Source: a bacterium (GTDB taxonomy: Bacteria > Orphanbacterota > Orphanbacteria > Orphanbacterales > Orphanbacteraceae). Taken from it: 64,000 bases of DNA. Shown one piece after another: positions 1-64,000 of the stretch. Location of the stretch: positions 862,232-926,231 of the forward strand of contig JALGYY010000017.1 of NCBI GenBank assembly GCA_025782575.1, written 5' to 3'. Every line of letters begins with the position of its first letter. Within the stretch, counting starts at the first letter, position 1. The translations under genes were made by a program, and so were the position numbers. The notes beneath the pieces were generated by a model that was not told where the DNA came from, searched no databases, and worked only from the letters and a program-made list of their open reading frames with translations.

Positions 1-290
1 CAACTGAGAAGCTCGGAATTGACGCCGCTACTATCAACGGGGAGCTGCGAAGCCGGTTCGATCTCGATCGGCGCGACGGACTGGTCGTGGTCGATGTGAA
101 GCGGGGTTCTGCGGCCGCGAGGAAAGATATCCGACCGGGTGATGTCATTCTCGAGTTCAATCAGGCTGAGATCAGGAGCTTGCGGGATTACAGGGCGGCT
201 TCCGGCGAGCTCGATGCCGGTGATGTAGCGCTTCTTCTCGTCGAGAGGGGCGGTGCGACATTCTTCGTGGCGGTGCGTGTCCCTGAATAG
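1..290 (+). CDS. HtrA/DegP-family serine protease, C-terminal PDZ domain only (5' end outside window)
   Basis: Frame 3 is open from the window edge to TAG 288-290. The translation ...GLVVVDVKRGSAAARKDIRPGDVILEFNQAEIRSLRDYRAA... fits the DegP/HtrA PDZ pattern (GS-x-A-x-x-x-x-[IL]-x-x-GD-[VI]-I...N). The protease domain is not visible. Confidence 0.6.
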   Translation, partial: TEKLGIDAATINGELRSRFDLDRRDGLVVVDVKRGSAAARKDIRPGDVILEFNQAEIRSLRDYRAASGELDAGDVALLLVERGGATFFVAVRVPE

Positions 291-329
291 CGCCCGTTTT
301 CGTACGGACGATTCAGCAAAATTGGTTGG

Positions 330-362
330 GGTAGGGCTTGTAACAGCCCTACCTCTTCTTAT
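330..362 (+). terminator. Rho-independent terminator candidate after the protease gene
   Basis: GGTAGGGCT-TGTAAC-AGCCCTACC forms a 9-bp stem (330-353), followed by TCTTCTTAT. Confidence 0.55.
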
Positions 363-371
363 AATGGGGCC

Positions 372-971
372 ATGTATCGGCTGATGTTAATTGAGCGGGC
401 GATCGTCAACGGAATCGCCCGGCTGTTCCACTCTTTCGGAATGGCGGAGAAACATTATCTCGCGCCCCTCACCCGTATCAGCGGCGTCTCGAATGGGCCG
501 ATCCATATCGTATTCGTCTGTAAGGGTAACCTGTGCCGGAGTCCTTATGGTGAGTGGGCATTCAAATCGGCGGCGGGCGACCGATGGGCCGATCGCTTTG
601 TACTGGCATCCCTCGGCGTCAACGCACGGCCCGGGCGAGCGGCCTACCCGGCGGCAATCGATGCGGCTCGTGAACGGGGCATCGACCTGAGCGCCCATAC
701 CACGGCGAAAACGGAAAGCGAATCGCTTCAGAAGGCCGACCTCATTATCGGAATGGAGCCCTCCCATATGCGTGCGATCCGTGCCATTGAACCCGGTCTG
801 GCCCGGAAATCGATCTATCTCGGGGCGCTTCTACTCGATCAAGGCGAAAAACTCTGCACCCCTGACCCCTACGGCAAGCCGCCAGGCGACTTTCGCGCAT
901 GTTTCGACAAGATCGACCGGGCGATCGCGGCACTTCTCGGGCGCTTTGACGGGGCGGAGGTCACAGAATGA
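372..971 (+). CDS. Low-molecular-weight protein-tyrosine phosphatase (LMW-PTP / Wzb-like)
   Basis: VFVCKGNLCRSP is the C-X5-R-S P-loop of LMW-PTPs, and TPDPYGKPP is the Asp-loop region. The N-terminal extension of about 40 aa is unusual; ATG 441 is an alternative start. The stop overlaps the next start (ATGA at 968-971). Confidence 0.8.
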   Translation: MYRLMLIERAIVNGIARLFHSFGMAEKHYLAPLTRISGVSNGPIHIVFVCKGNLCRSPYGEWAFKSAAGDRWADRFVLASLGVNARPGRAAYPAAIDAARERGIDLSAHTTAKTESESLQKADLIIGMEPSHMRAIRAIEPGLARKSIYLGALLLDQGEKLCTPDPYGKPPGDFRACFDKIDRAIAALLGRFDGAEVTE

Positions 972-2224
972 TCGCGCCGGTAAGAGGCACGCCACGTCTG
1001 CTCGTTCTCGACGGTGAGACCCGGATCGCTCTCGCCGTCGTCCGCTCCCTCGGAAGGGCCGGTGCCGAACTGCTGGTCGCCTCCGGCCAGCCCGATTCAC
1101 TCGCACAGGTGAGCCGTTTCACCGACAGGGCTCTTCTCTCTCCCTCGCCCAAGAACGCCCCCCGGGAATGGATCGAATGGCTCTTCGATACGATCGAAAA
1201 TGAAAAACCCGATCTCCTTCTCCCCCTCACGGACCGGTCGGTCACCCTGACCCTCGGAGTGGAAAAAGAGATCCGTGCCCATACAAGGCTCCCCCATGTA
1301 TCGAACGAGATCTTCCAGGAGGTGGCGGACAAGGGAAGGCTCGTTCAGCAGGCGCGCATACTTGGAGTGCCGGCCCCCCGCACGCTCCGGATACCACCGG
1401 TTGAGGACCGCCCGGCTGACCTGGCTGAGAACATCAGACAGTTTCCCTATCCCGCCGTGTTGAAGCCGGAGATTTCCGAGGTGCTTCACGAATCCCGGTT
1501 CGTAAAAGTGAGCGTCGAATATCCCGAGAGCGCCGATGATGTGTTGCGACTGATCGATCCATCCGGGAACGCGAATTACCGGGACGTGCCCCTCTTACTT
1601 CAGGAGCGAATTCGAGGTGTGGGTGTCGGTGTCTTCGCCGTATGCAGAAACGGCGAGCCGCTCGCCCTTTTCGCCCATAGACGGCGGCTCGAGAAACCCC
1701 CGTCGGGGGGAGTCAGTGTTCTCTGCGAAAGTATTCCGCTCAGCCAGGCTCCGGTTGACGAGGCCCTTCGGCTCCTCCGCCACTACAAATGGGAAGGGGC
1801 CGCCATGGTGGAATTCAAAGAGCGGCCGGACGGAACCCCCTACCTGATGGAGATCAATCCACGGTTCTGGGGTTCCCTCCAGCTTGCGATCGACGCCGGA
1901 GTGGACTTTCCAGCAATTCTTTACAGGTCGATTATCGGCGAAACCGATACTGTCGCCAATCCTCCGACATACGAATCCGGCCGGCGGATGCGGTGGCTTC
2001 TCGGCACGGTCGATCATCTGATTATCCGGATGAAGCGTGAACCGTTGCGCGCGCTCGGTGACATCATCTTCCGAAACGCACTCCTCATTCTCGCCCGCCC
2101 GACCAAAACATCTCTCCAGGTCTATCGAAGTGATGATCCCGCGCCGTTCTCCCATGAACTCCGCGATTGGATCCACGACACCTTTCGAAGAGTGGGCGCC
2201 CGCCGAAGATCGACCCGGTTATAG
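968..2224 (+). CDS. ATP-grasp domain protein (COG3919-like carboxylate-amine ligase, substrate unknown)
   Basis: 418 aa. ATP-grasp hallmarks: FPYPAVLKPE, PLLLQERIRG and GAAMVEFKERPDGTPYLMEINPRFWGSLQLA (the E-x-N metal/ATP site). Confidence 0.75.
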   Translation: MIAPVRGTPRLLVLDGETRIALAVVRSLGRAGAELLVASGQPDSLAQVSRFTDRALLSPSPKNAPREWIEWLFDTIENEKPDLLLPLTDRSVTLTLGVEKEIRAHTRLPHVSNEIFQEVADKGRLVQQARILGVPAPRTLRIPPVEDRPADLAENIRQFPYPAVLKPEISEVLHESRFVKVSVEYPESADDVLRLIDPSGNANYRDVPLLLQERIRGVGVGVFAVCRNGEPLALFAHRRRLEKPPSGGVSVLCESIPLSQAPVDEALRLLRHYKWEGAAMVEFKERPDGTPYLMEINPRFWGSLQLAIDAGVDFPAILYRSIIGETDTVANPPTYESGRRMRWLLGTVDHLIIRMKREPLRALGDIIFRNALLILARPTKTSLQVYRSDDPAPFSHELRDWIHDTFRRVGARRRSTRL

Positions 2225-2225
2225 A

Positions 2226-2259
2226 AAGAGCCCGCGGGATTCAGGTCCCGCGGGCTCTT
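2226..2259. terminator. Bidirectional hairpin terminator between convergent genes
   Basis: AAGAGCCCGCGGGA-TTCAGG-TCCCGCGGGCTCTT is a perfect 14-bp stem. It lies directly after stop 2224 (+) and before stop 2292 (-). Confidence 0.7.
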
Positions 2260-2291
2260 AGCGAATCATTACAGTCTTGCTGCCGATCAGA

Positions 2292-2906
2292 TTAGATCAG
2301 ATCGAAAACCTCAATCGTATCGCTCAGCACGATGTTCATGAGAAGATAAGCTTTCCACGAGAAAATCATTCGATCCTGCTCAGTCGGATCGGGACTGATG
2401 TCGCCGAATGTAATCGTGAAACGGAGAACCGGATTCGCCCCGTCCAGGAATGCCTGCAAAGCGTCGTTCATAAGATCGACACCCGCCGCGTTCAGATCGA
2501 CCGGCTTTTTGTTGTGCAACAGGCCGGGAACTGATTCGCTGGAGAAGTTCACGATCGGAACCGGACCGCCGGAACCGCCGCCGCTCAGCCACTCCACGTT
2601 CACCTGGCCGCTCACCTGCCATGCTGTCGGTTGATTGAACTGGGTCACTTCTATTGCGGCACTCTTGATCGATGCTGTCGTGATATCATCTCTCGTGTAT
2701 CCGTTTTCCAGGAGGATTTCCGCGATTTCCTCGCCGTAATCAACGGTAACCGGGTCAGCACCGCTGTCGCTTCCGTGATTCTCCTCGAACTCCGCGCAGG
2801 TTTCACTGTTCAGTACGATATCAATGACTTTTTCTTCGAGGCAGCCGTCTCCCATGGTAGTCATGGCAAGAAGCAGCATGCCGAAGATCGTAAGCGCTTG
2901 TCGCAT
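2292..2906 (-). CDS. Hypothetical exported protein or lipoprotein
   Basis: I place the start at ATG 2906, with AAGGAG upstream. The N-terminus MRQALTIFGMLLLAMTTMGDGC looks like a signal peptide with a Cys. No domain recognised. It starts 22 nt after the upstream OMP gene ends. Confidence 0.55.
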   Translation of the reverse strand: MRQALTIFGMLLLAMTTMGDGCLEEKVIDIVLNSETCAEFEENHGSDSGADPVTVDYGEEIAEILLENGYTRDDITTASIKSAAIEVTQFNQPTAWQVSGQVNVEWLSGGGSGGPVPIVNFSSESVPGLLHNKKPVDLNAAGVDLMNDALQAFLDGANPVLRFTITFGDISPDPTEQDRMIFSWKAYLLMNIVLSDTIEVFDLI

Positions 2907-2928
2907 TATGTTCCGCTCCTTTCCCATA

Positions 2929-3849
2929 TTAGTTACCAAGAGCGAGGCCGACGGAGAAGCTGTTCTGGTCGGCCACGTTGTACTCACCATTAATATTGAA
3001 GAGCCAGAGATCCAGCGCCGCGCCCAGAGTCAGATGCGCGGTACTCGACGATTCGAACTCGAGATCAATCAGATTCTCGGCACCGCCGGCATCGGCGTCG
3101 TACTGGACGTCCATGCTGTAGCTATCGAACCCGAAGCCGGCATAAGGCTGGATCGGTCCCATTGCCTTGCTTGCCTGTACGCCGATCGAGAGCGCGTCGG
3201 TCGAAAGTAGTTCATCTCCGCCAGAGTTCTCGCCCACCTTGAAATTCTGCCACATGAATCCGACGGCGATATCCACCGGAAAGAGCGGACTTAGGTACTG
3301 GGAAACGCTGTGCCGTCCGCCGATGCCGAAGAGGCTGATATCGCCGATTTCGGAGTCCCCCGTATCGATGGCGAAGTAGCGAATGATCGCTTCCGTACCG
3401 GCGAACGCGCCGATCCGGATTTGCGGCACCGCGAGTGAGAACGAACTGAGATCGAGGCCGCCCGGAAGAATGAACTGGGCGTTAGTGACAGGGTCCGTGG
3501 CGACGACCGCATCCGTCGGTCCTATGATCGTCGGCGCTTCCACAGTCGTCTCGGTCACGAAGCCTTCCGTGACCGCCTGAAACGTCTCATCGTCACTCCC
3601 GAACTTTACTGACATGACCCTCACTTCGAACGCGAAATGGGGGCCGAACGCGGGAACTTTCCCTGAGTGGAACCAGCCGTCGTTCAGGTTGGCCCCGAAT
3701 GAATCAGCCAGCGGCTGAAGAAAGCCGGTCGCATTGTCACCTGTGTACGCCGATAACTGGTCCTCGATCTGAGCCGCAGCGGGCGCGGCCATGATCAGGA
3801 CCAGAAGGGCGCACCCCAGACTCCGGAGCACGCTCATTGTTCCTGGCAT
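2929..3849 (-). CDS. Putative outer-membrane beta-barrel protein
   Basis: Signal peptide MPGTMSVLRSLGCALLVLIMAAPAAAQ and a GGAAAGGAG RBS. Amphipathic strand patterns run throughout (for example HFAFEVRVMSVKF, LTLGAALDLWLFNINGEYNV). Family unknown. Confidence 0.55.
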   Translation of the reverse strand: MPGTMSVLRSLGCALLVLIMAAPAAAQIEDQLSAYTGDNATGFLQPLADSFGANLNDGWFHSGKVPAFGPHFAFEVRVMSVKFGSDDETFQAVTEGFVTETTVEAPTIIGPTDAVVATDPVTNAQFILPGGLDLSSFSLAVPQIRIGAFAGTEAIIRYFAIDTGDSEIGDISLFGIGGRHSVSQYLSPLFPVDIAVGFMWQNFKVGENSGGDELLSTDALSIGVQASKAMGPIQPYAGFGFDSYSMDVQYDADAGGAENLIDLEFESSSTAHLTLGAALDLWLFNINGEYNVADQNSFSVGLALGN

Positions 3850-3927
3850 TTAGCTCTCCTTTCCATTGGAGTACGCGCGCCGGGAAGCGCGACGCCACTC
3901 CGCCCAGGCGGTTGACGGGAACTGCAG

Positions 3928-5622
3928 TTACATTTCCTCGTAGACGGGCCCGCCGCCACCTTCCGGTGTAGTCCATTGAATCACCTGATAGGGATCCATA
4001 ATGTCACAAGTTTTACAGTGAACGCAATTAGCAAAATCGATCCGGACTTTTCCTTTGCCCCCATCAGCCTCCTGTTCCCAGACGTAAACATTGGCAGGAC
4101 AGAATCTTTCGCATGGATTTCCGTATTCCTCGACACATCGTGTCACACAGATCGAAGGGTCAACAATCTTGAGATGGGCCGGTTGATCTTCTACATGTTC
4201 CGTCCCTGATTTGAAGAGGGCGGTCAGTTTGTCGAATGTATAGTCTCCGTCGAATGCCTCCTCGGGAGGTTTCTCCCGTTTCCCGCCATAGTACTCGGCA
4301 ATGGTCTCCATCCTCGAATGACCCGGTTCGGAGCCCATCCTGTCTTTCAGCCCCCTCCCCCCTGTGGCGATCTGGAGCCCCGTATTCAGCAGGCCGGTCC
4401 ATAGACCGTTCGAAAATCCCTGGTGGAAATTCCGAGAGCTCCGTAGCTCCTGTTCGATCCAGCTCCCACGTATCGCTTCTTCGTATTTCGAGAGACCGGA
4501 TCGGGAGTAATCCCCGGCGATCATCGCTGCGAGAATCGCTTCCGCGGCGAACATCCCGGACTGAATCGCGGTATGGATCCCTTTAAGTCTCATGGGGTTC
4601 AGCATGCTGGCTGAATCACCCACAATAAGCAGGCCGTCCATGGCGAGTTGGGGCATGGAGTAATAACCGCCGAGAGGCATCGATTTCGCGCCGTACCTTT
4701 CCATCGAGCCGCCTTCCAGAATGCTCCGAAGCAATGGATGGGTCTTGTAATTCTGGAAACAGGCGTGTGGATCCAGGAATGGATCTTTATAGTCGAGACC
4801 GACCACGAGGCCGACCGAAACCATGTCGTCTTTCATCCCGTAGATCCATCCGCCGCCATAAGTGTCCGGTTTGAGCGGATGGCCCATCGTGTGAATGACA
4901 TGGCCCGGCGCAATGCGACCCGGCTTTGTTTTCCATACTTCTTTAATGCCCACGCCGTAAACCATCGGATTGCGACCTTCGATCAGCTCAGGATGGGCGG
5001 CAAAGAGCTCCTTCGCCAGACTCCCCCGCGATCCTTCGCCAAGCACGGTTACAGGCGCTATGAAATCAGCACCCGGCTGATAGTTCGGCTTCTCGTTTCC
5101 GTCCTTGTCGATCCCCTTGTCGGCGGTCCGCACTCCGGTGATCCGCCCTTCTTCCTCGAGAATCTCCGCCCCGGGGAATGTGGAAAAGATCTCCACGCCT
5201 TCTTCTTCGGCAATGCCTGCGAGCCATTTGGTCAACTCGCCGAGACTGACAACGTAGGATCCATGATTCCTGAGAGGAGGAGGTGTAAAGGGAACACGAG
5301 CCTTCCCTTTCTCCGTCAGAAAGTAGAGATCATCCTTGAAGACGATCCCCTCGATGGGGCATCCCTTTTCTATATGATCGGGGATCAATTCGGTCAATGA
5401 GCGTGGATCGAGAACCGCGCCGGAGAGCTGGTGATGCCCCGGCTCGTTCCCCTTTTCGATTACGGCAATGAATGGCTCGTCGAACTTGTCCGCGCCGGAA
5501 GCCTCTGCAGACTCATTGTGTTTTTTGATCAATCCGGCGAGGTGAATTGCGCCGGAGAGATTAGCCGGTCCTGCCCCGACGAAAAGAACATCGACTTCGA
5601 GAAGTTCCCGCTCTGCGGCCAT
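3928..5622 (-). CDS. Electron-transfer flavoprotein:ubiquinone oxidoreductase (ETF-QO)
   Basis: N-terminal FAD fold DVLFVGAGPANLSGAIHL and a C-terminal 4Fe-4S cluster motif ...CPANVY...CVHCKTCDIMDP. Start chosen at ATG 5622 (MAAEREL, GGGAG RBS); GTG 5631 is the ORF-track start. Confidence 0.9.
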   Translation of the reverse strand: MAAERELLEVDVLFVGAGPANLSGAIHLAGLIKKHNESAEASGADKFDEPFIAVIEKGNEPGHHQLSGAVLDPRSLTELIPDHIEKGCPIEGIVFKDDLYFLTEKGKARVPFTPPPLRNHGSYVVSLGELTKWLAGIAEEEGVEIFSTFPGAEILEEEGRITGVRTADKGIDKDGNEKPNYQPGADFIAPVTVLGEGSRGSLAKELFAAHPELIEGRNPMVYGVGIKEVWKTKPGRIAPGHVIHTMGHPLKPDTYGGGWIYGMKDDMVSVGLVVGLDYKDPFLDPHACFQNYKTHPLLRSILEGGSMERYGAKSMPLGGYYSMPQLAMDGLLIVGDSASMLNPMRLKGIHTAIQSGMFAAEAILAAMIAGDYSRSGLSKYEEAIRGSWIEQELRSSRNFHQGFSNGLWTGLLNTGLQIATGGRGLKDRMGSEPGHSRMETIAEYYGGKREKPPEEAFDGDYTFDKLTALFKSGTEHVEDQPAHLKIVDPSICVTRCVEEYGNPCERFCPANVYVWEQEADGGKGKVRIDFANCVHCKTCDIMDPYQVIQWTTPEGGGGPVYEEM

Positions 5623-5764
5623 TAACGTCACTCCCGTGAATCAGTGAGACGCGCCTGTTTCTGATTGCTGAAAATCGCTGTCAGAGTAGCAAGAGAGCGA
5701 GAGGGGCCGCAAGAGAATAGCGAAGTGATTCGGGAGGGCCGGCGGAAGGTCCGGGTGATCCGAG

Positions 5765-8700
5765 TTAACGGAGACCATGCTTGTCGAGCTTCTTGTGAAG
5801 GCCCCAGCGGGAGATGCCGAGGAGTTTGGCCATACGTGTGATGTTTCCGTCGCAGCGGTCGAGGTATCCTACGAGAAGCTCCTTTTCGTGCTTCGCGACC
5901 TGATCCCTCAATGAGCCCGCTCCCGGCTCACGGGGAGTCAATGTCGCGTCCCCTCCAAACCGATCCTCGCCCTGAGTGACACTGGAAAGATCCAGGGGGC
6001 CGACCAGGTTGTTGTCGCAAAGAACGACGAGCCGACGCATCTCGCTCCTCAGCTCCCGCACATTTCCGGGCCAATTATGCCGGAGCAGCATCTGCGACGC
6101 GTGTTCATCGAGCCGAATCGGTTCTTTTCCCATCTCTGCCGAAAAAATCCGAAGGAAATATTGCGAAAGGAGAAGAATATCTTCCAGCCTCTCCCTCAAG
6201 GGGGGGATATCGATCTTGATCACGTTCAGCCGGTAATAGAGATCCTCGAGGAAATTCCCTTCGTGGACTTCATTCAACAGATCCCGATTGGAAGCGCAGA
6301 CGAACCGGACATCTACATCGATATAGTGATTGGATCCGAGCGGACGGATTCTCTTCTCTTCCAGAACGTGCAGCAGTTTGGACTGTACACTGGGGTTCAT
6401 CTTGTCGATTTCGTCGAGGAATACGGTCGATCCTGACGCCTCTTTCAGAAGGCCGACCTTGTCGGCATGAGCACCGGTGAACGATCCCGCCTTGTGGCCG
6501 AACAGCTCACTCTCGAGTAATTGCTCAGGAAGAGTCGCGCAGTTGATGCTGAACAGCGTGCGATCCCGTCGGGGACTTTCGCCATGAACCGCCCGGGTGA
6601 CCAGTTGCTTCCCGGTACCGGTTTCCCCCTGGATGAGCACGGTTACGTTCGTGCCCGCCACTTTGCGAACAAGATCGAGCACGTCGTACATCTTCTCGCT
6701 CTGAGTGACGATCTCATCGAAGCGGCCGGCATGACTCACCTGCTTCTTCAGCCGCGTGTTCTCTTCCATCAGTTCTTTCTGACGGGATGCCAGAAGGGTG
6801 AGAACAAACTTCTGCGAGCGAACGAGCCCGACGACCAGATCGAGTTCCCGCGAAGCGAACGGGGCGCGGTGATCTTCCCGATCGAGATAAATGGCGCCCG
6901 AAATATCGGCATTGGTATGAAACGGAACAACGAGAAGGCTTCGCACGGATCCCCCCCCGGAGAGCACTCTGCCCGGGATGCGGGGATCACTGGCAACAGC
7001 TGTCGAGAGGAATGGCCGCCCTTCCTTGAAACCGACTTCCAGGATGGGGTGCAGCACTTCGATCACCCCTTTCGCCTCACGCTGGCGAAGACCGTGGATC
7101 GAGCGCTCGATCGGCTTCCCCTCTTCTCCTTCGAAGACCATCAGGATACCCCGATCCCCGTTGGTCCGAGCGACCAGCTCTTCGAGCAGACTCTTGAGAT
7201 CGAATTTCATGGAGGTCGACGGGAGGAGTTCATGGATCGCGAGGTGATCGTTCCGGCGACTCACCGAACGGTCCACCATTTGATCTTCGAGGGCGCGGCG
7301 AATCAGGTCGACCTGATCCATATGGCGGGTATCGTGCAGCTCGGTGAAGATCCGCTCCGCCTCCGCGAGTGAATGCTCGACCTTGGTCTGTTCGCCGGTT
7401 TCGTTCAGCAGTCTCGCCTCTTCGATGCGAGCTTTTCCGAGCCAGAGCGGAACTCCCGCTTCCAGAAATATCCGCCTTGCCTCGGCGACTTCGAGCTGAA
7501 GGTCGGTCGTCTCGAGCCCTTCATGCAGCATGCCGATTCGCACATGCCTGACGAGCGCCTTGCCGAGTTCGATCCGCTCACCCATCCGCCTCAGCATGTC
7601 GATTCCCTGACCGAACATGCTATCGAACCGGGTCCAGTTTCCTTCGATTCCGGCCACCATGCCGAGGGAGCACTGGAGTACCGCCTCTTCGTACCGCTCT
7701 CCCACTTTACGGGCGGTGATCAGCGCGCGACTGAATTCCTCGGACGCACTCTCCCGATCACCGAGCCTGAGGTGAGCGAGGCCGATCCGCCTGCCGATCT
7801 GGATGGCGTGCTCGGAGTCTTCACCGAGAGGAAGGGCGACTTCGAGTGCCCGGCGATAGGTGGTGATGGCCCCCTCCCAATCACCCGCGGTTCTCAGCAA
7901 GTCGCCGAGATCACGCCTGACGAGTACCTCTTCCCGCAGGTACCCCCCTTCGCGACACGCTTCGAGGGTCGACTCCATCATGGTCTCAGCGTCAACCGGT
8001 CTCCCCCGCAATACCTGGATCCGTGAGAGTCCGATCCGGGCGAGAACCCCCCCCTGCTTCTGGCCGGTCTGTAGATAAAGCCGAAGTGCGTCCCGATAGG
8101 CCTCCTCCGCAAGATTGAGATCTCCCCTGTGGGTATGGATGACAGCCATATTAATCAGTACATGAGCGCGGTACGAGAACGTTCCCGTCTCTTTCAGTAC
8201 TTCATTGGCCTGCTCCAGCAGGTAGAGCGCCCTGGTGGAATCGCTCTGCTCCTTGCAGACGAGCGCCAGATTGATGGTCGCCTGAACAAGCCTGGTCGAA
8301 TCGCCTGCCCGGCGTGCACTCGCCAGCGCGTCTTCATAGTATTCCCGCGCTCGGGAGAGCTCGCCGGTCCGAAAGTATCCGTGGCCGTAACAGATCTGAA
8401 CTTTGGCGATGGCGGCGTGGTCATCGCTCCTTTGAAGAATAGCGAAAGCTTTGTCACAGCGAAGCAGGGCTTCTTCGTAACGCCCCCGCCGGATATCCAG
8501 GTAGCCGTGCAGTATGCCCGCTTCCGCTTTGAGCGTCTCCGCGGGCCCCTCGGCGAGTGAACTGCATTCATTGATAACGGTAGCAAGTGTGGCTTCCACG
8601 GAGTCGTAATCCCCCCGCTCATACTGGCACCACGCTTCTTTGATGCGGATCGCTACGGCTTCGATCGGCGTTAATCCGCCCTGCCGTAATCCGAGTGTTC

Positions 8701-8869
8701 TGTAGTCATGAAATTTGGCGCAGGCATCCTGAAACTGGCCGACTGAGTAGTAGAGGTCAGCTAGCCGCTCGAGCTTCTGCAGCTTCTCCGGACCATCCTC
8801 GTTAGAGTCAAGCCTCCGGAGAGCGGAAAGCTCGCGCCGAATCAGGCGTTTCTTATCGTCCTGTGTCAT
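5765..8869 (-). CDS. Sigma-54-dependent transcriptional activator with an N-terminal TPR array and a GAF domain (no receiver domain)
   Basis: About 450 aa of TPR-like repeats (...YYSVGQFQDA..., ...GHGYFRTGELSRAREYYEDAL..., ...THRGDLNLAEEAYRDAL...). These are followed by a GAF-like region, an AAA+ core (Walker A GETGTGKQ, GSFTGA loop, FLDEI Walker B) and a Fis-type HTH (NITRMAKLLGISRWGLHKKL). Confidence 0.85.
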   Translation of the reverse strand: MTQDDKKRLIRRELSALRRLDSNEDGPEKLQKLERLADLYYSVGQFQDACAKFHDYRTLGLRQGGLTPIEAVAIRIKEAWCQYERGDYDSVEATLATVINECSSLAEGPAETLKAEAGILHGYLDIRRGRYEEALLRCDKAFAILQRSDDHAAIAKVQICYGHGYFRTGELSRAREYYEDALASARRAGDSTRLVQATINLALVCKEQSDSTRALYLLEQANEVLKETGTFSYRAHVLINMAVIHTHRGDLNLAEEAYRDALRLYLQTGQKQGGVLARIGLSRIQVLRGRPVDAETMMESTLEACREGGYLREEVLVRRDLGDLLRTAGDWEGAITTYRRALEVALPLGEDSEHAIQIGRRIGLAHLRLGDRESASEEFSRALITARKVGERYEEAVLQCSLGMVAGIEGNWTRFDSMFGQGIDMLRRMGERIELGKALVRHVRIGMLHEGLETTDLQLEVAEARRIFLEAGVPLWLGKARIEEARLLNETGEQTKVEHSLAEAERIFTELHDTRHMDQVDLIRRALEDQMVDRSVSRRNDHLAIHELLPSTSMKFDLKSLLEELVARTNGDRGILMVFEGEEGKPIERSIHGLRQREAKGVIEVLHPILEVGFKEGRPFLSTAVASDPRIPGRVLSGGGSVRSLLVVPFHTNADISGAIYLDREDHRAPFASRELDLVVGLVRSQKFVLTLLASRQKELMEENTRLKKQVSHAGRFDEIVTQSEKMYDVLDLVRKVAGTNVTVLIQGETGTGKQLVTRAVHGESPRRDRTLFSINCATLPEQLLESELFGHKAGSFTGAHADKVGLLKEASGSTVFLDEIDKMNPSVQSKLLHVLEEKRIRPLGSNHYIDVDVRFVCASNRDLLNEVHEGNFLEDLYYRLNVIKIDIPPLRERLEDILLLSQYFLRIFSAEMGKEPIRLDEHASQMLLRHNWPGNVRELRSEMRRLVVLCDNNLVGPLDLSSVTQGEDRFGGDATLTPREPGAGSLRDQVAKHEKELLVGYLDRCDGNITRMAKLLGISRWGLHKKLDKHGLR

Positions 8870-8906
8870 GCACGCTCCTGATGGCCCCGGGTAGGGGAGC
8901 AGGCTA

Positions 8907-9230
8907 TCAGTAGGTCAGCGCGTCAAAGAGGGACAAGGCACCATCAAAGATCAGCATCCATGTGCCGGCGCTCTGCCCTGAGTCCGTACCGATGTAGGTG
9001 GCGGAGGCTTCATCCACCCAGAATTCACCACCACTGCCGCCATCGCACGGCACGGGGTTGTCCGGATCACCACCGCCGTGATCCCCCAGATCTTCATGCT
9101 CTGTTAGGCTCCCTACACGACCGACTCCCCCGCCTCCACCCTCGGCAAAAGCATCAGCCGCGGGAAAACTGAAGATCATCAATCCGAGGACCAGCGTAAG
9201 AGCAAGCAGATTACTCTTTCTTGATACCAT
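8907..9230 (-). CDS. Small exported Gly/Asp/His-rich protein (hypothetical)
   Basis: 107 aa with an ATG start and an AGGTGG-type RBS. The signal peptide is ...LVLGLMIFSFPAADAFA, followed by EGGGGGVGR... The gene ends 37 nt upstream of the sigma-54 activator start, on the same strand. Confidence 0.5.
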   Translation of the reverse strand: MVSRKSNLLALTLVLGLMIFSFPAADAFAEGGGGGVGRVGSLTEHEDLGDHGGGDPDNPVPCDGGSGGEFWVDEASATYIGTDSGQSAGTWMLIFDGALSLFDALTY

Positions 9231-9668
9231 TCGACCACCTCTCGGTCAGCGTCCGGCAGACTCGTCGGTTACTCGGTACCCACCGGGCGCTTCGCTATAA
9301 GTTCTGATCTGTAACTATTTTACGAAGAATCGAGGGGGATTGTCAACCCTCGTCGACTTTCGCATGGTTTGCCCTTATTTGATGCAATGTTCGTACCGTC
9401 CCGGCCGAATCATGCAACACTTTGCAGGAACACAAGTTATCCAACTATCGGCGGGAACGGTAAATACGATAGGAAGCCAACTCAGGTTGACGTCAATCCT
9501 GGTTGGCATTGGAGCAGTTGTATCTCTCGACATGACAAAGGATTGCAGAAGCAACTTACATTGCCCCCTCTCCAGGCCTGGAGCCAACAGCCGTTGACCG
9601 TTCGATCCCTCTCGGCTAATCTCGCACGGGTCATTGATATCGACCCCTACGCGGGAATAGGACATCTC

Positions 9669-10490
9669 ATGCAGGAACAGCTTATTACAAGACTGAAGAA
9701 GGGCGACACCGGGAAGTATGTTTTCCTGTGCGGAGAGCCGGAGCGGGTCGATCGGATTGCCGACCTTCTCGGGAAGAGTACTCCTGTGACATCGATCCGT
9801 GAATTCAACATCAGGAATGCCGACATCGACGGAACGCAGGTGACCGTTGCGTCAACCGGAGTCGGCGGGCCTTCCACCGCCGTGCTCATGGAGGAACTCG
9901 CCAATATCGGTTGCCACACGTTCATACGAGTCGGGACGAGCGGAGGTATGGGGCCGGATGTACAGAAGGGTGACTTCGTCATCTCTTCCGCCGCGATTCG
10001 GGAAGATGGTACGACCCCCGGCTACGCATGGCCGACGTTTCCTGCAGTGGCACACCACGAAGCAATACTGGCGCTGATTGCCGGCGCCCGAAAGCAGGGG
10101 GGCCGATTTCATGTGGGTGTGACCTATTCAGTCGATTCATTCTACGCGGAAAACAAGATTCTCGAAGGGGATGAGCTCACCTCCATGTCACACAGGGGAT
10201 ATCAGCTCCCTTCCAGGAAGAACCGTCTTCGTGACGCCGAGGCGATGGGCGCCCTGCACATCGAGATGGAAAACAGCACGATTCTGACCCTCGCGACCCT
10301 GTTCGGACTACGGGCCGGCTCGATCTGCACTGTCTCGGACGTCGTCCCCTGGCATCCGACCGAAGAAATCATCAACTTCGAAGAGAATATCGCCGAATGC
10401 ATCCGTGTGGGCATCGAAGGGATGAGGATCCTGATCGGCTGGGACCGCGAAAAGGGGGATCAGCCGTTCTGGACTCCCCCGACCCCATAG
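9669..10490 (+). CDS. Nucleoside phosphorylase (PNP/UDP-1 family, uridine-phosphorylase-like)
   Basis: YVFLCGEPERVDRIADLL, VASTGVGGPSTAVLMEEL, FIRVGTSGG and HIEMENS are characteristic of PNP_UDP_1 enzymes. I moved the start to ATG 9669 (MQEQLI...); the ORF-track N-terminal 100 aa has no support. Confidence 0.8.
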   Translation: MQEQLITRLKKGDTGKYVFLCGEPERVDRIADLLGKSTPVTSIREFNIRNADIDGTQVTVASTGVGGPSTAVLMEELANIGCHTFIRVGTSGGMGPDVQKGDFVISSAAIREDGTTPGYAWPTFPAVAHHEAILALIAGARKQGGRFHVGVTYSVDSFYAENKILEGDELTSMSHRGYQLPSRKNRLRDAEAMGALHIEMENSTILTLATLFGLRAGSICTVSDVVPWHPTEEIINFEENIAECIRVGIEGMRILIGWDREKGDQPFWTPPTP

Positions 10491-10551
10491 GGGACCGCTT
10501 ATCGAGGTAAATTCCCTAAGGCGGGCATAGAGCATACCCGATACTTAGTAC

Positions 10552-12591
10552 ATGAATAGCGATCGTGAGACAGGGTCCCGGATCCTGGTCGTCGAAGATG
10601 ATGACACCATTCGCCTCGTCATCTCCCAGGTTCTGGAAGAGGACGGCCATGATGTCACCTCCGCTTCCAGTGGTGAGGAGGCTCTGGCGGAATTCAAGAA
10701 GAGTCCTTCCGACCTGATTCTCACAGACATCATAATGGGAGAGATGAGCGGGATCGACCTGCTGAGAGAGGTCCGGGAGATCTCAGCGGAAACGCCGGTC
10801 ATCGTTGTCACCAGTCAGGCATCTTTTGAAACCGCCGCGGCCGCGCTTCGGCTCGGTGCTTACGACTATCTGACCAAACCCTTTGAAGATCTGGACGTGA
10901 TCTCCGCTGCCGTCAAACGGGCCGTGGAATGGCTCGAGATGGGGAAACACAATCGGAGACTCCTGGAGGATCTGGAGAAAAATGCGGAGGAACTGAGAAA
11001 GGCCAAGGAGGCAGCGGAAAAAGCGACCCGAACCAAATCCCAGTTTCTTGCGAATATGAGTCACGAAATCCGTACACCAATGAACGGTGTTCTCGGCATG
11101 CTCGATCTCGTTCTCAATGCGAATCTCCCGGAAGAGCAGAAGGAATGCCTGGAAATCGCCCGCGACTCTGCCGAGTCCCTTCTCACATTGATCAACGATA
11201 TTCTCGACTTCTCCAAAATTGAAGCACGCGAGCTCGTCATCGAAGAAGTTCCGTTCGACCTGGGAGCTTCGGTCGAGGGGGTGGCCGACGTGCTCGCTCC
11301 CCTGGCGGAAGAGAAGGGGCTGGAACTGCTCGTCCGATATCATCCCGGGGCTCCCCGATCAGTCGTGGGGGATCCGGGCCGGATTCGCCAGGTACTGATG
11401 AACTTCATCAGCAACGCGATCAAATTTACCCACCAAGGCCACATTATGGTCGAGGTTGCATGCGAAGCTGGTGGCGCCGATGATGCCGATTGCTCCGAGT
11501 ACGTGATCCGGGTCATTGACACAGGCATCGGTATTCCCGAAGAGAAAACCGAATCGGTTTTCGATTTGTTCACGCAGGCTGACTCGTCAACCACTCGCGA
11601 GTACGGCGGAACAGGCTTGGGACTCTCCATCTCCAAGCAGCTGATCGAGCTGATGGGCGGGTCGATCGGTGTCCGGAGCGCTCCGGGCGAAGGGTCGGAT
11701 TTCTGGTTCCGGCTACGCCTACCGCTCAGTGAATCCGTTCCGTCCTCTTCGCCGACGGACGACTCACTCGCAACTGCTCGGGTGCTTGTAGTGGATGACC
11801 TCGAAGTGAGTCGGCAGGTCGTTCTGGAGTTGGTCGACCACATGAGTATGCGCCACAGTACGGCGACCGGCGTGGACGAAGCTGTCGAAGCATTCCGCGA
11901 GGCACGATCTACCGGCGATCCGTTCAGTTTCGCCATTATCGATAACCGTGCTCCCACCAGAATCGGCGAGGCATTCTCCCGGACTGTAAGCACAGATTCA
12001 GACCTCTCCTCGATGCCCATGGTCTTTCTCACAACTAAGTCCGAGCGTTGGGGCGCTGACCGGCCGAAGAAATCCGGCTTCATTTCTTGGGCCTTGAAGC
12101 CACTGATGCTGAATAAGCTCCAGGAGGCCGTGGCTGCCGTGTGGCCTGCCTCCGGTCACAGCGCTGAAGACCGGAACGACCGGGATTCTCAGGCGACCGA
12201 TCCCATTCTTGATGAGTTCCTCGTCAATCTTCAGGTTCTGGTTGCCGAAGACAACCCGGTCAATCAGAAAGTCGCATCCATGCTCCTCGAAAAGCTCGGT
12301 TGCCAGGTCGATGTCGCCGCCACCGGCCGGGAAGCGGTCGAGATGATCGGGAGCAAGGAATACGGCCTCGTACTGATGGACTGTCAAATGCCCGAGATGG
12401 ACGGCTACGAAGCGACTCGCGAAATCAGGCGTCTTATGGACCCTGAGTCCCGCATTCCGATCATTGCCCTTACCGGCAACGCCATGCAGGGCGATCGGGA
12501 AAAGTGCATCGACGCGGGCATGGACGACCACATCCTCAAGCCGATACGAAGCGAAACCCTTGAGGCGATCCTGGAGAAGTGGATCGACTAG
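10552..12591 (+). CDS. Hybrid sensor histidine kinase / response regulator (REC-HisKA-HATPase-REC-REC)
   Basis: N-terminal receiver (RILVVEDDD...LILTDIIMGEMSG), H-box FLANMSHEIRTPMNGV, and the N/G boxes of HATPase_c (NAIKFT, DTGIGI, GGTGLGLSI). Two further receivers follow (VLVVDD...AIID; VLVAEDNPVNQ...LMDCQMPEMDG...KP). Confidence 0.9.
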   Translation: MNSDRETGSRILVVEDDDTIRLVISQVLEEDGHDVTSASSGEEALAEFKKSPSDLILTDIIMGEMSGIDLLREVREISAETPVIVVTSQASFETAAAALRLGAYDYLTKPFEDLDVISAAVKRAVEWLEMGKHNRRLLEDLEKNAEELRKAKEAAEKATRTKSQFLANMSHEIRTPMNGVLGMLDLVLNANLPEEQKECLEIARDSAESLLTLINDILDFSKIEARELVIEEVPFDLGASVEGVADVLAPLAEEKGLELLVRYHPGAPRSVVGDPGRIRQVLMNFISNAIKFTHQGHIMVEVACEAGGADDADCSEYVIRVIDTGIGIPEEKTESVFDLFTQADSSTTREYGGTGLGLSISKQLIELMGGSIGVRSAPGEGSDFWFRLRLPLSESVPSSSPTDDSLATARVLVVDDLEVSRQVVLELVDHMSMRHSTATGVDEAVEAFREARSTGDPFSFAIIDNRAPTRIGEAFSRTVSTDSDLSSMPMVFLTTKSERWGADRPKKSGFISWALKPLMLNKLQEAVAAVWPASGHSAEDRNDRDSQATDPILDEFLVNLQVLVAEDNPVNQKVASMLLEKLGCQVDVAATGREAVEMIGSKEYGLVLMDCQMPEMDGYEATREIRRLMDPESRIPIIALTGNAMQGDREKCIDAGMDDHILKPIRSETLEAILEKWID

Positions 12592-12797
12592 GCCTCATTC
12601 CTTTTCAGTCTCCTTCTGTCCCTCACCGCCGGCACCCGCCCGACTCACCTCGATATAAAAAACGAGTCAAATCACCTAAAATCGAGTCAAGATTTCTCCG
12701 TTTATTGCCGATTCTTGGAGAGGATCAAAGTGCGCCGGCGGCTTCGGTTCGAGGCGTACGTGCGGGGCATTTGGCTTGAAAGAGGTACTCTAGGGAC

Positions 12798-15700
12798 GTG
12801 GCAGAACATCGGCCCATTTCAGCCAGACTACTTGGATGCCCCCTTCTGTTCGGTTTCCTCCTCATGCTGGCCGGCTCCGGCTCGGTGGCCCAGGCCGCAT
12901 CGTGGTTCGATTCCGACTGGCAGTACCGTCAACTCATTACGATTTCCCCCAGTGTGACCAACTCTGATCTGACCGATTTCCCGTACATGCTGAAGATTAC
13001 TGATATCACGAACCCTCTCTTCGACAATGCCCAGATCGATGGCGATGACATCGTGTTAACCGCGGACGACGGCATATCCACGCTCGATCATGAGATCGAG
13101 TACTACGATAGCGTGGCTGAGACTCTCGTCGCCTGGGTTCGGATCCCGACACTCTCATCGACCGTGTCGACCGACATCTATATGTACTATGGCAATGGTT
13201 CTGTCTCTACTCAGGAGAACGTGCCCGGAGTCTGGAGCAACGGCTACGAAGCGGTCTATCACCTGCACGATGACTTCAACGATTCAAAAGGGAGCCATAA
13301 CGGCACCAACAGCGGATCGGCTGATGTGACAGGACAGATCGCCGATGGGCAGGATTTCTATCCGGATGACGGAGTTGACGAGATCTCGATCGGGAACTGG
13401 AACTTCACCGGTGATTCGCTCACCATCTCCGCCTGGATGAAATCCGACGACGGTTTCGCCCAGGACGATCCCCGTATTATCTCGAAAGCGAATTCGGGCA
13501 CTCCCGAGGATCACGTGTATATGCTGAGCCTGTATGATGGAACCATCAACGAGAACAGGCTTCGATTCCGCGTCAAGACCGGCTTGAGCGACACTCTCGG
13601 AATGACGGAGCTTCAAGGTAGCTCACCGAACGGGTATCTCCCCGATGCGGCCGAGTGGTATCTGGTCGCCGGGACATACGACGGGACACAGATGCGGCTT
13701 ATCCGTGACGGCCTGGATGCCGGAAGCACGGCTAAGACCGGGCTGATCCGGCAGAACGCATGGCCTTCCTATATCGGCAACAACACGGCCAACACGGACA
13801 CCGCGCTCTACTCATTCGACGGCAAACTCGATGAGGTGAGAATCGCATCAGCCGCACGATCACTTGACTGGATGGGCGCGAATTACCTCAGCCAGTCATC
13901 GCCGGCCTCCTATGTAACCCTGGGCGCCCCGGACACCTCGTACACGGTGGGCGGCAGGGTGTTCGAGGACGCCGACTTTACTGGCACGGCTTCGGACTAT
14001 GATGGCGGGACCGGCGACTCGGTGAGCTCGAATGTGGACGTGGAATTATATGACGCGAGCGATAGCACTTTCATCTCGTCAACTGTGACCGACGTCTCCG
14101 GAAACTATAACTTTGGCGGGCTCCTCAACGGGGATTATATCGTACGTGTCCGTTCGGTGACGATGGGTGACTCCGATACTAAGCCGGCGGGCGGGCTGAA
14201 CGGCACCGTTCCCGGAACTTGGCCATACCCCCATCCCGAGATGACCTGGGGGAATGGGGCAGCCGTCTACGGCGGGCAGAGCGCTACGGCGGACGACGCG
14301 GATACCGGAGACAATGCGGGGATCGGAGACACGCATCTGCCGGTGGCGGTAAGTAGTGGAGATGTAACCGGTGTCAACTTCGGCTTCGCCTACAACCTGA
14401 TCGTAAATACCGAGGACGACGGTCTCGCTGACAACACCCGCAGCGATCAGGGGAGTTTTCGGCAGTTCCTGAAGAACGCCAACGCCATCGGATCAGCGAG
14501 CGGCACCACGGCAAACAGCAGCGAGTTCCGGATGCAGGTTCCAGCCGTCGTCGTCGATGGTCCCGACAGTTGGTGGCGGTTTACCGCGACCGCTGTGAAC
14601 CCTCCGATCTCGGATGGGGGCACAACGGTCGATGGGTCGACGCAACGGGCGAATTCCGGTGCCGACTCGAATACAAGGGGTCCGGAGATCGAACTTTTCG
14701 GCAACGGAATCAGCGCCGTCGGCCTGACACTTTCCGGTGCGAACGAGGTGGTGCGGGAGCTGGCCATCAACGGGTTTGGAGGGACCGGCGTACTCGTGAC
14801 CAGCAACGGCGGGAGCACAATCGCCGGTTGTTACATCGGCACGAATGCCATCGGGACACTCGTCTCGGCGAACGATGGTTACGGGATCGAAATCCGGACC
14901 TCAGGGAATACGATCGGTGGAACGCTTGCCGGCGATCGGAATATCGTCTCCGGCAGCGGAATCGACGGGATCTACCTGAACGGAGCGACCGCCACCGGAA
15001 ACCAGATCCTCGGAAACTACATCGGGGTAAACGCCGCCGGAGACGGTGACTTCGGCAACGGCCAGCACGGTATTGTCGTCGAGGGCCCGGACAATCAAAT
15101 CGGGGGCGTTGCCGCCGGTGCTCGAAACGTAATATCCGGGAACACACGGTCTGCGATCTTTCTTACAGGAACCTCGGCCATGAACAATGTCATCCGGGGG
15201 AACTACCTCGGGACGGACGAAAGCGGAGTCTCGTCTATCGCGAATGACTGGGATGGTGTCACGATTCGTGCCGGTGCGACACAAGACACGATCGGTGGAA
15301 CGACCACCGAATCCAGGAACATCATTGCCGGAAACACGGAAGACGGAATCTACATCGGCGATGAAGCGAGCGACGGCCATGTGATCGAGGGAAACTGGAT
15401 CGGCGTTAATGCTCTGGGGAACCCGCTGGCGAACGGATGGCACGGTATCACGGTGGATCTCGGGGCGGACGCTTGCCGGATCGGCGGATCGGTGACTGGT
15501 GCGGGAAATGTCATCGCATCGAACGGGATGGATGGCGTGCGCATCATGACCGGCAGTCTGGGCAACTCCATACTCGGCAACTCCATTTACTCGAACTCGG
15601 AGCTCGGCATCGACCTGAACAACGACGATGTCACGCTGAACGACGACGACGATCCGGACACCGGGCCGAACAACTTCCAGAACTTCCCGGTCCTCACCTC

Positions 15701-16409
15701 GGTCGTCACGACCGGGAGCGGAAGCATCCTCATTGAAGGCACATTGAACAGCGTCGCGAGCGCCGACTACCGGGTCGAATTCTTCTCGAACGCCACTGCA
15801 GACGTATCCGGCTACGGCGAGGGGGAAACTTATCTTGGCGCCGACACGGTGACGACCGATGGCTTGGGGGACGTGAGCTTCAGCGTCACCCTCTCCGCCA
15901 CTGTCGGCGCCGGCGCCTATATCACAGCCACTGCCACCGATCCATCAGGCAACGCGTCCGAATTCAGCGCAACGACCACGGCTGTCCTCTACGTACCCGT
16001 GATTACCAAGAAAGCTTACTTTTCCGATGATTCCGCAGTACCGGACGGGGCGATTCTTCCCGCCGGTACCGAGATCAGATACCTGCTCTATGTCAACAAT
16101 CGCCTCACCGCGCGAAATGATGTTGTCCTCCAGGATGTCCTCGACCCCACATTCGCTTACGTGGGGGGGACGATCCTCTATGACAACAGCGTGGCGACAT
16201 GCGCCGGCGGAACGTGCACCACATCGGAAGAGTCGACTATTCTTGCTGCGGCTCTCGCGGGAACTGTCGGAACAGACGGGGTAGATGGTGATGTGGTGAG
16301 TTACACGGGCAGCACGTTGGATATAGGGGATGCGATCGTCGCCAATAACCAGTTGGATATTTTGGCTGAAAAAATCTGGGCGGTCGTCTTTACAGTGAAG
16401 ATCAACTGA
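12798..16409 (+). CDS. Large secreted adhesin-like protein: DUF2341, LamG/ConA-like lectin, SdrD/Cna-B-like, parallel beta-helix repeats, C-terminal DUF11-like domain
   Basis: GTG start with signal peptide ...LLMLAGSGSVAQA. The DUF2341 signature covers aa 38-135 (WQYRQ.ITI...DFP..L.I....DGDDI.....DG...L.HEIE.YD......VAWVRIP......IYMYYGN). A LamG-like block covers aa ~145-365 (...WYLVAGTYDG..MRL..DG...FDGKLDEVRI). A Cna-B/SdrD-like block follows (GGRVFEDADF...GNYNFGGLLNGDYIVRV). About 9 repeats of a 22-23-aa beta-helix unit (GN.IGG....RN.ISGN...GI.I) span aa ~640-935. The DUF11-like end covers aa 1068-1203. Confidence 0.85.
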   Translation: MAEHRPISARLLGCPLLFGFLLMLAGSGSVAQAASWFDSDWQYRQLITISPSVTNSDLTDFPYMLKITDITNPLFDNAQIDGDDIVLTADDGISTLDHEIEYYDSVAETLVAWVRIPTLSSTVSTDIYMYYGNGSVSTQENVPGVWSNGYEAVYHLHDDFNDSKGSHNGTNSGSADVTGQIADGQDFYPDDGVDEISIGNWNFTGDSLTISAWMKSDDGFAQDDPRIISKANSGTPEDHVYMLSLYDGTINENRLRFRVKTGLSDTLGMTELQGSSPNGYLPDAAEWYLVAGTYDGTQMRLIRDGLDAGSTAKTGLIRQNAWPSYIGNNTANTDTALYSFDGKLDEVRIASAARSLDWMGANYLSQSSPASYVTLGAPDTSYTVGGRVFEDADFTGTASDYDGGTGDSVSSNVDVELYDASDSTFISSTVTDVSGNYNFGGLLNGDYIVRVRSVTMGDSDTKPAGGLNGTVPGTWPYPHPEMTWGNGAAVYGGQSATADDADTGDNAGIGDTHLPVAVSSGDVTGVNFGFAYNLIVNTEDDGLADNTRSDQGSFRQFLKNANAIGSASGTTANSSEFRMQVPAVVVDGPDSWWRFTATAVNPPISDGGTTVDGSTQRANSGADSNTRGPEIELFGNGISAVGLTLSGANEVVRELAINGFGGTGVLVTSNGGSTIAGCYIGTNAIGTLVSANDGYGIEIRTSGNTIGGTLAGDRNIVSGSGIDGIYLNGATATGNQILGNYIGVNAAGDGDFGNGQHGIVVEGPDNQIGGVAAGARNVISGNTRSAIFLTGTSAMNNVIRGNYLGTDESGVSSIANDWDGVTIRAGATQDTIGGTTTESRNIIAGNTEDGIYIGDEASDGHVIEGNWIGVNALGNPLANGWHGITVDLGADACRIGGSVTGAGNVIASNGMDGVRIMTGSLGNSILGNSIYSNSELGIDLNNDDVTLNDDDDPDTGPNNFQNFPVLTSVVTTGSGSILIEGTLNSVASADYRVEFFSNATADVSGYGEGETYLGADTVTTDGLGDVSFSVTLSATVGAGAYITATATDPSGNASEFSATTTAVLYVPVITKKAYFSDDSAVPDGAILPAGTEIRYLLYVNNRLTARNDVVLQDVLDPTFAYVGGTILYDNSVATCAGGTCTTSEESTILAAALAGTVGTDGVDGDVVSYTGSTLDIGDAIVANNQLDILAEKIWAVVFTVKIN

Positions 16410-16442
16410 CCGGCATTTCCACCATCCGGCTTCCGACGATGA

Positions 16443-18296
16443 TCAGGAAACGACCGGTACCGATTCCGGTTCGATCCGATCCTTCTCGCCGACCTCCGGA
16501 AGAGATCGATCAACGGTCGGCATGGAAATTGTGAAGGTCGTCCCCTCACCCAGCTCGCTTTCGACTGCAATCTTCCCGCCGTGATCCTCGATTATCCCGA
16601 AGCTGACCGACAGCCCGAGACCGGTCCCCTTCCCCGAGCGCTTGGTCGTAAAGAAAGGCTCGTAGATTTTCCCCATCACTTCAGCGCTCATTCCCGGACC
16701 ATCGTCGGCCACCCGGAGCATCAACGAACCTGACTCACTGATGGCCGTGCTCACCGTAATGACTCCGGGCGCCCCGTCCATGGCCTGTTGAGCGTTGATC
16801 ATCAGGTTCATCACGACTTGCTGAAGCTGGTTCGCGTTGCCGCGTATCGGAAGCAGGCTCTCCCCGAGTTCCCGCCGGAGCTTGACCTGATTCAACTCGA
16901 GTTGGTGATTCACGATTGCGATAGCGTCTTCAACCACAGGATTGATTTCTATTGTCTCGAGCGTCGCCTTTTCCTGGCGAGCAAACCTCAGCAGATTATC
17001 AATGATCGATTTGCAGCGCTTCGTCTCTTTCTCGATCAGATCGAGGTTTTTTCGCAGAGGCGTTCCATCCTCTGACTTCCGCTTGGTGAGCTGCGTAACC
17101 GCCAGAATTCCCGCCAGCGGGTTCTTGATCTCGTGTGCAATGCCGGCTCCAAGTTGCCCGAAGGCCGCCATCTTCTCCGATTGAACGAGTTGAGAGTGGG
17201 CCTCTTCCAGGGCGGTGTCTCGCTCTTTGAGACCGGTCGTCATCCGGTTGAACGCCTGGGCCAGAGTGCCGACCTCGTCCCTGCTGCTGACGGCGACCGT
17301 GACGTCGAATTCACCCTTCGCGATCCGCGTGGTCGCGGAAGCGAGCTTATCCAGAGGTCGGGTGATCAGGGCCGAACCGAATGAACTGGTCAGAACAGCC
17401 AGAACCAGAAGCCCGAGCGCGATAATCAGGAGCTGCTTAAGCAGAGCGCGGGAAGCCATGTTCACTGCCGACCGCGGGATCTGAGCGCATACCGTTACGC
17501 CGCCCACTCCGGCGCTCGCGAAGCCTCCGATCATCAGACGATCGTCGATTTCGTAGACGAGCGTCACCCCTGCGCTGTGTTCATCGAGCCCTCCTTCCAC
17601 CTCCGAAGGGAATTCGATTCTCGCCCGTGCCCCCACTCCGGCAGGTTCCGAATCGGTAAGAAGCATTCCATTCGGACCCACTATCAGGATTTCGAATACC
17701 GGTGATCGTTCAGAAATCCGCCGAAGCCGTTCCGAGCGCGCCACGATCGAGATGATGAGAGACGTACCATCTTTTGATGGCGGCATCGCTTGCGCAAACG
17801 TGATCGTCGGCAGATCTTCGTGCAGCGTTGAATTCTCCAGCCAGATCTCCTTGGAGCCGGAGAGTCCGTCCGGGAAGGGATGGCTCAGGCGATATTCACG
17901 AAAGTCTTTCTCCGATAGTCCCCCGCCCACCAGGGTCGCCACGTCATAGACACCGGCGATTTCCTTCCCGTCCTTATGAAGTGTAACGGCAACCAGATCT
18001 TCAGCATCGGTGAAGAAATCCTTCAGAAGATTCCTTCTGCTATCCGCCGTCAGATCCGATTCGCCCATGAGGCGCCCGTACATCTGAAGGCGGTTCCGGT
18101 ATCCCGACAAGACAGATCCGCACTCTTCGGCGGAACTCATCGCCATGATCGATGCGAGATCGCTGATATAGGTCTCTTTATCCTCATGGAACATCTCTGC
18201 CATCGTAAAGGTGATCAGGCTGATCACGATCGTCACGATGGACAGCAAGGCAATCAGGATCTTGAGACGAATCGGAAAGCGCAGTCGGTTTTTCAT
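16443..18296 (-). CDS. Sensor histidine kinase with a periplasmic sensor domain (TM, ~250-aa periplasmic region, TM, HAMP, HisKA, HATPase)
   Basis: TM1 is ILIALLSIVTIVISLITF and TM2 is LLIIALGLLVLAVLTSSF. The HAMP region is ...ITRPLDKLASATTRIAKGEFD...LAQAFNRM, the H-box is AGIAHEIKNPL, and the ATPase boxes are NLMINAQQAM, DDGPGM and GTGLGLSV. GGGAGAAAGAG RBS. No response regulator is adjacent. Confidence 0.85.
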   Translation of the reverse strand: MKNRLRFPIRLKILIALLSIVTIVISLITFTMAEMFHEDKETYISDLASIMAMSSAEECGSVLSGYRNRLQMYGRLMGESDLTADSRRNLLKDFFTDAEDLVAVTLHKDGKEIAGVYDVATLVGGGLSEKDFREYRLSHPFPDGLSGSKEIWLENSTLHEDLPTITFAQAMPPSKDGTSLIISIVARSERLRRISERSPVFEILIVGPNGMLLTDSEPAGVGARARIEFPSEVEGGLDEHSAGVTLVYEIDDRLMIGGFASAGVGGVTVCAQIPRSAVNMASRALLKQLLIIALGLLVLAVLTSSFGSALITRPLDKLASATTRIAKGEFDVTVAVSSRDEVGTLAQAFNRMTTGLKERDTALEEAHSQLVQSEKMAAFGQLGAGIAHEIKNPLAGILAVTQLTKRKSEDGTPLRKNLDLIEKETKRCKSIIDNLLRFARQEKATLETIEINPVVEDAIAIVNHQLELNQVKLRRELGESLLPIRGNANQLQQVVMNLMINAQQAMDGAPGVITVSTAISESGSLMLRVADDGPGMSAEVMGKIYEPFFTTKRSGKGTGLGLSVSFGIIEDHGGKIAVESELGEGTTFTISMPTVDRSLPEVGEKDRIEPESVPVVS

Positions 18297-18315
18297 ATTC
18301 TCTTTCTCCCGATTT

Positions 18316-19578
18316 TCAGTACTTCGCCGAGATTATCTCGGACCGGTACGTTGTGTTCCCTACCCGGTCAAGTGCTTCGACCACGACAACATTCAAGCCG
18401 CGCTCGAGGGCGACTGTATCTTCAAAGAATCCCGCTCGATCCATGGATACTCTTACCTTCTGAATAAATACGATTGATCCTGGTTCCGCTTTCCCCCGAA
18501 GGACCAGGTGATCCGCGTTCACCGGGCCGGAGGGGAAATCGATCTGCAGCTTCGGCGCCACCATATCTCCGACGAGCCGGAAGCTGCGCGCCTGACTCGC
18601 CGACCCTTCGAGGTCGGCCGCAAGCCCGATCACCTTCCAGTAGTACGTCCCGCCGGTCAGATTGCCGAGAGTGTGTTCTTCTCCTCTGATTCTTGAATCA
18701 TAAACCACATTGCCGAATTTCTTATCTCGCGCAATCTGGAGGCGGTATGAGCCTGCCCCCTCCCCCTTCTTCCACTTGAGCCGGATCCGGGGCGGACTTT
18801 CGCGGTAGTAAGTGACATTCCCGTTGTCCGGTGCCAATAGAGTCGGTCGATCAGGAAGCGGGCTGACGAACACCGGCTCCTCGTCCTCCGAGGGCCCGAG
18901 AACGAGCGCTTCATTCGCCTTCAACGTGACGGTTTTCCCGTGGGAGGAGACCTCGGCCGTTCCTTCGTAAACCGAAATCGTGGCTGACTGATCGTCGTGA
19001 ACCACTATCCGGAATGAGGCATCTTCCGTACTGCCCTTGCTCGATCCGATCTCCGAAGTTCCGCCCGCCGTAACGACCTGGACAGTGAGAGCATCGGTAC
19101 CACCGCCGGAGATTCTCCCCCACAGCTCTCCTGAGAGCACCATCATCGATGCACGCCGTGATCGGTCGCCCTTCTCCGCTTTGTAATCCTTGATCACCAC
19201 CAGGGAGTTCTCCCCCAGGATGATCTCGCTCTCTTCACCAAAGGCGATCGTTGCCGCGGACTTCTCAAAGGTCTGAATCGCATGCTGCCGTCCGAGAGAC
19301 ATGCCTCCGTTGGACGATCCCCAGACAAGACCGTCGAATGGCTTGTCTTTTACTTTTCTCTGCACATCGGAGAGCGTGGCGACTTGAATCCATTCCTGGT
19401 CTGTCCGGGTAGACAGCTTTCCCGGGTTCACCAGTCCGAGAAGTCCGGAACCCTCCGGCAACAGAGCAGTCAGCATGCTAAGTAGCACAAGAAAGAAACC
19501 GACCACCAGTACGAGAGCGATCGTGATCTCCGTTACTCGCTGGACAATGCTGTTCACTCTCATCTTCTTGAGCCTCAT
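18316..19578 (-). CDS. Membrane-anchored FecR-domain protein with C-terminal Fn3/Ig-like domains
   Basis: Start chosen at ATG 19578 (MRLKKMRVNS...). It shares one base with the upstream TAA (TAATG). The TM anchor is ITIALVLVVGFFLVLLSMLTALL. The FecR-like block is ...ATIAFGEESEIILGENSLVVIKD...RISGG. An Fn3-like segment (PRIRLKWKKGEGAGSYRLQIARDKKF...GTYYWKV) and an Ig-like tail (LVLRGKAEPGSIVFI...GLNVVVVEALDRVGN) follow. Confidence 0.75.
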   Translation of the reverse strand: MRLKKMRVNSIVQRVTEITIALVLVVGFFLVLLSMLTALLPEGSGLLGLVNPGKLSTRTDQEWIQVATLSDVQRKVKDKPFDGLVWGSSNGGMSLGRQHAIQTFEKSAATIAFGEESEIILGENSLVVIKDYKAEKGDRSRRASMMVLSGELWGRISGGGTDALTVQVVTAGGTSEIGSSKGSTEDASFRIVVHDDQSATISVYEGTAEVSSHGKTVTLKANEALVLGPSEDEEPVFVSPLPDRPTLLAPDNGNVTYYRESPPRIRLKWKKGEGAGSYRLQIARDKKFGNVVYDSRIRGEEHTLGNLTGGTYYWKVIGLAADLEGSASQARSFRLVGDMVAPKLQIDFPSGPVNADHLVLRGKAEPGSIVFIQKVRVSMDRAGFFEDTVALERGLNVVVVEALDRVGNTTYRSEIISAKY

Positions 19579-22500
19579 TAGTACCATCCCTGTAATCTCA
19601 TGAACCAACCTCTCACCGAGTAGTCGTCCATGGAATACTCGTTATCGGAGAAGTCCGTGAAGTTGTAGCCCATCCCGAGTCGGAAGTTCTTCAGCAACGA
19701 CCAGGTCGCCTCATTCAACCAGCCCTTTCGATAGTCCTTCGCCTCTTCCTGGTGAAGGACCCTGTATTCCACGCCCAATCCGAGCTCCCGCCAGAGCCCG
19801 AGGTTGATTCTTTGGATGCCGAGGTAAGTGTGGGTCGTTACATCCGGGCGATCTTCGATCTTCTCATTCTTGATTCTCGCCGCTCCCTTTCCAAACCATT
19901 CGATACGTGGATGCACTTCGGCAACAAGTTCCACGGAAACAACGTCCATCCGTTTCTCATCCCGATCCATCTCGGCAAGAGCGCCGGGACGCATATCAAA
20001 GAGGTGGGAATAGCGGGCGAGCGCGTTCACTCGGTCGTGGCCGACCGGCCGATAGGCGAAGCCGATCGTCCGTTCTTCGAGACGGGCCTCGTCCTCATCC
20101 CGCTCCCTGTCGCGGGTCTTGCTGAATCGATAGACCCCGAGGAAAGAAAAATCGGGGGAGATCTTGAGATCGATTTGATTAACCGTAAAGTACTGGATCC
20201 GGTCCGCAATTCCGTTTTCGTACCTCACTTCATGGCGGGAACTGGCCTTGATGTTCCGCGTGTCGGAGTAGGCAATGCTTCCCGAGAGTGCGTTTCTCTC
20301 CGAACTCAGGCTGTCGGCATCTACTTGGGAAGTTTCGCCGCCGAGCAGTAGTTTAAGGCCCGGTCCGATCTCCCACTGGCGCTGTATCCCCATGAGAGAA
20401 ACGCGGCGGTCTCCGCTTCGAGTGTTCACCCATTGATACTCACTGTAGATACGGCTTCCCTTGGCGAACCGGGACTCACCTCCGAAGACCGTGGAAGTTT
20501 GATCGTCTCCCCCGCCGTTCAGAACCCTCTCAGTCAGATAGACGCGGCTATCGCCGATTGCCAGCGCGGCGCCGGCACGGCCCGACCGCCCACGCGTTCC
20601 CTCGGTTCCCTCCGCGTCGAGGGAGAGCGAGGGGAGAAGCTGATACGTCAGACCCAAAGTAGTCTGATCATTCTCGGGCCCGGAAAACGTCTGCTGGCGC
20701 TCCACCCGGCCTGAGATTTTCTCATTCGCGTTCGCGCTCAGCTTGACCGCGCCGAACTGGTTGTTCTCCAGGGAATTCCCGTCCCGATCTTCAGAGATTG
20801 AGCGAAGGTATTCCGCGCCGAATCCCCACCGGTCCGCGGCGTGACTCCACTGCACGGACCCGACGGTTTTCCTGGCCACCGTTCCCGCGCTCAGGGAGTC
20901 GGCCGTGAGATCTTCCTGATCGGTCCGCAAGCGCAGCGCCGACCGATCGGTCAATAGAAGCTCTCCGCTCACCCCGACCTTACGTGTACCTCGCTCCTGG
21001 AAGTTCCCGCTCGACTGGAACCCGGCCTCGAGCTCCTTCAGGTATGCCTTGATCAAGTATTTGTCGGGCTTCCGAATCCACTCACCCAGATCGATTTCGG
21101 CCGCCGCTTTCCAGGCCCGGCCCTGACGGGCGCCTTCTGGAGTGACCTCACGGTAGCTGAGCCCCCCATCGCTACTCACGAAGGTCGGTGAATCGGTTCC
21201 TTCCGTCTCCGCGAGCTCCGCCATGATTCGTGAGTTCTCACCTAACCGGATTTCCGCATCCGCCCCTTCCAGGAGGTACTGACCTGATTCGAGCTGATCG
21301 TCCACGTAGGTCGCGCCGACGGAGACTCGATCGCCGAGCTGGCGACGGCCTCGTGCCCCGAACGCATTCTCCTGGAAGAAATCGGCCCTGACCTCGTACT
21401 CCACCTCGATGAAGATCGGATCCCCGGATAGGATTTCCCGGTCCACCAGGTCTCCATCCGGTTCGACACTCGAGATCGGGCGCCGGAACATGATCCGGCC
21501 TTCCTCATACTTGATGGTGTAATCGAAATTCTGCTGTTGCGTCTCCCGTCGGAGAACGAGCCCCGTAATTTTGTCCCGCACCACAAGCGTGACCTGCTCG
21601 CTCCCCTCGATCAGATCGGAGTGACTCAGGTAGTAGAGAGAGCCGCCCGTCCCGGAGAGTTCGTCCCGCACGTGGAGCTGCCTCAGCTCCGCTCCGAAGA
21701 ACACGATCTCTGTGTCAGGTTTCCCGAAGCGTGTCTTGGAAGCGGATCGGTAAGTGGCCTGGCCGCCGTAGAGTGTCCTCCGGTAGGCGGCCAGCTCGGT
21801 GTCCGAGAGCGACAGCGGATAGTTCCCGACCAGAATTCCGATCTCGTCGCTCTCCAGAGCGAGATAGAACTTTCCCTGGCTCTCGCCGTCATAAGTCACG
21901 GAACTCGCATCCCCATAGACGGGGTAGAGCTTGTCAGGATCGAGGTTAGTCAGTAACCGCTCGGTTTTACCCAGGTCGATGTTACGGAAGATACCTTCAT
22001 AGCGATCCTTCTCGCTGTCAAAGGCGGACGTGACGAGATACTTGCCCGCGATGACCCCTTTGAGATAGAACGCAGCTCTTCCTTCCACGTAGAAGGTTCG
22101 TCCATCATCTACGCCGGTTCCTTCCAGGTGTCCCCTTCCGATGTACTCGCCGATCCGCCCCTCCGCAAAAGCGAGCAGGAAGAGTTCGTTCCGTGCCACA
22201 TCGATTTCCCTCTCGATGATTCCGTTACGTCCTTCCGGATCGGTTACCTGAACGGTAAGCAGACTCTTTCCGCGGGGCAGTTCGACGACCCCGTAGAAGC
22301 GGCCGTCTTCCTGGACCTCCAGAGATTGCCCGTTCGCCCGGACCTGGTTCTTCGGTTCCGTCTTCCCTGTGATCCGGAGATGAGCCGTGCTGAGCCGGAC
22401 GCCCGGCGGCGGAAGATCGACGGTAAGTATGGGGATCGCCTCGGCAATGATGAGAGCGTTCCCATCGCCATCCACGTCCGAGGCCAGTAGATCGACGTTG

Positions 22501-25016
22501 ACGATTCTCGATGCGCCCTGCGCGTTTTCTACGAGAATGCCACAGACATTGTGCCCGAGTGACAGCGGGAGTAGAGCCTGGAAATCCCCGCTCGAATTGA
22601 CGGGGATCTCGACCCCGTCAATCAGCAGTCTGTTCCCCGGGTTCGTCCGTCCCTTCAACCGGCACTCCACCAGCGGACTCTCCGAACCGCTGGCGGCGAT
22701 CCGGAACGAGCGGGACGAATCGCCATAGGCAAGACGTTGTTCCTGACGGGGGCTCGTGATTCCGATATGGGGTAGATGGATCGTCCCGCCGACATGCCTG
22801 TCTCCCGACCGGGCGATCTCCACTTCCAGAATGTCCGTTCCGTCATCATCAATCCGAGCGGTGAAGCGTCCGAGTTCGTCTATGGGCAGCGCCACGTCGT
22901 TGATCGACACCTGGGGGCTGGCCTCCGGCGTCTCCAATTCTTCCTGGATCACGACCGGGTGGTCCTGCTCCTCATTCTCCGAGGTTCTACCGGCCGCAAC
23001 CGTCCGGCTTTCCCCGTACCTGCGAATGCTGATCTGATCACCAGGGACCTCTAAGACCTCGGTAAGGTAGGCCGCAGTCGCCTCGGCCATCTTCCTGGAG
23101 TTCTGAGGGTCGTGATACGCGAATCCGGCTCGGTCGGTCTGTCCCTCGATCACGAAGTTCTCGTCCGGATGTTGCCGGATGAACCGGGCTCCCTCTCGGA
23201 GAGCCCGCTTGGCGGTCTCACTCAGGTCGGCCAGGTTTGCATCGAACGCATTTCCTGTCAGTCTGAGTATGGAGGTCGGCTTGCTATCCCCCCCGAAGCT
23301 CCTGCCGGAGTTCTCGGTGGTGATCCTGTCCGGAGAACGAACCTCCACCCGGTACTGATACCCTTCGCCCGCCTCGACACTCTCGTCCCGATCGGGGCGC
23401 ACCGCTGACGAGGTCGTCTCAGCATGTAATCCCTCGCCCTCGATCTGCCTTGTGGCACCGAGAGAGGAAGGGCTCGTTCTCAGGCCATTCTTGTTCGGCA
23501 ACAGAATCCGTTTCCCGTTCACCAGGATGGAAAGTGTCTCGACACTGCCGACGATATCGACCGGGAGGTTTCGCGCATCGGTGCGGATGGAGACGCCCAG
23601 TTCCGCCGGCTTACCGATACCGACCGATTCACCCTCGTATTGAACTCCGAAGCTCGCCTTCGCCATGAGTCCGGGCGTCACCCAGAGTACCCGGCTCTCA
23701 CCGTTCGTCGCTGAAGCGACTGTGGCCAGGCTGTTCAGATTGATTTTCACCATGCGCTGGCCGGGCCTGACGGCGGGGAAGTGATACCGTCCGTCGCCGT
23801 CCGTAATGGCGTACGTGCCGTTGTCGAGGGCGATCATCACTCCGGGAATGCCAAGCTCTCCGTCATCCTGCCGGCCATCGGAATCTTGATCCTCGAAGAC
23901 CTTTCCTATGATCGTGCTGAGATCGAAATCGGGATCCAGGGTGATCGTGACTTCCGCGCTCGCTTCGTTCGACACCAGACAGGAATCGCAATAATCCTTG
24001 GCGACTACACTGTTCCGATAGACTCCGGGCATCGCTCCTGAACCGACGACCAGTTGATACCGGAGCTCCAGGTACCCGGGCTCGTCGGGATCGATGCTCC
24101 CGTCACCATCCACGTCATCCCAGGCGGGAACTGTCCCGATCCGGAAGAGGGCGGGCCGTCGGCCGATCGGGTCGATCAGTCGCCTGCCGGCCAGAGTGGC
24201 GCTTCCTTCGATCAGTTTGAATCCCGCCGGGAATCGGTCTTCCAGCGAGACATCGACCACTTCGAATTCGGCGGTGTTTCGAATCAGCACGGTGTAGGTG
24301 ACCACATCTCCTACAATGCCGTACTTTCGATTCGCTTCTTTCTCGAGTTCGAGAACGGCGAGTTGGGGTTTCACAACCTGCACGACAAAGTCGTTGAAGT
24401 TGTTCGCCTCTCCATCCGCATTTCCGGGAGTCATGGATTGAGCGAGCTCATGATCCCCCGCGATTGATGAGAATGTCCCGAATCCCGCAGTGTCGGGGGC
24501 GGTTGCTCTGAACCGGATTTCGATCGGGGTCCCGGAGACCGTCACTTTGCTGCCGAACGAAATGGTCATCAGCGATTCACTCACCGTCGCCGAATACGTT
24601 TCGGGATCTTGAGCGGGGTTTTTGTTTCGCAACCTCGCTTCCCCGTAACGGACACCCTCGATCTCCACATCCCTGTACCCCCGTGGGATCAGAATGCGGA
24701 TGTGACGAATACCGGAATGATCCGCCATCATCGTCGGCATGACCGTGTAGGTGAACTGATTGCGCATGCTCGATACGAGGATTCGATTCGGTTTGATCTC
24801 AGCGACGATCGCCTCTGCCACCGCGCTCGATCGGTTCAGCGAAACCTGTGCCGTATCAGCGAAAGTGATTCCGTTCGCTCCTCCTGTGAATTCGTTCCGG
24901 ATCGTATCCGCCGGAGCGAGTCGTGGTGAGACGCACAGAGCAACCAGAACCAGAGCGGACAGAATACCCCCTCTCTTCAGGGCGAAGCCGGCGGTATGTC
25001 CGATGAATCGTCGCAT
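19578..25016 (-). CDS. Giant outer-membrane protein: unknown N-domain, DUF11, SdrD/Cna-B-like, OmpA-like, two Ig-like modules, then a C-terminal beta-barrel of about 870 aa
   Basis: 1812 aa with signal peptide ...ALVLVALCVSPRLAPA. DUF11 covers aa ~218-360 (LELEKEANRKYGIVGDVVTYTVLIRNTAEFEVVDVSLEDRFPAGFKLIEGS). A Cna-B/SdrD-like block covers aa ~366-460 (IIGKVFEDQDSDGRQDDGELGIPGVMIALDNGTYAITDGDGRYHF). The OmpA-like module covers aa ~585-690 (FVIEGQTDRAG...NSRKMAEATAAYL...RRYGES). From aa ~945 there are continuous amphipathic beta-strand patterns ending in ...GMGYNFTDFSDNEYSMDDYSVRGWFMRLQGWY. Confidence 0.85.
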   Translation of the reverse strand: MRRFIGHTAGFALKRGGILSALVLVALCVSPRLAPADTIRNEFTGGANGITFADTAQVSLNRSSAVAEAIVAEIKPNRILVSSMRNQFTYTVMPTMMADHSGIRHIRILIPRGYRDVEIEGVRYGEARLRNKNPAQDPETYSATVSESLMTISFGSKVTVSGTPIEIRFRATAPDTAGFGTFSSIAGDHELAQSMTPGNADGEANNFNDFVVQVVKPQLAVLELEKEANRKYGIVGDVVTYTVLIRNTAEFEVVDVSLEDRFPAGFKLIEGSATLAGRRLIDPIGRRPALFRIGTVPAWDDVDGDGSIDPDEPGYLELRYQLVVGSGAMPGVYRNSVVAKDYCDSCLVSNEASAEVTITLDPDFDLSTIIGKVFEDQDSDGRQDDGELGIPGVMIALDNGTYAITDGDGRYHFPAVRPGQRMVKINLNSLATVASATNGESRVLWVTPGLMAKASFGVQYEGESVGIGKPAELGVSIRTDARNLPVDIVGSVETLSILVNGKRILLPNKNGLRTSPSSLGATRQIEGEGLHAETTSSAVRPDRDESVEAGEGYQYRVEVRSPDRITTENSGRSFGGDSKPTSILRLTGNAFDANLADLSETAKRALREGARFIRQHPDENFVIEGQTDRAGFAYHDPQNSRKMAEATAAYLTEVLEVPGDQISIRRYGESRTVAAGRTSENEEQDHPVVIQEELETPEASPQVSINDVALPIDELGRFTARIDDDGTDILEVEIARSGDRHVGGTIHLPHIGITSPRQEQRLAYGDSSRSFRIAASGSESPLVECRLKGRTNPGNRLLIDGVEIPVNSSGDFQALLPLSLGHNVCGILVENAQGASRIVNVDLLASDVDGDGNALIIAEAIPILTVDLPPPGVRLSTAHLRITGKTEPKNQVRANGQSLEVQEDGRFYGVVELPRGKSLLTVQVTDPEGRNGIIEREIDVARNELFLLAFAEGRIGEYIGRGHLEGTGVDDGRTFYVEGRAAFYLKGVIAGKYLVTSAFDSEKDRYEGIFRNIDLGKTERLLTNLDPDKLYPVYGDASSVTYDGESQGKFYLALESDEIGILVGNYPLSLSDTELAAYRRTLYGGQATYRSASKTRFGKPDTEIVFFGAELRQLHVRDELSGTGGSLYYLSHSDLIEGSEQVTLVVRDKITGLVLRRETQQQNFDYTIKYEEGRIMFRRPISSVEPDGDLVDREILSGDPIFIEVEYEVRADFFQENAFGARGRRQLGDRVSVGATYVDDQLESGQYLLEGADAEIRLGENSRIMAELAETEGTDSPTFVSSDGGLSYREVTPEGARQGRAWKAAAEIDLGEWIRKPDKYLIKAYLKELEAGFQSSGNFQERGTRKVGVSGELLLTDRSALRLRTDQEDLTADSLSAGTVARKTVGSVQWSHAADRWGFGAEYLRSISEDRDGNSLENNQFGAVKLSANANEKISGRVERQQTFSGPENDQTTLGLTYQLLPSLSLDAEGTEGTRGRSGRAGAALAIGDSRVYLTERVLNGGGDDQTSTVFGGESRFAKGSRIYSEYQWVNTRSGDRRVSLMGIQRQWEIGPGLKLLLGGETSQVDADSLSSERNALSGSIAYSDTRNIKASSRHEVRYENGIADRIQYFTVNQIDLKISPDFSFLGVYRFSKTRDRERDEDEARLEERTIGFAYRPVGHDRVNALARYSHLFDMRPGALAEMDRDEKRMDVVSVELVAEVHPRIEWFGKGAARIKNEKIEDRPDVTTHTYLGIQRINLGLWRELGLGVEYRVLHQEEAKDYRKGWLNEATWSLLKNFRLGMGYNFTDFSDNEYSMDDYSVRGWFMRLQGWY

Positions 25017-25018
25017 AC

Positions 25019-25630
25019 CTACTTCACCCTCACTCTGAAACGGATCAACAGATCGGATTGCCCGGGCAAGTCGAGAACCTGATTAGCCTGGTCGGGAACT
25101 GTTCCCACAGTAATGAGCGCCGTGCCTGGTCGATCCTCATACTCCTGATACGAGGCGATATCATCCGGAGACCCTTGGATATCGGTCACAGGTATCCACC
25201 CGGAGGACCAGATGGCCCCATCGTCAGCAGCGTTGGAAACGACCGTGTACTCGATGCTCTCTGGGATGTACGTGAAAGCGGTCAGATCAAGAACGTCGGA
25301 GATGCGGATGTCATGTACTGAATAGAGAGTAGTGTTGCCTACGGAGAGGAGAAAGAAGATCTCTTCACCAGGGGCAACGTTCGACCCCTCAGGCAAGACG
25401 ATCCCCTTCAGATCAAGCGCCTGCTTTCGCAGAGCGAGATCTACCGATTGGATCTCGAATTTCGCGGACCCCGTCCCATCACCACCCAGTAAGGTGCCGT
25501 TGCTGATACCACCGATTCCTCCGAACACGGCATTCGTTGCAGCGAAAGCCGGTGGCGGTATCCCAACAAGCATCCACCCGGCAGTGACGATCAGGCATAG
25601 GGCCACACGCCGAGCCAGGGCAACACTCAC
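25019..25630 (-). CDS. Small secreted DUF11-like subunit B
   Basis: GTG start with signal peptide ...VGIPPPAFA|ATNAVFGG... A Gly-rich N-terminal segment of about 30 aa is followed by one DUF11-like domain (APGEEIFFLLSVGNTTLYSVHDIRISDVLD..FTYIPES ... LLIRFRVRVK). The stop lies 2 nt before the start of the 1812-aa gene. Confidence 0.7.
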   Translation of the reverse strand: MSVALARRVALCLIVTAGWMLVGIPPPAFAATNAVFGGIGGISNGTLLGGDGTGSAKFEIQSVDLALRKQALDLKGIVLPEGSNVAPGEEIFFLLSVGNTTLYSVHDIRISDVLDLTAFTYIPESIEYTVVSNAADDGAIWSSGWIPVTDIQGSPDDIASYQEYEDRPGTALITVGTVPDQANQVLDLPGQSDLLIRFRVRVK

Positions 25631-25858
25631 ATCGATTTTCCTACAGCCAGGTTCCTCGCGAGTTACGGACGCGTCGCTTTGACCGGGTGAGTCCGCACCA
25701 GGCGAACTCTCCCTCGCACAACAACTCTCCGCATCCCGGAGGGAGTAGCGTCATGTCTTCTCCGTGCAGACCGAATTGGCCCAGCACGGCAACCATGGAT
25801 TCCAGCTCGGAGCGACAGGGATCAGCAATTACAGCCCCCCTCACTCCATGGCCGTCAA

Positions 25859-26434
25859 CTAGTCCACGGTCGCCTCAAAGAGAACCACCCAGACATTCCC
25901 GGCTGCGATATCGAGTTGCAGGTTCCCCGGCAATCCAAGACTGACAGTTCCGGCACTCTCTCCCCCGACATCGGTGCTGTTCACAGGATCGAGGAGCGCG
26001 GTGTTGCCTTCGACAGCCGCCCAGATGGCCGCTTCCGTCGCGCCGGTCGCAAGGGTGTTGTCCACGCGAATGGAACTGGACACGTATGTAAACCCGGTTA
26101 ACGGATCCGATACGCGAATATCAGAGACGGGCACGCCAGTGCTGTTGTCGATATAGATCATGAACCCCACGACTGTACCGGAAGGGATGTTGGCACCCGG
26201 GCTCAGCTGTGTTCCGTCGGTAAGAAACGCCGTCTTCACAAGAGCGAGTGTGTCGGAGTTCAAAGTGAAAATATTTGAGTTCACAAGATCCGCATCAACA
26301 CCTGCAATACTACCGGTTGCCTGGTTAGTAGCCGCCGTCGCTGTTGAAACCGTCAGAAAACTGACAGAAATGACTACGATCAGCAGCAAGGGGAGGCGAA
26401 TCAGACTGGGTCCACGTATGAAGCCCGTTTTCAT
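25859..26434 (-). CDS. Small secreted DUF11-like subunit A
   Basis: Start moved to ATG 26434 (AAGGAGA RBS). The signal peptide is ...LTVSTATA|ATNQATGS... One DUF11-like domain follows (IPSGTVVGFMIYIDNSTGVPVSDIRVSDPLTGFTYVSSS ... NVWVVLFEATVD). It is a paralogue of subunit B and of the adhesin C-terminus. Confidence 0.7.
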   Translation of the reverse strand: MKTGFIRGPSLIRLPLLLIVVISVSFLTVSTATAATNQATGSIAGVDADLVNSNIFTLNSDTLALVKTAFLTDGTQLSPGANIPSGTVVGFMIYIDNSTGVPVSDIRVSDPLTGFTYVSSSIRVDNTLATGATEAAIWAAVEGNTALLDPVNSTDVGGESAGTVSLGLPGNLQLDIAAGNVWVVLFEATVD

Positions 26435-27030
26435 TTTCTTTAATCTCCTTTTACGAACAAAGAATACAAATAGTCGATGTCCGGTACGTTGCATCCCATA
26501 GCTGAGGGAAAAGCCGTATCGAACTACCGCGATTTGATATCAGAGAAGATTCACTCGCTTCCGCGCATTCCTCATGCCGACGAACATGCCGATCCTCCTT
26601 TCCGGTCTAAAAAATGAGCCGGACACGACGACGACGGAGAGCACATATCTCCTCATTTCCTTGTATCGGAAGAAGTTAGGGTTTACATGACCCGATGCTC
26701 CGCTGGAAAACCCGACCCGGGATTTGTCTGGAAATGTGAGTTGTTCAGGGGCTGAGATCAGCGATGGATCGGGAGATTTCTAGCGCGCGAGAGACTCTAT
26801 GTCGTTGAATTCATTCATGATGCGGGAAAAGATCGCCGCGGGGAGCTCGATGTCCGGCCCCATTTACCGACAAAAAAAACCCCCGGTCGGTCATGCATCG
26901 CCCATCTCCTGCCCTCCCACGACATGAACGAACGCGCTGCCCAACACGGGGGTAAGAAGTGTTCCTCTTCCCGTAAACGACTATACGAATGCTTTGGAAA
27001 AAGTGTCAACGGGCGGCAGGCTCGGAGGAG

Positions 27031-28434
27031 CTACTTCGGGCGGACAATCGTTCCATCGGCGGTGTCTTCCAGGACAAAACCCCTGTCGCTGAGAAGGTCT
27101 CGGATTCTGTCCGCTTCGGCGAAGTTCTTGTCTGCCCGTGCTTTGATTCGGGCATCCACAAGCTTTTGCGTTTCGGTATCGACCGCCGCTTCTTTCCTGG
27201 TCATCGACTTAATTCCGATACCGAAGACGCGGTCCATCTCGAGCAGAGTAGTGTACTGGTCGGCGCCTGACAGAGACTTGTCGCCAAGGACGGCCCAGAG
27301 AACCGCCAGAGCCCGCGGCATATTCAGGTCGTCCCGGCACGCCTCGAGAAAAGAAGAGTAGTAGCTCTCCGCGATTCGCCCCCCTGTCTCGTCACGAATC
27401 GCCGCGACTCGATTGGCGATGCGCTCCAGGGCGTTAGCGGCTCCCTCGATACTTTCCCATGTGAAAGTGAGAGGGGCGCGATAGTGTGCGCCCAAGCAGA
27501 AGAATCTGTACGCCACCGGGTCGAAGCCCTTCTGCACGAGCGTATTGACGGTGAGGAAGTTGTCCCCCGACTTCGACATGCGCTCCCCGTCCTCACCATC
27601 GGCAGACTTCGGAAGCACCAGGAATTCGCCGTGCATCCACCAGCGAACCCATTCTTTGCCCGTAACGGCTTCAACCTGAGCGATTTCGTTTGTATGATGG
27701 ACGGCCACGTGGTCGATACCGCCGCAATGAATATCAAACTGCTCACCAAGATACCGGAGCGACATGGCCGAACATTCGAGGTGCCAGCCGGGAAATCCGA
27801 TTCCCCATGGGCTATCCCACTCCATGAGCCTGGATTCGTTTTTCGGAGAGAACTTCCAGACGGCGAAATCGGTCGGGTTTCTCTTTCCCTTGACCACTTC
27901 GATACGGGCACCCGCCTTGAGGCTGTCCAGATCGAGCCGGGCCAGTTTGCCGTAGTCGACCAGCTTTTTAGTGTCGAAGTAGATTCCGTCATCGATATGG
28001 TAGGTGAATCCGGCCTCTTCCAGGCGGCTCGCCAGATCGATCTGCTCCTGGATGTGATCGGTCGCTTTGCACCATCGGCTCGGTTCGAGGATATGGAGCC
28101 GCTTCAGGTCATCCCGGAATGCCTGCCAGTAGCGATCGGCGATTTCGTATGCCGATACCCCCTCCCTGGCCGCACCTACCGCCATCTTGTCTTCACCGGT
28201 GTCTGAATCGGAGACGAGATGGCCCACATCGGTGACGTTCATCACATGGGTGACTTCGTACCCATCGAGTTCGAGCACGCGACGAAGATAGTCCTCGAAC
28301 AGGTAGGTCCGGAGATTGCCGAGATGGGCAAAATTGTACACAGTGGGGCCGCAGGTATAGAGCCCGACCTTTCCATCCTCCAAAGGCTGAAATGGATCAT
28401 TCCGTCGGGTCATCGTGTTGTAAAGACGAAGCAT
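27031..28434 (-). CDS. cysS: Cysteine--tRNA ligase
   Basis: MLRLYNTMTRR...LYTCGPTVYNFAHLGNLR contains the HIGH-class motif, and KMSKSGDN is the KMSKS loop. The length of 467 aa is typical. Confidence 0.95.
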   Translation of the reverse strand: MLRLYNTMTRRNDPFQPLEDGKVGLYTCGPTVYNFAHLGNLRTYLFEDYLRRVLELDGYEVTHVMNVTDVGHLVSDSDTGEDKMAVGAAREGVSAYEIADRYWQAFRDDLKRLHILEPSRWCKATDHIQEQIDLASRLEEAGFTYHIDDGIYFDTKKLVDYGKLARLDLDSLKAGARIEVVKGKRNPTDFAVWKFSPKNESRLMEWDSPWGIGFPGWHLECSAMSLRYLGEQFDIHCGGIDHVAVHHTNEIAQVEAVTGKEWVRWWMHGEFLVLPKSADGEDGERMSKSGDNFLTVNTLVQKGFDPVAYRFFCLGAHYRAPLTFTWESIEGAANALERIANRVAAIRDETGGRIAESYYSSFLEACRDDLNMPRALAVLWAVLGDKSLSGADQYTTLLEMDRVFGIGIKSMTRKEAAVDTETQKLVDARIKARADKNFAEADRIRDLLSDRGFVLEDTADGTIVRPK

Positions 28435-28537
28435 GACAGTTCCTTGAAGCCAGGAATTATAGGGACGGCCTCATGGGCCGTCAAGATCTGCGAATCCTGC
28501 CGAGGTGCCTGCCGGCCCGGTGCTTCCGGCTCCCGTG

Positions 28538-28758
28538 CCTCTCCACGCAAGCCGACCCTCTTCCCGGGAGAATTTGCGAGACGAGGCCGGTGGGACCCGT
28601 TAGTTCTGGGGACACAATACGCGATTCCCACGCTCGGTACTGGTAGAGATGCGTATTGTGTCCCCAGAACTAACGGGCCGGCCGAACGAGCCAGCGAGGG
28701 ACGACATTCGGAGTCCCGCAGCGGCTCCTCGGGAAGAGGGTCGGCTTGCGTGGAGAGG
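28538..28758. repeat. 221-bp nested imperfect palindrome (foldback element or structured RNA)
   Basis: The outer arms are perfect over 29 bp: CCTCTCCACGCAAGCCGACCCTCTTCCCG (28538-28566) against its reverse complement (28730-28758). The inner arms are perfect over 27 bp: CCCGTTAGTTCTGGGGACACAATACGC (28596-28622) against 28651-28677, with a 28-nt loop. The segments between the arms pair only partly (29 nt on the left, 52 nt on the right). Confidence 0.8.
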
Positions 28759-28985
28759 AACCGGTGACTGAGGTATATGGTCCCTTTTTTCAGCACTTTT
28801 CAGGGGTGCAGGGGTGTATCGGTGGGTTCGACTCTCCATGTGAATCAAAATCGGTCTCCATTCGTCAGGCTGCAGGACGGGCCGGGCCCAGATCCCGGGA
28901 GAAAGGATTGGGACACTCGAACGGCTGTGCTATATTTCTCTGATTGACTTAAAATCGTCGGCAGGAGGCCGCAGGAGTTATCAGG

Positions 28986-31418
28986 GTGGACAGAGTAGGT
29001 CAAATCGGGGAGACGCCAACGCTGCAGGAGCGGCCGACCGCCTCCCAGGGACAGGTTGAAGATCGCCACGACGGCTCGGTCACCTACGGCGCGTCTTTCG
29101 ACTGGTGGATCGCCCTCGTCGCTACCATTATCTCGGGCGTTGTTTTTACGATGACAGCCGGCCGGGGCGCCCCTTTCTGGGATTGCGGGGAGTTTATCGC
29201 CTGCGCCTACATTCTGGGCATCCCCCACCCGCCGGGCGCCGCACTCTTCGTAATTCTCGGTCGTGCAGTATCGATCATCCCGTTTGGTGACACCGCGTTT
29301 CTGCTCAACCTTTTTTCTGCTTACTCGAGCGCGCTGGCTGTCGGGTTCTGCTCCCTGGCGCTCTCTCGCATTCTCCGCCGTATCCTGGGTCATGAACAAT
29401 CGCTGGAGGACCGGTTGGTCATCTATGGAGGGTCCCTGATCGGCGCCCTCGTCATGGCGTTCGGCTCAACCTACTGGTTCAACGCCGTGGAGGCGGAGGT
29501 TTACGGCCTCACACTTCTACTGGTGGCGATTCTGATCTGGCTTTCGTTGATCTGGCTGGAGAAGGCGCGGACCCCCGAAGGGAATCGCATTCTCCTGCTC
29601 CAGACTTATCTGCTGTTCCTCGGCGCGACGAACCATATGCAGGCCTTCATGCCGATTATTCCGATGTTCCTTCTTATTATTCTCGTCGATCGTGCCCGGA
29701 TGAAATCCCCCGTCTTCTACATACTGTTTTTTCTGCTTACGACCGTCATCTACTGGACTCATTTCTTTATTATCGGACTACCGATCGCCTGCGCAATTAC
29801 GTTTGTCGGTGCGTTTCTCTCGACAGACCGGGCTCTCAAGAATTCGTTCAATCTGGCGGGGAAGTTCCTGCTGCTGGCAATCGTCGGCTATTCGCTCTAC
29901 GCATACGTCCCGATCCGATCACTACAGAATCCCGCGATCGATGAAAACAATCCGGAAAACTGGGCGAACTTCCGCATGTTCCTGGAACGGAAGCAGTATT
30001 CCGACAAGTCCATGGCTCAGCTCATGTTCACCCGCAAAGGAACCTGGAAGAATCAGTTCGGCACGTTTCACCGGATCGGATTCTGGGGCCACCTCCAGAA
30101 CCAGTGGATTCCGAATTCCAAGTACCTCTACCTTGTCATTCCGTTCCTCTCCCTATACGCACTCTGGGCGATGTGGAAAAGGGACCGCAAGATCTTCCTC
30201 TATTTCCTGCTGACTCTTCTGTTATTTACCCTTGCCATGACCCTCTACCTGAACTTCTCCGACGGCACCAGGGGGGTAAAGCTCGAGGTGAGGGACAGAG
30301 ATTATTTCTATACGCCGGGATTCGTACTGATCAGCTATCTGTTCGGGATCGGTAGTGGTGCGTTCGTAGGGCACCTGATGCGCTCGAGCATCCCTGCCGG
30401 CGCACTCCTGGCGAGAGCTCTGCTCGTCCTGCTATTGCTCGTCCCCCACAGGGCGATGTCGTCGAACTACTTTACCCATGACCGATCCCGGTTCTTTGTA
30501 GCCGAAGATCTCGCATACAACATGCTCGTCGGTCTGCGCGAAAATGCGATTCTGTTTACGGGAGGTGACAACGATACCTTCCCTCTCTGGTATATCCAGG
30601 AGGTGCGTCACTTTCGTAAAGATGTGCAGGTCATCAATCTCAGCTTGCTGAACACTCCCTGGTATATTTTACAACTAAAACACCAACCCCCGCTGATCAA
30701 CATCAAGATGGACGATACCGAGATCGAGGCGCTTCGCGGTTTCATGACTCCTGACGGCAAGATTACGACCGTCAAGGACATCATGGTGCCGCGCATCATC
30801 CGGGATAATCACGCGGATCGCCCGATCTATTTCGCAGTGACAGTGCCCACCGGCGATCGGAATATCGTAAAGGACAAGCTTCTCCAGGAGGGGCTCGTGG
30901 TTCGCGTGGAAACCGGGATCAATCAGGAATCCTATGATATCGCCAAGATGGAAGAGAATTTCACAGAGGTGTATCGGTTTCGCGGTCTTGCCGATTCGAC
31001 TATCTATAAAGACAGGGACACGATCCGCCTGCTGACGAACTACAACGCCTGTCTCTTCAATCTCGCCCAGCTCAACTGGCGAAACGGGGACAAAGAGAAG
31101 GCGCAGGTCTTCGTCGACAAAATGAAAACGTTCCCACATAAGAACGCGGCGGGCTATCGGATGCTCACCGCCGTTTCCGAGATCATGAACAACTGGGAAG
31201 ATGCGGTTCACTACACCGATCTCACGATCGAGCTCGAGCCGAATGATTCTGAGAATTACGTCCGGCGAGCGGAATATCTCAGGCGCCTTGGAAGACTGGA
31301 CGACGCGATTGAGGAACTCCGGAGCGCCGCTGACCGGTTCCCGGGCGATCCGCGTGTGACTTCATCGCTTGCCGCTTTCGAAAAAAGAGCACAGGGGACC
31401 GAGACTCCTCAACCATGA
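28986..31418 (+). CDS. DUF2723 (TMEM260-like, putative glycosyltransferase) polytopic membrane protein with C-terminal TPR repeats
   Basis: GTG start. The motif GAPFWDCGEFIACAYILGIPHPPGAALFVILGR is the DUF2723 signature, and there are more than 10 hydrophobic segments. The C-terminal TPR-like repeats include ...WEDAVHYTDLTIELEPNDSENYVRRAEYLRRLGRLDDAIEELRSA. Confidence 0.75.
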   Translation: MDRVGQIGETPTLQERPTASQGQVEDRHDGSVTYGASFDWWIALVATIISGVVFTMTAGRGAPFWDCGEFIACAYILGIPHPPGAALFVILGRAVSIIPFGDTAFLLNLFSAYSSALAVGFCSLALSRILRRILGHEQSLEDRLVIYGGSLIGALVMAFGSTYWFNAVEAEVYGLTLLLVAILIWLSLIWLEKARTPEGNRILLLQTYLLFLGATNHMQAFMPIIPMFLLIILVDRARMKSPVFYILFFLLTTVIYWTHFFIIGLPIACAITFVGAFLSTDRALKNSFNLAGKFLLLAIVGYSLYAYVPIRSLQNPAIDENNPENWANFRMFLERKQYSDKSMAQLMFTRKGTWKNQFGTFHRIGFWGHLQNQWIPNSKYLYLVIPFLSLYALWAMWKRDRKIFLYFLLTLLLFTLAMTLYLNFSDGTRGVKLEVRDRDYFYTPGFVLISYLFGIGSGAFVGHLMRSSIPAGALLARALLVLLLLVPHRAMSSNYFTHDRSRFFVAEDLAYNMLVGLRENAILFTGGDNDTFPLWYIQEVRHFRKDVQVINLSLLNTPWYILQLKHQPPLINIKMDDTEIEALRGFMTPDGKITTVKDIMVPRIIRDNHADRPIYFAVTVPTGDRNIVKDKLLQEGLVVRVETGINQESYDIAKMEENFTEVYRFRGLADSTIYKDRDTIRLLTNYNACLFNLAQLNWRNGDKEKAQVFVDKMKTFPHKNAAGYRMLTAVSEIMNNWEDAVHYTDLTIELEPNDSENYVRRAEYLRRLGRLDDAIEELRSAADRFPGDPRVTSSLAAFEKRAQGTETPQP

Positions 31419-32254
31419 GCCACCTCTACGGTTTTATCTCCTCACTGCCCGCCAAGGTGGATTGCTCTCTCATTCAATCGCAGAGAGCGCTTGTCCGGTT
31501 GAGTTATGCTGACTCCCGTAACGTATCTCGAGTGGACGGCTGGGGACTCGCACTCTTCGACGGTGAGACTCCCCACGCCCAGAGGCGTACGATTTCTCAT
31601 CCTGAAAAACAGATCTTCGACAGTCTGGATTCCCGAGACCATGCCAACGCCGCAATCGCCCATTTAAGAAGGGGGACCGTCGGCAAGCCGGACAAGAAGA
31701 GCGTCCATCCATTCACATTCGAAAGCTGGGCGTTCGCTCACCGGGGTACGGTCGAGAATTTCACCACGATCCGGAGAGAGTTACTGGGCGAGTTGACTCC
31801 GGAATTTCGCCGCGCCGTTCTGGGATCGACAGACTCCGAGCACATTTTTTATCTCTTCCTGTCGTACCTCAAACGATCGGCCGGATCGATTGCGGGGGAC
31901 GCACCGATCCATAGAATCCGCGATTCCTTTCGCAAGTCGATCAGCATGCTGAATGAGTGGAGCAATCGAACAGGGACAAGAATCGATTCGGGCCTCACTC
32001 TGCTCGCGACGAACCGTCGGGCCTTTCTTGCGTGCCGGCAACGTTCTTCTCTTTATTATGTCGAGAGGGACCGGTTGGAGACCTGCCCGATCTGCGGCGA
32101 ACCGCATTCGATCACCGATCCGGAACATCCCTATCGTTCAGTTGTCATAAGTTCCGAGCCGCTAACGGGAGAGGACTGGAACGAAATCCCCGAGCGCCAT
32201 ATCATGCTCATCGATCCCGATCTGACCGTAACGATCGCACCGATCGAAGAGTAA
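31415..32254 (+). CDS. Class II (Ntn-type) glutamine amidotransferase-like protein, YafJ/GATase_4 family, with Ser in place of the nucleophilic Cys2
   Basis: DGWGLALFDG, HLRRGTVG...VHPF, FAHRGTVENF and TDSEHIFYLFL follow the GATase_4 pattern. The protein begins MSHLYGF where this family normally has M-C. The ATG overlaps the upstream stop (ATGA, 31415-31418). Confidence 0.7.
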   Translation: MSHLYGFISSLPAKVDCSLIQSQRALVRLSYADSRNVSRVDGWGLALFDGETPHAQRRTISHPEKQIFDSLDSRDHANAAIAHLRRGTVGKPDKKSVHPFTFESWAFAHRGTVENFTTIRRELLGELTPEFRRAVLGSTDSEHIFYLFLSYLKRSAGSIAGDAPIHRIRDSFRKSISMLNEWSNRTGTRIDSGLTLLATNRRAFLACRQRSSLYYVERDRLETCPICGEPHSITDPEHPYRSVVISSEPLTGEDWNEIPERHIMLIDPDLTVTIAPIEE

Positions 32255-32298
32255 TTCCTAAAAGACGAAGACAAGAAACGACAACAGGAGGAAACGCA

Positions 32299-32835
32299 GT
32301 GAAGAAGATCGGAACAATGGCACTGATCCTGGGATTGATGGCCGGCACAGCATCGGCGGACGGCCTCGGCCTGGAAGGATTCGGCGTGCGCACCGGATTT
32401 CGCGTCGACCCCGATCAGTTTGTGGTCGGCGGACATGCGAATATGGGCGAGATCGTAGAGAGTCTTCGCTTCCAGCCGATGGTGGACATCGGCTTCGGAG
32501 ACAATCTTACCGTTCTGACGTTCAACGGCGATTTCCTGTTCATGTTGAGCGAAGCGCTGGAAATGGACGCCGCCCAGATCTACGCCGGCGGGGGACTTGC
32601 CATTGTATACAGCAACTTCGATGTCGGGGACATATGCGAGGGCCTGACCGGAGGAGTCCGTGACCTCTGCGAAGCAAGTTCCGACAATGTCGATGACTCG
32701 ACCACAGACATTGCTCTCAATATCATCGCCGGTGTGGAGATGGACCTCAACGAGGACCAGGCGGTTTTCGGTGAATTCCGGATTACTGTCGAAGATGGAA
32801 GTTTCATCGGGATTTACGGCGGCTTTAATTTTTAG
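32299..32835 (+). CDS. Small outer-membrane beta-barrel protein (OmpW/OmpA-barrel-like size)
   Basis: GTG 32299 lies 7 nt after AGGAGG. The signal peptide is VKKIGTMALILGLMAGTASA. Strands alternate in polarity and the protein ends in an aromatic terminus, ...GIYGGFNF. Confidence 0.6.
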   Translation: MKKIGTMALILGLMAGTASADGLGLEGFGVRTGFRVDPDQFVVGGHANMGEIVESLRFQPMVDIGFGDNLTVLTFNGDFLFMLSEALEMDAAQIYAGGGLAIVYSNFDVGDICEGLTGGVRDLCEASSDNVDDSTTDIALNIIAGVEMDLNEDQAVFGEFRITVEDGSFIGIYGGFNF

Positions 32836-32837
32836 CG

Positions 32838-33122
32838 TTGACCCCGTCTTCGCGCCGGTGCGATCATCGTCTCAGATTCGGAACCCGGATAGCCATCAAA
32901 GAGAAAGGCGATGATACGGTGAAGGAGTGCGAATGGTGCGGAATGGACTTTCGAGGCGAAGCGAAGACCTTGAAAGAATTCTTCTTCTGCAGTGATACCT
33001 GTCTGAAAGAGTATTGTGAGGAAGTCCCGGGTGCAAAAGAACCGGAACCCGAAGACAAATCGGAAACGGAATCGGATACAATCGGGGCGGATGCTGAAGG
33101 AACGGGGGATGAGGCTTCCTAG
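32838..33122 (+). CDS. Small zinc-finger (FCS/TRASH-like) protein with an acidic tail
   Basis: The motif C-E-W-C ... F-F-C-S-D-T-C (CX2C...CX3C) is followed by an EPEPEDKSETESD tail. The start is uncertain: TTG 32838 or GTG 32919 (with GAGAAAGG upstream). The 3' end overlaps the sulfatase-fold gene start. Confidence 0.4.
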   Translation: MTPSSRRCDHRLRFGTRIAIKEKGDDTVKECEWCGMDFRGEAKTLKEFFFCSDTCLKEYCEEVPGAKEPEPEDKSETESDTIGADAEGTGDEAS

Positions 33123-34515
33123 CCTCTCCCTCTCCTACTCGTCGCTCTTTCTGATCCCTATTCTATCGTTGGTCGTCTCATGCGGGAAGACTCCCGCAGA
33201 CAGACCTAACGTACTACTGATTACATTCGAATCGCTTCGGGCGGACAAGGTCGGCTGTTATGGGGAGCCCCTCCCCACAACTCCGAACATCGACCTCCTC
33301 GCCGCCGAAGGGACTCTCTACGAACAGGCCTATAGCGTTACGAGCTGGACACTCTCGTCTCATGCCACACTCTTTACCGGCCTTTATCCCTCGGCCCACC
33401 AGGTCATCGAGCCGCGCGACCGACTTCAGGATTCCTATGTGACGCTTGCTGAAGTGCTGCAGGGCGAGGGTTACGAAACGGCCGGCTACGTAAGCGGCCC
33501 CTTCCTTCGATCCGCCCATGCTCTCGACCAGGGTTTCGAGGCCTACGATGACTCTCCGTGCTCTGTTACTCAACAAGCGGCGCACGATGACATCACCAAT
33601 GACAAGATGGAAGAGCTCCTCTCGGCCTTTCTCGAAAAGGACCGCGCCGGCGATAAGCCATTCTTCCTCTTCGCTTATCTATGGGATCCACACTACGATT
33701 TCATTCCTCCGTCCCCTTACGACACGATGTTTGTCCCTGATGATGCCGAGCCGTTCGATGTAACCCGGTTCGAGTTCAACCGCCGGATTCACACCGGGAT
33801 GTCGCCCGGTGCCTATCAGTATCTTCTCTCACAATACGAAGGTGAAATCCGGTGTACGGACGATATGCTGGGAAGGCTCTGGCGACTCATGCGGGAGAAG
33901 GGAATCTGGGAGAATACCATCGTGATTCTCACGGCTGATCATGGCGAAGAGTTTTTTGAGCACGGCGAAAAAGGGCACAAGAACAATCTGCATGTGGAAT
34001 CGCTCCACGTCCCGCTGATCATCAAGTGGGACGGGAGAGCGGAACCGGAAAGGGATGATCGCGTGGCCGGTCTGATCGATCTGTTCCCCACGCTGGTTGA
34101 TCGGCTCTCCTTGCGGCTTGAAAGCCCCCTGCATGGCAAGAGCCTGACCGGGCCTCCTCGCTCAGTGGATGATCCGCTCTTCTTCGAACTGACGACGACG
34201 TTCTACGGAAGACGGAAGGACGGCGAGGTTCAGAAAACCAGCGAACAATGGTGGGCGATCCGCCGCGGACCGTTCAAGGCGATCAGCGTACCGAATCGCC
34301 ATGTGAACGTGCTCTATGATGTCAGCACGGATCAAGAGGAGAGGAATCAGGTGGAGAGAGTCTATCCGGAAATACTCGAAGAGCTTGTAGCAGCACTGGG
34401 GCCCTGGCAGTCCTCCATGCAAAAGATGGCGGGGAAACATGGTAAGGGGGTGCCGGCCAGGCTGTCGAACGAGGAGCTGGAACGACTCAAATCACTCGGC
34501 TACATCGGGAACTGA
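33109..34515 (+). CDS. Sulfatase-fold (alkaline-phosphatase superfamily) lipoprotein, with Thr at the nucleophile position
   Basis: The start was moved to ATG 33109. The lipobox is LSLVVSCG. Family motifs are NVLLITFESLRADKVGCYG...TPNIDLLAAEG, WTLSSHATLFTGLYP (in place of C/S-x-P-x-R), ILTADHGEEF and GHKNNLH. Confidence 0.8.
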   Translation: MRLPSLSLSYSSLFLIPILSLVVSCGKTPADRPNVLLITFESLRADKVGCYGEPLPTTPNIDLLAAEGTLYEQAYSVTSWTLSSHATLFTGLYPSAHQVIEPRDRLQDSYVTLAEVLQGEGYETAGYVSGPFLRSAHALDQGFEAYDDSPCSVTQQAAHDDITNDKMEELLSAFLEKDRAGDKPFFLFAYLWDPHYDFIPPSPYDTMFVPDDAEPFDVTRFEFNRRIHTGMSPGAYQYLLSQYEGEIRCTDDMLGRLWRLMREKGIWENTIVILTADHGEEFFEHGEKGHKNNLHVESLHVPLIIKWDGRAEPERDDRVAGLIDLFPTLVDRLSLRLESPLHGKSLTGPPRSVDDPLFFELTTTFYGRRKDGEVQKTSEQWWAIRRGPFKAISVPNRHVNVLYDVSTDQEERNQVERVYPEILEELVAALGPWQSSMQKMAGKHGKGVPARLSNEELERLKSLGYIGN

Positions 34516-34531
34516 AATCGACAGAAGCTGG

Positions 34532-35320
34532 TTAAACTCCACCGTTCCGTATGACCACTTCACCAACACCCGGCGCCACGATGTTGTAGTCGATCGCAAG
34601 AAACTGGCGGTTCGTAAAATACCTGCGGCTGATCCGGGCCGGGTGGAACACCCATGAAGAGATCGCATCGCGAACGGATTGATCGAATGGCTCGAAGAAC
34701 CCGCGCCGAGGCTCCATCCGAAGTACGGATCCGCATCGACCGACGATGACGATCATGGATATTGTCCCCCCGATTTCGCGTGCAATCAGGGAATCGGGAT
34801 AATCGGGTAGTGAGAATTCCAGCGGCTCGGCAATACGATCGACGACCAATTCAGTAGGCTCCTGGTCAGGGGCTGAAAGTGCGGCGCAACCCCATCCCCA
34901 CCACGATCGTGATTCGGCATCATCCCCCTCACCAAGAACCATGCTCCCCGTCAGGAGATCCCGGCTCCAGCGCGCCTGTGCGTCAATGAGCAACTTTCCC
35001 CCATCTTCGATTCGGAAGAACACGGAGTCGGATCGGATGTCGTAGGAGACTACTTCCATGGATTCCGCATCATCAAGGAACGGCAGGAGGCCTCGCGTGG
35101 AATGGGTATAGAAAGAGAACTCATCCCCCTCTTCATGAGGGATCGCAAATCTGAAAAGGAGTTCCTCTTGATTGTCGAGGCCGGTCTCCCCGTAGATGCG
35201 GATAATCGGCGGACGGGGATCCGGTTCACCCGGCAGATTCGAGTCGCCACACCCGGCTCCCATAAGCAGCACGACCGAAGCGAGAATTCCGTGAACAGTA
35301 TGACTGGATGATTGGTTCAT
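34532..35320 (-). CDS. Lipoprotein with a TonB-C-terminal-like domain
   Basis: The lipobox is LLMGAGCG. The C-terminal ~80 aa, PDYPDSLIAREIGGTISMIVIVGRCGSV...FDQSVRDAISSWVFHPA, resemble the TonB_C fold pattern. Confidence 0.5.
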   Translation of the reverse strand: MNQSSSHTVHGILASVVLLMGAGCGDSNLPGEPDPRPPIIRIYGETGLDNQEELLFRFAIPHEEGDEFSFYTHSTRGLLPFLDDAESMEVVSYDIRSDSVFFRIEDGGKLLIDAQARWSRDLLTGSMVLGEGDDAESRSWWGWGCAALSAPDQEPTELVVDRIAEPLEFSLPDYPDSLIAREIGGTISMIVIVGRCGSVLRMEPRRGFFEPFDQSVRDAISSWVFHPARISRRYFTNRQFLAIDYNIVAPGVGEVVIRNGGV

Positions 35321-35465
35321 GATTCACTCATCTTGATTGGGCCTACACTACGAGCGGAGGTGCGGATCCGCAAGGCCTACGCCGAAAATGGAAAACCCGC
35401 CGGCCTGGACTTCATGTCCGGACCGGCGGGCATCGACGGTATTCCGCTTCGTTTTTTCGAGAAGG

Positions 35466-36320
35466 TCAGGATGCGTACAGTCTGAGCGACTCACCCCTTG
35501 TACCGTGGGCCAGTTTCTCCAGAGCCTTTTTCTTGATTTGCCGGATGCGCTCTCGGGAGAGATTCAGCTTTCCCCCGATCTCTTCCAGGTTGAAGGAACG
35601 CCTCCCCCCAATCCCGAAATAGAGGCGGACCACAGTCTCTTCACGATCGGAGAGGGTCGAGATGATCTCTCCTACATCGCTCCGCATCCTGTCTTCCATC
35701 ACCACGGCATCAGGAGGTGCGGCCGAATCATCGGCAACATAGTCACGCAGGCTGTTTTCGCCATCGAAATCTTCGGGTCCGTCCAGCGAAAGGAGCCGCC
35801 CCCCCATACCCATCAGGCTGTAGACATCGTACTCCTTCATGTTCATCGCCTCGGCGATTTCTGCGACACTCGGTTCCTGCTGGAAGCTCTTCCAGTAGTC
35901 GTTCATGAACCGGGACATCTTCTGGAGCAGCAATTCCTTGTTCATGGGAAGACGAATGGTGTGAGAGTTCTCCACGACGGCCTGCTGCATTCGCTGCCTG
36001 ATCCACCAGACCGCGTACGTCGTAAATTTAAACCCTCTGGTTTCGTCGAACTTCTTGACCGCCTTGATGAGGCCGATGTTCCCTTCATTTACGAGATCCG
36101 ATATCGGGAGCCCCCGATTCATGTATTTCTTTGCGATGTAGACCACGAACCGGAGATGGGCCTTCACAAGATCGTGCATGGCATCGACATCGCCGTCACG
36201 GGCGCGCCGGGCCAGGTCGCCCTTATCCTTCTCGGGAATTGTCGGGATTTTCTGGATATCCCGCAGATAGACGGTCATCGCCTTGTCTTCCATCGGGTAT
36301 CCCCCTGTCTTGTAACTCAT
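35466..36320 (-). CDS. RNA polymerase sigma factor, sigma-70 family (RpoD/RpoS-like group 2/3)
   Basis: Region 2 is LVKAHLRFVVYIAKKYMNRGLPISDLVNEGNIGLIKAVKKFDETRGFKFTTYAVWWIRQ. Region 3 is present. The region 4 HTH is SFNLEEIGGKLNLSRERIRQIKKKALEKL. Confidence 0.85.
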   Translation of the reverse strand: MSYKTGGYPMEDKAMTVYLRDIQKIPTIPEKDKGDLARRARDGDVDAMHDLVKAHLRFVVYIAKKYMNRGLPISDLVNEGNIGLIKAVKKFDETRGFKFTTYAVWWIRQRMQQAVVENSHTIRLPMNKELLLQKMSRFMNDYWKSFQQEPSVAEIAEAMNMKEYDVYSLMGMGGRLLSLDGPEDFDGENSLRDYVADDSAAPPDAVVMEDRMRSDVGEIISTLSDREETVVRLYFGIGGRRSFNLEEIGGKLNLSRERIRQIKKKALEKLAHGTRGESLRLYAS

Positions 36321-36386
36321 GTCTCTTGTCTCTCCGGGGTATGATCGTAATATCGAGGATCGCTTATCCTCGCCTCTGGTTCACAC

Positions 36387-36944
36387 TCAAGTCGGTTCGG
36401 CGGATCCGGATCCCTGTTCGGAGCCGGACTCCGTACATCGCTCCCAGGACGAGAGCATGCCCTGGACCGGGGCTAGACCCTCGCCGGCTTGCATCCCGCG
36501 AACCAGTGAGGGTTTCAGGTCGGTCCCCTTGACACGGCACTCGAAGCAGTCCTCTTTGTTAATGCACTCGCAGAGAGGGCAGACATCGAGGTATTCGAGT
36601 GAGCGGACGAGTTTCCCTTCAAGCCGGATGAGATTGGAGAGTTCTCGCCTCACTTCATCCAGCTTCGTTCGATAGAGATCCCGAGCCGCGCACATAGCAC
36701 CTGTACCGGAATCATGCTCACGAAGACGATTCACGATCTGTCGGATCTCGGAAAGGGACATTCCCATATCCTGCAGGTCTGTAATCCAATCGAGTCTGTC
36801 AATCGCCTCTCTTCCGAAGAGCCGGAACCGCCCTCTGGTACGAGCCACGCTCGCAAGGAGTCCCATCTCTTCGTATAACCGTATGGCTCGTATGGATTTA
36901 CCTGTCGCGCTCGCCAATTGACCTACTTTTAAGAGTCCCTGCAT
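36387..36944 (-). CDS. MerR-family transcriptional regulator with a Cys-rich C-terminal region
   Basis: The N-terminal HTH is KVGQLASATGKSIRAIRLYEEMGLL. The C-terminal cluster is CPLCECINKEDCFECRV plus a distal Cys. Confidence 0.8.
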   Translation of the reverse strand: MQGLLKVGQLASATGKSIRAIRLYEEMGLLASVARTRGRFRLFGREAIDRLDWITDLQDMGMSLSEIRQIVNRLREHDSGTGAMCAARDLYRTKLDEVRRELSNLIRLEGKLVRSLEYLDVCPLCECINKEDCFECRVKGTDLKPSLVRGMQAGEGLAPVQGMLSSWERCTESGSEQGSGSAEPT

Positions 36945-37106
36945 ATCTCCTCCAACTCTAACCCGTGCGTAAGGGTTATACAGAGACTATCGGCAAAAGT
37001 TCCCTGGAAGTCAAGAAAATGAAAAAATCGCCCTCGGCTGGATAACTCACTCTTGCAGGTCCGATCTCGCCGCTCCTCCCCCCGGCGGCCCGGTATGGCA
37101 GGTCTA

Positions 37107-38564
37107 TCAGTCGAGATATCCCAGTGCGCGGAGCTGCTCCCGGCGGTCTGCTCCCTCATCCAGGCTCCAGAAATGAACCGGATCGGCGTCATCGACCAGG
37201 CCGAGATCGATCAACGACTCCAGGACTGAGCTCATCTCCTTATAGGCTGCAGGCTGGCTGGCATAGAGATTCTCCAGTTCGGCCGGATCGTCGGCTATCG
37301 AGTGAAGCGAGGTACCATCGACTCTATCGGGCTTTGCCACGTGCTCGATCAGGGTCCACTCGCTGGTCCTCGCCCCCTTGTAGCAGAATGGTGTCGGGAC
37401 GGCTGTGATCGAGACCAGAGTCTCGGTGTAGATCGCCTCGTGACCGGGTCGGACCCCCTCGCCCACAAGTGAACGCCCGGGAAGACCGGTAACGGGCGGT
37501 GCTCCGATCGCCTGGAGAATAGTCGGGAATATATCGATCGTAGAGACCAGTTCCGAGCGGCGCTCTCCCGCTGTGATCCCGGGGCCACCCACAATGAGCG
37601 CCACCTGCACCGTCTCTCTGTTGATCGTGCGCTGATGTTCGAAGAACTGGCCATGCTCGCTGAACGCCTCTCCATGGTCTGACGCGAAAACAATAATCGT
37701 GCTGTCCGGTATCGCTTCGAGGAGCCGGCCTACCCAATGGTCGGCATAGGCGATCTCCCCATCGTAGAGCCCGAGCATGCGATCGAAGTGCTTTCTGGGA
37801 ACGCGACCATCGGTCTGCCATGCGATCTCGGCGAATGCAGCGCCCGTTCCGTCGACCGATCCTTCGTAGTCGCCTTCATAGAGAACATCCCAGGGGGCGG
37901 GGGGATCATAGGAGAGATGAGGATCGAACAGATGAACCCAGCAGAAGAAAGGTGATTCGCTTTGCCTGCCCTCGAGCCATTCCACGGCCCGGCCGACAGT
38001 CACCTCCGCCCGCCTTTGATACGGTTCACTCCAGGATTGAATCCATCGCTTCGTATGGTCAGGCACTCGCACACCCGGTCGTATCGGGCTTTCGACTCTC
38101 AAAGGCTCTTCCATTTCATCGTCGTAAACGCCGAACCCCTGATTGATGCGATAGCGGTGATCGAGAACATGGGCGCTCACGAACCCGGCTGTCTCATACC
38201 CGAAACCGCCCAGAATTTCTGCGATGGTCTCGGTCTCTTCATCCAGCCGATAGACACCATTGTCACGCACACCGTGCTGGTGTGGATAGAGACCGGTAAG
38301 AATCGATGTGTGTGAAGGAAGTGTGATCGGAATAGGTGTAAACGCGTTTTCGAAAAGAACGCCCTCTTCTGCCAGGCGGTCGATCGCCGGCGTCGCGATC
38401 CGTTCATTCCCGTAACAATGAAGTCGATCCGGCCGAAGCGTGTCGATCGTAATGAGCAGTACATTCTGCGGATTGGTCGGCGCACCACCCCCGCAACCGG
38501 CATGGATGAGCAGGGTAGCCACCCCCGCGATTCTGAAGATAGAAGATGCCCACTTACGGATCAT
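37107..38564 (-). CDS. Sulfatase-fold (alkaline-phosphatase superfamily) protein, with Thr at the nucleophile position
   Basis: NVLLITIDTLRPDRLHCYG...TPAIDRLAEEG, ITLPSHTSILTGLYP and VFASDHGEAF. It is a paralogue of 33109-34515. Confidence 0.8.
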   Translation of the reverse strand: MIRKWASSIFRIAGVATLLIHAGCGGGAPTNPQNVLLITIDTLRPDRLHCYGNERIATPAIDRLAEEGVLFENAFTPIPITLPSHTSILTGLYPHQHGVRDNGVYRLDEETETIAEILGGFGYETAGFVSAHVLDHRYRINQGFGVYDDEMEEPLRVESPIRPGVRVPDHTKRWIQSWSEPYQRRAEVTVGRAVEWLEGRQSESPFFCWVHLFDPHLSYDPPAPWDVLYEGDYEGSVDGTGAAFAEIAWQTDGRVPRKHFDRMLGLYDGEIAYADHWVGRLLEAIPDSTIIVFASDHGEAFSEHGQFFEHQRTINRETVQVALIVGGPGITAGERRSELVSTIDIFPTILQAIGAPPVTGLPGRSLVGEGVRPGHEAIYTETLVSITAVPTPFCYKGARTSEWTLIEHVAKPDRVDGTSLHSIADDPAELENLYASQPAAYKEMSSVLESLIDLGLVDDADPVHFWSLDEGADRREQLRALGYLD

Positions 38565-38567
38565 GAA

Positions 38568-40439
38568 TCAGCCTCGAATATGACGTTCAAAAGAGGGCCC
38601 GGCCAGCTCCCTGATGGGCCCGTAGTTTCCGATCCAGAAGACGTTCTTTCTGTTCAGGCCGGGACGGTACCCCTCGGGAAAACCGTTCAGGAGCTCCGCC
38701 TGCTCCGGCATCCGTCCCAACAATCGTTCTTCCAGAAATAGAGAGTAGTAAACCGCATTCAAAACTTCATCGTTCTTTTCCTCGCCTCGCTCGAGATACC
38801 GCTCCGCATAGAGAGAGCGAAACGATCGCCTCTCTTCACTATTCGAACCGAGAACGCTTACCCGGCTCCCATCCGGTCGGGAGATTTGACTCACTTCTTT
38901 GAATCCAGAGAAAACGCTCCCATCGGGCAGCTCTTGCCCCCCAACCCTGCGCACGAGAACGTAGTCGGCGTTCCTGATAACCTCCTCTTTGGTGAGGGTA
39001 AAGTACGCCGAGTTCCACTTGCTACGCTGATTGTAGATGTTGAAGCTCGTAAACGTGAACAGATCCTCGAAACTCCGGTACGGACGACCGGATTGATCGG
39101 GGTCCTCCCATTGGGGTGTGTCGAGGTCGTAGACCACCGCCGGACTGAAGAACCACGCCAGAGTGAGCGCTTCGTTCGGCGAGAACCCTTCGAGCGCAAT
39201 GCTCTGGGTGTACCGCCAGGGATAGAGCGCCAGGGCGCCGGAAGGACTGACGAAGGGCTTTTTGTCGGGCGAAGCGGTCACCATCGCCCTTTCGATCTCC
39301 TCCACCTGCTGCGCCCCCTTCATATAGTAAGGAATCGGGCGCCCGGCCGAACGGATGGCAGCATATTGAACTGAAGCGAAAAGCACGATCAGGGCGGCCA
39401 GTACAATTCCCGTTCGCCGACTGCGGAGGGCAGCGACAGACGAGGCAATCAGAAGTGCAGCGGGTACAATGCACGGTGCGAAGTGGCGAGGTTCTTTCAC
39501 CGGCTGAAATGTCAACAGAACGAGAGGAGTGAGTATCCAGAGGAGGAGCGTGAACCTCTCCCTGCTCCAGAAACCGCTCCTATCTTTCGAACCGGCGAGA
39601 ATCATCCCGACAGGAAGTACGAGAAAGAGCGAAAGCCAGCCGAGACCGGATCGAACGAACTGAATCGGATAGTAGAGAGTCCCCTCCCAGCCGAACCCGC
39701 CGGCAGGACCGATGAGATTCATGATGGGAATGCGTGTATTCCCGAGAGAGAGATAGTAGAAGAACGACTGTTCCTGCACGAGCCATACCAAGCCGGCCGC
39801 GAGAAGAAGGGGAACGAAATGCGCGGCAACAATACCGGTGGCCGGCCGCCACTCCCGTCTCCAGACGAAGCCGACACCGGTAGCCAGCGCGGGGCCGAGA
39901 AAAAAGACCGGATAGGTCATCTTCGTCAACAGACCGAGCGTAAAGAGGATCCCGTAAAGAATGATCCAGAGGGGACGACGAAAGTAACCGGTCTGAAACC
40001 AGAGTACATATTGAATTGCCACGAGAGCGGTGAGTGAATACTCGATATAGAGTTCGCGGGAGAGCCCGGCCAGAAGGGGTGCGAAGAGAACGATTGCAAG
40101 GGCTGCGATCGGGTGGTGCCGGGTGCCGATCGAACGGGAGAGCAGGATCACACTGATCGAGAGAAGGAGCAAAACACCGATATTTGTTCTCAGCGCGGAG
40201 GGAATGGAAGGACTTCTCCCCATGGCGGCGGCGACGACATAGGGAAAGAGCGTCGGCACATCGAAACCACCCTCCGGAACGTCCCCCCCACGAATGGCCA
40301 GCGCGTAGGAATAATACTGGAAGGGATCCATCCACGAGAACACATCACGATCGCGAACGTCTCGTTCCAGATCAATCGCTGCGCCGGCGATCAGGAGTAA
40401 AGTCAAAGACCAGAGAATGATTCCTGTGAGCTTCTTCAT
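38568..40439 (-). CDS. Polytopic membrane glycosyltransferase, GT39/ArnT-like (putative)
   Basis: 623 aa, of which about 400 aa hold at least 10 hydrophobic segments. A soluble C-terminal domain follows. The gene ends 3 nt before the sulfatase-fold gene start. The family assignment rests on overall architecture only. Confidence 0.55.
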   Translation of the reverse strand: MKKLTGIILWSLTLLLIAGAAIDLERDVRDRDVFSWMDPFQYYSYALAIRGGDVPEGGFDVPTLFPYVVAAAMGRSPSIPSALRTNIGVLLLLSISVILLSRSIGTRHHPIAALAIVLFAPLLAGLSRELYIEYSLTALVAIQYVLWFQTGYFRRPLWIILYGILFTLGLLTKMTYPVFFLGPALATGVGFVWRREWRPATGIVAAHFVPLLLAAGLVWLVQEQSFFYYLSLGNTRIPIMNLIGPAGGFGWEGTLYYPIQFVRSGLGWLSLFLVLPVGMILAGSKDRSGFWSRERFTLLLWILTPLVLLTFQPVKEPRHFAPCIVPAALLIASSVAALRSRRTGIVLAALIVLFASVQYAAIRSAGRPIPYYMKGAQQVEEIERAMVTASPDKKPFVSPSGALALYPWRYTQSIALEGFSPNEALTLAWFFSPAVVYDLDTPQWEDPDQSGRPYRSFEDLFTFTSFNIYNQRSKWNSAYFTLTKEEVIRNADYVLVRRVGGQELPDGSVFSGFKEVSQISRPDGSRVSVLGSNSEERRSFRSLYAERYLERGEEKNDEVLNAVYYSLFLEERLLGRMPEQAELLNGFPEGYRPGLNRKNVFWIGNYGPIRELAGPSFERHIRG

Positions 40440-40445
40440 TTCTGA

Positions 40446-40487
40446 TAGGGAAAGGCCCGGCTATCCTGAATATCAGAATGCCGGGCC
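40446..40487 (-). terminator. Hairpin terminator candidate after the lipoprotein gene
   Basis: GGCCCGGC...GCCGGGCC is an 8-bp stem with an internal CTGA/TCAG extension. On the minus strand it is followed by TTTCCCT. Confidence 0.5.
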
Positions 40488-40529
40488 AGTGAGATACGAC
40501 AATTGCCGGCTCCCGATCCCATCCCCATG

Positions 40530-41246
40530 TTATTGGAGTGCAGTCTGGCGTTCCTTCTCAGCCAACCGGTCGTACTGGTAGGGTGAGAGCCTGACCCAGC
40601 TCCCCTCCTTCGGTTCCTGCGGGAACACCACGCGGACCAGCTGTTTGGGATTATTCAGCAATTCCAGCAGATCGCCAGGATGGCCCCTCACTTCCGCGCC
40701 ATAAAAAAGGATACCCTCATCACGGATCGCCTCTAGAGACTTGCTCATCCGTCCCAGCTCCTCTTCCACAGCCTTTCGCTGAATCTCATCCGCGATCTTC
40801 GCCGTTTCCTCAGTACCCAGGCGAATATTGTCTTCCAGCTGAGTGGTCGCCTCGAGCGTCAGCAGCGCGATCGTCGAGTCCATCTCCAGTGCCGGGTCAA
40901 CCGGATAGATCCCGGAGAAGACACCCGAGCCATAATAAAGATTGATGATCTCCAGTTCTTTGTCTCCGAACAGATCGAACAGGTCACTCCTGCTTACAAA
41001 CTGATTCAGATTTACCGCAGCGAAGAACTCCTTGTCAGGATGATTCTGCGCAAAAGTCTGAAGCTTCTGGTGGGTATGGGGAATCGAACGCTGAATCTTG
41101 GCGGTAAACGAAAGAGTATCAGGCAAGTACTCCTTCACGAACGCCTCGAAAGTCTGCTCTTCCTCTTTTTTCGCGCACCCCGGGATCAAAACGATCACTA
41201 TGAAGACCACGCAGCAAAACTGCAGCGCTCGCCTGAACTGGATCAT
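40530..41246 (-). CDS. Hypothetical lipoprotein
   Basis: The N-terminus is MIQFRRALQFCCVVFIVIVLIPGCAKK (lipobox IPGC). No domain recognised. Confidence 0.5.
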   Translation of the reverse strand: MIQFRRALQFCCVVFIVIVLIPGCAKKEEEQTFEAFVKEYLPDTLSFTAKIQRSIPHTHQKLQTFAQNHPDKEFFAAVNLNQFVSRSDLFDLFGDKELEIINLYYGSGVFSGIYPVDPALEMDSTIALLTLEATTQLEDNIRLGTEETAKIADEIQRKAVEEELGRMSKSLEAIRDEGILFYGAEVRGHPGDLLELLNNPKQLVRVVFPQEPKEGSWVRLSPYQYDRLAEKERQTALQ

Positions 41247-41264
41247 GAGTATTCGCCTTTCATT

Positions 41265-42815
41265 CTAAGAAGCATTCTCCGAGACGGATTTAGCCTGCTG
41301 AAACAGTCCCAGGTAATCTCGGCCACCCGCTTTGGAATCGGTCCCGGACATGTTGAATCCACCGAAGGGGTGGACGCCGACGAGCGCGCCCGTGCACTTC
41401 CGATTGATATAGAGGTTGCCGACGTGAAACTCCCGTTTCGCCTTGTTGATCTTGTCACGGTTCGACGTGAACACAGCCCCGGTCAACCCGTATTCCGTAT
41501 TGTTTGCAATCCGTATAGCGTCATCATAGTCACTCGCTTTGATCAGGACGAGAACGGGGCCGAAGATTTCCTCTTTGGCGATCCGGGCCTCCGGATCAAC
41601 CTCACCGATCACGGTCGGCTCCAGGAAATAGCCGTCATCGAGAGCCCGTCCACCGCCAACCAGAAGCTTCCCTTCGCCCTTACCGATCTCCACATACTCG
41701 CTGATCGAACGGAACGCCTTCTCATTGACAACAGGCCCGATGAAGTTCGCCTGATCCGCCGGATCGCCGACTTTCATCTTTTCGACATACGGCAACAGTT
41801 TCTCCACAAACGTGTCATACGCTTCGTCGACTATGATCGCGCGGGAACAGGCGGAGCATTTCTGCCCCTGAAAGCCGAATGCCGCACTGGCGACGGCCGC
41901 GGCAGCCACGTCGAGATCGGTATCGGAATCCACGATGATTCCGTCCTTCCCCCCCATTTCCGCGACCACCCGTTTGATCCAGATCTGTCCGTCCGCCGTC
42001 CGTCCCGCCTTCTCGACAATGCCGAGCCCGACTTCTTTCGAGCCGGTAAAAGAGATGAATCGGGTTTTGGGATGGCGGACAAGATAATCGCCTCCAACCC
42101 GGCCCGGCCCGGTGATGAAGTTAATCACCCCACCCGGCAGCCCTACGGACTTCATGATATCGATAAAGAGAGCGCCGGTGGCAGGTGCGTCGCTGGACGG
42201 CTTCAGGACGACCGTATTCCCCGAGACGATTGCCGCGGTGGTCATACCGAGAAGGATCGCCATCGGGAAGTTCCATGGCGGAATCACCACGCCGACGCCG
42301 AGAGGAATATAGAACGCTTCGGGCTTCTCTCCCGGGTAGGGCGTAACAGGCTGCTCTTCTCCATAGCGGAGAGCCTCCCGTGCATAGAACTCCAGAAAAT
42401 CGATCGCTTCAGCCGTATCGCCATCCGCTTCCGGCCAGCTCTTGCCCACCTCGATCACCATGATCGCGTTCGACTCGAAGCGCCTCTTCCGAAGCTCATC
42501 AGCGGCCTTGAAAAGATACTCGGCCCGTTCGGCGACCGGCACCAGTTTCCACGTTTCAAAAGTCAGTAGAGCCGACTGCATCGCCTTTTCCGCGAGCTTT
42601 TCATCAGCCTCAGGAAAGACGCCGATCACTTCCGACGGGCGAGAAGGGTTGGTGGAGGTGAACGTCTTCGATCCCGTCACTTCTTCTCCGCCGATCCAGT
42701 TCGTGTAGGTCTTCCCGAGTGACGCCCTTACTCTTTCCAGAGCCTCGACCATGGCCTGGCGGTTCTTCTCATTCGTGAAGTCGAGCATCGGTTCATTGAC
42801 GAATTCGCCGCGCAT
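41265..42815 (-). CDS. pruA: L-glutamate gamma-semialdehyde (1-pyrroline-5-carboxylate) dehydrogenase
   Basis: ALDH fold with FTGSKEVG, VAEMGGKDGIIVD and FGFQGQKCSACSR. The N-terminus MRGEFVNEPMLDFTNEKNRQAM is typical of RocA/PruA-type P5CDH. Start at ATG 42815 (GGAGAGGG RBS). Confidence 0.85.
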   Translation of the reverse strand: MRGEFVNEPMLDFTNEKNRQAMVEALERVRASLGKTYTNWIGGEEVTGSKTFTSTNPSRPSEVIGVFPEADEKLAEKAMQSALLTFETWKLVPVAERAEYLFKAADELRKRRFESNAIMVIEVGKSWPEADGDTAEAIDFLEFYAREALRYGEEQPVTPYPGEKPEAFYIPLGVGVVIPPWNFPMAILLGMTTAAIVSGNTVVLKPSSDAPATGALFIDIMKSVGLPGGVINFITGPGRVGGDYLVRHPKTRFISFTGSKEVGLGIVEKAGRTADGQIWIKRVVAEMGGKDGIIVDSDTDLDVAAAAVASAAFGFQGQKCSACSRAIIVDEAYDTFVEKLLPYVEKMKVGDPADQANFIGPVVNEKAFRSISEYVEIGKGEGKLLVGGGRALDDGYFLEPTVIGEVDPEARIAKEEIFGPVLVLIKASDYDDAIRIANNTEYGLTGAVFTSNRDKINKAKREFHVGNLYINRKCTGALVGVHPFGGFNMSGTDSKAGGRDYLGLFQQAKSVSENAS

Positions 42816-43012
42816 CTTTCTACCCTCTCCATGCCCTTGCGGGCCCTGTTTATTGACTGACTCTAACTTCAATACGGGAGCGTATCACGCCCGCGATTGG
42901 CGCTCAACAGGCAGACTCACGAGCTGCCCATCGAGCCCGTTCCTGCCCAGGAGCCGGCCCTGTGGGAGTGTGCCACTTGACCGTCCGGCAGGCAGGTCCT
43001 TATAGTCTCGCC

Positions 43013-44092
43013 ATGAGCAGTTCCTTCGGCCAGCAGTTTCGGATCACCACGTGGGGGGAGTCCCATGGCGGTGGCGTGGGGGTCGTAATCGACGGCTGCC
43101 CCCCCGGGCTCGTGATCGACGAGGATGAGATCCAGGCTGACCTCGACCGGCGGCGCCCGGGAGCATCCCCGCTTACATCCCAGCGAAACGAGCCTGACAG
43201 GATCCGCATTCTGTCAGGCGTTTTTGAGGGGAAGAGCCTTGGTACCCCCATCTGCATGATGGTAGAGAACAAAGACGCCCGCGCGAAGGACTACGAGCCG
43301 TTCAAGCACCTCTACCGGCCTTCCCACGCTGATTATACGTATGACGCGAAGTTCGGGATCCGCAATTGGATGGGGGGTGGCCGGGCGAGCGCCAGAGAGA
43401 CCATCGGCCGGGTCGCTGCGGGCGCCGTAGCCCGCAAACTCCTTCGCGATGCCTGGGGAATCGAAATCGTCGCCTATGTCACCAAGGTGCATGAGATCGA
43501 AGTCGAAATCGATCCCGATACCGTCACAGCAGAGGGGGTAAGGGGGAGCGAGGTCTGCTGCCCCGACCACGAAGCGGGTCGCCGGATGGTCGACCTGATC
43601 AAAAAGGTGAGAAAAGAAGGCGATTCTGTGGGAGGCGTGCTCTGCTGCGTCGCACGGGGGGTCCCGCCCGGATTCGGCGCGCCTGTGTTCGACAAGCTGG
43701 AAGCTGACCTCGCCAGGGCGATGCTCTCGATACCTGCCACCAAAGGCTTCGAGATCGGCTCAGGATTTGCAGGAACGGACCTCAAAGGGTCGGAGCACAA
43801 TGATCTCTTCGAGTCGCGGGACGGAAAAATACGGACAAAGACCAATCGTTCCGGCGGGATTCAGGGGGGCATATCGAACGGTGAGAACATCACCATGCGG
43901 ATCGCGTTCAAACCGACCGCGACCATTGCCAAAAAGCAAGCCACGGTTACCGATAAAGGGGAGCCGGCCGAAATCGCACCGAAGGGCCGCCACGATCCCT
44001 GTGTGCTCCCCCGAGCCGTGCCGATCGTGGAAGCGATGACCGCCCTCGTCCTCGCCGACCACCATCTCCGCCAGCGGGCGATTCGCGACTGA
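43013..44092 (+). CDS. aroC: Chorismate synthase
   Basis: [32 protein letters not shown], ...[13 protein letters not shown]..., [10 protein letters not shown] and [13 protein letters not shown] are all classic AroC motifs. Confidence 0.95.
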
Positions 44093-44569
44093 CTCCCACA
44101 TGGGAGTGATTTCCGGGCTGATCGGATTCCGCTCAGACTCGGCAGTCCCAATCTCAGTGCTGTATGAGTCGCCTCCAACGATTGATTAACTTCCTATCCT
44201 GCCGGAGAGTCGTACCAGTTCGATCGAGTGTACTGAAATGGGGCTTGTCCGGTGACGGATGCGGTTCTCTCCTGGTCCGCGCGAGTCATCGTTCCGCCTT
44301 GGGCCATTCGATCTCTTTGGATTTTCTATCGGTTTCAACAAATATTGCTTGACAGGTTCTGAAGCTTGTCGATTTCGACTGTCTCCGATCCCTTGCCAGG
44401 TTCGCTCACAAACGCCTCTCCTCTTTAAGAGTCAGCTGGATGCGATCTCCTCATCGCAGTTTTCAATTTCATTGCTGGTCACTCTTACGTGCCCTCTCTC
44501 GAAGCCGAAAAAGGGCATGCTAAAATATCTGCGGGGCTTGTAACCACAAGGGTGGATCGGGAGGAGAAG

Positions 44570-45730
44570 ATGATGACGAAGAAGATGGACTCGGTTCTGG
44601 CGAAGCTTTCCAATCATGAGATCATTCGAAAAGGGGATCGGGCAGTTCACAGCCGACATGAGCTCTCCATCGAGATTCTCGACTGTCTGGTCGAGATCGA
44701 GGGACGATCGATATTTCTAAAAGAAGGGTACTCCCCTCTGTTCGACTACTGTACGCGGAGATGGCACTACTCGCCCCCCAAAGCGGGACGGTTCATCGCG
44801 GCTGCCCGATGTATGAAGAACTTTCCTGCCGTACGGAATCTGCTGTCACGGCGGAGGATCACACTTTGCGGCGTTTCCGGAATCGCCGGTATCCTGACAC
44901 ATGAGAATTCCAATAGGATCCTTCAGGTAGTCTCGGGAAAAAAATTCGTAGAGATCGAAAAAATCGTCGCCTCGCTGAAGATCGCTCCGAAAACCCGGGA
45001 GTCGATCCGGCCGATCGGTCTGCAGTCACCGGCGGGCGATCGTGATCGAAGTGCCGATCGTGAGGTTCTCTTTCAGCCGGATCGAACGCCTGGGAACGAT
45101 CAAATCGATAGCGAATCGTCGGATGACCGTGCGGATCAATCCGGGGGCCACTCTCAATTCGATAGTTCGCAAGAGAAGCCGGAGCATCGCTACGAGATCC
45201 GGTTCTCGGCGAGCGAGGAGTTCTGCCGGGACCTGGAGCGGGCGAAGAGGGTCTGCTCCCGTAGCTGGAACCTGGAAGCGATCCTGGGACGAGCAATCAA
45301 AGACCTGCTGGAGAAACGGGACCCCGAGCGGAAAGAGGCGCGGCGAAAAAAGAGAGAAGCCAGGAAGCAGAGCAAGTCGGAGAGCCAGGCGCAGAGACTG
45401 GGGAAGGGGAATTCCCCGGTCAAATCAGCGGCCGTGAGCGGCTCAAAATCAGCCGATGAGAAAGAGTCTCCAGGCAAGGTAGCAGAGGCGCTGCCCGTTC
45501 GTTCCCGACACATTCCGGCCCCCTTGCGGGACGCGGTGTTCAACCGCGACAAAGGGCGCTGCACCTACACCAGTTCTCTCGGCGTGCAATGCGATTCGAC
45601 CGCTCACCTGCAGATCGATCACGTCACGCCATTCTGCCGGGGCGGGGGTCACTCCCTCGACGACCTGCGTCTCCTGTGCGGCAAACACAACCGGTTGGCG
45701 GCGCGGGAGATGTCACTGACGAAGCGTTGA
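44570..45730 (+). CDS. HNH endonuclease (DUF222-like N-terminal region plus C-terminal HNH)
   Basis: Start at ATG 44570 after GGGAGGAG. The C-terminus RHIPAPLRDAVFNRDKGRCTY...LQIDHVTPFCRGGGHSLDDLRLLCGKHN is an HNH motif. The central ~150 aa is low-complexity (Ser/Asp/Arg/Lys-rich). Confidence 0.75.
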   Translation: MMTKKMDSVLAKLSNHEIIRKGDRAVHSRHELSIEILDCLVEIEGRSIFLKEGYSPLFDYCTRRWHYSPPKAGRFIAAARCMKNFPAVRNLLSRRRITLCGVSGIAGILTHENSNRILQVVSGKKFVEIEKIVASLKIAPKTRESIRPIGLQSPAGDRDRSADREVLFQPDRTPGNDQIDSESSDDRADQSGGHSQFDSSQEKPEHRYEIRFSASEEFCRDLERAKRVCSRSWNLEAILGRAIKDLLEKRDPERKEARRKKREARKQSKSESQAQRLGKGNSPVKSAAVSGSKSADEKESPGKVAEALPVRSRHIPAPLRDAVFNRDKGRCTYTSSLGVQCDSTAHLQIDHVTPFCRGGGHSLDDLRLLCGKHNRLAAREMSLTKR

Positions 45731-46005
45731 GAGAGGGGGGAGTAGGACGGAAAACGAGGAGCGGTTCAAGTGGATCGGGACTGAAACGCATACGTCTCCG
45801 GACAACCTCAAAAAACCGACCACCCCGGTCCCCCTCCCTCAGAACTTCACCTGGATCAATTCGAACCAGGTTTCTCCATAGATCAGTACTAATGATGATG
45901 CTTGAAAATGTGCGGAAGGGCGTCAGTCCTTCCTGAGCACGTCTGGCGTGATATACTAAACTGGGTTTCCCGGTATCTTTCACTCGCTGAACAGAGGAAC
46001 TACTG

Positions 46006-46581
46006 GTGGGAATCTATCGACAGCTCGCGATTCTGCTCTTCTTCCTTTCTTCAGCCGGATTAAATTGCCTGGTGAGCACAGCCTCCGCTCAACCAAGTTA
46101 TTCGGTTGAGCTTGATCTCGATGGAACTCTTGGCAATGGACCAGATATCGTGTCTGCCACCGTCAGCGATTACATCGCGATTGATATATGGATTCATGGT
46201 GGCGTTGACCTGTTCTATGCGAGGATTGAAGTTTGCAATTTTGATGGCTCCCTGGAAGGATTGGGCATTATCGTAAACCCCCCACCTGGCTGGGAGGTGT
46301 CGCCAGTCGATACGCCAGGTCCAATGTGCCTAGTAAAGACAATATCAGATTTTACTTTTGCCGTACCAATGACCCTACCTTGGCGATTTGGAACTATTAC
46401 ATATCACGCCGCAGTGGACCATGCATTCGGAGAAATCACAGTTCTTTTGATGAATTCCTCGTGGATCAACGTAAACTTTGAATCTGGACTGTTTGACATG
46501 GCTATTGGGTGCGGGATTCAAATCGGAACCTCCGCGGCTGAACCTAGTAGCTGGGGAGGGGTGAAAGGCCTTTTCAGATAG
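46006..46581 (+). CDS. Hypothetical secreted protein with a C-terminal W-G-G-V-K-G-L-F-R tail
   Basis: GTG start 7 nt after AGAGGAA, with signal peptide ...LNCLVSTASA|QPS. GC content is markedly lower than the surroundings. No domain recognised. Confidence 0.5.
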   Translation: MGIYRQLAILLFFLSSAGLNCLVSTASAQPSYSVELDLDGTLGNGPDIVSATVSDYIAIDIWIHGGVDLFYARIEVCNFDGSLEGLGIIVNPPPGWEVSPVDTPGPMCLVKTISDFTFAVPMTLPWRFGTITYHAAVDHAFGEITVLLMNSSWINVNFESGLFDMAIGCGIQIGTSAAEPSSWGGVKGLFR

Positions 46582-46672
46582 TCTCACGACTGCATCTGGT
46601 ACTCCCCACCGGGATCGTCTGCTACGTATTAGGTAAAATTCGTACGAAGTCGTGTTGGAAAATTATTGCGAA

Positions 46673-47077
46673 CTAAAACTGCTTTTCGTAATCGCTTTTG
46701 CTGAAGGGTTTGTCCGGCTTGGTAATCCAGTAGGTGTCGCCGTTTTTTTGGAGCTTTAGACTCAGAAGGTCCTTACCGAGCAATTTCATAAGGAAGCCGA
46801 CGGGAGTAAAGACCAGGTAGAACATGATGCCCAGCAGGAGCCTCGTGTTGAACCAGCCGATGTAGTGGGCGACCTTGGTCAGCAGCCAGTGGAGCGGCCG
46901 GATGATGATCGGGAAGGTAATACTCGAAAGCAGGCCGTAAGCGGAAAGTCCGCTGAAGATCTTCATGGCGGTCGGATGATGTCCGAATTTCCACTGGAGT
47001 CCCGCGATGATCCCGAAGAAAATAAACGCGATCAACGCGAACTTCCGAAGCTCTTTGGTAGTCACTGCCTGAGCCAT
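46673..47077 (-). CDS. Small membrane protein, SxtJ-like
   Basis: 134 aa with 3-4 hydrophobic segments and an AGGAG RBS. It starts 9 nt after the carbamoyltransferase stop, which is the usual partner arrangement for SxtJ-family genes. The assignment rests on context and size. Confidence 0.5.
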   Translation of the reverse strand: MAQAVTTKELRKFALIAFIFFGIIAGLQWKFGHHPTAMKIFSGLSAYGLLSSITFPIIIRPLHWLLTKVAHYIGWFNTRLLLGIMFYLVFTPVGFLMKLLGKDLLSLKLQKNGDTYWITKPDKPFSKSDYEKQF

Positions 47078-47086
47078 TCCGGTCTC

Positions 47087-48910
47087 CTAGTCCAGCTCGA
47101 ATTCAGAACGCCAGTCTGAATCGTCTTCCAGCGGCTTCTGCTCGGTCTTGGCCATCAGAAAACGGCCGAGAACGAGATAATCCATCTCAGTACGCATGAA
47201 ACATCTGTACGCATCCGCCGGCGTACAGACGATCGGTTCACCACGCACATTGAACGATGTGTTGATGACCACCGCGCACCCCGTTTTCTCTTCGAATTTC
47301 TTGATCAGTCTGTAGTACCGCGGGTTCACCCGCTCATCGACCGACTGAATCCGCGCCGAGTAATCCACATGAGTAATCGCGGGCACGTCCGACTTGGGGA
47401 TGTTCAGCTTCTGAATTCCGAACAGTTTGCGCTGGTCCTCGGACATCTTGATTTGACGATCCTCAGTCACGTCGGCGACGAGAAGCATGTAAGGACTCGG
47501 CCTGTCGATCTGGAAATAGTCACTGATCCGATCTTCAGCCACCGTCGGTGCAAACGGCCGGAACGATTCCCGATATTTGATCTTCAGATTCATGGTCGAC
47601 TGCATCTCAACTGAACGGGCATCGCCGATGATCGAACGGCCTCCGAGCGCGCGTGGGCCGAACTCCATTCGTCCCTGGAACCAGCCGACGACTTTTTCGT
47701 CCGCCATGACTCCCGCGACCTCGCCGTAGAGCTCCCCCTCTTCCAGTTTGCGATACGGGATCTTGCGATCAGCAAGAAACTTCTCGATCTCTTCATCACC
47801 GAATTCAGGTCCAAGGTAGGAACCCCTCTGCGAATCGGTAGCGCCTACCTTGCGCTCATTGCCGAGGTACTTGTGCCAAGTAAAAATCGCCGCACCGAGC
47901 GCACCGCCCGCATCGCCGGCTGCCGGCTGAATCCAGATGTCATCGAAAATGCCGCTACGAAGGAGCTTGCCGTTCGCCACGCAGTTCAGCGCGACACCAC
48001 CCGCCATGACGAGGTTCTTCATGCCCGTCTCCTGGCGGATGTGCTTCCCGATTCTGAGAATGGCGATTTCGATCACTTCCTGAATCGAGCGGGCGAGGTC
48101 CATTTCACGCTGAGTGAGTTCGCTCTCCGGCTTCCGCGGGGGACCACCGAACAGCTCGGCGAACTTGTCATTCGTCATGGAGAGCCCCGACATATAATTG
48201 AAGTACTCCATGTTGAGACGAAACGAGCCGTCTTCATGGAGATCGATCAGATGCTCCAGAATTGTATCGACATACTTCGGCTCACCATACGGCGCGAGAC
48301 CCATCACTTTGTATTCGCCCGAGTTCACCCGGAATCCGGTGAAGTAGGTAAACGCCGAATAGAGCAAGCCCAGTGAGTGGGGGAAATGGATTTCCTTCCA
48401 GATTCGCAGGTCGTTGTCTTTGCCGACACCGTAGCTCGTGGTCGTCCATTCGCCAACACCATCTACGGTAAGAAAGGCCGCTTCTTGAAACGGTGAGGGA
48501 TAGAAAGCCGATGCGGCGTGAGATTCATGATGCTCGGTGAAGAGTACTTTGCCACCGTACTGCAGCTCCTTCCGGATGTGCTCCCGCATGAAAAGCTTGT
48601 CTTTCAGCCAGAGGGGCAGAGCCTTGATAACCGATCGAATCCCGAGGGGGGCTGTCGTGACGTACGTCTCGAGGATTCGCTCAAACTTGGTAAACGGTCT
48701 GTCATAGAAGACGACGTAATCAACATCATCGATCGAGATCCCCGCTTCTTTCAGGCAATACTCGACTGCGTTGATCGGGAATCCGAAGTCATGTTTCTTG
48801 CGCGTAAATCGCTCTTCCTGAGCGGCCGCGAACAGCTCGCCGTCCACTACAAGACAGGCTGCGCTGTCATGGTAGAAAGCAGAGAGTCCTAATATGTAGG
48901 TTTTTGCCAT
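47087..48910 (-). CDS. Carbamoyltransferase (NodU/CmcH family)
   Basis: Start at ATG 48910. MAKTYILGLSAFYHDSAACLVVDGELFAAAQEERFTRKKHD is the family N-terminus. HHESHAASAF, PAAGDAGGALGAA and the C-terminal NTSFNVRGEPIV motif are present. Confidence 0.9.
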   Translation of the reverse strand: MAKTYILGLSAFYHDSAACLVVDGELFAAAQEERFTRKKHDFGFPINAVEYCLKEAGISIDDVDYVVFYDRPFTKFERILETYVTTAPLGIRSVIKALPLWLKDKLFMREHIRKELQYGGKVLFTEHHESHAASAFYPSPFQEAAFLTVDGVGEWTTTSYGVGKDNDLRIWKEIHFPHSLGLLYSAFTYFTGFRVNSGEYKVMGLAPYGEPKYVDTILEHLIDLHEDGSFRLNMEYFNYMSGLSMTNDKFAELFGGPPRKPESELTQREMDLARSIQEVIEIAILRIGKHIRQETGMKNLVMAGGVALNCVANGKLLRSGIFDDIWIQPAAGDAGGALGAAIFTWHKYLGNERKVGATDSQRGSYLGPEFGDEEIEKFLADRKIPYRKLEEGELYGEVAGVMADEKVVGWFQGRMEFGPRALGGRSIIGDARSVEMQSTMNLKIKYRESFRPFAPTVAEDRISDYFQIDRPSPYMLLVADVTEDRQIKMSEDQRKLFGIQKLNIPKSDVPAITHVDYSARIQSVDERVNPRYYRLIKKFEEKTGCAVVINTSFNVRGEPIVCTPADAYRCFMRTEMDYLVLGRFLMAKTEQKPLEDDSDWRSEFELD

Positions 48911-49053
48911 CGTCTTGCTCCGAAAGGAGTTACACCCTTTCTTTTCGGCCGGAAATTGCGCTCCGATAGGTCGCACAGAGAAAATGAATCATATCATGCC
49001 TTTTGGTTCAAAAGGGGCGAAATCGGGTAGCTCTCTCCGCTACACTGGAGCCC

Positions 49054-49926
49054 ATGTTTCGTGACCCGACTCTTTCGCCGCCAACTAGCAGCAAGCGCCT
49101 GTTCGTCATCGGCCTGACCTGCCTGATCCTGCTTGCCGGATGCGGGCGGGCACTGCCGGAACTGGATGATAGCGACCTCGGCGGCCGTGCCGGGACGATC
49201 CTTCTCTTTGATGGCTCCTCCGGCCGGCTCGTACGATCGGTCGGTCTTTCCCTCGCCAGAGAGAGAGAGTTTCAGGCGGGTGAGTTCATTCGCTATGTCA
49301 CGCTGCCGGTGGCGATTGAAAAGCGCATTACCAACCCCGATGGATCGTTCGTCTGCCGGGACGGAACCCCGGAGCCGACGACGGAACATGGCACCATCAC
49401 ACTCCGGCAGGCATTGGAGCTTCCCTGCCGATCCGTATTTCGTGAGATTCAGCGAAAGATCCCGTGGTCTGAAATGATCGGGCATCTGGGCTCATTCGGA
49501 TTCGGGAGCCCTACAGAGCTGGGCGGTCCTCTCGAAAAACCGGGAACGATTCCCGATCGGCTTAGCGGCGAGCAGGCGTGGGAACTCTGGAGCTGCGTCG
49601 ACCTCCGCGTGACGCCGCTCCAGATGGGCGCCTATTTCGCCCGACTCCATAGGGGTGACCTTCCCCTCCGGCCGGAAACCCTTCAAACTGTGGGAGATCT
49701 TACACGGGGTGAATCGGCCGGCGAGTATCGCGACCACGGATTCGCTTACGCCTGGGCCGCATCCTATCTGGAGGGCCCCTCCGGACCACTTACCGCTTTC
49801 TTTTTTCTGCTCGGACACGAAGACGACACCGGCCGGGAGATCGCGACCCAGTTGCTCAGAACCTGGGCGGGAAGGTCCGGCTGTTCCCTGCACCAAGGAG
49901 ATAACGGAACGCATGCTGAATCGTGA
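49054..49926 (+). CDS. Lipoprotein with a class-D beta-lactamase / PBP-transpeptidase-like fold, catalytic motifs degenerate
   Basis: Lipobox LLAGCG. Read by eye against the OXA/BlaR pattern, FQAGEFIRY sits where PASTFK is expected. PCRSVFREI sits where S-x-V/N is expected. No K-T/S-G is found. Low confidence in the fold call. Confidence 0.45.
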   Translation: MFRDPTLSPPTSSKRLFVIGLTCLILLAGCGRALPELDDSDLGGRAGTILLFDGSSGRLVRSVGLSLAREREFQAGEFIRYVTLPVAIEKRITNPDGSFVCRDGTPEPTTEHGTITLRQALELPCRSVFREIQRKIPWSEMIGHLGSFGFGSPTELGGPLEKPGTIPDRLSGEQAWELWSCVDLRVTPLQMGAYFARLHRGDLPLRPETLQTVGDLTRGESAGEYRDHGFAYAWAASYLEGPSGPLTAFFFLLGHEDDTGREIATQLLRTWAGRSGCSLHQGDNGTHAES

Positions 49927-50452
49927 TGAATGTCTGCTGCTCATTGTCGATGTGCAGGAGAGGCTCTTTCCCCATATCGACGGGAGCGAGGCGCTCGGGG
50001 AGTCGATCCGGCGAGCGGCGAAAGGGGCGGCCATTCTCGGTCTGCCCATAGTTGTAACGGAGCAGTACACGAAAGGACTCGGCCCGACGATCGATCTTCT
50101 ACGAAAAGAACTCGATTCGTACTCACCCATCGAAAAGATGAGCTTCTCCTGCATGGGCGAGCCTGCGATTGTCAAGGTGCTGAAAGACCTCGGCCGGCGG
50201 CAGGTACTCCTGACAGGCATCGAAACGCATGTATGCGTTTACCAGACCGCTTGCGATCTTCTTGAAAACGGCTACGAAGTGAGTGTCGTCACTGACTGCG
50301 TCTCTTCTCGGACAGCGTCCAACAGGGAACTCGCCATCCATCGGATGGAGAGGCTCGGCGCCTCCCTCACTTCGCTAGAAATGGCGCTCTTCGAACTCAT
50401 GCGAGTCTCGGGTACGTCTGAATTCAAGGAAATTTCGCGACTGATCAAGTAG
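49913..50452 (+). CDS. Isochorismatase-family hydrolase
   Basis: ATG 49913 follows AAGGAG. CLLLIVDVQERLF, VVTEQYTKGLG and LLTGIETHVCVYQTACDLLENGYEVSVVTDCVSSR contain the catalytic Asp, Lys and Cys positions. It overlaps the upstream gene by 14 nt. Confidence 0.85.
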   Translation: MLNRDECLLLIVDVQERLFPHIDGSEALGESIRRAAKGAAILGLPIVVTEQYTKGLGPTIDLLRKELDSYSPIEKMSFSCMGEPAIVKVLKDLGRRQVLLTGIETHVCVYQTACDLLENGYEVSVVTDCVSSRTASNRELAIHRMERLGASLTSLEMALFELMRVSGTSEFKEISRLIK

Positions 50453-50454
50453 TC

Positions 50455-50481
50455 AAAAAAAGGGGCCGCAGCAGAATGCTG
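50455..50481 (-). terminator. Weak terminator candidate after the M50 peptidase gene
   Basis: On the minus strand, CAGCA-TTC-TGCTG (only 5 bp) is followed by CGGCCCC and then a T7 run. Confidence 0.35.
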
Positions 50482-50495
50482 GTGAGAAATTCGAG

Positions 50496-51131
50496 CTAGA
50501 AACCGAGAAGCATACCGGCGACGTACTGATAGATAGGGGTGATTACCCTCCGGAACAGACCGAGATAGAGAAGTGCGACGAGTATGTAGAAACCATAAGG
50601 CTCCAGTTGATAGTAGACGCGGGCCGCCTCTCTCGGAATGAAGGGAATAATCACGCGGGACCCGTCGAGCGGCGGGATCGGTACCATGTTGAATGTGGCG
50701 AGAACAATATTGATCGCTACGGCATAGACGAGGGCGTGAACAAGAAAAGGGCTCGCGTCGAGATCAAAGAGAAAAACAACGCGAAAGAGAATGGCCGCGA
50801 TCAGCGCGAGGATGATGTTGGTAATGGGACCTGCGATTCCGACGATCGCCATCCCTTTCGCCGGGTTCTTGAAATAGCGGGGATCCACCGGAACCGGCTT
50901 CGCCCACCCGAACAGAAACCCGCCGAGAAAATGGCTCATCAACGGAACGAGGATCGTCCCGATCGGGTCAACATGGGAGATCGGATTCAATGTGAGTCGG
51001 CCTCTGTCCTTCGCGGTTGGGTCGCCAAGTCGGAGTGCGGTCCACCCGTGGGCAATCTCATGCAGCACGATGGAAAACATGAGAATCAGAATTCGTGTAA
51101 TCGCTTCCATATGGTGGAACAGCCTACTCAT
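50496..51131 (-). CDS. Site-2 protease family (M50) membrane metallopeptidase
   Basis: The HExxH motif lies in a TM segment (FSIVLHEIAHGW), with PIPPLDGSR downstream. The start is ambiguous between ATG 51131 and TTG 51149. Confidence 0.8.
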   Translation of the reverse strand: MSRLFHHMEAITRILILMFSIVLHEIAHGWTALRLGDPTAKDRGRLTLNPISHVDPIGTILVPLMSHFLGGFLFGWAKPVPVDPRYFKNPAKGMAIVGIAGPITNIILALIAAILFRVVFLFDLDASPFLVHALVYAVAINIVLATFNMVPIPPLDGSRVIIPFIPREAARVYYQLEPYGFYILVALLYLGLFRRVITPIYQYVAGMLLGF

Positions 51132-51172
51132 GGAGGGCCGGGAGTGCAAGCGCGCCGAGGGATGATCATTTG

Positions 51173-51802
51173 ATGAGCGATCCGGATACTTATTATTGCC
51201 CCACAGGTGAAGGGAGAGCCGAAACCAAAGTCAAGGGCTCCCGTTTTCTGGGAATCGTCTCCCCCGCTTCCACCGTGACTCAGGCGGAACAGATCCTTCG
51301 AGACCTCCAGAAGAAGTACTACGACGCGACCCATGTCTGTTTCGCCTGGCGGGTCGGGCACGATGAAGAGCGGTTCGAGCGAGCCGCGGATGCGGGCGAA
51401 CCGTCGGGAACGGCCGGAGCCCCGATCCTGGCCGCCATCGCCAGAACCGGCCTTACCGATACATTTGTTGCCGTGGTCCGATGGTACGGCGGCACAAAGC
51501 TGGGGACAGGCGGCCTCGCCCGGGCCTATGGCGAGTGCGCCGGCCTTGCTCTCGAGGACGCCCCTGGTGAAGCCCGAATCAGACGGACCACGATCGAAGT
51601 GACGGTTCCATACCCTCAGACCGGCCTTGTTCTCCGGCTTGCGGAGCGATTCGGCGCTATCCCGGCGGAATCGGTTTACAGCGAAGATGTGATGATTCCG
51701 CTCGCGGTCCCCCTCTCCCGCCTGACCGGGCTGCACGAGGCCCTGATGGAAGCGACAGCGGGGGGTGCCGTGATCTTTCATCGGAAAAGCGGGGAGGAGT
51801 AG
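51173..51802 (+). CDS. YigZ / IMPACT-family protein (UPF0029)
   Basis: KGSRFLG...A.....YYDATHVCFAWRVG...DAGEPSGTAGAPIL is the UPF0029 signature. Confidence 0.85.
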   Translation: MSDPDTYYCPTGEGRAETKVKGSRFLGIVSPASTVTQAEQILRDLQKKYYDATHVCFAWRVGHDEERFERAADAGEPSGTAGAPILAAIARTGLTDTFVAVVRWYGGTKLGTGGLARAYGECAGLALEDAPGEARIRRTTIEVTVPYPQTGLVLRLAERFGAIPAESVYSEDVMIPLAVPLSRLTGLHEALMEATAGGAVIFHRKSGEE

Positions 51803-51878
51803 CCGGATCTGAAGAAAACCCCTAGCTTATGGTGGAGGAGGATCGCGCTTGAACCGATGGGGTGAAAACCTGCGCGCC

Positions 51879-52148
51879 ATGGGGATGGTCGTCCTGATCT
51901 GTACGGTTCTGCTATTTCCCTCGATCGGATTCCCGCTCGTACATCATCATCACCAGAACGACAGCTCCGGCGGAGAGAAGTGCTCCCTCTGCATCGTCGC
52001 CTCTCTGTCCATACCGACCCCACCAGTTCAGGAGCATTGGGATTCTGATCGGGACAGTTCCGGCAATGTTGACCCGCCCGAGGCGACCCCGGTTCCCCCC
52101 TGTTCCCCCATCGTCCGTCACGGCTCGCGAGCCCCACCCTCCGCCTGA
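51879..52148 (+). CDS. Small membrane-anchored His/Cys-rich protein (hypothetical, possible metal binding)
   Basis: MGMVVLICTVLLFPSIGFPLV is followed by HHHH...CSLC. The start is uncertain (TTG 51849 or ATG 51879). Coding status is supported only by position upstream of the metal-uptake genes. Confidence 0.35.
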   Translation: MGMVVLICTVLLFPSIGFPLVHHHHQNDSSGGEKCSLCIVASLSIPTPPVQEHWDSDRDSSGNVDPPEATPVPPCSPIVRHGSRAPPSA

Positions 52149-52224
52149 TCGAATTCAGATGTTCGGCACGAACATTTCGCACCGCCCGTTCCTGTACCAG
52201 AGACATCTCGATCAGGAGAATCCA

Positions 52225-53343
52225 ATGACCCGCCCATATATCGTTGTTGCCCTCATTCTTCCCTGGGTCTTGTTACCATGCTTCCATTCACTTGCCCAGG
52301 CTGAGAACAGAGCTCCCAAAGGCACTTCCCGCGACATGAATCCTGCGATAAGCGTGAATACCATTCTTCTCTATTCTTCCGGTCTGAGCGAAGAGCATCA
52401 GCATGAAGAAGATGGGGAGACCGGTCACACTCACGGCGCTACAGGCGATGGATTCGCGATTCAGGAGTCGGAACTTCAGCTTACTTCCTCAGTGGACGCC
52501 TACGCGAGAGCGGACATTATTCTTGCCATGCACGGAACCGAAGGGATCGAACTGGAGGAAGGGATACTCGAGACTACTTTTCTCCCACGAGGATTCGGTC
52601 TTCGGGCAGGCAAATTCTACGTCGATTTCGGAAAACATAATGCGCTGCACACTCATCAGTTTCCATTCGTAGAAAAGCCGGTGGCCTGGGCGGAGCTTTT
52701 CGGCGGTGAGGGGCTGAACGGTGCGGCGATCGAAGGCTCCTGGTTGACCCCGCTCCCCTGGTACGCGGAAGTGACCGGAACCGCGTTCCCTCTTATTGAT
52801 GTGATCTACGGTGGCACAGAGATTCCGGAGAACAAGTGGGGCGGCGGCGGGCGGCTTCGTCAATTATGGGAACCGAGCCTCCGATCGACCTTTGACCTCG
52901 GAATCTCCTACGCCGGAGGGGAGCATGAGACAGAGGACGGCCATCGCCACCTGATCGGATTGGATGGGACATGGAAGTGGACCGGCCCGGGGGCGAATCC
53001 GATGTACTTCGAGTTTCAAGGGGAGTGGGTACGCCGGGTCGACGATCGAAGCGCGGGAACAATCGAAGAGGACGGATTTTTCGTACACGGCCTGACTCGT
53101 TTGAGCAGACGTTTTCGGGCGGGGGCTCGCTTCGATCTCTACAGCCCGACCGAAAATGAACACGACGTAAGCGATACGGCAGAGAACGTATCGACAACCA
53201 CACTCTCTCTCGCGTTCGTGCCGAGCGAGTTTCAGGCATGGCGCGTCGAGTACTTATTCCGGGATGACGGACACCAATCCGATCACGGTGTGCGTGCTCA
53301 GGCGAACTTCACTATGGGGAGCCACCCCGCCCACCGGTATTAG
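52225..53343 (+). CDS. Putative outer-membrane beta-barrel (porin-like) protein with a His-rich N-terminal segment
   Basis: ATG 52225 follows AGGAGAA. The signal peptide is ...LLPCFHSLAQA. The His-rich stretch is EEHQHEEDGETGHTHG. Strand-like patterns run to the C-terminus. It lies immediately upstream of the ZnuA-like gene. Confidence 0.55.
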   Translation: MTRPYIVVALILPWVLLPCFHSLAQAENRAPKGTSRDMNPAISVNTILLYSSGLSEEHQHEEDGETGHTHGATGDGFAIQESELQLTSSVDAYARADIILAMHGTEGIELEEGILETTFLPRGFGLRAGKFYVDFGKHNALHTHQFPFVEKPVAWAELFGGEGLNGAAIEGSWLTPLPWYAEVTGTAFPLIDVIYGGTEIPENKWGGGGRLRQLWEPSLRSTFDLGISYAGGEHETEDGHRHLIGLDGTWKWTGPGANPMYFEFQGEWVRRVDDRSAGTIEEDGFFVHGLTRLSRRFRAGARFDLYSPTENEHDVSDTAENVSTTTLSLAFVPSEFQAWRVEYLFRDDGHQSDHGVRAQANFTMGSHPAHRY

Positions 53344-53352
53344 GAGGGTGTC

Positions 53353-54273
53353 ATGAAACGTATCCTGTTGACGATCATCCTGGCGGTTCTCATGTCAATC
53401 GTTCGGCCGGGAGTGACGCTTGCCAAGCTCAACATAATCGCCACACTTCCCGAGATCGGCGCTCTTGTCGAGGAAATAGGCGGTGATCGAGTAGAGGTGT
53501 TCTCACTCGCCAGAGGTGATGAGGATCCTCACGTCCTTCCTGCCAAACCGAGCCACAGCCGGCGCATGTTGCGGGCGGATCTGCTCGTATTCAATGGCCT
53601 GCAGCTTGAAGTGGGATGGCTGCCGCTCCTTATCCGTGGGGCGAGGAATCCCGACATCCGGTCTGGCGGCCGAGGGCATCTCGACCTTTCCGAGGCTGTT
53701 CGACCACTCGAGGTTCCGATGGGAGGGGCGGATCGAAGCGAGGGAGATGTCCATCCTGAAGGGAATCCGCACTATACGGTAGACCCGGTGATTTACCCCA
53801 CTCTTGCCACCCTGATCACCGAACGCCTCACCCGGCTCGATCCTGACGGAACGGATTACTTTAAATCGAGATTGATCACGTTTATTGAAGACTGGCAGTC
53901 TCAGTTGGAGTCATGGAAGGAACGACTCCGGTTTCTGAGCGGGCTGGATGTGATCACATACCATCAGCAGTGGGAATACTTCGCCCAATCGTTCGGAATG
54001 GCGATCGTCGACAAGATCGAAAACCGGCCGGGCATCCCCCCCTCCCCCCGACACCTGATCGATCTGGAGAATTGGATCGAGTCGGACGGTGTCCATTGGA
54101 TTCTTTACTCGGATCTCGTTCACCCCGACTTGCCTGAGCGGCTCGGCGAGCGAGGCGGGTGCCGGGTCATCCGGCTTCCACAGTCGATCGGGAGCCGGGA
54201 AGGGACGGAATCACTGGTAAGCTGGTTCGAAACGATCGTTTCGATCTTCGAGGAGGCTCACGGGGCACCATGA
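53353..54273 (+). CDS. Metal (Zn/Mn-type) ABC transporter substrate-binding protein, ZnuA/TroA family
   Basis: AGGAGGG RBS. LNIIATLPEIGALVEEIGGDRVEV.SL..G.EDPH and EGNPHYTVDP are family motifs. Confidence 0.85.
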   Translation: MKRILLTIILAVLMSIVRPGVTLAKLNIIATLPEIGALVEEIGGDRVEVFSLARGDEDPHVLPAKPSHSRRMLRADLLVFNGLQLEVGWLPLLIRGARNPDIRSGGRGHLDLSEAVRPLEVPMGGADRSEGDVHPEGNPHYTVDPVIYPTLATLITERLTRLDPDGTDYFKSRLITFIEDWQSQLESWKERLRFLSGLDVITYHQQWEYFAQSFGMAIVDKIENRPGIPPSPRHLIDLENWIESDGVHWILYSDLVHPDLPERLGERGGCRVIRLPQSIGSREGTESLVSWFETIVSIFEEAHGAP

Positions 54274-54286
54274 TGGGAGAGCAGGG

Positions 54287-55114
54287 ATGGACCTGATTCA
54301 TCTGATGGCGGCGCCGTTCGCGGCATGTGTCGTACTCGTCCTGATCCACGCCTATCTCGGAGGGCATGTCCTTCGTCGGGGGGTCGTTTTCGTCGATCTC
54401 GCCATGGCGCAATTCGCCGCAATGGGCGCCGCTCTCGGCATTTTTCTCGGCTTCGAGCATGATTCCGTTTCCGGGTACGCCATGGGTCTCGGCTCGGCGC
54501 TTTTCGCCGCCGCCCTCTTTGCATGGTCGAGACGGAGCATCCCCAAAAATGTCCCTCACGAGGCCATTATCGGGATCGCCTACGTGGCCGCTTCCGCCGC
54601 GACGATCCTGATCGCCGACCGGGTTCCACACGGCGCCGAGCACCTGAAACATATGCTGGTCGGCTCCGTTCTCTGGGTCAGCTGGGGGGAAGTGGCGAAG
54701 ACCGCCGCAATCTACGGCGCTCTCGGGCTCATCCTCTGGCGCTTTGACCGCCCTCTCACCAGAGTGAGCCGGGATCCTCTGAAAGCCCGGGCCGAAGGGA
54801 TGAACCTCTTCTTCTGGGACTTTCTGTTCTACGCGATCTTCGCCGCTGTCGTCACCAGTTCTGTCCGGATCGCGGGTGTCCTGCTCGTTTTTACTTTGCT
54901 GATCGTTCCCTCGGTGTTTACGTCCCTCGTGGGGCAGAACGGACGGGGACGACTCCCCCTGGCCTGGGCATTCGGGATCTTGCTCAGCATGGCCGGAATG
55001 CTTATCTCCTATGGAACGGATCTCCCGACCGGCGCGACGATCGTGGTCGTTTTCGGCCTGGCGATCTTCGTTACTTCCCTGCTTCTCCAGGTGGCCCGGA
55101 GAAGCAAGGGCTGA
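54287..55114 (+). CDS. Metal ABC transporter permease (ABC-3 / ZnuB-like)
   Basis: 275 aa with 8-9 TM segments. The pattern LIHAYLGGHVLRRGVVFVDLAMAQFAAMGAALG is typical of ABC-3 permeases. Confidence 0.85.
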   Translation: MDLIHLMAAPFAACVVLVLIHAYLGGHVLRRGVVFVDLAMAQFAAMGAALGIFLGFEHDSVSGYAMGLGSALFAAALFAWSRRSIPKNVPHEAIIGIAYVAASAATILIADRVPHGAEHLKHMLVGSVLWVSWGEVAKTAAIYGALGLILWRFDRPLTRVSRDPLKARAEGMNLFFWDFLFYAIFAAVVTSSVRIAGVLLVFTLLIVPSVFTSLVGQNGRGRLPLAWAFGILLSMAGMLISYGTDLPTGATIVVVFGLAIFVTSLLLQVARRSKG

Positions 55115-55201
55115 TAGACTGGATGGGTCCCGAGCAACCCGACTTGAGAAGGCCCGCCCTTTCCGGACGGCGTCCATTGATAGAAGAGGAGTCGAACGAC
55201 G

Positions 55202-56710
55202 ATGAGAGATTTTCTGAGGAGACTGGGTATCGAAGATGTGAATCCGGGCGCCACATGCGGCGAGTGGTTCAGTTCAGGCGAGGAGCTCGCGAGCTACTGC
55301 CCGACGGACGGCGGGTTGATCGCCAAAGTACGCCAGGCGACTGAAGAGGATTACGACCGGGTGGTAGCGAAATCCGCGGAAGTGTTCAAGACCTGGCGCA
55401 ATGTGCCCGCCCCGGCCCGCGGCGAAATCGTCCGACAACTGGGCCTCAAGATGAGAGACCATAAGAAGGATCTCGGGAGGCTCGTTGCCTATGAAATGGG
55501 CAAAGTCATCAGCGAGGGTGAAGGGGAGATCCAGGAGGCGATCGACATCGCCGATTTCGCAGTCGGCCTGTCACGCCAGCTCTACGGACTTACCATGCAT
55601 TCCGAACGACCGGGCCATAGAATGTACGAGCAGTGGCATCCACTCGGAATCATCGGCATTGTAACGGCGTTCAACTTCCCGGCCGCAGTCTGGGCGTGGA
55701 ACTCGATGATCGCCGCCGTCTGCGGCGACACGATGATCTGGAAACCGTCATCCAAAGTTCCATTGACGGCGATCGCCATGCAGAAACTCGCCAACGACGT
55801 CTTCGCAGACAACGGTTACGAGGGTGTGATGAACCTGGTAATCGGGCGGGGCTCGTCAGTCGGCGAACGCATGCTTCATGATCGAAACATTCCGCTCATC
55901 TCCGCGACCGGCTCGTGCCGCATGGGCCGCCGGATCGGCGAGGTGGTTTCGCAGCGACTCGGCCGCACACTTCTCGAACTGGGCGGTAACAATGCAATCG
56001 TAGTCGCCGAGGACGCCGATCTCCGACTCGCCCTTCCGGCTGTTGTATTCGGTGCCGTCGGGACAGCCGGACAGCGCTGCACCAGCACGCGGCGGCTCTT
56101 TATCGAGAAGTCGATATTCGGTTCTCTGACGGAGAAGCTGGTCACCGCATACAAGTCCATCCGTATCGGCGATCCGCTTGAAGAGGAGACCCACATGGGG
56201 CCCTTGATCGATGACGGCGCCGTGCAGGAGATGATGGACGCCATCGAAGCGGCAAAGAAAGAGGGGGGCGAGGTTCTCTGCGGCGGCGGAAAGGTCGACC
56301 GCCCGGGATCGTTCGTCGAACCGACCATTATCAAAGCCCATCCGGACATGAAAATCGTTCGCGATGAGACTTTCGCACCCATTCTCTACGTGTTTGAAGT
56401 AGATGATGTGGAGCAGGCGATCGAGATGCAGAACAGTGTGGACCAGGGCCTCTCATCGGCGATCTTCACGACTAACGTCATGAGCGCCGAGACATTTTTG
56501 TCGGCACGGGGTTCGGACTGCGGGATCGCCAATGTCAACATCGGCACGAGCGGTGCCGAGATCGGCGGCGCATTCGGCGGCGAGAAGGACACCGGCGGCG
56601 GTCGCGAGGCAGGCTCCGATTCCTGGAAGACCTATATGCGGAGGCAGACCTGCACCATCAACTGGTCAAAGGATCTCCCCCTCGCACAGGGAGTGAAGTT
56701 CGACATCTAG
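55202..56710 (+). CDS. Aldehyde dehydrogenase, ALDH7-like (alpha-aminoadipic / piperideine-6-carboxylate semialdehyde dehydrogenase type)
   Basis: The N-terminus FLRRLGIEDVNPGA..GEW and the motifs ELGGNNAIVV, GTAGQRCTSTRRL and EPTII fit the ALDH7 family pattern. Confidence 0.85.
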   Translation: MRDFLRRLGIEDVNPGATCGEWFSSGEELASYCPTDGGLIAKVRQATEEDYDRVVAKSAEVFKTWRNVPAPARGEIVRQLGLKMRDHKKDLGRLVAYEMGKVISEGEGEIQEAIDIADFAVGLSRQLYGLTMHSERPGHRMYEQWHPLGIIGIVTAFNFPAAVWAWNSMIAAVCGDTMIWKPSSKVPLTAIAMQKLANDVFADNGYEGVMNLVIGRGSSVGERMLHDRNIPLISATGSCRMGRRIGEVVSQRLGRTLLELGGNNAIVVAEDADLRLALPAVVFGAVGTAGQRCTSTRRLFIEKSIFGSLTEKLVTAYKSIRIGDPLEEETHMGPLIDDGAVQEMMDAIEAAKKEGGEVLCGGGKVDRPGSFVEPTIIKAHPDMKIVRDETFAPILYVFEVDDVEQAIEMQNSVDQGLSSAIFTTNVMSAETFLSARGSDCGIANVNIGTSGAEIGGAFGGEKDTGGGREAGSDSWKTYMRRQTCTINWSKDLPLAQGVKFDI

Positions 56711-56876
56711 TCAGGTGGAGCTCCCGGACGAAACTACAGGGGGTTAACATCTGAATACTCGAGATTGTGATACTCCTTTACGACCATACGTATTTCATGC
56801 TAGTATATGTATGCTTATATTATGTTGATTCAGACAGTATTCCTCCATGCAAATAAAGGGAATTGTGTTGAGCAGC

Positions 56877-57971
56877 ATGAGGAGTTACCATTTCAGCTCG
56901 CGTCGGAAAAGCCGCATCGGCCTCGCAGTCCTTGTCGGCGTCGGGCTGCTCGGACAGGCCTGCAATAACCACAACCCTATCTCGGTACAGAATATCCCCC
57001 TTCCGGAAGAGAACATGAGTGCGGGACACCAGAACCGATCGGAACAGGTGTCGGCTGCCCTGCCAAGTTTTGTTCTGGTGCCTGCGGGCACATTCATGAT
57101 GGGAGACGGGGTGAGCTACTGCGGCGGAGACGAGCATCTGGTTACACTCACTCGTGATTTCTACCTCGGCCAATATGAGACCACGAACATCGAATTTCTG
57201 GAAGCGGCCCAATGGGCGTATGACAATGGCTATGTGACCATCGACTCAATCGATCTGCTGGACGCTCTGGACGGAAGCACTACCCTCCTTCTGGAGCTTT
57301 CGGACAAGGATTGTGAAATTCAGTTCAACAATGGAATATTCAGCTTGCGGGATGCCGGTCATGGGATCAATCCGAACCACCCGGTAATCGAATCCTCATG
57401 GTACGGGTCGGTAGCATACTGCGATTGGCTGAGCATGCAGAACGGTTTGCCACGTGCGTACGATCATGCAAATTGGGAGTGCAATGGGGGGGATCCATAT
57501 GGCGCAGTAGGATACCGCCTTCCAACATCAGCTGAGTGGGAGTACGCGGCCCGGTTCGGGGACGACAGAATTTATCCATGGGGGAACGAAGAGCCCGTGT
57601 GTAGTCTTGCCAATTTCCTTGATGATCTTAACTACTGTGTCAGCTGGACGTCTCCGGTGGGAAGCTATCCCGGAGGTCCTTTCATAAACGGCGTGCCGCT
57701 CTATGACATGGCTGGAAATGTCTGGGAGAAGTGCAACGACCGGTGGGAGTGCGACCTGGGAACTTCTCCTCAAACAGATCCCGTAGGACCCGCCGTGGGC
57801 ATTTATCGAGTCGCCAAAGGCGGTTCATGGCTCCGCCCTCTCTGGGCTCTGAGGTGTGCAGCCCGTTTTGACCGTCCTCCCGGCGGCACCCATCCACCTC
57901 ACGGGTTTCGAATCGCCAGAACAGACCTCACTCCCGTCGGCGTGCCGGGGATCGGGAACGTTCAGCCCTAG
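56877..57971 (+). CDS. Formylglycine-generating-enzyme (FGE/SUMF1, C-type-lectin-fold) family exported protein
   Basis: FVLVPAGTFMMGDG, NHPVIESSWYGSVAYCDWLS, GYRLPTSAEWEYAAR, YDMAGNVWEKCND and RVAKGGSW...HGFRIAR. The signal peptide starts at ATG 56877 (the ORF track starts at 56847). Confidence 0.8.
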   Translation: MRSYHFSSRRKSRIGLAVLVGVGLLGQACNNHNPISVQNIPLPEENMSAGHQNRSEQVSAALPSFVLVPAGTFMMGDGVSYCGGDEHLVTLTRDFYLGQYETTNIEFLEAAQWAYDNGYVTIDSIDLLDALDGSTTLLLELSDKDCEIQFNNGIFSLRDAGHGINPNHPVIESSWYGSVAYCDWLSMQNGLPRAYDHANWECNGGDPYGAVGYRLPTSAEWEYAARFGDDRIYPWGNEEPVCSLANFLDDLNYCVSWTSPVGSYPGGPFINGVPLYDMAGNVWEKCNDRWECDLGTSPQTDPVGPAVGIYRVAKGGSWLRPLWALRCAARFDRPPGGTHPPHGFRIARTDLTPVGVPGIGNVQP

Positions 57972-57998
57972 TTTCCGAGCCCCAATCGAATCTACCTC

Positions 57999-58037
57999 GG
58001 CCTGCCGCACCGCGCGGCGGGCCTTCTTCTCTTTTCC
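57999..58037 (+). terminator. Rho-independent terminator after the FGE-family gene
   Basis: GGCCTGCCGC-ACCGC-GCGGCGGGCC is a 10-bp stem with one G-U pair, followed by TTCTTCTCTTTTCC. Confidence 0.6.
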
Positions 58038-58091
58038 ATGAAGAAATCACCCCCTTGTTCGTTCTACTCTGTGGAAAAGCGAGGTTGACCG

Positions 58092-58646
58092 ATGACCGCA
58101 AGATTCCAGGACAATCGGATCGACGAAGACCTGATGGCCGGGGCAGCCGGGGGAAGTCGGGAGGACTTCTCGGAGCTCGTACACCGGTGGCATGGCAAGG
58201 TTCTCGGTTGGATCGGTTCCCGGCTCGGCGATCGAGAGACCGCCCGTGACTTGACTCAGGATTGCTTCTTGAAGCTCTTCAGGAGCGCTCCCTCCTACCA
58301 GGTTCAATCACGCTTCTCCACTTACCTGTTTACGATCGCGAGACGGCTCGTGATCGATGAGACAAGGCGGCGGACGATGAAGTTCGTGCCGCTGGTCGGC
58401 GAGAAACCGGCACCGGGACCGCGGCCCGACGCCGTGTTTGATGAGAAGGATCGAAGAAACCGCCTGCGTAGTGCCATTGACGGCCTGCCCGACCAGGAGC
58501 GACAGGTACTTCAGCTCAGCGAATTCGGCGGCTTACGTTACCGGGAGATCGCCGAGCTGGTCGGTTGTCCCGAAGGGACAGTGGCGTCTAGGAAGAACCG
58601 GGCCATGCGGATGCTCCGCGAGGCGCTGAAGGGATTGGAACGATGA
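58092..58646 (+). CDS. ECF (group 4) RNA polymerase sigma factor
   Basis: Region 2 is FSELVHRWHGKVLGWI...ARDLTQDCFLKLF...FSTYLFTIARRLVIDETRRR. Region 4 is LPDQERQVLQLSEFGGLRYREIAELVGCPEGTVASRKNRA. Confidence 0.9.
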   Translation: MTARFQDNRIDEDLMAGAAGGSREDFSELVHRWHGKVLGWIGSRLGDRETARDLTQDCFLKLFRSAPSYQVQSRFSTYLFTIARRLVIDETRRRTMKFVPLVGEKPAPGPRPDAVFDEKDRRNRLRSAIDGLPDQERQVLQLSEFGGLRYREIAELVGCPEGTVASRKNRAMRMLREALKGLER

Positions 58647-59068
58647 GCAAAAACATTGAGGACATCCGGGCGAAGATCATGGCCTGCATGGATGGGGAAC
58701 TGGGTGGAGAGGAGCGCGAAGCTGTGCTCCGATCGATTCGGGAAGAGGAGCTCTGGCGGACTGAGGCCCAGGAGATCGAGACGCTGAAGAGTGAGCTGGC
58801 TGACCTTCGAGTCGGACCGGATGCCGCTGCCGAGCGGAACGTAATTGAAGCGGCCGGCCGAGGTCCCCGCGTCCGCCGGCATCGTGCGTGGAAACGACCG
58901 ATGGCGCTCGCAGCCGCCACACTCCTCGGCGCGATCCTGATCGGCCGCATGATCTCGACCGGCCCCACGCTCCAGTCCCATACCGTACTGACCTACGCCG
59001 AATATGTGGCGGAGATCAAGAACGAAGAGCCCGGTCTCGTCTCACTAACGATTGAAAGGCCCTACTGA
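58643..59068 (+). CDS. Putative anti-sigma factor (single-pass membrane protein)
   Basis: The ATG overlaps the sigma-factor stop (ATGA). The N-terminal segment ...IMACMDGELGGEEREAV resembles an anti-sigma N-domain. One TM segment is present (MALAAATLLGAILIGRMI). Confidence 0.6.
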   Translation: MSKNIEDIRAKIMACMDGELGGEEREAVLRSIREEELWRTEAQEIETLKSELADLRVGPDAAAERNVIEAAGRGPRVRRHRAWKRPMALAAATLLGAILIGRMISTGPTLQSHTVLTYAEYVAEIKNEEPGLVSLTIERPY

Positions 59069-59082
59069 TTAGGAGATTCATC

Positions 59083-59883
59083 ATGAATACGAATCGAGAA
59101 GAATGGAAAACCAACCGCAACCGAACCGTCACCGTTCTGCCCGCCATCCTGATCCTGGCTGCCTGTCTGGCCGGCGGCTCTTTCGCCGAAACCACACATC
59201 AGGTGGTGCTCGAAAACGGCAGGGAGATCGAGGCGTTGATCATTCCATCTTCGGACTGTGCCCTTCTCATGGTGAGCGGCGATGAATTCGTGGATGTTCC
59301 GATCGGCAGCATACGGAGTATTGACGGAGAAGATCGTCTCTCCCCCGCTCTTTTCGCAGGAGCCCCCCTTCTCCGCAATGAAACTTTTGAGGAACTGTTG
59401 CCGAACGGCGATCTGCTGCTCCACTCCTCATTCCTGAAACGAAATTCGGGGAGCGATGTCATCCGGAGCATTGACTGGGGCATTGCGCCTCACGAAGAGA
59501 AACTTCTGGATGACTGGCACGTATTCGACGACCTCGGAAACGATCTGCCGCTGCAGATTGAAGAGAGGGGTGGGAAAAAGCGCGTCCATGTCGACTTCGT
59601 CAAGCCCATCCTGCCCGGTGATACGGTGCGATACACTTCCCGCATCCGATTCGTCGATCACCTGCACAAAAGTGACGGCACATTTACCTACCGGCATGTG
59701 GGCGACTTCCCTGAGGATCGTCTGGTCACGCGCATGATCAGGTTGCCTGCCGGGGCGAATGTCGGCCATATCTCCCCCGAGCCGGTCCACCAGCTCGAGA
59801 TCGACGGCACCACTGTGATCGTCTGGCGGCGATACTACAAGAAGGGGGAGCAGTTTCCCTTTGAGGTTTCCTACAAACTCTAA
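59083..59883 (+). CDS. Hypothetical exported protein (third gene of the ECF module)
   Basis: AGGAGA RBS and signal peptide ...VLPAILILAACLAGGSFA. No domain recognised. Confidence 0.5.
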   Translation: MNTNREEWKTNRNRTVTVLPAILILAACLAGGSFAETTHQVVLENGREIEALIIPSSDCALLMVSGDEFVDVPIGSIRSIDGEDRLSPALFAGAPLLRNETFEELLPNGDLLLHSSFLKRNSGSDVIRSIDWGIAPHEEKLLDDWHVFDDLGNDLPLQIEERGGKKRVHVDFVKPILPGDTVRYTSRIRFVDHLHKSDGTFTYRHVGDFPEDRLVTRMIRLPAGANVGHISPEPVHQLEIDGTTVIVWRRYYKKGEQFPFEVSYKL

Positions 59884-59953
59884 CGGGCAATGGCGGGGGG
59901 ATCGCCCCCCGCCCTATTGACTTACCTACCTCCCCCTCCTACTCTCTCCTCCC

Positions 59954-61381
59954 ATGAGCGAAGGAACGCGGCTCACGCGAAACGTATTTTTCAGCGCCGC
60001 TACCTATTCCTCCAGTTTCGTTATCTTCTTTCTATTCGTGCTGGCCGCCCGCTTGCTCGGAAGCGAGTCGTACGGCCGTTTCGCCTACGCTTTCACGCTG
60101 GTTCAGCTCTTCACCCAGCTCACCGGTTATTCCATGCAGAACAGGGCTGTAATCGAAATCGCCCGCGACCGGTCCCGTCTCGCCCCCGTATTCGGCAATT
60201 TGTTGTCGATTCAATTTCTGTTTTCCGTCGGCACATACGCCCTGATCGTGCTCACGGCATTCCTGATCGAACCGAGGCAGGAAGTCCGTCTTCTCATTCT
60301 TGTACTCGGCGTAGCGATGATCGCCCGCAGCTTCAAGGTATCACTTCGTTTTCTGCTGAAAGGTCTGGAGCGGTTCGACCTCGAAACGTTCATGGTGGCC
60401 GGGGGTCAGGCGTTGCTCCTCGTGGTTGGTACGTCCGCCCTGCTTATGAAGAGGGACGTGCTCATCTTCGCGACCGCCCTCGCCGGCATTCGCATTCTCG
60501 ATCTGATCGCATCCTATCTCTGGGTCGGCCGTCACGTGGATGGCGCCCGGCCCCGATTCGACTTCGACCGGTGGGGATCACTCACCAGAACCGGCCTCCA
60601 CTATGCCGCTGTGATATTGCTTGCTGATCTTCACTTCCGCGCCGGAACCGTGCTTCTCGGTCACATGAGAAGCGATGCAGAGGTAGGGTGGTTCAACGCC
60701 GCTTTTCGTTTGATCGAAGCGTTCGACGTCTTCTCGCTCGTACTCGGCTTTACTCTCCTCCCCACACTCTCCGCTGCATTCATCCGTTCGAAGGACCGAT
60801 TCATCGAACTCTATCGTCGAGGAATCAAGTACCTACTCATGGCCGGCGGTTTCTTTTTCGTTTACTTGAGTTTTGCAGGACCGGCAGTGGTCGATGTCGT
60901 CTTCGGCTCAGGCTACGAAGAAGCGGGGCCCGTTCTCCGATTGCTGGCAATCGGCCTTTTCCCGATGATCGCGATCCGGCTCTCGAGCAATGCTCTCTTT
61001 GCCGTTGACCGGCCGCGCGCGGCACTCGCATGCCACTTCGTCGCCCTCATCGCCCACCTGGCCCTTGCCGCTCTGCTCATTCCGGCCTGGGGGATCGCCG
61101 GGATCGCCATGACTCTCGTGATCACACAGGCTTTTCTGTTTATTTCAATGAACACGATACTTCATGTAAAAGGCTTTGGAATGGATTGGATCGGGAGCTA
61201 TTGGCGGCTCGGTCTTGCGCTCATCCCCGTCGTGGCGGGTGCCTGGTTTACGAGAGAGTGGACCCCGTTTTTCTCGTTTCCGGTTTGCGCGGTCCTCTAT
61301 CTGGCCGCCATCTTTGTCGTCGGCGTCCTGGACGGGCGAGAGAAACAGGTGATCGCCGAGCTACGAAATAAGCTGGGTTAA
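59954..61381 (+). CDS. Oligo/polysaccharide flippase (Wzx / MOP-superfamily)
   Basis: 475 aa with about 12-14 TM segments. The N-terminus NVFFSAATYSSSFVIFFLFVLAARLLGSESYGRFAYAF is typical of polysaccharide-biosynthesis (Wzx-like) proteins. Confidence 0.75.
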   Translation: MSEGTRLTRNVFFSAATYSSSFVIFFLFVLAARLLGSESYGRFAYAFTLVQLFTQLTGYSMQNRAVIEIARDRSRLAPVFGNLLSIQFLFSVGTYALIVLTAFLIEPRQEVRLLILVLGVAMIARSFKVSLRFLLKGLERFDLETFMVAGGQALLLVVGTSALLMKRDVLIFATALAGIRILDLIASYLWVGRHVDGARPRFDFDRWGSLTRTGLHYAAVILLADLHFRAGTVLLGHMRSDAEVGWFNAAFRLIEAFDVFSLVLGFTLLPTLSAAFIRSKDRFIELYRRGIKYLLMAGGFFFVYLSFAGPAVVDVVFGSGYEEAGPVLRLLAIGLFPMIAIRLSSNALFAVDRPRAALACHFVALIAHLALAALLIPAWGIAGIAMTLVITQAFLFISMNTILHVKGFGMDWIGSYWRLGLALIPVVAGAWFTREWTPFFSFPVCAVLYLAAIFVVGVLDGREKQVIAELRNKLG

Positions 61382-61391
61382 CCCGGACTCC

Positions 61392-63611
61392 TCAGATTCG
61401 AAAGAGATTCGAACCGAGCAGCTTTTGAATCAGGGCCGGCGTCATCCCGTCCTGATCTTCCAGCTCCTCGATGAACCGAACAACATCTTTCTCGCCGTCG
61501 TCGTTGATCCAGGGCATGAGATCGATGTGAACTCGCCAGCTTCCCAGTTCCCGGACGATCGAAGCTATCTCTGCGGGATCAACGCGCTCATCCAGGCTCA
61601 TGATGAAGAGTGATGTTTTCACCGGATAGAGTTCGGGGTCTTTGATCGTTTCTCCCCTCGTCGGAAAGAATCGGACGTAAATCTTCCCTCCTTCCGGTAG
61701 AAGGGGAATCCAGGCCGTGTCGGCCGGTACGAGCAGCGCCACTTCCTCTCCGGTGATCTTTCCGAAGAACTCCAGCTCCTCGGCGAGGCGGGCCGAATCT
61801 CCTTTGCTCGGCTCGAAGCGGGGCCACCGGGCGAGTGCGACGCCGAATCGATTGAGGAGCGGAATCCGGTCCTCTGCGAAGTCCTCCAGATTTTTGGCCT
61901 CGATACCGACCAGGATCGCTCTTTTGCCCTTCCCGGCAAGGCCGGGCACCTCTTTCAGGGAATTGACAAGGCCGGGCGCCGTAGGATCGTCAGCACCGTC
62001 CGAATCAATTTCTGCGATGTCGAGTGCGAATCGGTCTTTCCCGAATCGTTTCGCTTCACACCACAGGACGCTCCCCGCTTGGTAGCGTTTAGCGTCCTTG
62101 TCGACAGTCTTGTCGAAGTCGATCTGAAGAGCGCCGTTCAGTCTCGTCCGTCCCAGCCGGTTCTCTACGAGAAGAGGCTCATCCCAGTTCGCCAGAAACC
62201 CGACAAACGATTCCGCCCGGGAACCGACCGAGCCGAGGGCATCCGCGCTGATCCAGTTCCCGTCATCTTCGAACAGATGGTAGAAACGATGGGTCCCCTT
62301 GCTCCAGAAACTCACGACAGGAACGCCCTTCTCCCTAAACGGCGCGTGATCACTCGACGATCCTCCCCACGCCCGGCCGATGTCCAGACTGTCCCTCGAG
62401 TCATCGGAGAGGCTCTCGAGGTACGCCTCCCAGAGTCCGGGGAAATTCTCCCCCCCACCGATACCGGCCCCTTCATCCCCATGACCGACCATGTCAAGGT
62501 TGAACATGGCGGCCACATCCGCCAGTTCCATCGTAGGATTTTCTGCGAAATATTCGGAGCCGAGCAGCCCCTGCTCTTCGGCGGCAAACATCATGAAGAG
62601 AATGCTTCTCTTCGGGCGATTCGAAGATGAGGCGAAACTTCGGGCCAGCTCCAGAACCACTCCGGTACCGGAGCCATTGTCGTTCGCGCCATTATAAATG
62701 CGACCGTTACCATCTACCCCCACGTGATCCATATGGCCACCGACGACGATTACTTCGCTGGAAAGAACGGGGTCTGATCCAGGGATCAGGCCGAGCACGT
62801 TTCGAGCGGAGCCCTCCGGAATGAGCGACACTTCGGCATGGAAACGCAAATGCCTGCCGGTCGTCAGAGGAACCGGTCCATCTTTCAGCTCCTTTCGATA
62901 CCGGGCGAGATCGTAACCTGTATCCCGCAGAATATGATGGGCTACACGCTCCCCGATGTACGCCATCGGGATCTCATCGTCATAAACGCCGGTGTGGATC
63001 GCCGCCCCGGCAAGAACCGCCGATTTCCGGAGCCAGAGGATGCCGGCCGCCCCGCGGTTGAGTGCTATTTTGAGGGTCGAGTCCCGGCTCGAGTACTCGC
63101 TCCAGTCATAACCGTCGTCCGGCGAACCCCGAACAATCATCACGATCTTTCCCGTCACGTCGAGATCGCCGTAATCATCCCTTCCCCACTCTTCGCTCAC
63201 CAGGCCGTGTCCTACGAGAACAACCTCGGCCGTAATGTCGGCGCTGCCCGAATTGGTAATCAAAGTAAAATCATCGGCAAGTACGAACTTCACCGGCGCG
63301 AACGGGCCGTCCACCAATTCGAGTTCGGCCCTCTTCTCTTCAGTCACGAGAAATGGAAATTTCTGAAAGTAGGTGCCGTCGACTCCGGCGGGTTGAAGCC
63401 CGCATGATTCAAACTGGGAGGCGACGTATTCTTCGATCATCACACCACCGGTAAGGCCTGACTTCCGTCCCTCGAACTCATCCCCGGCGATATGGTTCAC
63501 ATGTTCGTAGGCCCTATTCTTGTCGAAAGCGCCGGCAGGAGTGACGGCCACCGGAGTCAGACCGATCAGAAACAAAAAGCCGAATGCCGCTGTCTGGGAG
63601 GTGATCGCCAT
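61392..63611 (-). CDS. M28-family metallopeptidase with a PA domain and a long C-terminal extension
   Basis: Start at ATG 63611 (AAGGAGC RBS) with a signal peptide. M28 motifs are VVGGHMDHVG, NDNGSGTGVVLELAR, FAAEEQGLLGSEYF, MFNLDMVGHG and SDHAPF. Confidence 0.85.
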   Translation of the reverse strand: MAITSQTAAFGFLFLIGLTPVAVTPAGAFDKNRAYEHVNHIAGDEFEGRKSGLTGGVMIEEYVASQFESCGLQPAGVDGTYFQKFPFLVTEEKRAELELVDGPFAPVKFVLADDFTLITNSGSADITAEVVLVGHGLVSEEWGRDDYGDLDVTGKIVMIVRGSPDDGYDWSEYSSRDSTLKIALNRGAAGILWLRKSAVLAGAAIHTGVYDDEIPMAYIGERVAHHILRDTGYDLARYRKELKDGPVPLTTGRHLRFHAEVSLIPEGSARNVLGLIPGSDPVLSSEVIVVGGHMDHVGVDGNGRIYNGANDNGSGTGVVLELARSFASSSNRPKRSILFMMFAAEEQGLLGSEYFAENPTMELADVAAMFNLDMVGHGDEGAGIGGGENFPGLWEAYLESLSDDSRDSLDIGRAWGGSSSDHAPFREKGVPVVSFWSKGTHRFYHLFEDDGNWISADALGSVGSRAESFVGFLANWDEPLLVENRLGRTRLNGALQIDFDKTVDKDAKRYQAGSVLWCEAKRFGKDRFALDIAEIDSDGADDPTAPGLVNSLKEVPGLAGKGKRAILVGIEAKNLEDFAEDRIPLLNRFGVALARWPRFEPSKGDSARLAEELEFFGKITGEEVALLVPADTAWIPLLPEGGKIYVRFFPTRGETIKDPELYPVKTSLFIMSLDERVDPAEIASIVRELGSWRVHIDLMPWINDDGEKDVVRFIEELEDQDGMTPALIQKLLGSNLFRI

Positions 63612-63749
63612 GGGGAATGCTCCTTTCCTTTCACTGGTTCCACTAACGATATACGCTCCCCCCGCATTCCTGTAAAGCCTTTTCCCGTGTGGAGTTGCAG
63701 GCATGGAATTCATCAGGAACGGGGGCTCCCCCTCGGCTATACTGGCAGA

Positions 63750-64000
63750 ATGGAATCCAGACGATTCATTCTCGAGGGGTCGATTGCGGGAGCATTGTTC
63801 CGCCTTGGCTGGCCGGTCATGCTCTCCTTCCTTGTCTACAGCGGCTTCACTCTGGTAGACGCCATCTTCATCGGACGGCTTGGCCCATCGGCGCTCGCGG
63901 CGAGCGGACCGGCCCAGTTCGCATCGTGGCTTCTGATCGCGGTCGGCGAGGTGATCGGTGTCGGGACAGCGGCTGTGATCGCCCGTCGAGTCGGCGCCGG
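63750..64000 (+). CDS. MATE-family efflux transporter (3' end outside window)
   Basis: The frame is open from ATG 63750 to the window edge. The translation MESRRFILEGSIAGALFRLGWPVMLSFLVYSGFTLVDAIFIGRLGPSALAASG fits the MATE N-terminal pattern (P.....L......VD..F.G.LG...LAA). Confidence 0.6.
   Translation, partial: MESRRFILEGSIAGALFRLGWPVMLSFLVYSGFTLVDAIFIGRLGPSALAASGPAQFASWLLIAVGEVIGVGTAAVIARRVGA

Follow-up and report, generated by a model that had tools for sequence, protein, structure and literature searches.

The locus lies in a window of 64,000 nucleotides, the whole stretch of DNA analysed here, and consists of a gene for a large adhesin and, on the opposite strand, an operon for two small subunits (A and B), a giant outer-membrane protein, a FecR-like protein and a histidine kinase (Table 1). 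The adhesin begins with a signal peptide, followed by DUF2341, LamG, SdrD_B, beta-helix-like repeats, an Ig-like domain whose last residues are GNASEFS and a C-terminal module, the putative acceptor, called the tail below. In Pfam, the head is matched by DUF2341, Laminin_G_3 and SdrD_B, plus a weak Big_6 match below threshold; the beta-helix part has no Pfam match in the adhesin and is assigned from its repeats. The stop codons of the adhesin and kinase genes are convergent and 33 nt apart (16410-16442), as the initial annotation had described. The FecR-like protein is membrane-anchored, with an Ig-like domain at its C-terminus, and its membership of the operon is conserved, as is the kinase in related operons. 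Regulators similar to the hybrid protein encoded upstream of the adhesin flank the operon at six further loci (L002, L003, L006, L008, L011, L017). The signal peptides end in A-x-A, without Cys, and the C-terminal ends found in the window proteins are ...FTVKIN, ...FEATVD and ...FRVRVK.

Table 1. Genes and features of the adhesin locus, in window coordinates.
Feature	Position	Strand	Size, residues and basis
Hybrid response-regulator/histidine-kinase	10552..12591	+	679 aa, three receiver domains (Pfam); directly upstream of the adhesin
Adhesin with tail	12798..16409	+	1203 aa; ORF list and Pfam
Adhesin C-terminal module	15993..16406	+	residues 1066-1203; BLASTP, HMM, alignment and hhalign mapping
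HAMP histidine kinase	16443..18296	-	617 aa; final gene of the operon
FecR-like protein	18316..19608	-	430 aa; Pfam and synteny
Giant outer-membrane protein	19578..25016	-	1812 aa; Pfam and NCBIfam
Giant protein N-terminal donor-like peptide DTIRNEFTGGANGITFADTAQVSLNR	24831..24908	-	D37-R62; contains Asn41
Subunit B	25019..25630	-	203 aa; BLASTP and HMM
Subunit A	25859..26434	-	191 aa by database gene call; longest ORF to 26494 (211 aa)
Subunit A N-terminal extension ATNQATGSIAGVDADLVNSNIFTLNSDT	26249..26332	-	A55-T82, 211-aa numbering

The giant protein is conserved in every complete operon. Its signal peptide is followed by a donor-like peptide, an Ig-like stalk, an OmpA-like peptidoglycan-binding domain (residues 591-683), an Ig domain (862-939) and a C-terminal region of about 800 residues with an OMP-type ending (...GWFMRLQGWY). 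The stalk holds a complete CLIPPER domain from about residue 222 to about 350, of which Pfam DUF11 covers 222-277, and then SdrD_B; the protein has no acceptor module of its own. Profile searches of the barrel region against Pfam and the PDB returned no family. The predicted C-terminal barrel is the only candidate for passage across the outer membrane.

The C-terminal domain of the adhesin, a module of 135 residues, had been proposed to be homologous to both small subunits, and this is borne out. In BLASTP the tail matches subunit A with 32% identity over 132 aa (E=5e-14) and subunit B with 26% identity over 133 aa (E=8e-7), while A and B match each other with E=2e-14. A module HMM built here scores the tail, A and B with 5e-40, 1.5e-53 and 1.6e-38, respectively, and the matches span the full model, reaching the last residue of each of the three proteins. 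The terminal strand that they had been said to share (L-D-I ... W-A-V-V-F-T-V) does exist, and the family alignment shows it to be conserved. Could this be merely the generic likeness of DUF11 domains? Used as controls, the giant protein's own DUF11 domain gives E=0.023 with the tail, in an alignment that is out of register, and the textbook DUF11 domain of P0190 gives E=0.47. With mutual E values of 1e-7 to 1e-14 against 0.02-0.5 for generic DUF11, the three domains are therefore specifically related. Sequence searches of the PDB with A and with the tail gave no matches.

The tail matches 277 clusters at 50% identity. Among the best 150 of these, in proteins of 105-2937 aa, the module ends no more than three residues from the C-terminus in 144, and tandem modules almost never occur, the sole case being a natural A-B fusion (P0199). 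The heads to which it is joined include beta-helix, LamG, SdrD_B, NosD-like and DUF6923 domains and others without a Pfam match; at locus L003, propeller-like head repeats can be recognised by eye in the tail protein. A profile of the module (B-type family) matches 217 clusters at 90% identity. Only small subunits appear among the best 120 listed in that search, and the tail census was therefore taken from the representative search.

The operon is present in Eisenbacteria, Acidobacteriota, Nitrospirota and Woeseiaceae, lineages known here from metagenome-assembled genomes (MAGs) only, and its genes usually follow one another as tail protein, A, B, giant protein, FecR-like protein and histidine kinase. 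In a genome scan that started from seven tails, the subunit and giant-protein operon adjoins the tail gene at eight of 13 loci; three of the 13 (L019, L020, L024) encode additional tail proteins, with the operon on another contig of the same MAG, and two lie on contigs too short to judge. Tail genes commonly occurring without the operon, the pattern that would have spoken against a link, were thus not seen. Starting from subunit A instead, six loci, the window included, have a tail protein within 10 kb. Proteins with a homologous head and the same tail are found next to the operon at ten loci (L008, L016, L014, L012, L018, L021, L022, L027, L029, L030), and at one of these, in another Eisenbacteria MAG (L030), the convergent layout recurs.

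What kind of domain is the module? At their curated thresholds the CLIPPER/DUF11 models (PF01345, TIGR01451) find nothing in the tail or in B, and subunit A stays below, with TIGR01451 at E=0.0035 (17.3 bits against a cut-off of 24) and DUF7507 at E=0.047; of the modules tested, the A-B fusion alone just passes (24.7 against 24.6 bits). Pfam aligns the first half only, even for the giant protein's own complete domain, and its DUF11/DUF7507 match is not extended in synthetic constructs that join module and donor peptide. Profile-profile alignment by hhalign reaches further: the module core aligns with the CLIPPER domains of the giant proteins over strands B and C, Asp on Asp, with 92% probability and E=7e-7. 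The AlphaFold monomer of subunit A has a core of nine short strands at a pLDDT of about 90, and in Foldseek its closest matches are the CnaA-type Gram-positive pilins EbpB, RrgB and PilB (probability about 1, weak E values of 5e-3 to 4e-2). By remote homology and by its predicted CnaA-like Ig beta-sandwich, the module is CnaA/CLIPPER-like and nearest to the pilins of Gram-positive sortase systems. A PDB search with the DUF11 domain of the giant protein hit designer PPR proteins, spurious matches caused by a 'VVTYT' repeat, and 9IFR weakly at E=0.35; its result was set aside.

In the adhesin, Lys1071 and Asp1113 occupy the canonical positions of the isopeptide Lys and the catalytic Asp. Both residues are invariant, in 114 of 114 tails and in 147 of 147 subunits. 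The complete CLIPPER domains of the giant proteins themselves can dispense with Lys and Asn, both of which are absent in L002 and L009. The adhesin module appears to end with the equivalent of the F strand (VWAVVFTVKIN*), and the strand that should bear the Asn does not follow. A suboptimal hhalign alignment puts the end of the module at about position 105 of 141; this alignment is individually non-significant (E=0.37), and placing the end at the canonical F strand relies on it together with our own reading of the strand order. The module thus looks like a CLIPPER domain of CnaA-like type cut short of its last two strands, including that with the isopeptide Asn. Judged by motif order and spacing, the complete Lys-Asp-Asn triad of CLIPPER does not appear to lie within one domain here, nor does the module occur in the tandem stalk repeats of long adhesins in which ordinary CLIPPER domains are typically found (PMC12617251).

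Where, then, could the missing strands be? Directly behind their signal peptides, A, B and the giant protein carry a conserved peptide, "N-x-A-x-G ... T-L-N". Subunit A consists of signal peptide, this putative donor peptide and module, and no other part of family A is as conserved as the peptide, in which N, G, G and L are invariant. The proposed donor Asn is kept in 79 of 80 subunits and in 16 of 16 giant proteins, most of which carry N-x-A/x-[ST]-G ... [VI]-[ST]-L-N-R after the signal peptide. In A, Asn57 precedes Lys87 by 30 residues; in B, the peptide ATNAVFGG...SAKFEIQSVD (Asn33) leads into a module that starts at L65 (Lys69), a spacing of 36. The giant protein of L011 provides a useful comparison, as its peptide continues directly into a canonical CLIPPER start (DLAVAK) with a spacing of 31. 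So does P0190, in which a full Pfam DUF11 domain (positions 1-113 of 114, E=6e-34) stands immediately before the tail: its motif NTAS...DATNITVVP-R-LFLVK parallels the NTAT...SNTFTLN-STT-LALVK of A, and its canonical distance from Asn to the next Lys is 33, a value that the 30-36 residues in A, B and the giant protein match. Alignment by hhalign of the N-terminal peptide alone, or of a circularly permuted A, with canonical CLIPPER brought no significant extension, so the proposed match of the peptide to strands G and H of the canonical domain is based on motifs and spacing.

Module and peptide are distributed in a complementary manner. Tails contain the module without the peptide, all 16 giant proteins contain the peptide without the module, and A and B combine the two, a pattern that speaks against a role of the peptide as a cis-element of the module. 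In the A-B fusion the signal peptide of B is lost and the Asn of B lies 11 residues past the last strand of A, the same distance as in canonical domains; the fusion is known from one MAG contig and could be an assembly artefact. AlphaFold does not dock the peptide of B on the module of A in this fusion, residues 192-220 having a pLDDT below 50 in a region without alignment depth, which makes this a weak result and not a negative one. The conserved N-terminal peptide is likewise undocked in the monomer of subunit A (below 50).

The reading that we consider rather probable is that a CLIPPER domain has been split, with the tail as its acceptor part and with the missing strands donated by the mature N-terminus of the next protein. 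The module would comprise strands A to F and keep K1071 and D1113, and the two strands that it lacks, one of them with the isopeptide Asn, would be encoded at the start of the next protein in the chain. With a donor peptide and a module each, A and B could act as links, and the giant protein, having the donor peptide only, could end the chain. After export by Sec, the order would be tip protein, A, B and giant protein, with every donor peptide filling in the fold of the module before it, much as donor-strand complementation does. This would bring the donor Asn next to the Lys and Asp of the acceptor, where an intermolecular isopeptide lock may arise spontaneously. The OmpA-like domain and the C-terminal barrel of the giant protein would serve as the anchor of the assembly. 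The initial annotation had taken the adhesin for a likely cargo or tip component of the operon. The recurring adjacency and the C-terminal module support that assignment; a physical link through a donor strand is what the sequence logic suggests.

Taken together, these features suggest a surface fibre that has not been described before, made by uncultured Gram-negative bacteria through strand donation and perhaps locked by a Lys-Asn bond. The broader proposal, that such loci form an unrecognised class of Gram-negative fibre or display system in which the tails of split CLIPPER domains are captured by the peptide of A, B or the giant protein and locked by a Lys-Asn bond, is offered tentatively and may well prove wrong.

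Alternatively, the module could be a C-terminal sorting or secretion tag, similar to the CTD of T9SS substrates, that is recognised by the giant barrel; A and B would then be small substrates or adaptors, and there would be no strand-donation fibre. This would suit a module that is strictly C-terminal on hundreds of unrelated heads, the additional tail proteins encoded away from the operon and a giant protein that is the sole outer-membrane component. It leaves unexplained, however, why a peptide with an invariant Asn and canonical CLIPPER spacing is present in A, B and the giant protein, and why the Lys and Asp are kept in 261 of 261 modules, and the adhesin, A and B have no match to a T9SS CTD model (Por_Secre_tail) in NCBIfam. 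We regard a sorting tag in place of strand donation as unlikely. The two are partly compatible, given that a tag could double as the attachment site.

Less likely still, the module might be an Ig-like end domain that is complete in itself and stabilised by an intramolecular Lys-Asn bond, the partner being a second Asn located before the E strand ('GN.QL'; 'ANNQL' in the adhesin). The tail, A and B would then share a common descent and cooperate at the surface, the N-terminal peptide having an unrelated role, for example as a targeting signal. The AlphaFold core is confident without the peptide and might thus be a self-sufficient fold, and the second Asn is kept in 252 of 261 modules. On the other hand, the remaining nine have Ser, Gln or Gly in its place and still keep Lys and Asp, the position differs from that of the canonical isopeptide Asn, and neither the complementary distribution of peptide and module nor the terminal, almost never tandem position of the module is explained; we think this reading improbable. 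Ordinary domain shuffling, with a coincidental adjacency of adhesin and operon in the window, might be argued from the position of the adhesin gene on the opposite strand and outside the operon, and from the fact that DUF11-like domains are common in surface proteins (PMC12617251). Coincidence appears very improbable to us, as independent lineages show the adjacency again, whether the search starts from the tail (eight of 13 loci) or from the subunit (six loci), the convergent layout recurs as well, and the relation of tail, A and B holds against the generic DUF11 controls.

To our knowledge, covalent pili linked by isopeptide bonds are regarded as a Gram-positive speciality that depends on sortase, and the Gram-negative strand-donation fibres that we know of (chaperone-usher and type V) are non-covalent. 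If the split-CLIPPER reading is correct, an isopeptide domain has been cut such that the next subunit supplies its last strands, which would join these two fields; under the broader proposal with its covalent lock, it would amount to a natural SpyTag/SpyCatcher for pilus assembly in diderms, without a sortase or a chaperone-usher machine. The split-CLIPPER reading would also account for many unannotated proteins of the "TIGR01451 family" (for the tail, at least 277 clusters at 50% identity; for the module profile, 217 at 90%), would allow the large adhesins that mount on the fibre to be predicted from their C-terminal tag and may provide a source of new self-ligating peptide/protein pairs for protein engineering. 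Even without the covalent step, a conserved operon with a giant OmpA-barrel anchor and tail-tagged neighbours is a new handle on the surface biology of lineages for which only metagenomes are at hand here.

How does such a system compare with known fibres? In chaperone-usher pili, the tip adhesins FimH and PapG combine an N-terminal binding head with a C-terminal pilin-like acceptor that lacks a donor strand of its own. The present system resembles these pili in its head-plus-acceptor tip, in the N-terminal extension on the other subunits, in a distinct terminal component and in a gene order collinear with the presumed assembly. It differs in the CnaA/CLIPPER-like fold, in two strands apparently being donated instead of one, in a presumed base formed by a giant OmpA-plus-barrel protein with the last donor peptide and in the possible covalent lock. 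The comparison with chaperone-usher pili drawn at the outset therefore holds for the head-plus-acceptor design, as an analogy and not as homology: the six operon proteins have no match to PF00577, PF00345 or PF00419 in Pfam and NCBIfam, that is, no usher, PapD-like chaperone or fimbrial pilin fold, and no chaperone is evident among them. Membership of the type V pili of Bacteroidota can also be discarded, since the signal peptides have no lipobox Cys, the conserved peptide stands at the N-terminus and the proteins finish with the module.

With CLIPPER/DUF11 domains (PF01345; PDB 9IFR; PMC12617251) the module shares remote homology in strands B and C, the Lys in strand A, the Asp in 'V.D.L' and the predicted CnaA-like fold; a complete CLIPPER domain is moreover present inside the giant protein, and another stands just before the tail in P0190. 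In contrast to them, the three modules of the window fall below the Pfam threshold, lie at the extreme C-terminus and are almost never in tandem, and the Asn-bearing strand would be found on the N-termini of partner proteins, making the isopeptide bond intermolecular if the reading is correct. The sortase pili (RrgB, EbpB, PilB, Spy0128) include the best structural matches to A and share CnaA/CnaB-type domains and a covalent fibre with a tip adhesin and a basal anchor pilin. Here, however, the hosts are diderm and the proposed cross-link would arise autocatalytically inside the completed domain instead of being made by an enzyme; there is no LPXTG motif or hydrophobic tail, and no sortase is found in the neighbouring genes at any locus.

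The closest precedents for the proposed mechanism are a bacterial and an archaeal one. The BsaA/TasA-type fibres of Firmicutes assemble by donor-strand exchange and, in BsaA of Clostridium perfringens, a donor strand with a Lys-Asn lock is documented (Asn35-Lys74, with Glu56 as the catalytic residue; 10.1101/2024.11.04.621531). Common to both systems are an N-terminal donor peptide with an Asn that lies some 30-40 residues ahead of the subunit's own acceptor Lys, an acidic residue for catalysis and the proposed polymerisation without a chaperone. The TasA/camelysin-like fold is unrelated, though, and those fibres are Gram-positive, use the signal peptidase SipW and have neither an outer-membrane anchor nor tail-tagged cargo; no Pfam match to TasA/camelysin (Peptidase_M73) or SipW was found, and the likeness concerns the proposed mechanism only. 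Archaeal threads combine donor-strand complementation with intersubunit isopeptide bonds (PMC9715654), and in haloarchaeal tafi a tip with LamG (TafC) is combined with an adaptor, a major subunit and a membrane anchor (PMC11821415). Both differ from the present system in their folds and in secretion by Tat or Sec across a single membrane. The LamG region of the adhesin matches the NCBIfam model of TafC weakly (24 against 410 bits, far below threshold), a similarity of the LamG head only that does not make the adhesin a TafC; the four-role logic is shared with tafi.

The C-terminal domain of the 1203-aa adhesin (the tail, or module) is homologous to both small subunits of the convergent operon, as the initial annotation had proposed. 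In BLASTP the tail matches subunit A with E=5e-14 (32% identity over 132 residues) and subunit B with E=8e-7, and A matches B with E=2e-14. An HMM built from the module spans tail, A and B end to end, the match stopping at the last residue of each. In control BLASTP comparisons, the tail gave E=0.023, out of register, against the DUF11 domain of the giant outer-membrane protein of the same operon, and E=0.47 against the textbook DUF11 of the family protein P0190; the threshold of the Pfam DUF11 model is reached by none of tail, A and B. Because the mutual matches are strong and the generic DUF11 controls fail, the three form a specific subfamily, with a kinship closer than the generic DUF11 fold that the initial annotation had raised as the alternative.

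Features of the adhesin and its neighbourhood (positions in the window unless a locus is named)
Feature	Position	Strand	Basis
TPR-containing sigma-54 activator, 1034 aa (Sigma54_activat, AAA lid, HTH_8), near the cluster	5765-8869	-	
Hybrid sensor, three receiver domains and HisKA/HATPase, directly upstream of adhesin	10552-12591	+	
Adhesin, 1203 aa, secreted	12798-16409	+	ORF, Pfam
Module (last 138 residues of adhesin)	15993-16406	+	translation
HAMP histidine kinase	16443-18296	-	Pfam
FecR-like protein, membrane-anchored	18316-19608	-	Pfam
Giant protein, 1812 aa	19578-25016	-	Pfam/NCBIfam
Subunit B	25019-25630	-	ORF
Subunit A	25859-26434 or 26494	-	ORF
P0199, 367 aa, natural in-frame A-type/B-type fusion	L017 8001-9104		

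The adhesin gene is convergent with the minus-strand operon, 33 nt lying between its stop codon and that of the kinase gene; a terminator-like hairpin was sought in this gap and none was found. The adhesin contains DUF2341, a LamG-type lectin domain, SdrD_B and a weak Big_6 match below the Pfam threshold, and between these domains lie beta-helix-like repeats without a Pfam match of their own. The giant protein carries DUF11/CLIPPER, SdrD_B, an OmpA-like peptidoglycan-binding domain and an Ig domain, followed by a C-terminal stretch of about 800 aa without annotation, which closes with a signature typical of outer-membrane proteins. A PDB search with its DUF11 segment LELEKEANRKYGIVGDVVTYTVLI (23967-24374, minus strand) returned designer pentatricopeptide repeat proteins at misleading summed E-values down to 4e-18. 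Since a short motif occurs ten times in these targets, the values are an artefact, and the proteins were rejected as relatives. In L001, a related locus of an Eisenbacteria MAG, the giant is called as two ORFs overlapping by 4 nt (11284-14298 and 14295-17129), a stalk half of 1004 aa with no OmpA match recorded and a barrel of 944 aa. Either a genuine split or a frameshift could account for this; in L004, from a related MAG, the giant is a single ORF of 1954 aa.

For subunit A there are only 23 close relatives, each of them either without a name or carrying the label "TIGR01451 family". The module, used as a profile query, gave 217 clusters at 90% identity; the best 120 of these are small subunits throughout, mostly B-like. 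The adhesin tail, scanned by HMMER against 1.8 billion representatives, matched 277 clusters (213 below 1e-10). Among the best 150 of these 277, the module ends within three residues of the C-terminus in 144, in host proteins of 105-2937 aa, and the six exceptions are all partial matches; it is never internal or tandem in this set, save in the fusion P0199. The heads of sampled tail proteins include beta-helix, LamG, SdrD_B, NosD-like and DUF6923 domains and others without a Pfam match, and that of L003 has propeller-like repeats, recognised by eye.

The operon is kept in MAGs of Eisenbacteria, Acidobacteriota/Terriglobia, Nitrospirota, Woeseiaceae and other Proteobacteria, most commonly in the order tail protein, A, B, giant, FecR-like protein, histidine kinase. 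When the search started from subunit A, a large module-ended protein was found within 10 kb in the window and in five related loci (L003, L008, L012, L014, L016). When it started from the tail, the operon adjoined the tail gene in 8 of 13 loci, including L030, from another Eisenbacteria MAG, with the convergent layout of the window. Three loci hold additional tail proteins, with the operon on another contig of the same MAG, and in two the contigs are too short to judge its presence. In these loci tail genes are therefore not commonly found without the operon, the outcome that the initial annotation had said would refute its proposal. Its reading of the adhesin as a tip or cargo component gains support on both points by which it was to be judged, specific kinship and operon linkage.

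CLIPPER is the recent name of DUF11, an Ig domain of the CnaA-like kind; its intramolecular isopeptide involves a first-strand Lys and a late-strand Asn, together with a catalytic Asp (PDB 9IFR; PMC12617251). Remote homology and fold place the module in this superfamily. In hhalign it aligns over strands B and C with the complete CLIPPER domains of the giants (92% probability), its invariant Asp falling on the canonical Asp, and the AlphaFold model of A resembles the Gram-positive pilin domains EbpB, RrgB and PilB. Three features usual in the family do not hold for the module: a match above the Pfam threshold, a triad within one molecule, and tandem placement in a stalk. By motif order, its last strand (VWAVVFTVKIN) would correspond to the canonical 'L.L.YQLVV' strand, and some 36 canonical residues, including the isopeptide-Asn strand and the final strand, would have no counterpart; the profile alignment supporting this end-point is suboptimal and non-significant on its own.

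The Lys and Asp are invariant in 114/114 tails and 147/147 subunits. In contrast to the split modules, where neither is ever lost, the giants' own complete CLIPPER domain (residues about 222-350 in the window) can dispense with Lys and Asn: both are gone in L002 and L009, Asn in L006 and Lys in L008. A second Asn, near-invariant in the module (252/261), could be an intramolecular partner of the Lys; nine modules that retain Lys and Asp do without it. Tail-type modules also have an invariant Cys-x4-Cys pair in an insertion after strand D (adhesin C1135...C1140, TCAGGTCT, window 16185-16226), absent from A and B of the window and present in some A-type subunits (L011, L012, P0021). The pair probably forms a disulfide and recalls the CTTC disulfide motif described for the CLIPPER structure 9IFR.

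Where might the missing strands come from? In A, B and the giant, the mature protein starts directly after a standard A-x-A signal-peptide site with an Asn-bearing peptide and then a second strand-like motif (A consensus DNTATGDIAGV.ADL.DSNTFTLN.TT-LALVK; B, ATNAVFGG...SAKFEIQSVD-LALRK; giant, DTIRNEFTGG...TAQVSLNR). This peptide is the most conserved stretch of family A, and its Asn is present in 79/80 A/B subunits and in all 16 giants examined. Among 140 small proteins whose N-termini are complete, 131 have the motif 28-42 residues ahead of the Lys, and eight of the nine motif-less ones look like tail-protein fragments. The parts are complementary: tail proteins have the module only, behind variable upstream regions, A and B have both parts, and the giant has the peptide only.

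P0190, in which a full Pfam DUF11 (1-113 of 114, E=6e-34) directly precedes the tail, reading ...TLTIDVTVDAGTAGSTIINTASVAAIDQTDPNPGNDSDATNITVVP-R-LFLVKTAF, provides a within-family reference for canonical spacing. From the Asn to the Lys of the next domain there are 33 residues in P0190, 30 in A, 36 in B and 31 in the L011 giant, whose peptide leads straight into a canonical CLIPPER start. The fusion P0199, known from a single MAG contig, lacks the signal peptide of B, and between the last strand of A and the Asn peptide of B there is just 'SAAATVL'. The Asn of B lies 11 residues past that strand, exactly the canonical F strand-to-Asn spacing. Its context is that of a normal operon, after an RR-GAF-HK gene and before a gene cut by the contig end, probably the giant protein. 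The donor peptide is disordered in the AlphaFold monomer of A, which fits a donor strand without proving it. In the model of P0199, B's peptide is undocked on A's module, in a stretch without alignment depth, and the similarity of the peptide alone to canonical CLIPPER strands was not significant in hhalign.

Module and peptide are read most simply as parts of a split CLIPPER domain, in which the two strands missing from a module would be donated by the N-terminal peptide of the following protein (donor-strand complementation), in a chain tip protein <- A <- B <- giant with the head at the far end and the OmpA/barrel anchor at the near end; gene order and the A-then-B order in P0199 agree with this chain. 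Such a strand-donation link seems reasonably likely. Because the acceptor retains Lys and Asp and the donor Asn, an isopeptide lock could plausibly form autocatalytically between molecules, and a covalent Lys-Asn bond is put forward tentatively, as a possibility somewhat less likely than not. For a donor strand locked by a Lys-Asn bond, BsaA is a direct precedent (10.1101/2024.11.04.621531), and archaeal threads combine strand donation with isopeptides (PMC9715654). The giant's barrel is the only candidate pore.

How does this arrangement compare with known fibres? The chaperone-usher logic suggested by the initial annotation stands as far as design is concerned, the adhesin matching the tip adhesins FimH and PapG, but not as membership, since Pfam identified neither an usher nor a chaperone nor a fimbrial pilin family among the operon proteins. 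A sortase pilus was rejected (no LPXTG, no sortase), as were a type V pilus (no lipobox, and an N-terminal donor), a TasA/BsaA fibre (a different fold, no SipW) and T9SS cargo (no match to a CTD model). Literature searches found no description of the operon or of a split CLIPPER. Given the complementary donor and acceptor parts and the invariant Lys/Asp/Asn set, the system is probably a new variant of strand-donation fibre in uncultured diderm bacteria.

In most related loci the operon is flanked by regulators rich in receiver, GAF, HK or GGDEF domains, which suggests two-component, possibly c-di-GMP, control. Besides the sigma-54 activator near the cluster in the window, a large kinase-GAF-sigma-54 activator lies about 7 kb upstream of the operon in L002. 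The C-terminal Ig-like domain (Glucodextran_B-type) of the FecR-like protein resembles the giant's pre-barrel Ig domain (22200-22430, minus strand), with cross-matches of E about 1e-6 to 1e-8 in several loci, and the two proteins may interact or have a common periplasmic partner.

Follow-up and report, generated by a model that had tools for sequence, protein, structure and literature searches.

We asked whether five closely spaced minus-strand open reading frames (ORFs) in a 64,000-nt stretch of DNA from a diderm bacterium (the window) encode a machine that assembles a fibre on the cell surface, as the original prediction had proposed. The ORF listing and searches of Pfam and NCBIfam agreed with the predicted coordinates and domains of all five genes, which encode two small subunits (A and B), a giant protein, a FecR-like protein and a sensor histidine kinase (Table 1). 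Subunits A and B are indeed small, if slightly longer than the ~180 aa first proposed. The boundary of the locus had to be moved, as the convergent gene for a secreted protein, T, which had been left out, belongs to it as a sixth part.

Table 1. Features of the locus, with positions in the window
Feature	Position	Strand	Description
T	12798-16409	+	1203 aa, secreted; DUF2341, LamG, SdrD_B, beta-helix-like repeats (Pfam)
Sensor histidine kinase	16443-18296	-	617 aa; 19-nt gap after FecR-like gene
FecR-like protein	18316-19578	-	420 aa, membrane-anchored: N-terminal TM helix, FecR, C-terminal Ig
Giant, whole protein	19578-25016	-	1812 aa; ATG 2 nt past TAG of B
Giant, module order	19578-25016	-	Extension, N-domain, CLIPPER, SdrD_B, FlgD-like Ig, OmpA, Ig domains, barrel
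Giant, barrel-like region	19578-22184	-	aa 945-1812, ~868 aa; ends ...RGWFMRLQGWY
Giant, OmpA-like peptidoglycan-binding domain	22968-23246	-	aa 591-683; PF00691, 47 bits (cut-off 27.2)
Giant, CLIPPER (DUF11) + SdrD_B module	23697-24353	-	aa 222-440 (Pfam, NCBIfam)
Giant, mature N-terminal extension	24837-24911	-	aa ~36-60, ADTIRNEFTGGANGITF...; motif as in A and B
Subunit B	25019-25630	-	203 aa; GTG start; own extension type (AATNAVFGGIGGISNGTLLGGDGTG...); paralogue of A
A-B spacer	25631-25858	-	228 nt, structured
Subunit A	25859-26434	-	191 aa; signal peptide, ~26-aa extension (AATNQATGSIAGV...), CnaA/CLIPPER-like domain aa 61-191
Promoter candidate, sigma-70-like	26980-27009	-	TTGACA-18-TATAGT; consensus match only

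The B/giant junction (2 nt) and the giant/FecR-like junction, where the ATG at 19578 overlaps the TAA of the giant gene (TAATG; an alternative TTG lies upstream at 19608), show tight translational coupling in the window. Subunit A starts at the ATG at 26434, with an AGGAG motif 9 nt before it (a longer ORF, to 26494, is less likely), and the promoter candidate, which matches 11 of 12 consensus positions, sits immediately past cysS, ~545 nt upstream of A. The A-B spacer folds at -107 kcal/mol (z = -3.4 versus shuffles), contains one terminator-like hairpin (25741-25727) and may, by prediction, set the A:B expression ratio. As had been anticipated, no Pfam or NCBIfam model for PapD, PapC, sortase, POTRA, autotransporter or T9SS proteins matched the locus proteins or their flanks; nor did we find there any chaperone, usher or sortase, any component of a T1SS, T2SS, T5SS or T9SS, or any other export or assembly component.

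T ends in the domain that A and B are built from. Its residues 1069-1203 match the A-domain HMM (E = 1e-31) and are 31% identical to A across the whole A domain, down to the last residue, and within the window this "A-type" domain is found in T, A and B and in no other protein. T orthologues lie directly upstream of A at five loci (L001, L008, L010, L022 and L031), and T-type proteins have variable N-terminal parts but always carry the A-type domain at the extreme C terminus. T is a candidate tip adhesin of lectin type. A and B are paralogues (34% identity), of which A is the candidate major fibre subunit and B a candidate adaptor or minor subunit. About 150 homologues of A were found, 175-210 aa long and none of them named, while B orthologues adjoin the giant on its upstream side in eight full loci.

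The description of A and B as single DUF11-like sandwiches held for A, which gave a weak TIGR01451 match (E = 0.0035, NCBIfam) and a CnaA/pilin-type model, but B had no TIGR01451 match in the same search. In the AF2 model of A the domain is well defined (pLDDT ~90) and the extension is modelled as disordered (pLDDT below 50). The domain is a complete CnaA-like sandwich and not, as had been entertained, an Ig fold with a missing strand; no strand is obviously absent, which gives no indication of classical donor-strand complementation. Its closest folds are the Gram-positive backbone and basal pilins EbpB, RrgB and PilB. Invariant among A homologues are K67, D110 and N171 in the domain and N37, G41 and G45 in the extension; in the model, the first three form a probable Lys-Asp-Asn triad for an internal isopeptide bond, a triad also found in CLIPPER domains (10.1101/2025.04.25.650565). 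A ends in ...EATVD and B in ...VRVK, and neither contains an LPXTG or pilin motif.

A second element links the small subunits to the giant. In A, B and the giant alike, the motif N-x-A-T-G-x-x-x-G comes immediately after the signal peptide, and an alignment of 28 giants gave the extension consensus A-x-x-[IL]-x-N-x-A-T-G-T-x-x-G; the motif is absent from T. Giants carry it in 8 or 9 of the nine loci having A and B and in none of the ten lacking them (including L014 and L023, both of the close subfamily), an association over ~19 loci that is partly confounded by phylogeny. In one locus (L009) the giant is directly fused to a B-type extension. This distribution fits a polarity running from tip to subunit to anchor.

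The C-terminal ~870 aa of the giant had been read as a very large beta-barrel. The AF2 model is consistent with this, being all-beta (pLDDT 83, pTM 0.67) with 41 strands ≥8 aa long as counted by DSSP; many of the strands are only weakly amphipathic, and the C terminus is aromatic. The region also lies outside any curated family: residues 945-1812 had no sequence match in Pfam, NCBIfam or the PDB, and Foldseek returned only generic large outer-membrane barrels (ushers, SprA, LptD and MtrB) at TM ≤0.25. Its own family comprises at least 3,000 clusters (3035 related, 50% identity), in which the region is nearly always C-terminal in adhesin-like proteins of 900-7,600 aa. Relatives have the barrel either in the same polypeptide as an adhesin or encoded by the next gene after one; these adhesins range from 2,500 to over 4,400 aa and cannot be periplasmic. 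Where adhesin and barrel are separate genes, the split falls at the boundary between SdrD_B and the peptidoglycan-binding domain or right after OmpA. The barrel region is a candidate translocon and anchor.

Upstream of the barrel, Pfam and NCBIfam identified a DUF11/CLIPPER domain (aa 222-277; TIGR01451, 41 bits, cut-off 24), an SdrD_B domain (aa 372-440) and a Glucodextran_B-type Ig domain (aa 862-939), and the OmpA-like profile matched many solved OmpA-like domains (E = 1e-27 and weaker). CLIPPER and SdrD_B domains are typical surface-stalk modules (10.1101/2025.04.25.650565). Of 82 loci, 73 encode this pair together with the barrel, and the pair is conserved along with it family-wide, sitting in split systems at the end of the adhesin gene upstream of the barrel. 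In other phyla the equivalent of this stalk is thousands of residues long and sometimes a gene of its own, so that, by comparison with these relatives, the N-terminal part of the giant would itself be an adhesin stalk. The original prediction had set an assembly platform against a peptidoglycan-anchored adhesin; given the stalk nature of this region in relatives, both descriptions are probably true and need not exclude each other.

The same A-B-giant-FecR-like-kinase order was found in Nitrospirota, Acidobacteriota, Desulfobacterales and Gammaproteobacteria, extending to T-A-B-giant-FecR-like-HK(-RR-GGDEF), with the receiver-GGDEF end usual. Thus the five families, whose association outside the source genome the original prediction had left to be checked, do co-occur across phyla, and to judge from the same order in many unrelated genomes the cluster is no chance juxtaposition. 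Against a fibre role, A and B are present in only 8 of 13 close-subfamily loci with sufficient upstream flank, and in L002, two unrelated small proteins occupy their position. Most of the ~3,000-cluster barrel family is without A and B, consisting of a single adhesin-barrel giant or of successive genes for adhesin and barrel.

Together, these observations lead us to favour, tentatively, a model in which six genes (seven in most other genomes) build, anchor and probably monitor a surface fibre composed of the tip adhesin, repeated A, B and the N terminus of the giant, which would thread through the barrel as its anchor, be tethered to peptidoglycan and perhaps be coupled to the kinase and c-di-GMP. 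The giant would be the platform, with its C-terminal region forming an outer-membrane barrel of ~40 strands and its OmpA-like domain the tie to peptidoglycan; its extension, N-domain, CLIPPER and SdrD_B would exit via the barrel as a short stalk. Because the OmpA-like domain lies mid-chain, the polypeptide must, we assume, cross the outer membrane once via the lumen. The fibre proteins would share the A-type domain, A (extension plus domain) being the repeated subunit and its paralogue B the adaptor. T has the domain at its C terminus without an extension, so it would be placed at the tip; the giant has an extension and no A-type domain, so it would be the chain end and anchor. Each extension may dock on the A-type domain of its tip-side neighbour by strand donation or augmentation, possibly with a covalent lock, and the chain would be threaded outward tip first. 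The pilus-like logic of the original prediction is strengthened by the A/B-type domain ending T and by the common extension motif.

An alternative, which we consider unlikely, is a dedicated secretion system that makes no fibre: folded cargo, with T as the real cargo, would pass through the barrel as translocon, the A-type domain would mark proteins at their C terminus for export or attachment, much as the T9SS CTD does, and A and B would be small cargo or non-polymerizing cell-surface coat proteins. Such a system would suit the position of the A-type domain at the extreme C terminus of every otherwise variable T protein, a barrel in the size range of SprA (an exporter of folded proteins) and the completeness of the modelled A domain. 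However, A and B consist of little beyond the "tag" and a strongly conserved extension, a C-terminal tag leaves unexplained why the platform bears an extension motif that occurs together with A and B, and T9SS-type CTD models had no match in Pfam or NCBIfam. Also improbable is that the giant functions alone as an adhesin and outer membrane-peptidoglycan tether (autotransporter-like passenger, peptidoglycan-binding domain and barrel), with A, B and T co-regulated yet physically independent surface or matrix proteins. The original prediction already offered this alternative, and the lack of A and B in most of the barrel family favours it, but the translational coupling, the conserved gene order, the motif common to the giant and A/B and lost where they are absent, and the L009 fusion all argue against it.

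Chaperone-usher pili (Fim, Pap; FimD/PapC, FimC/PapD) also combine small secreted beta-sandwich subunits bearing a conserved N-terminal extension, a large outer-membrane barrel flanked by Ig-like domains, and a tip adhesin of two domains, lacking an extension, that joins a receptor-binding part to a C-terminal subunit domain; FimH and PapG are built as T-type proteins are, and tip-first polarity can be read from whether a protein is donor, acceptor or both. They differ in that our locus and its flanks have no PapD-like chaperone or PF00577 usher, the usher has 24 strands against ~40 in the predicted barrel (FimD and PapC matched at TM ~0.2), their Ig fold lacks strand G whereas the sandwich here is a complete CnaA/CLIPPER type with a probable isopeptide, and the platform here has its own extension, stalk and peptidoglycan-binding domain. 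Sortase pili (RrgB, EbpB, SpaA-type) supply the best structural matches to the A-type domain, with its CnaA-type fold and Lys-Asp-Asn triad, and divide roles among tip adhesin, backbone and basal subunit, but the present organisms are diderm, have no LPXTG, sortase or pilin motif here, and would anchor the fibre by a barrel and an OmpA-like domain.

CLIPPER (DUF11) fibrillar adhesins with an OmpA-like anchor, such as Acinetobacter silvestris B9T28_05395 (10.1101/2025.04.25.650565), join a CLIPPER and SdrD_B stalk to a peptidoglycan-binding domain in one surface protein, and the relative from Halopseudomonas (L065) shows just this arrangement, with a barrel gene next; the barrel partner, small trans-encoded subunits, extension motif and signalling arm are not described in that work, and the cis stalk here is very short, with an apparent supply in trans. 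Type V secretion likewise unites passenger and barrel in one polypeptide, and inverse autotransporters share a periplasmic peptidoglycan-binding domain and the Big_1/Invasin_D3 domains present in many giant homologues, but T5SS barrels have 12-16 strands and belong to PF03797 or PF11924, neither of which matches the giant, whose ~870-aa barrel region comes with no POTRA domain. Type IX secretion has a very large single-chain barrel (SprA, 36 strands; a weak Foldseek match) and cargo whose N-terminal part varies while its C-terminal beta-sandwich domain is conserved, but its component and CTD models had no match here, the phyla are mostly outside Bacteroidota, and the present barrel is fused to adhesin and peptidoglycan-binding modules. 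In archaeal thread filaments (Saci_0406), subunits are processed by Sec/SPI, have strictly conserved residues after the cleavage site and are joined by an N-terminal tail through an Asn-based intermolecular isopeptide without a sortase (PMC9715654). Processing, post-cleavage conservation, a linking tail (proposed here) and independence from sortase would be common to both, but in the archaea there is no outer membrane or barrel, the unrelated head fold genuinely lacks one strand, and a covalent link is here a possibility.

The FecR-like protein and the kinase, joined elsewhere by a receiver-GGDEF cyclase, may constitute a signalling arm that spans the envelope and is coupled to the platform. 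FecR proteins receive signals from outer-membrane barrels, as in FecA-FecR. The predicted FecR and Ig domains were recovered (FecR, aa 111-218, 24.5 bits against a cut-off of 24.0, Pfam; Ig, aa 352-429), and the latter is homologous to the pre-barrel Ig domain of the giant, with cross-matches between them. Of 22 close-subfamily loci with sufficient flank, 18 have the FecR-like gene directly 3' of the giant, as do all four more distant Acidobacteriota loci. The kinase has two TM helices, HAMP, HisKA and HATPase_c domains (Pfam, NCBIfam), and its periplasmic sensor of ~250 aa matched no known family in these databases; in 17 loci the gene after the FecR-like one encodes this sensor domain, and in at least 12 a receiver-GGDEF gene, absent from the window, comes next. 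A signalling role together with the conserved kinase (and a diguanylate cyclase elsewhere) is more likely for the FecR-like protein than the assembly-partner or chaperone role first suggested. That the giant's N-terminal domains, A and B all stay periplasmic, in an envelope-spanning sensor or structural complex reading envelope or peptidoglycan state through the FecR-like, HK and GGDEF proteins, is very unlikely: the periplasm-facing OmpA-like domain, FecR-like partner and kinase and the barrel-to-FecR precedent would suit it, but at the equivalent position relatives have adhesin repeats (Big_9, cadherin, He_PIG and DUF11) that run to thousands of residues, the LamG and beta-helix modules of T are typical of extracellular binding proteins, and CLIPPER and SdrD_B are typical of surface stalks.

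We found no publication on this system in the literature and, as the original prediction held, it appears undescribed, its barrel having neither a curated family nor a solved relative. Taken together, these data suggest that the cluster looks like a machine, unrelated to known pilus and secretion machinery, that would build and anchor an adhesive surface fibre.

The locus is a real, conserved and uncharacterized feature, and on an entirely computational basis we consider it probably a new kind of surface-fiber or adhesin machinery. All five minus-strand open reading frames of the original prediction were recovered where it had placed them: those for the small secreted subunits A and B, for the 1812-aa barrel protein (the giant), for its membrane-anchored FecR-like partner, and for a sensor histidine kinase. 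Pfam and NCBIfam bore out its domain calls for the last three proteins. The assignment of A and B to DUF11, now named CLIPPER, held only weakly for A (E = 0.0035) and found no match by sequence for B; the two are paralogues with 34% identity. We rejected the proteins as lipoprotein or type V pilus precursors, as a lipobox cysteine is present in none of them and the cysteine in the giant signal peptide is not conserved.

Features of the fiber locus and its surroundings in the window
Feature	Coordinates	Strand	Description
A	25859-26434	-	ORF; ATG with AGGAG 9 nt upstream
B	25019-25630	-	ORF; GTG start
Giant	19578-25016	-	ORF, 1812 aa; ATG 2 nt after stop of B
Giant domains	aa 222-277; aa 372-440; aa 591-683; aa 862-939		DUF11/CLIPPER; SdrD_B; OmpA; Glucodextran_B-type Ig (Pfam/NCBIfam)
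FecR-like	starts at 19578	-	ATG inside TAATG; FecR at threshold and C-terminal Ig domain (Pfam/NCBIfam)
Kinase	16443-18296	-	ORF; 19-nt gap before gene; HAMP, HisKA, HATPase_c (Pfam/NCBIfam)
T	12798-16409	+	1203 aa, secreted; convergent with operon
Hybrid histidine kinase	10552-12591	+	three receiver domains; adjoins T; convergent with operon
Sigma-70 promoter candidate	26980-27009	-	near-consensus TTGACA-18-TATAGT (11/12)
Leader following from promoter candidate	26435-26980		~545 nt, upstream of A
Hairpin and T-run	near 26870-26890		resembles cysS terminator
A-B spacer	25631-25858	-	228 nt
TMEM260-like protein O-mannosyltransferase	28986-31418	+	810 aa, C-terminal TPR repeats
Sigma-54 activator	5768-8914	-	1,049 aa, TPR-containing
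DUF6588 protein	2932-3849	-	

The promoter candidate lies directly after cysS and would give the operon an unusually long leader. The operon has one gap of appreciable size, the spacer between A and B; its predicted fold is more stable than that of shuffled sequence (z = -3.4), and it may act in processing or attenuation to keep A high relative to B. Two genes from the operon, beyond cysS, is the TMEM260-like gene, whose place next to the system is not conserved in two homologous loci from other genomes (L001 and L002). The sigma-54 activator and the DUF6588 protein are encoded upstream of the T side of the locus.

The gene families co-occur elsewhere, in the same order and across several phyla; the conserved succession of A and B, giant, FecR-like protein and kinase in other genomes thus speaks against an arrangement peculiar to this one, an outcome under which the original prediction was to be abandoned. 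In the closest subfamily (barrel E ≤ 1e-150), the giant is directly followed by the FecR-like gene in 18 of the 22 loci whose downstream sequence is long enough, as it is in all four more distant Acidobacteriota loci. In 17 closest-subfamily loci a kinase sharing the periplasmic sensor comes next, and in at least 12 a receiver-GGDEF gene comes after the kinase; no such gene stands beside the kinase in the window. Both A and B lie upstream of the giant in 8 of the 13 closest-subfamily loci with enough upstream sequence, and three further loci have one of the two at a contig edge. These loci come from Terriglobia, Nitrospirota, Desulfobacterales, Ca. Tenderia, Steroidobacteraceae and Woeseiaceae, and small proteins of the A type, all of 175-210 aa and none named, are also found in metagenome-assembled genomes (MAGs) of Gemmatimonadota, Eisenbacteria and Phycisphaerae. 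In L002, a close-subfamily locus, proteins of 288 and 328 aa (7654-8520 and 8517-9503) occupy the A/B position; they have no match to the A-type domain HMM or in Pfam, and judging by sequence may be a non-homologous or very divergent replacement.

The best fold matches of the A domain are the Gram-positive sortase pilins EbpB, RrgB, PilB and RrgA (probability ~0.99, weak E-values), and its profile matches the Cna collagen adhesin; for TTHA1873, another fold match, we found no informative literature. Residues K67, D110 and N171 of A are invariant in 24 sequences and align with the Lys-Asp-Asn isopeptide triad described for CLIPPER domains (10.1101/2025.04.25.650565); by model and alignment, the A domain is of the CnaA/CnaB pilin type, with a candidate intramolecular isopeptide triad. 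A scores 17.3 bits against the TIGR01451 cut-off of 24 and B matches neither PF01345 nor TIGR01451, and we therefore treat both as divergent CLIPPER relatives rather than as members by curated threshold. A subunit fold lacking a strand had been raised as a possibility. In the monomer model the A domain appears complete, which would speak against classical donor-strand complementation; the conserved N-terminal extension is present there as a disordered segment. Docking of this tail, if it occurs, may proceed by edge-strand augmentation or in a mode that a monomer model hides.

In other genomes, A is preceded by a gene for a large secreted protein that matches both A and T, the 1203-aa lectin-type protein of the window, which adds a sixth component to the system. 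T carries a signal peptide, DUF2341, LamG, SdrD_B and beta-helix-like repeats, and its C-terminal domain is 31% identical to the whole A domain, through to the last residue. A search of the 64-kb window with the A-type domain HMM returned exactly three proteins, A, B and T, and among T orthologues the N-terminal parts differ while the A-type domain ends them all. We rejected T as a TafC member: its 24 bits fall far below the cut-off of 410, and the match covers the LamG region of the haloarchaeal Tat-fimbria protein alone. Elsewhere T is co-directional with A and upstream of it, and L001 has a kinase/receiver pair between the two; the opposite orientation of T and the adjoining hybrid kinase in the window points to a local inversion.

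A, B and the giant share one motif directly after the predicted signal-peptidase site: AA-D-N-T-A-T-G-D-I-A-G... in A, AA-T-N-A-A-T-G-G-I-G-G... in B, and A-x-x-I-Q-N-x-A-T-G-T-x-x-G... in the giant. Its Asn and two Gly residues are invariant in the A family, and in the AlphaFold model of A, residues 30-60 are disordered (pLDDT < 50) ahead of a domain (aa 61-191) at ~90. Tails that work between molecules typically combine such conservation with apparent disorder. The motif is found in the giants of eight or nine of the nine loci that encode A and B, and in those of none of the ten loci without A and B, including the close-subfamily loci L014 and L023. T proteins are without it, and the giant is without an A-type domain. 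From this distribution of motif and domain, T would have an acceptor domain only, A and B a donor tail plus an acceptor, and the giant a donor tail only, the same layout as that of FimH, FimA and FimI in type 1 pili. One MAG locus (L009, 884-6481) encodes a giant with a B-type extension (AATNAVTGGIGGIDNGTLRGGDGTG...) fused straight onto Big_1-type repeats, and looks as if the B tail had moved to the platform and the B domain had been lost. We also considered the invariant Asn as a PglB glycosylation sequon and rejected it, since on inspection the acidic residue lies at -1, not -2.

The motif distribution and the minimal form of A and B bear on two other readings of the locus. The first is a secretion system that forms no fiber and uses the A-type domain to tag its cargo. 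It recalls type IX secretion, with which the window system has in common a large barrel and a C-terminal cargo domain but none of the signatures; no T9SS CTD, SprA, PorV or PorU was matched by Pfam or NCBIfam in the proteins or flanks. A cargo tag accords poorly with where the motif is found and with subunits that are minimal, and we think it unlikely. The second reading is a self-sufficient, barrel-anchored adhesin to which the accessory proteins are not attached; the same two observations weigh against it and make it improbable. Among described objects, those closest to the window system are CLIPPER fibrillar adhesins with an OmpA-like anchor, for which neither a barrel partner nor subunits in trans are reported.

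The original prediction had placed a very large beta-barrel at the C-terminus of the giant. An AlphaFold2 model of aa 700-1812, built on an alignment with 64 homologues (mean pLDDT 83, pTM 0.67), consists of Ig-like sandwiches followed from ~aa 944 by an unbroken up-and-down beta meander, in which we counted 41 strands of at least 8 residues; about 40 is thus a model-based estimate. A Foldseek search of the PDB with the barrel (aa 945-1812) returned solely generic large outer-membrane barrels, at probability 1.0 and low TM-scores (~0.25 or less overall): MtrB, LptD, TonB-dependent receptors, SlpA, FimD/PapC (TM 0.15-0.31) and SprA (weak, TM 0.10). Neither Pfam, even at E = 0.1, nor NCBIfam gave a match to this region, and a profile search of PDB sequences matched the OmpA and SdrD parts alone, with none for the barrel. 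The family ends in an aromatic residue, Y or F (...GWFxRxQGxY or ...FVRMTGKF). With only generic barrels matched, at low TM-scores, the region looks like a candidate outer-membrane barrel outside any solved family. SprA, with 36 strands, is the largest solved single-chain barrel among the fold matches. Barrels of 38 strands are so far predicted only (PMC9388160), and a 2026 survey of strand counts set aside 38- and 40-strand labels as rare or unlikely (10.64898/2026.03.07.710327).

Ahead of the barrel, the OmpA-like domain scores 47 bits against the PF00691 cut-off of 27.2, with profile matches to solved OmpA-like domains down to E = 3e-27, and the CLIPPER domain scores 25.1 bits against 24.6 (PF01345) and 41 against 24 (TIGR01451). 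Four homologues (P0003, P0004, P0036 and P0037) carry three to five tandem copies of the N-terminal domain of the giant (~200 aa, no Pfam family, conserved AEI-P motif), which therefore appears to serve as a stalk repeat by itself. We rejected the idea that this domain is an A-type domain copied in cis, hhalign finding no similarity (probability 0.1).

Searched with phmmer against 1.84 billion representatives at 50% identity, aa 945-1812 matched 3,035 clusters at E ≤ 1e-3, of which 1,154 reach E ≤ 1e-30; the matching proteins are 900-7,612 aa long and almost always have the matched region as their very C-terminal part. Scanning one genome per species located at least 560 barrel loci, in Nitrospirota, Acidobacteriota, Omnitrophota, Myxococcota, Planctomycetota, Bdellovibrionales and Gammaproteobacteria; carriers include cultured Stenotrophomonas and Halopseudomonas pelagia, and MAGs assigned to Arenimonas, Kangiella and Trichlorobacter. 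Source names for giant homologues are limited to "OmpA family protein," "DUF11 domain-containing protein" and "TIGR01451 repeat protein." The CLIPPER-SdrD_B module accompanies the barrel in 73 of 82 loci, and N-terminal of it relatives carry up to >4,000 residues of adhesin repeats (Big_9, cadherin-like, He_PIG, DUF11). That the locus encodes a periplasmic envelope sensor is very improbable in the light of such giant adhesin arrays.

In several genomes, the giant is split into two adjoining genes, at points that flank the peptidoglycan-binding domain on either side: a 3,057-aa adhesin ending in DUF11-SdrD_B and a 1,221-aa barrel protein in Stenotrophomonas, and a 2,561-aa adhesin ending in OmpA and a 1,235-aa barrel protein in Halopseudomonas. 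The split barrel protein of the Trichlorobacter MAG (L057, 894-5528) starts with a SPOR and then an OmpA-like domain, and therefore has two different peptidoglycan-binding modules ahead of its Ig domains and barrel. Because the N-terminal parts of these relatives are so large, everything N-terminal of the peptidoglycan-binding domain would be extracellular and the chain would cross the membrane through the barrel. In three Omnitrophota loci (L047 6209-8143, L048 6615-8189 and L066 6379-8124), a protein of 525-645 aa with no Pfam match always precedes the barrel protein, itself of 1,560-1,750 aa; it ends in ...FGVKFS.RRF/Y, resembling a second outer-membrane barrel, and may be a different partner in that lineage.

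The signatures of PapD, PapC, sortase, T2SS, T5SS/POTRA and T9SS that had been reported missing were also absent from Pfam and NCBIfam searches of the proteins and flanks. Chaperone-usher pili follow a similar logic, but membership fails because neither the six proteins nor ten flanking ORFs include a PapD-like chaperone (PF00345/PF02753), because there is no Pfam match to a PapC/FimD-type usher (PF00577, 24 strands with a plug, versus ~41 predicted for the barrel), and because the subunit fold differs. That fold is shared with sortase pili, whereas the window system has no Gram-positive wall, no sortase match in the locus or flanks, and no LPXTG-type signal (A, B and T end in ...EATVD, ...VRVK and ...TVKIN). 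The passenger-plus-barrel idea is common to type V secretion, but type V parts (12-16-strand PF03797, PF11924; Omp85 with POTRA) were not matched, nor were T1SS or T2SS parts in the proteins or flanks. The FecR domain of the FecR-like protein scores 24.5 bits against 24.0, its cytoplasmic tail is ~15 aa, and its conserved neighbor is the HAMP kinase, with no ECF sigma factor gene adjoining; the protein thus departs from FecR-type anti-sigma factors, in which an N-terminal anti-sigma domain is paired with a neighboring ECF sigma factor gene. The nearest precedent for the conserved extension is in archaeal threads, where a conserved post-cleavage tail links subunits, with an Asn-based isopeptide (PMC9715654). 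A search of the literature on DUF11/CLIPPER with outer-membrane systems, very large barrels and diderm isopeptide pili turned up no description of the system.

The composition and conservation of the locus, the common domain and motif with their distribution, and the barrel-like model are what the analysis shows. For topology, export route, polymerization, subunit order and signaling, we infer a tip-first fiber, a reading we put at somewhat under an even chance as a whole. The giant would be a peptidoglycan-tethered outer-membrane platform whose own short stalk emerges through its own barrel. T, repeated A, and B would be chained by extension-to-domain contacts and threaded out tip first, the extension of the giant terminating and anchoring the chain. 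The FecR-like protein, the kinase and, elsewhere, the diguanylate cyclase would form a signaling arm; the C-terminal Ig domain of the FecR-like protein is of the same type as the Ig domain preceding the barrel in the giant, which suggests contact between the two.

A bolder form of this fiber reading, which we regard as doubtful, is a new class of diderm surface-fiber machinery that works without chaperone, usher, sortase or ATPase. The conserved tail would link CnaA-like, isopeptide-stabilized pilins and a lectin tip into a head-to-tail chain, its Asn possibly locking the links covalently (compare archaeal threads and split Catcher/Tag pairs). That chain would pass, tip leading, through a single-chain barrel of ~40 strands, which would exceed every solved barrel in size, and would end on the N-terminus of the peptidoglycan-bolted barrel protein, with fiber tension reported through the FecR-like protein to the kinase and diguanylate cyclase. 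The family of ~3,000 clusters would then be a general, so far unrecognized route by which giant CLIPPER adhesins pass through the outer membrane and stay fixed to it.

For most phyla outside model Proteobacteria there is, to our knowledge, no settled account of how very large Sec-dependent adhesins of folded, isopeptide-locked Ig-like domains traverse the outer membrane and remain fixed there. The ~870-aa C-terminal barrel, which belongs to no curated family and has at least 3,000 clusters at 50% identity, is a specific and widespread candidate for this crossing and attachment. As the stalk in the window is seemingly supplied in trans by small subunits, the locus offers a compact set of six genes in which assembly, polarity and anchoring can be studied. 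Confirmation would bring a new class of pilus or secretion system, a single-chain barrel larger than any other known, a candidate route from mechanosensing to c-di-GMP, and perhaps a natural Catcher/Tag-like ligation pair.
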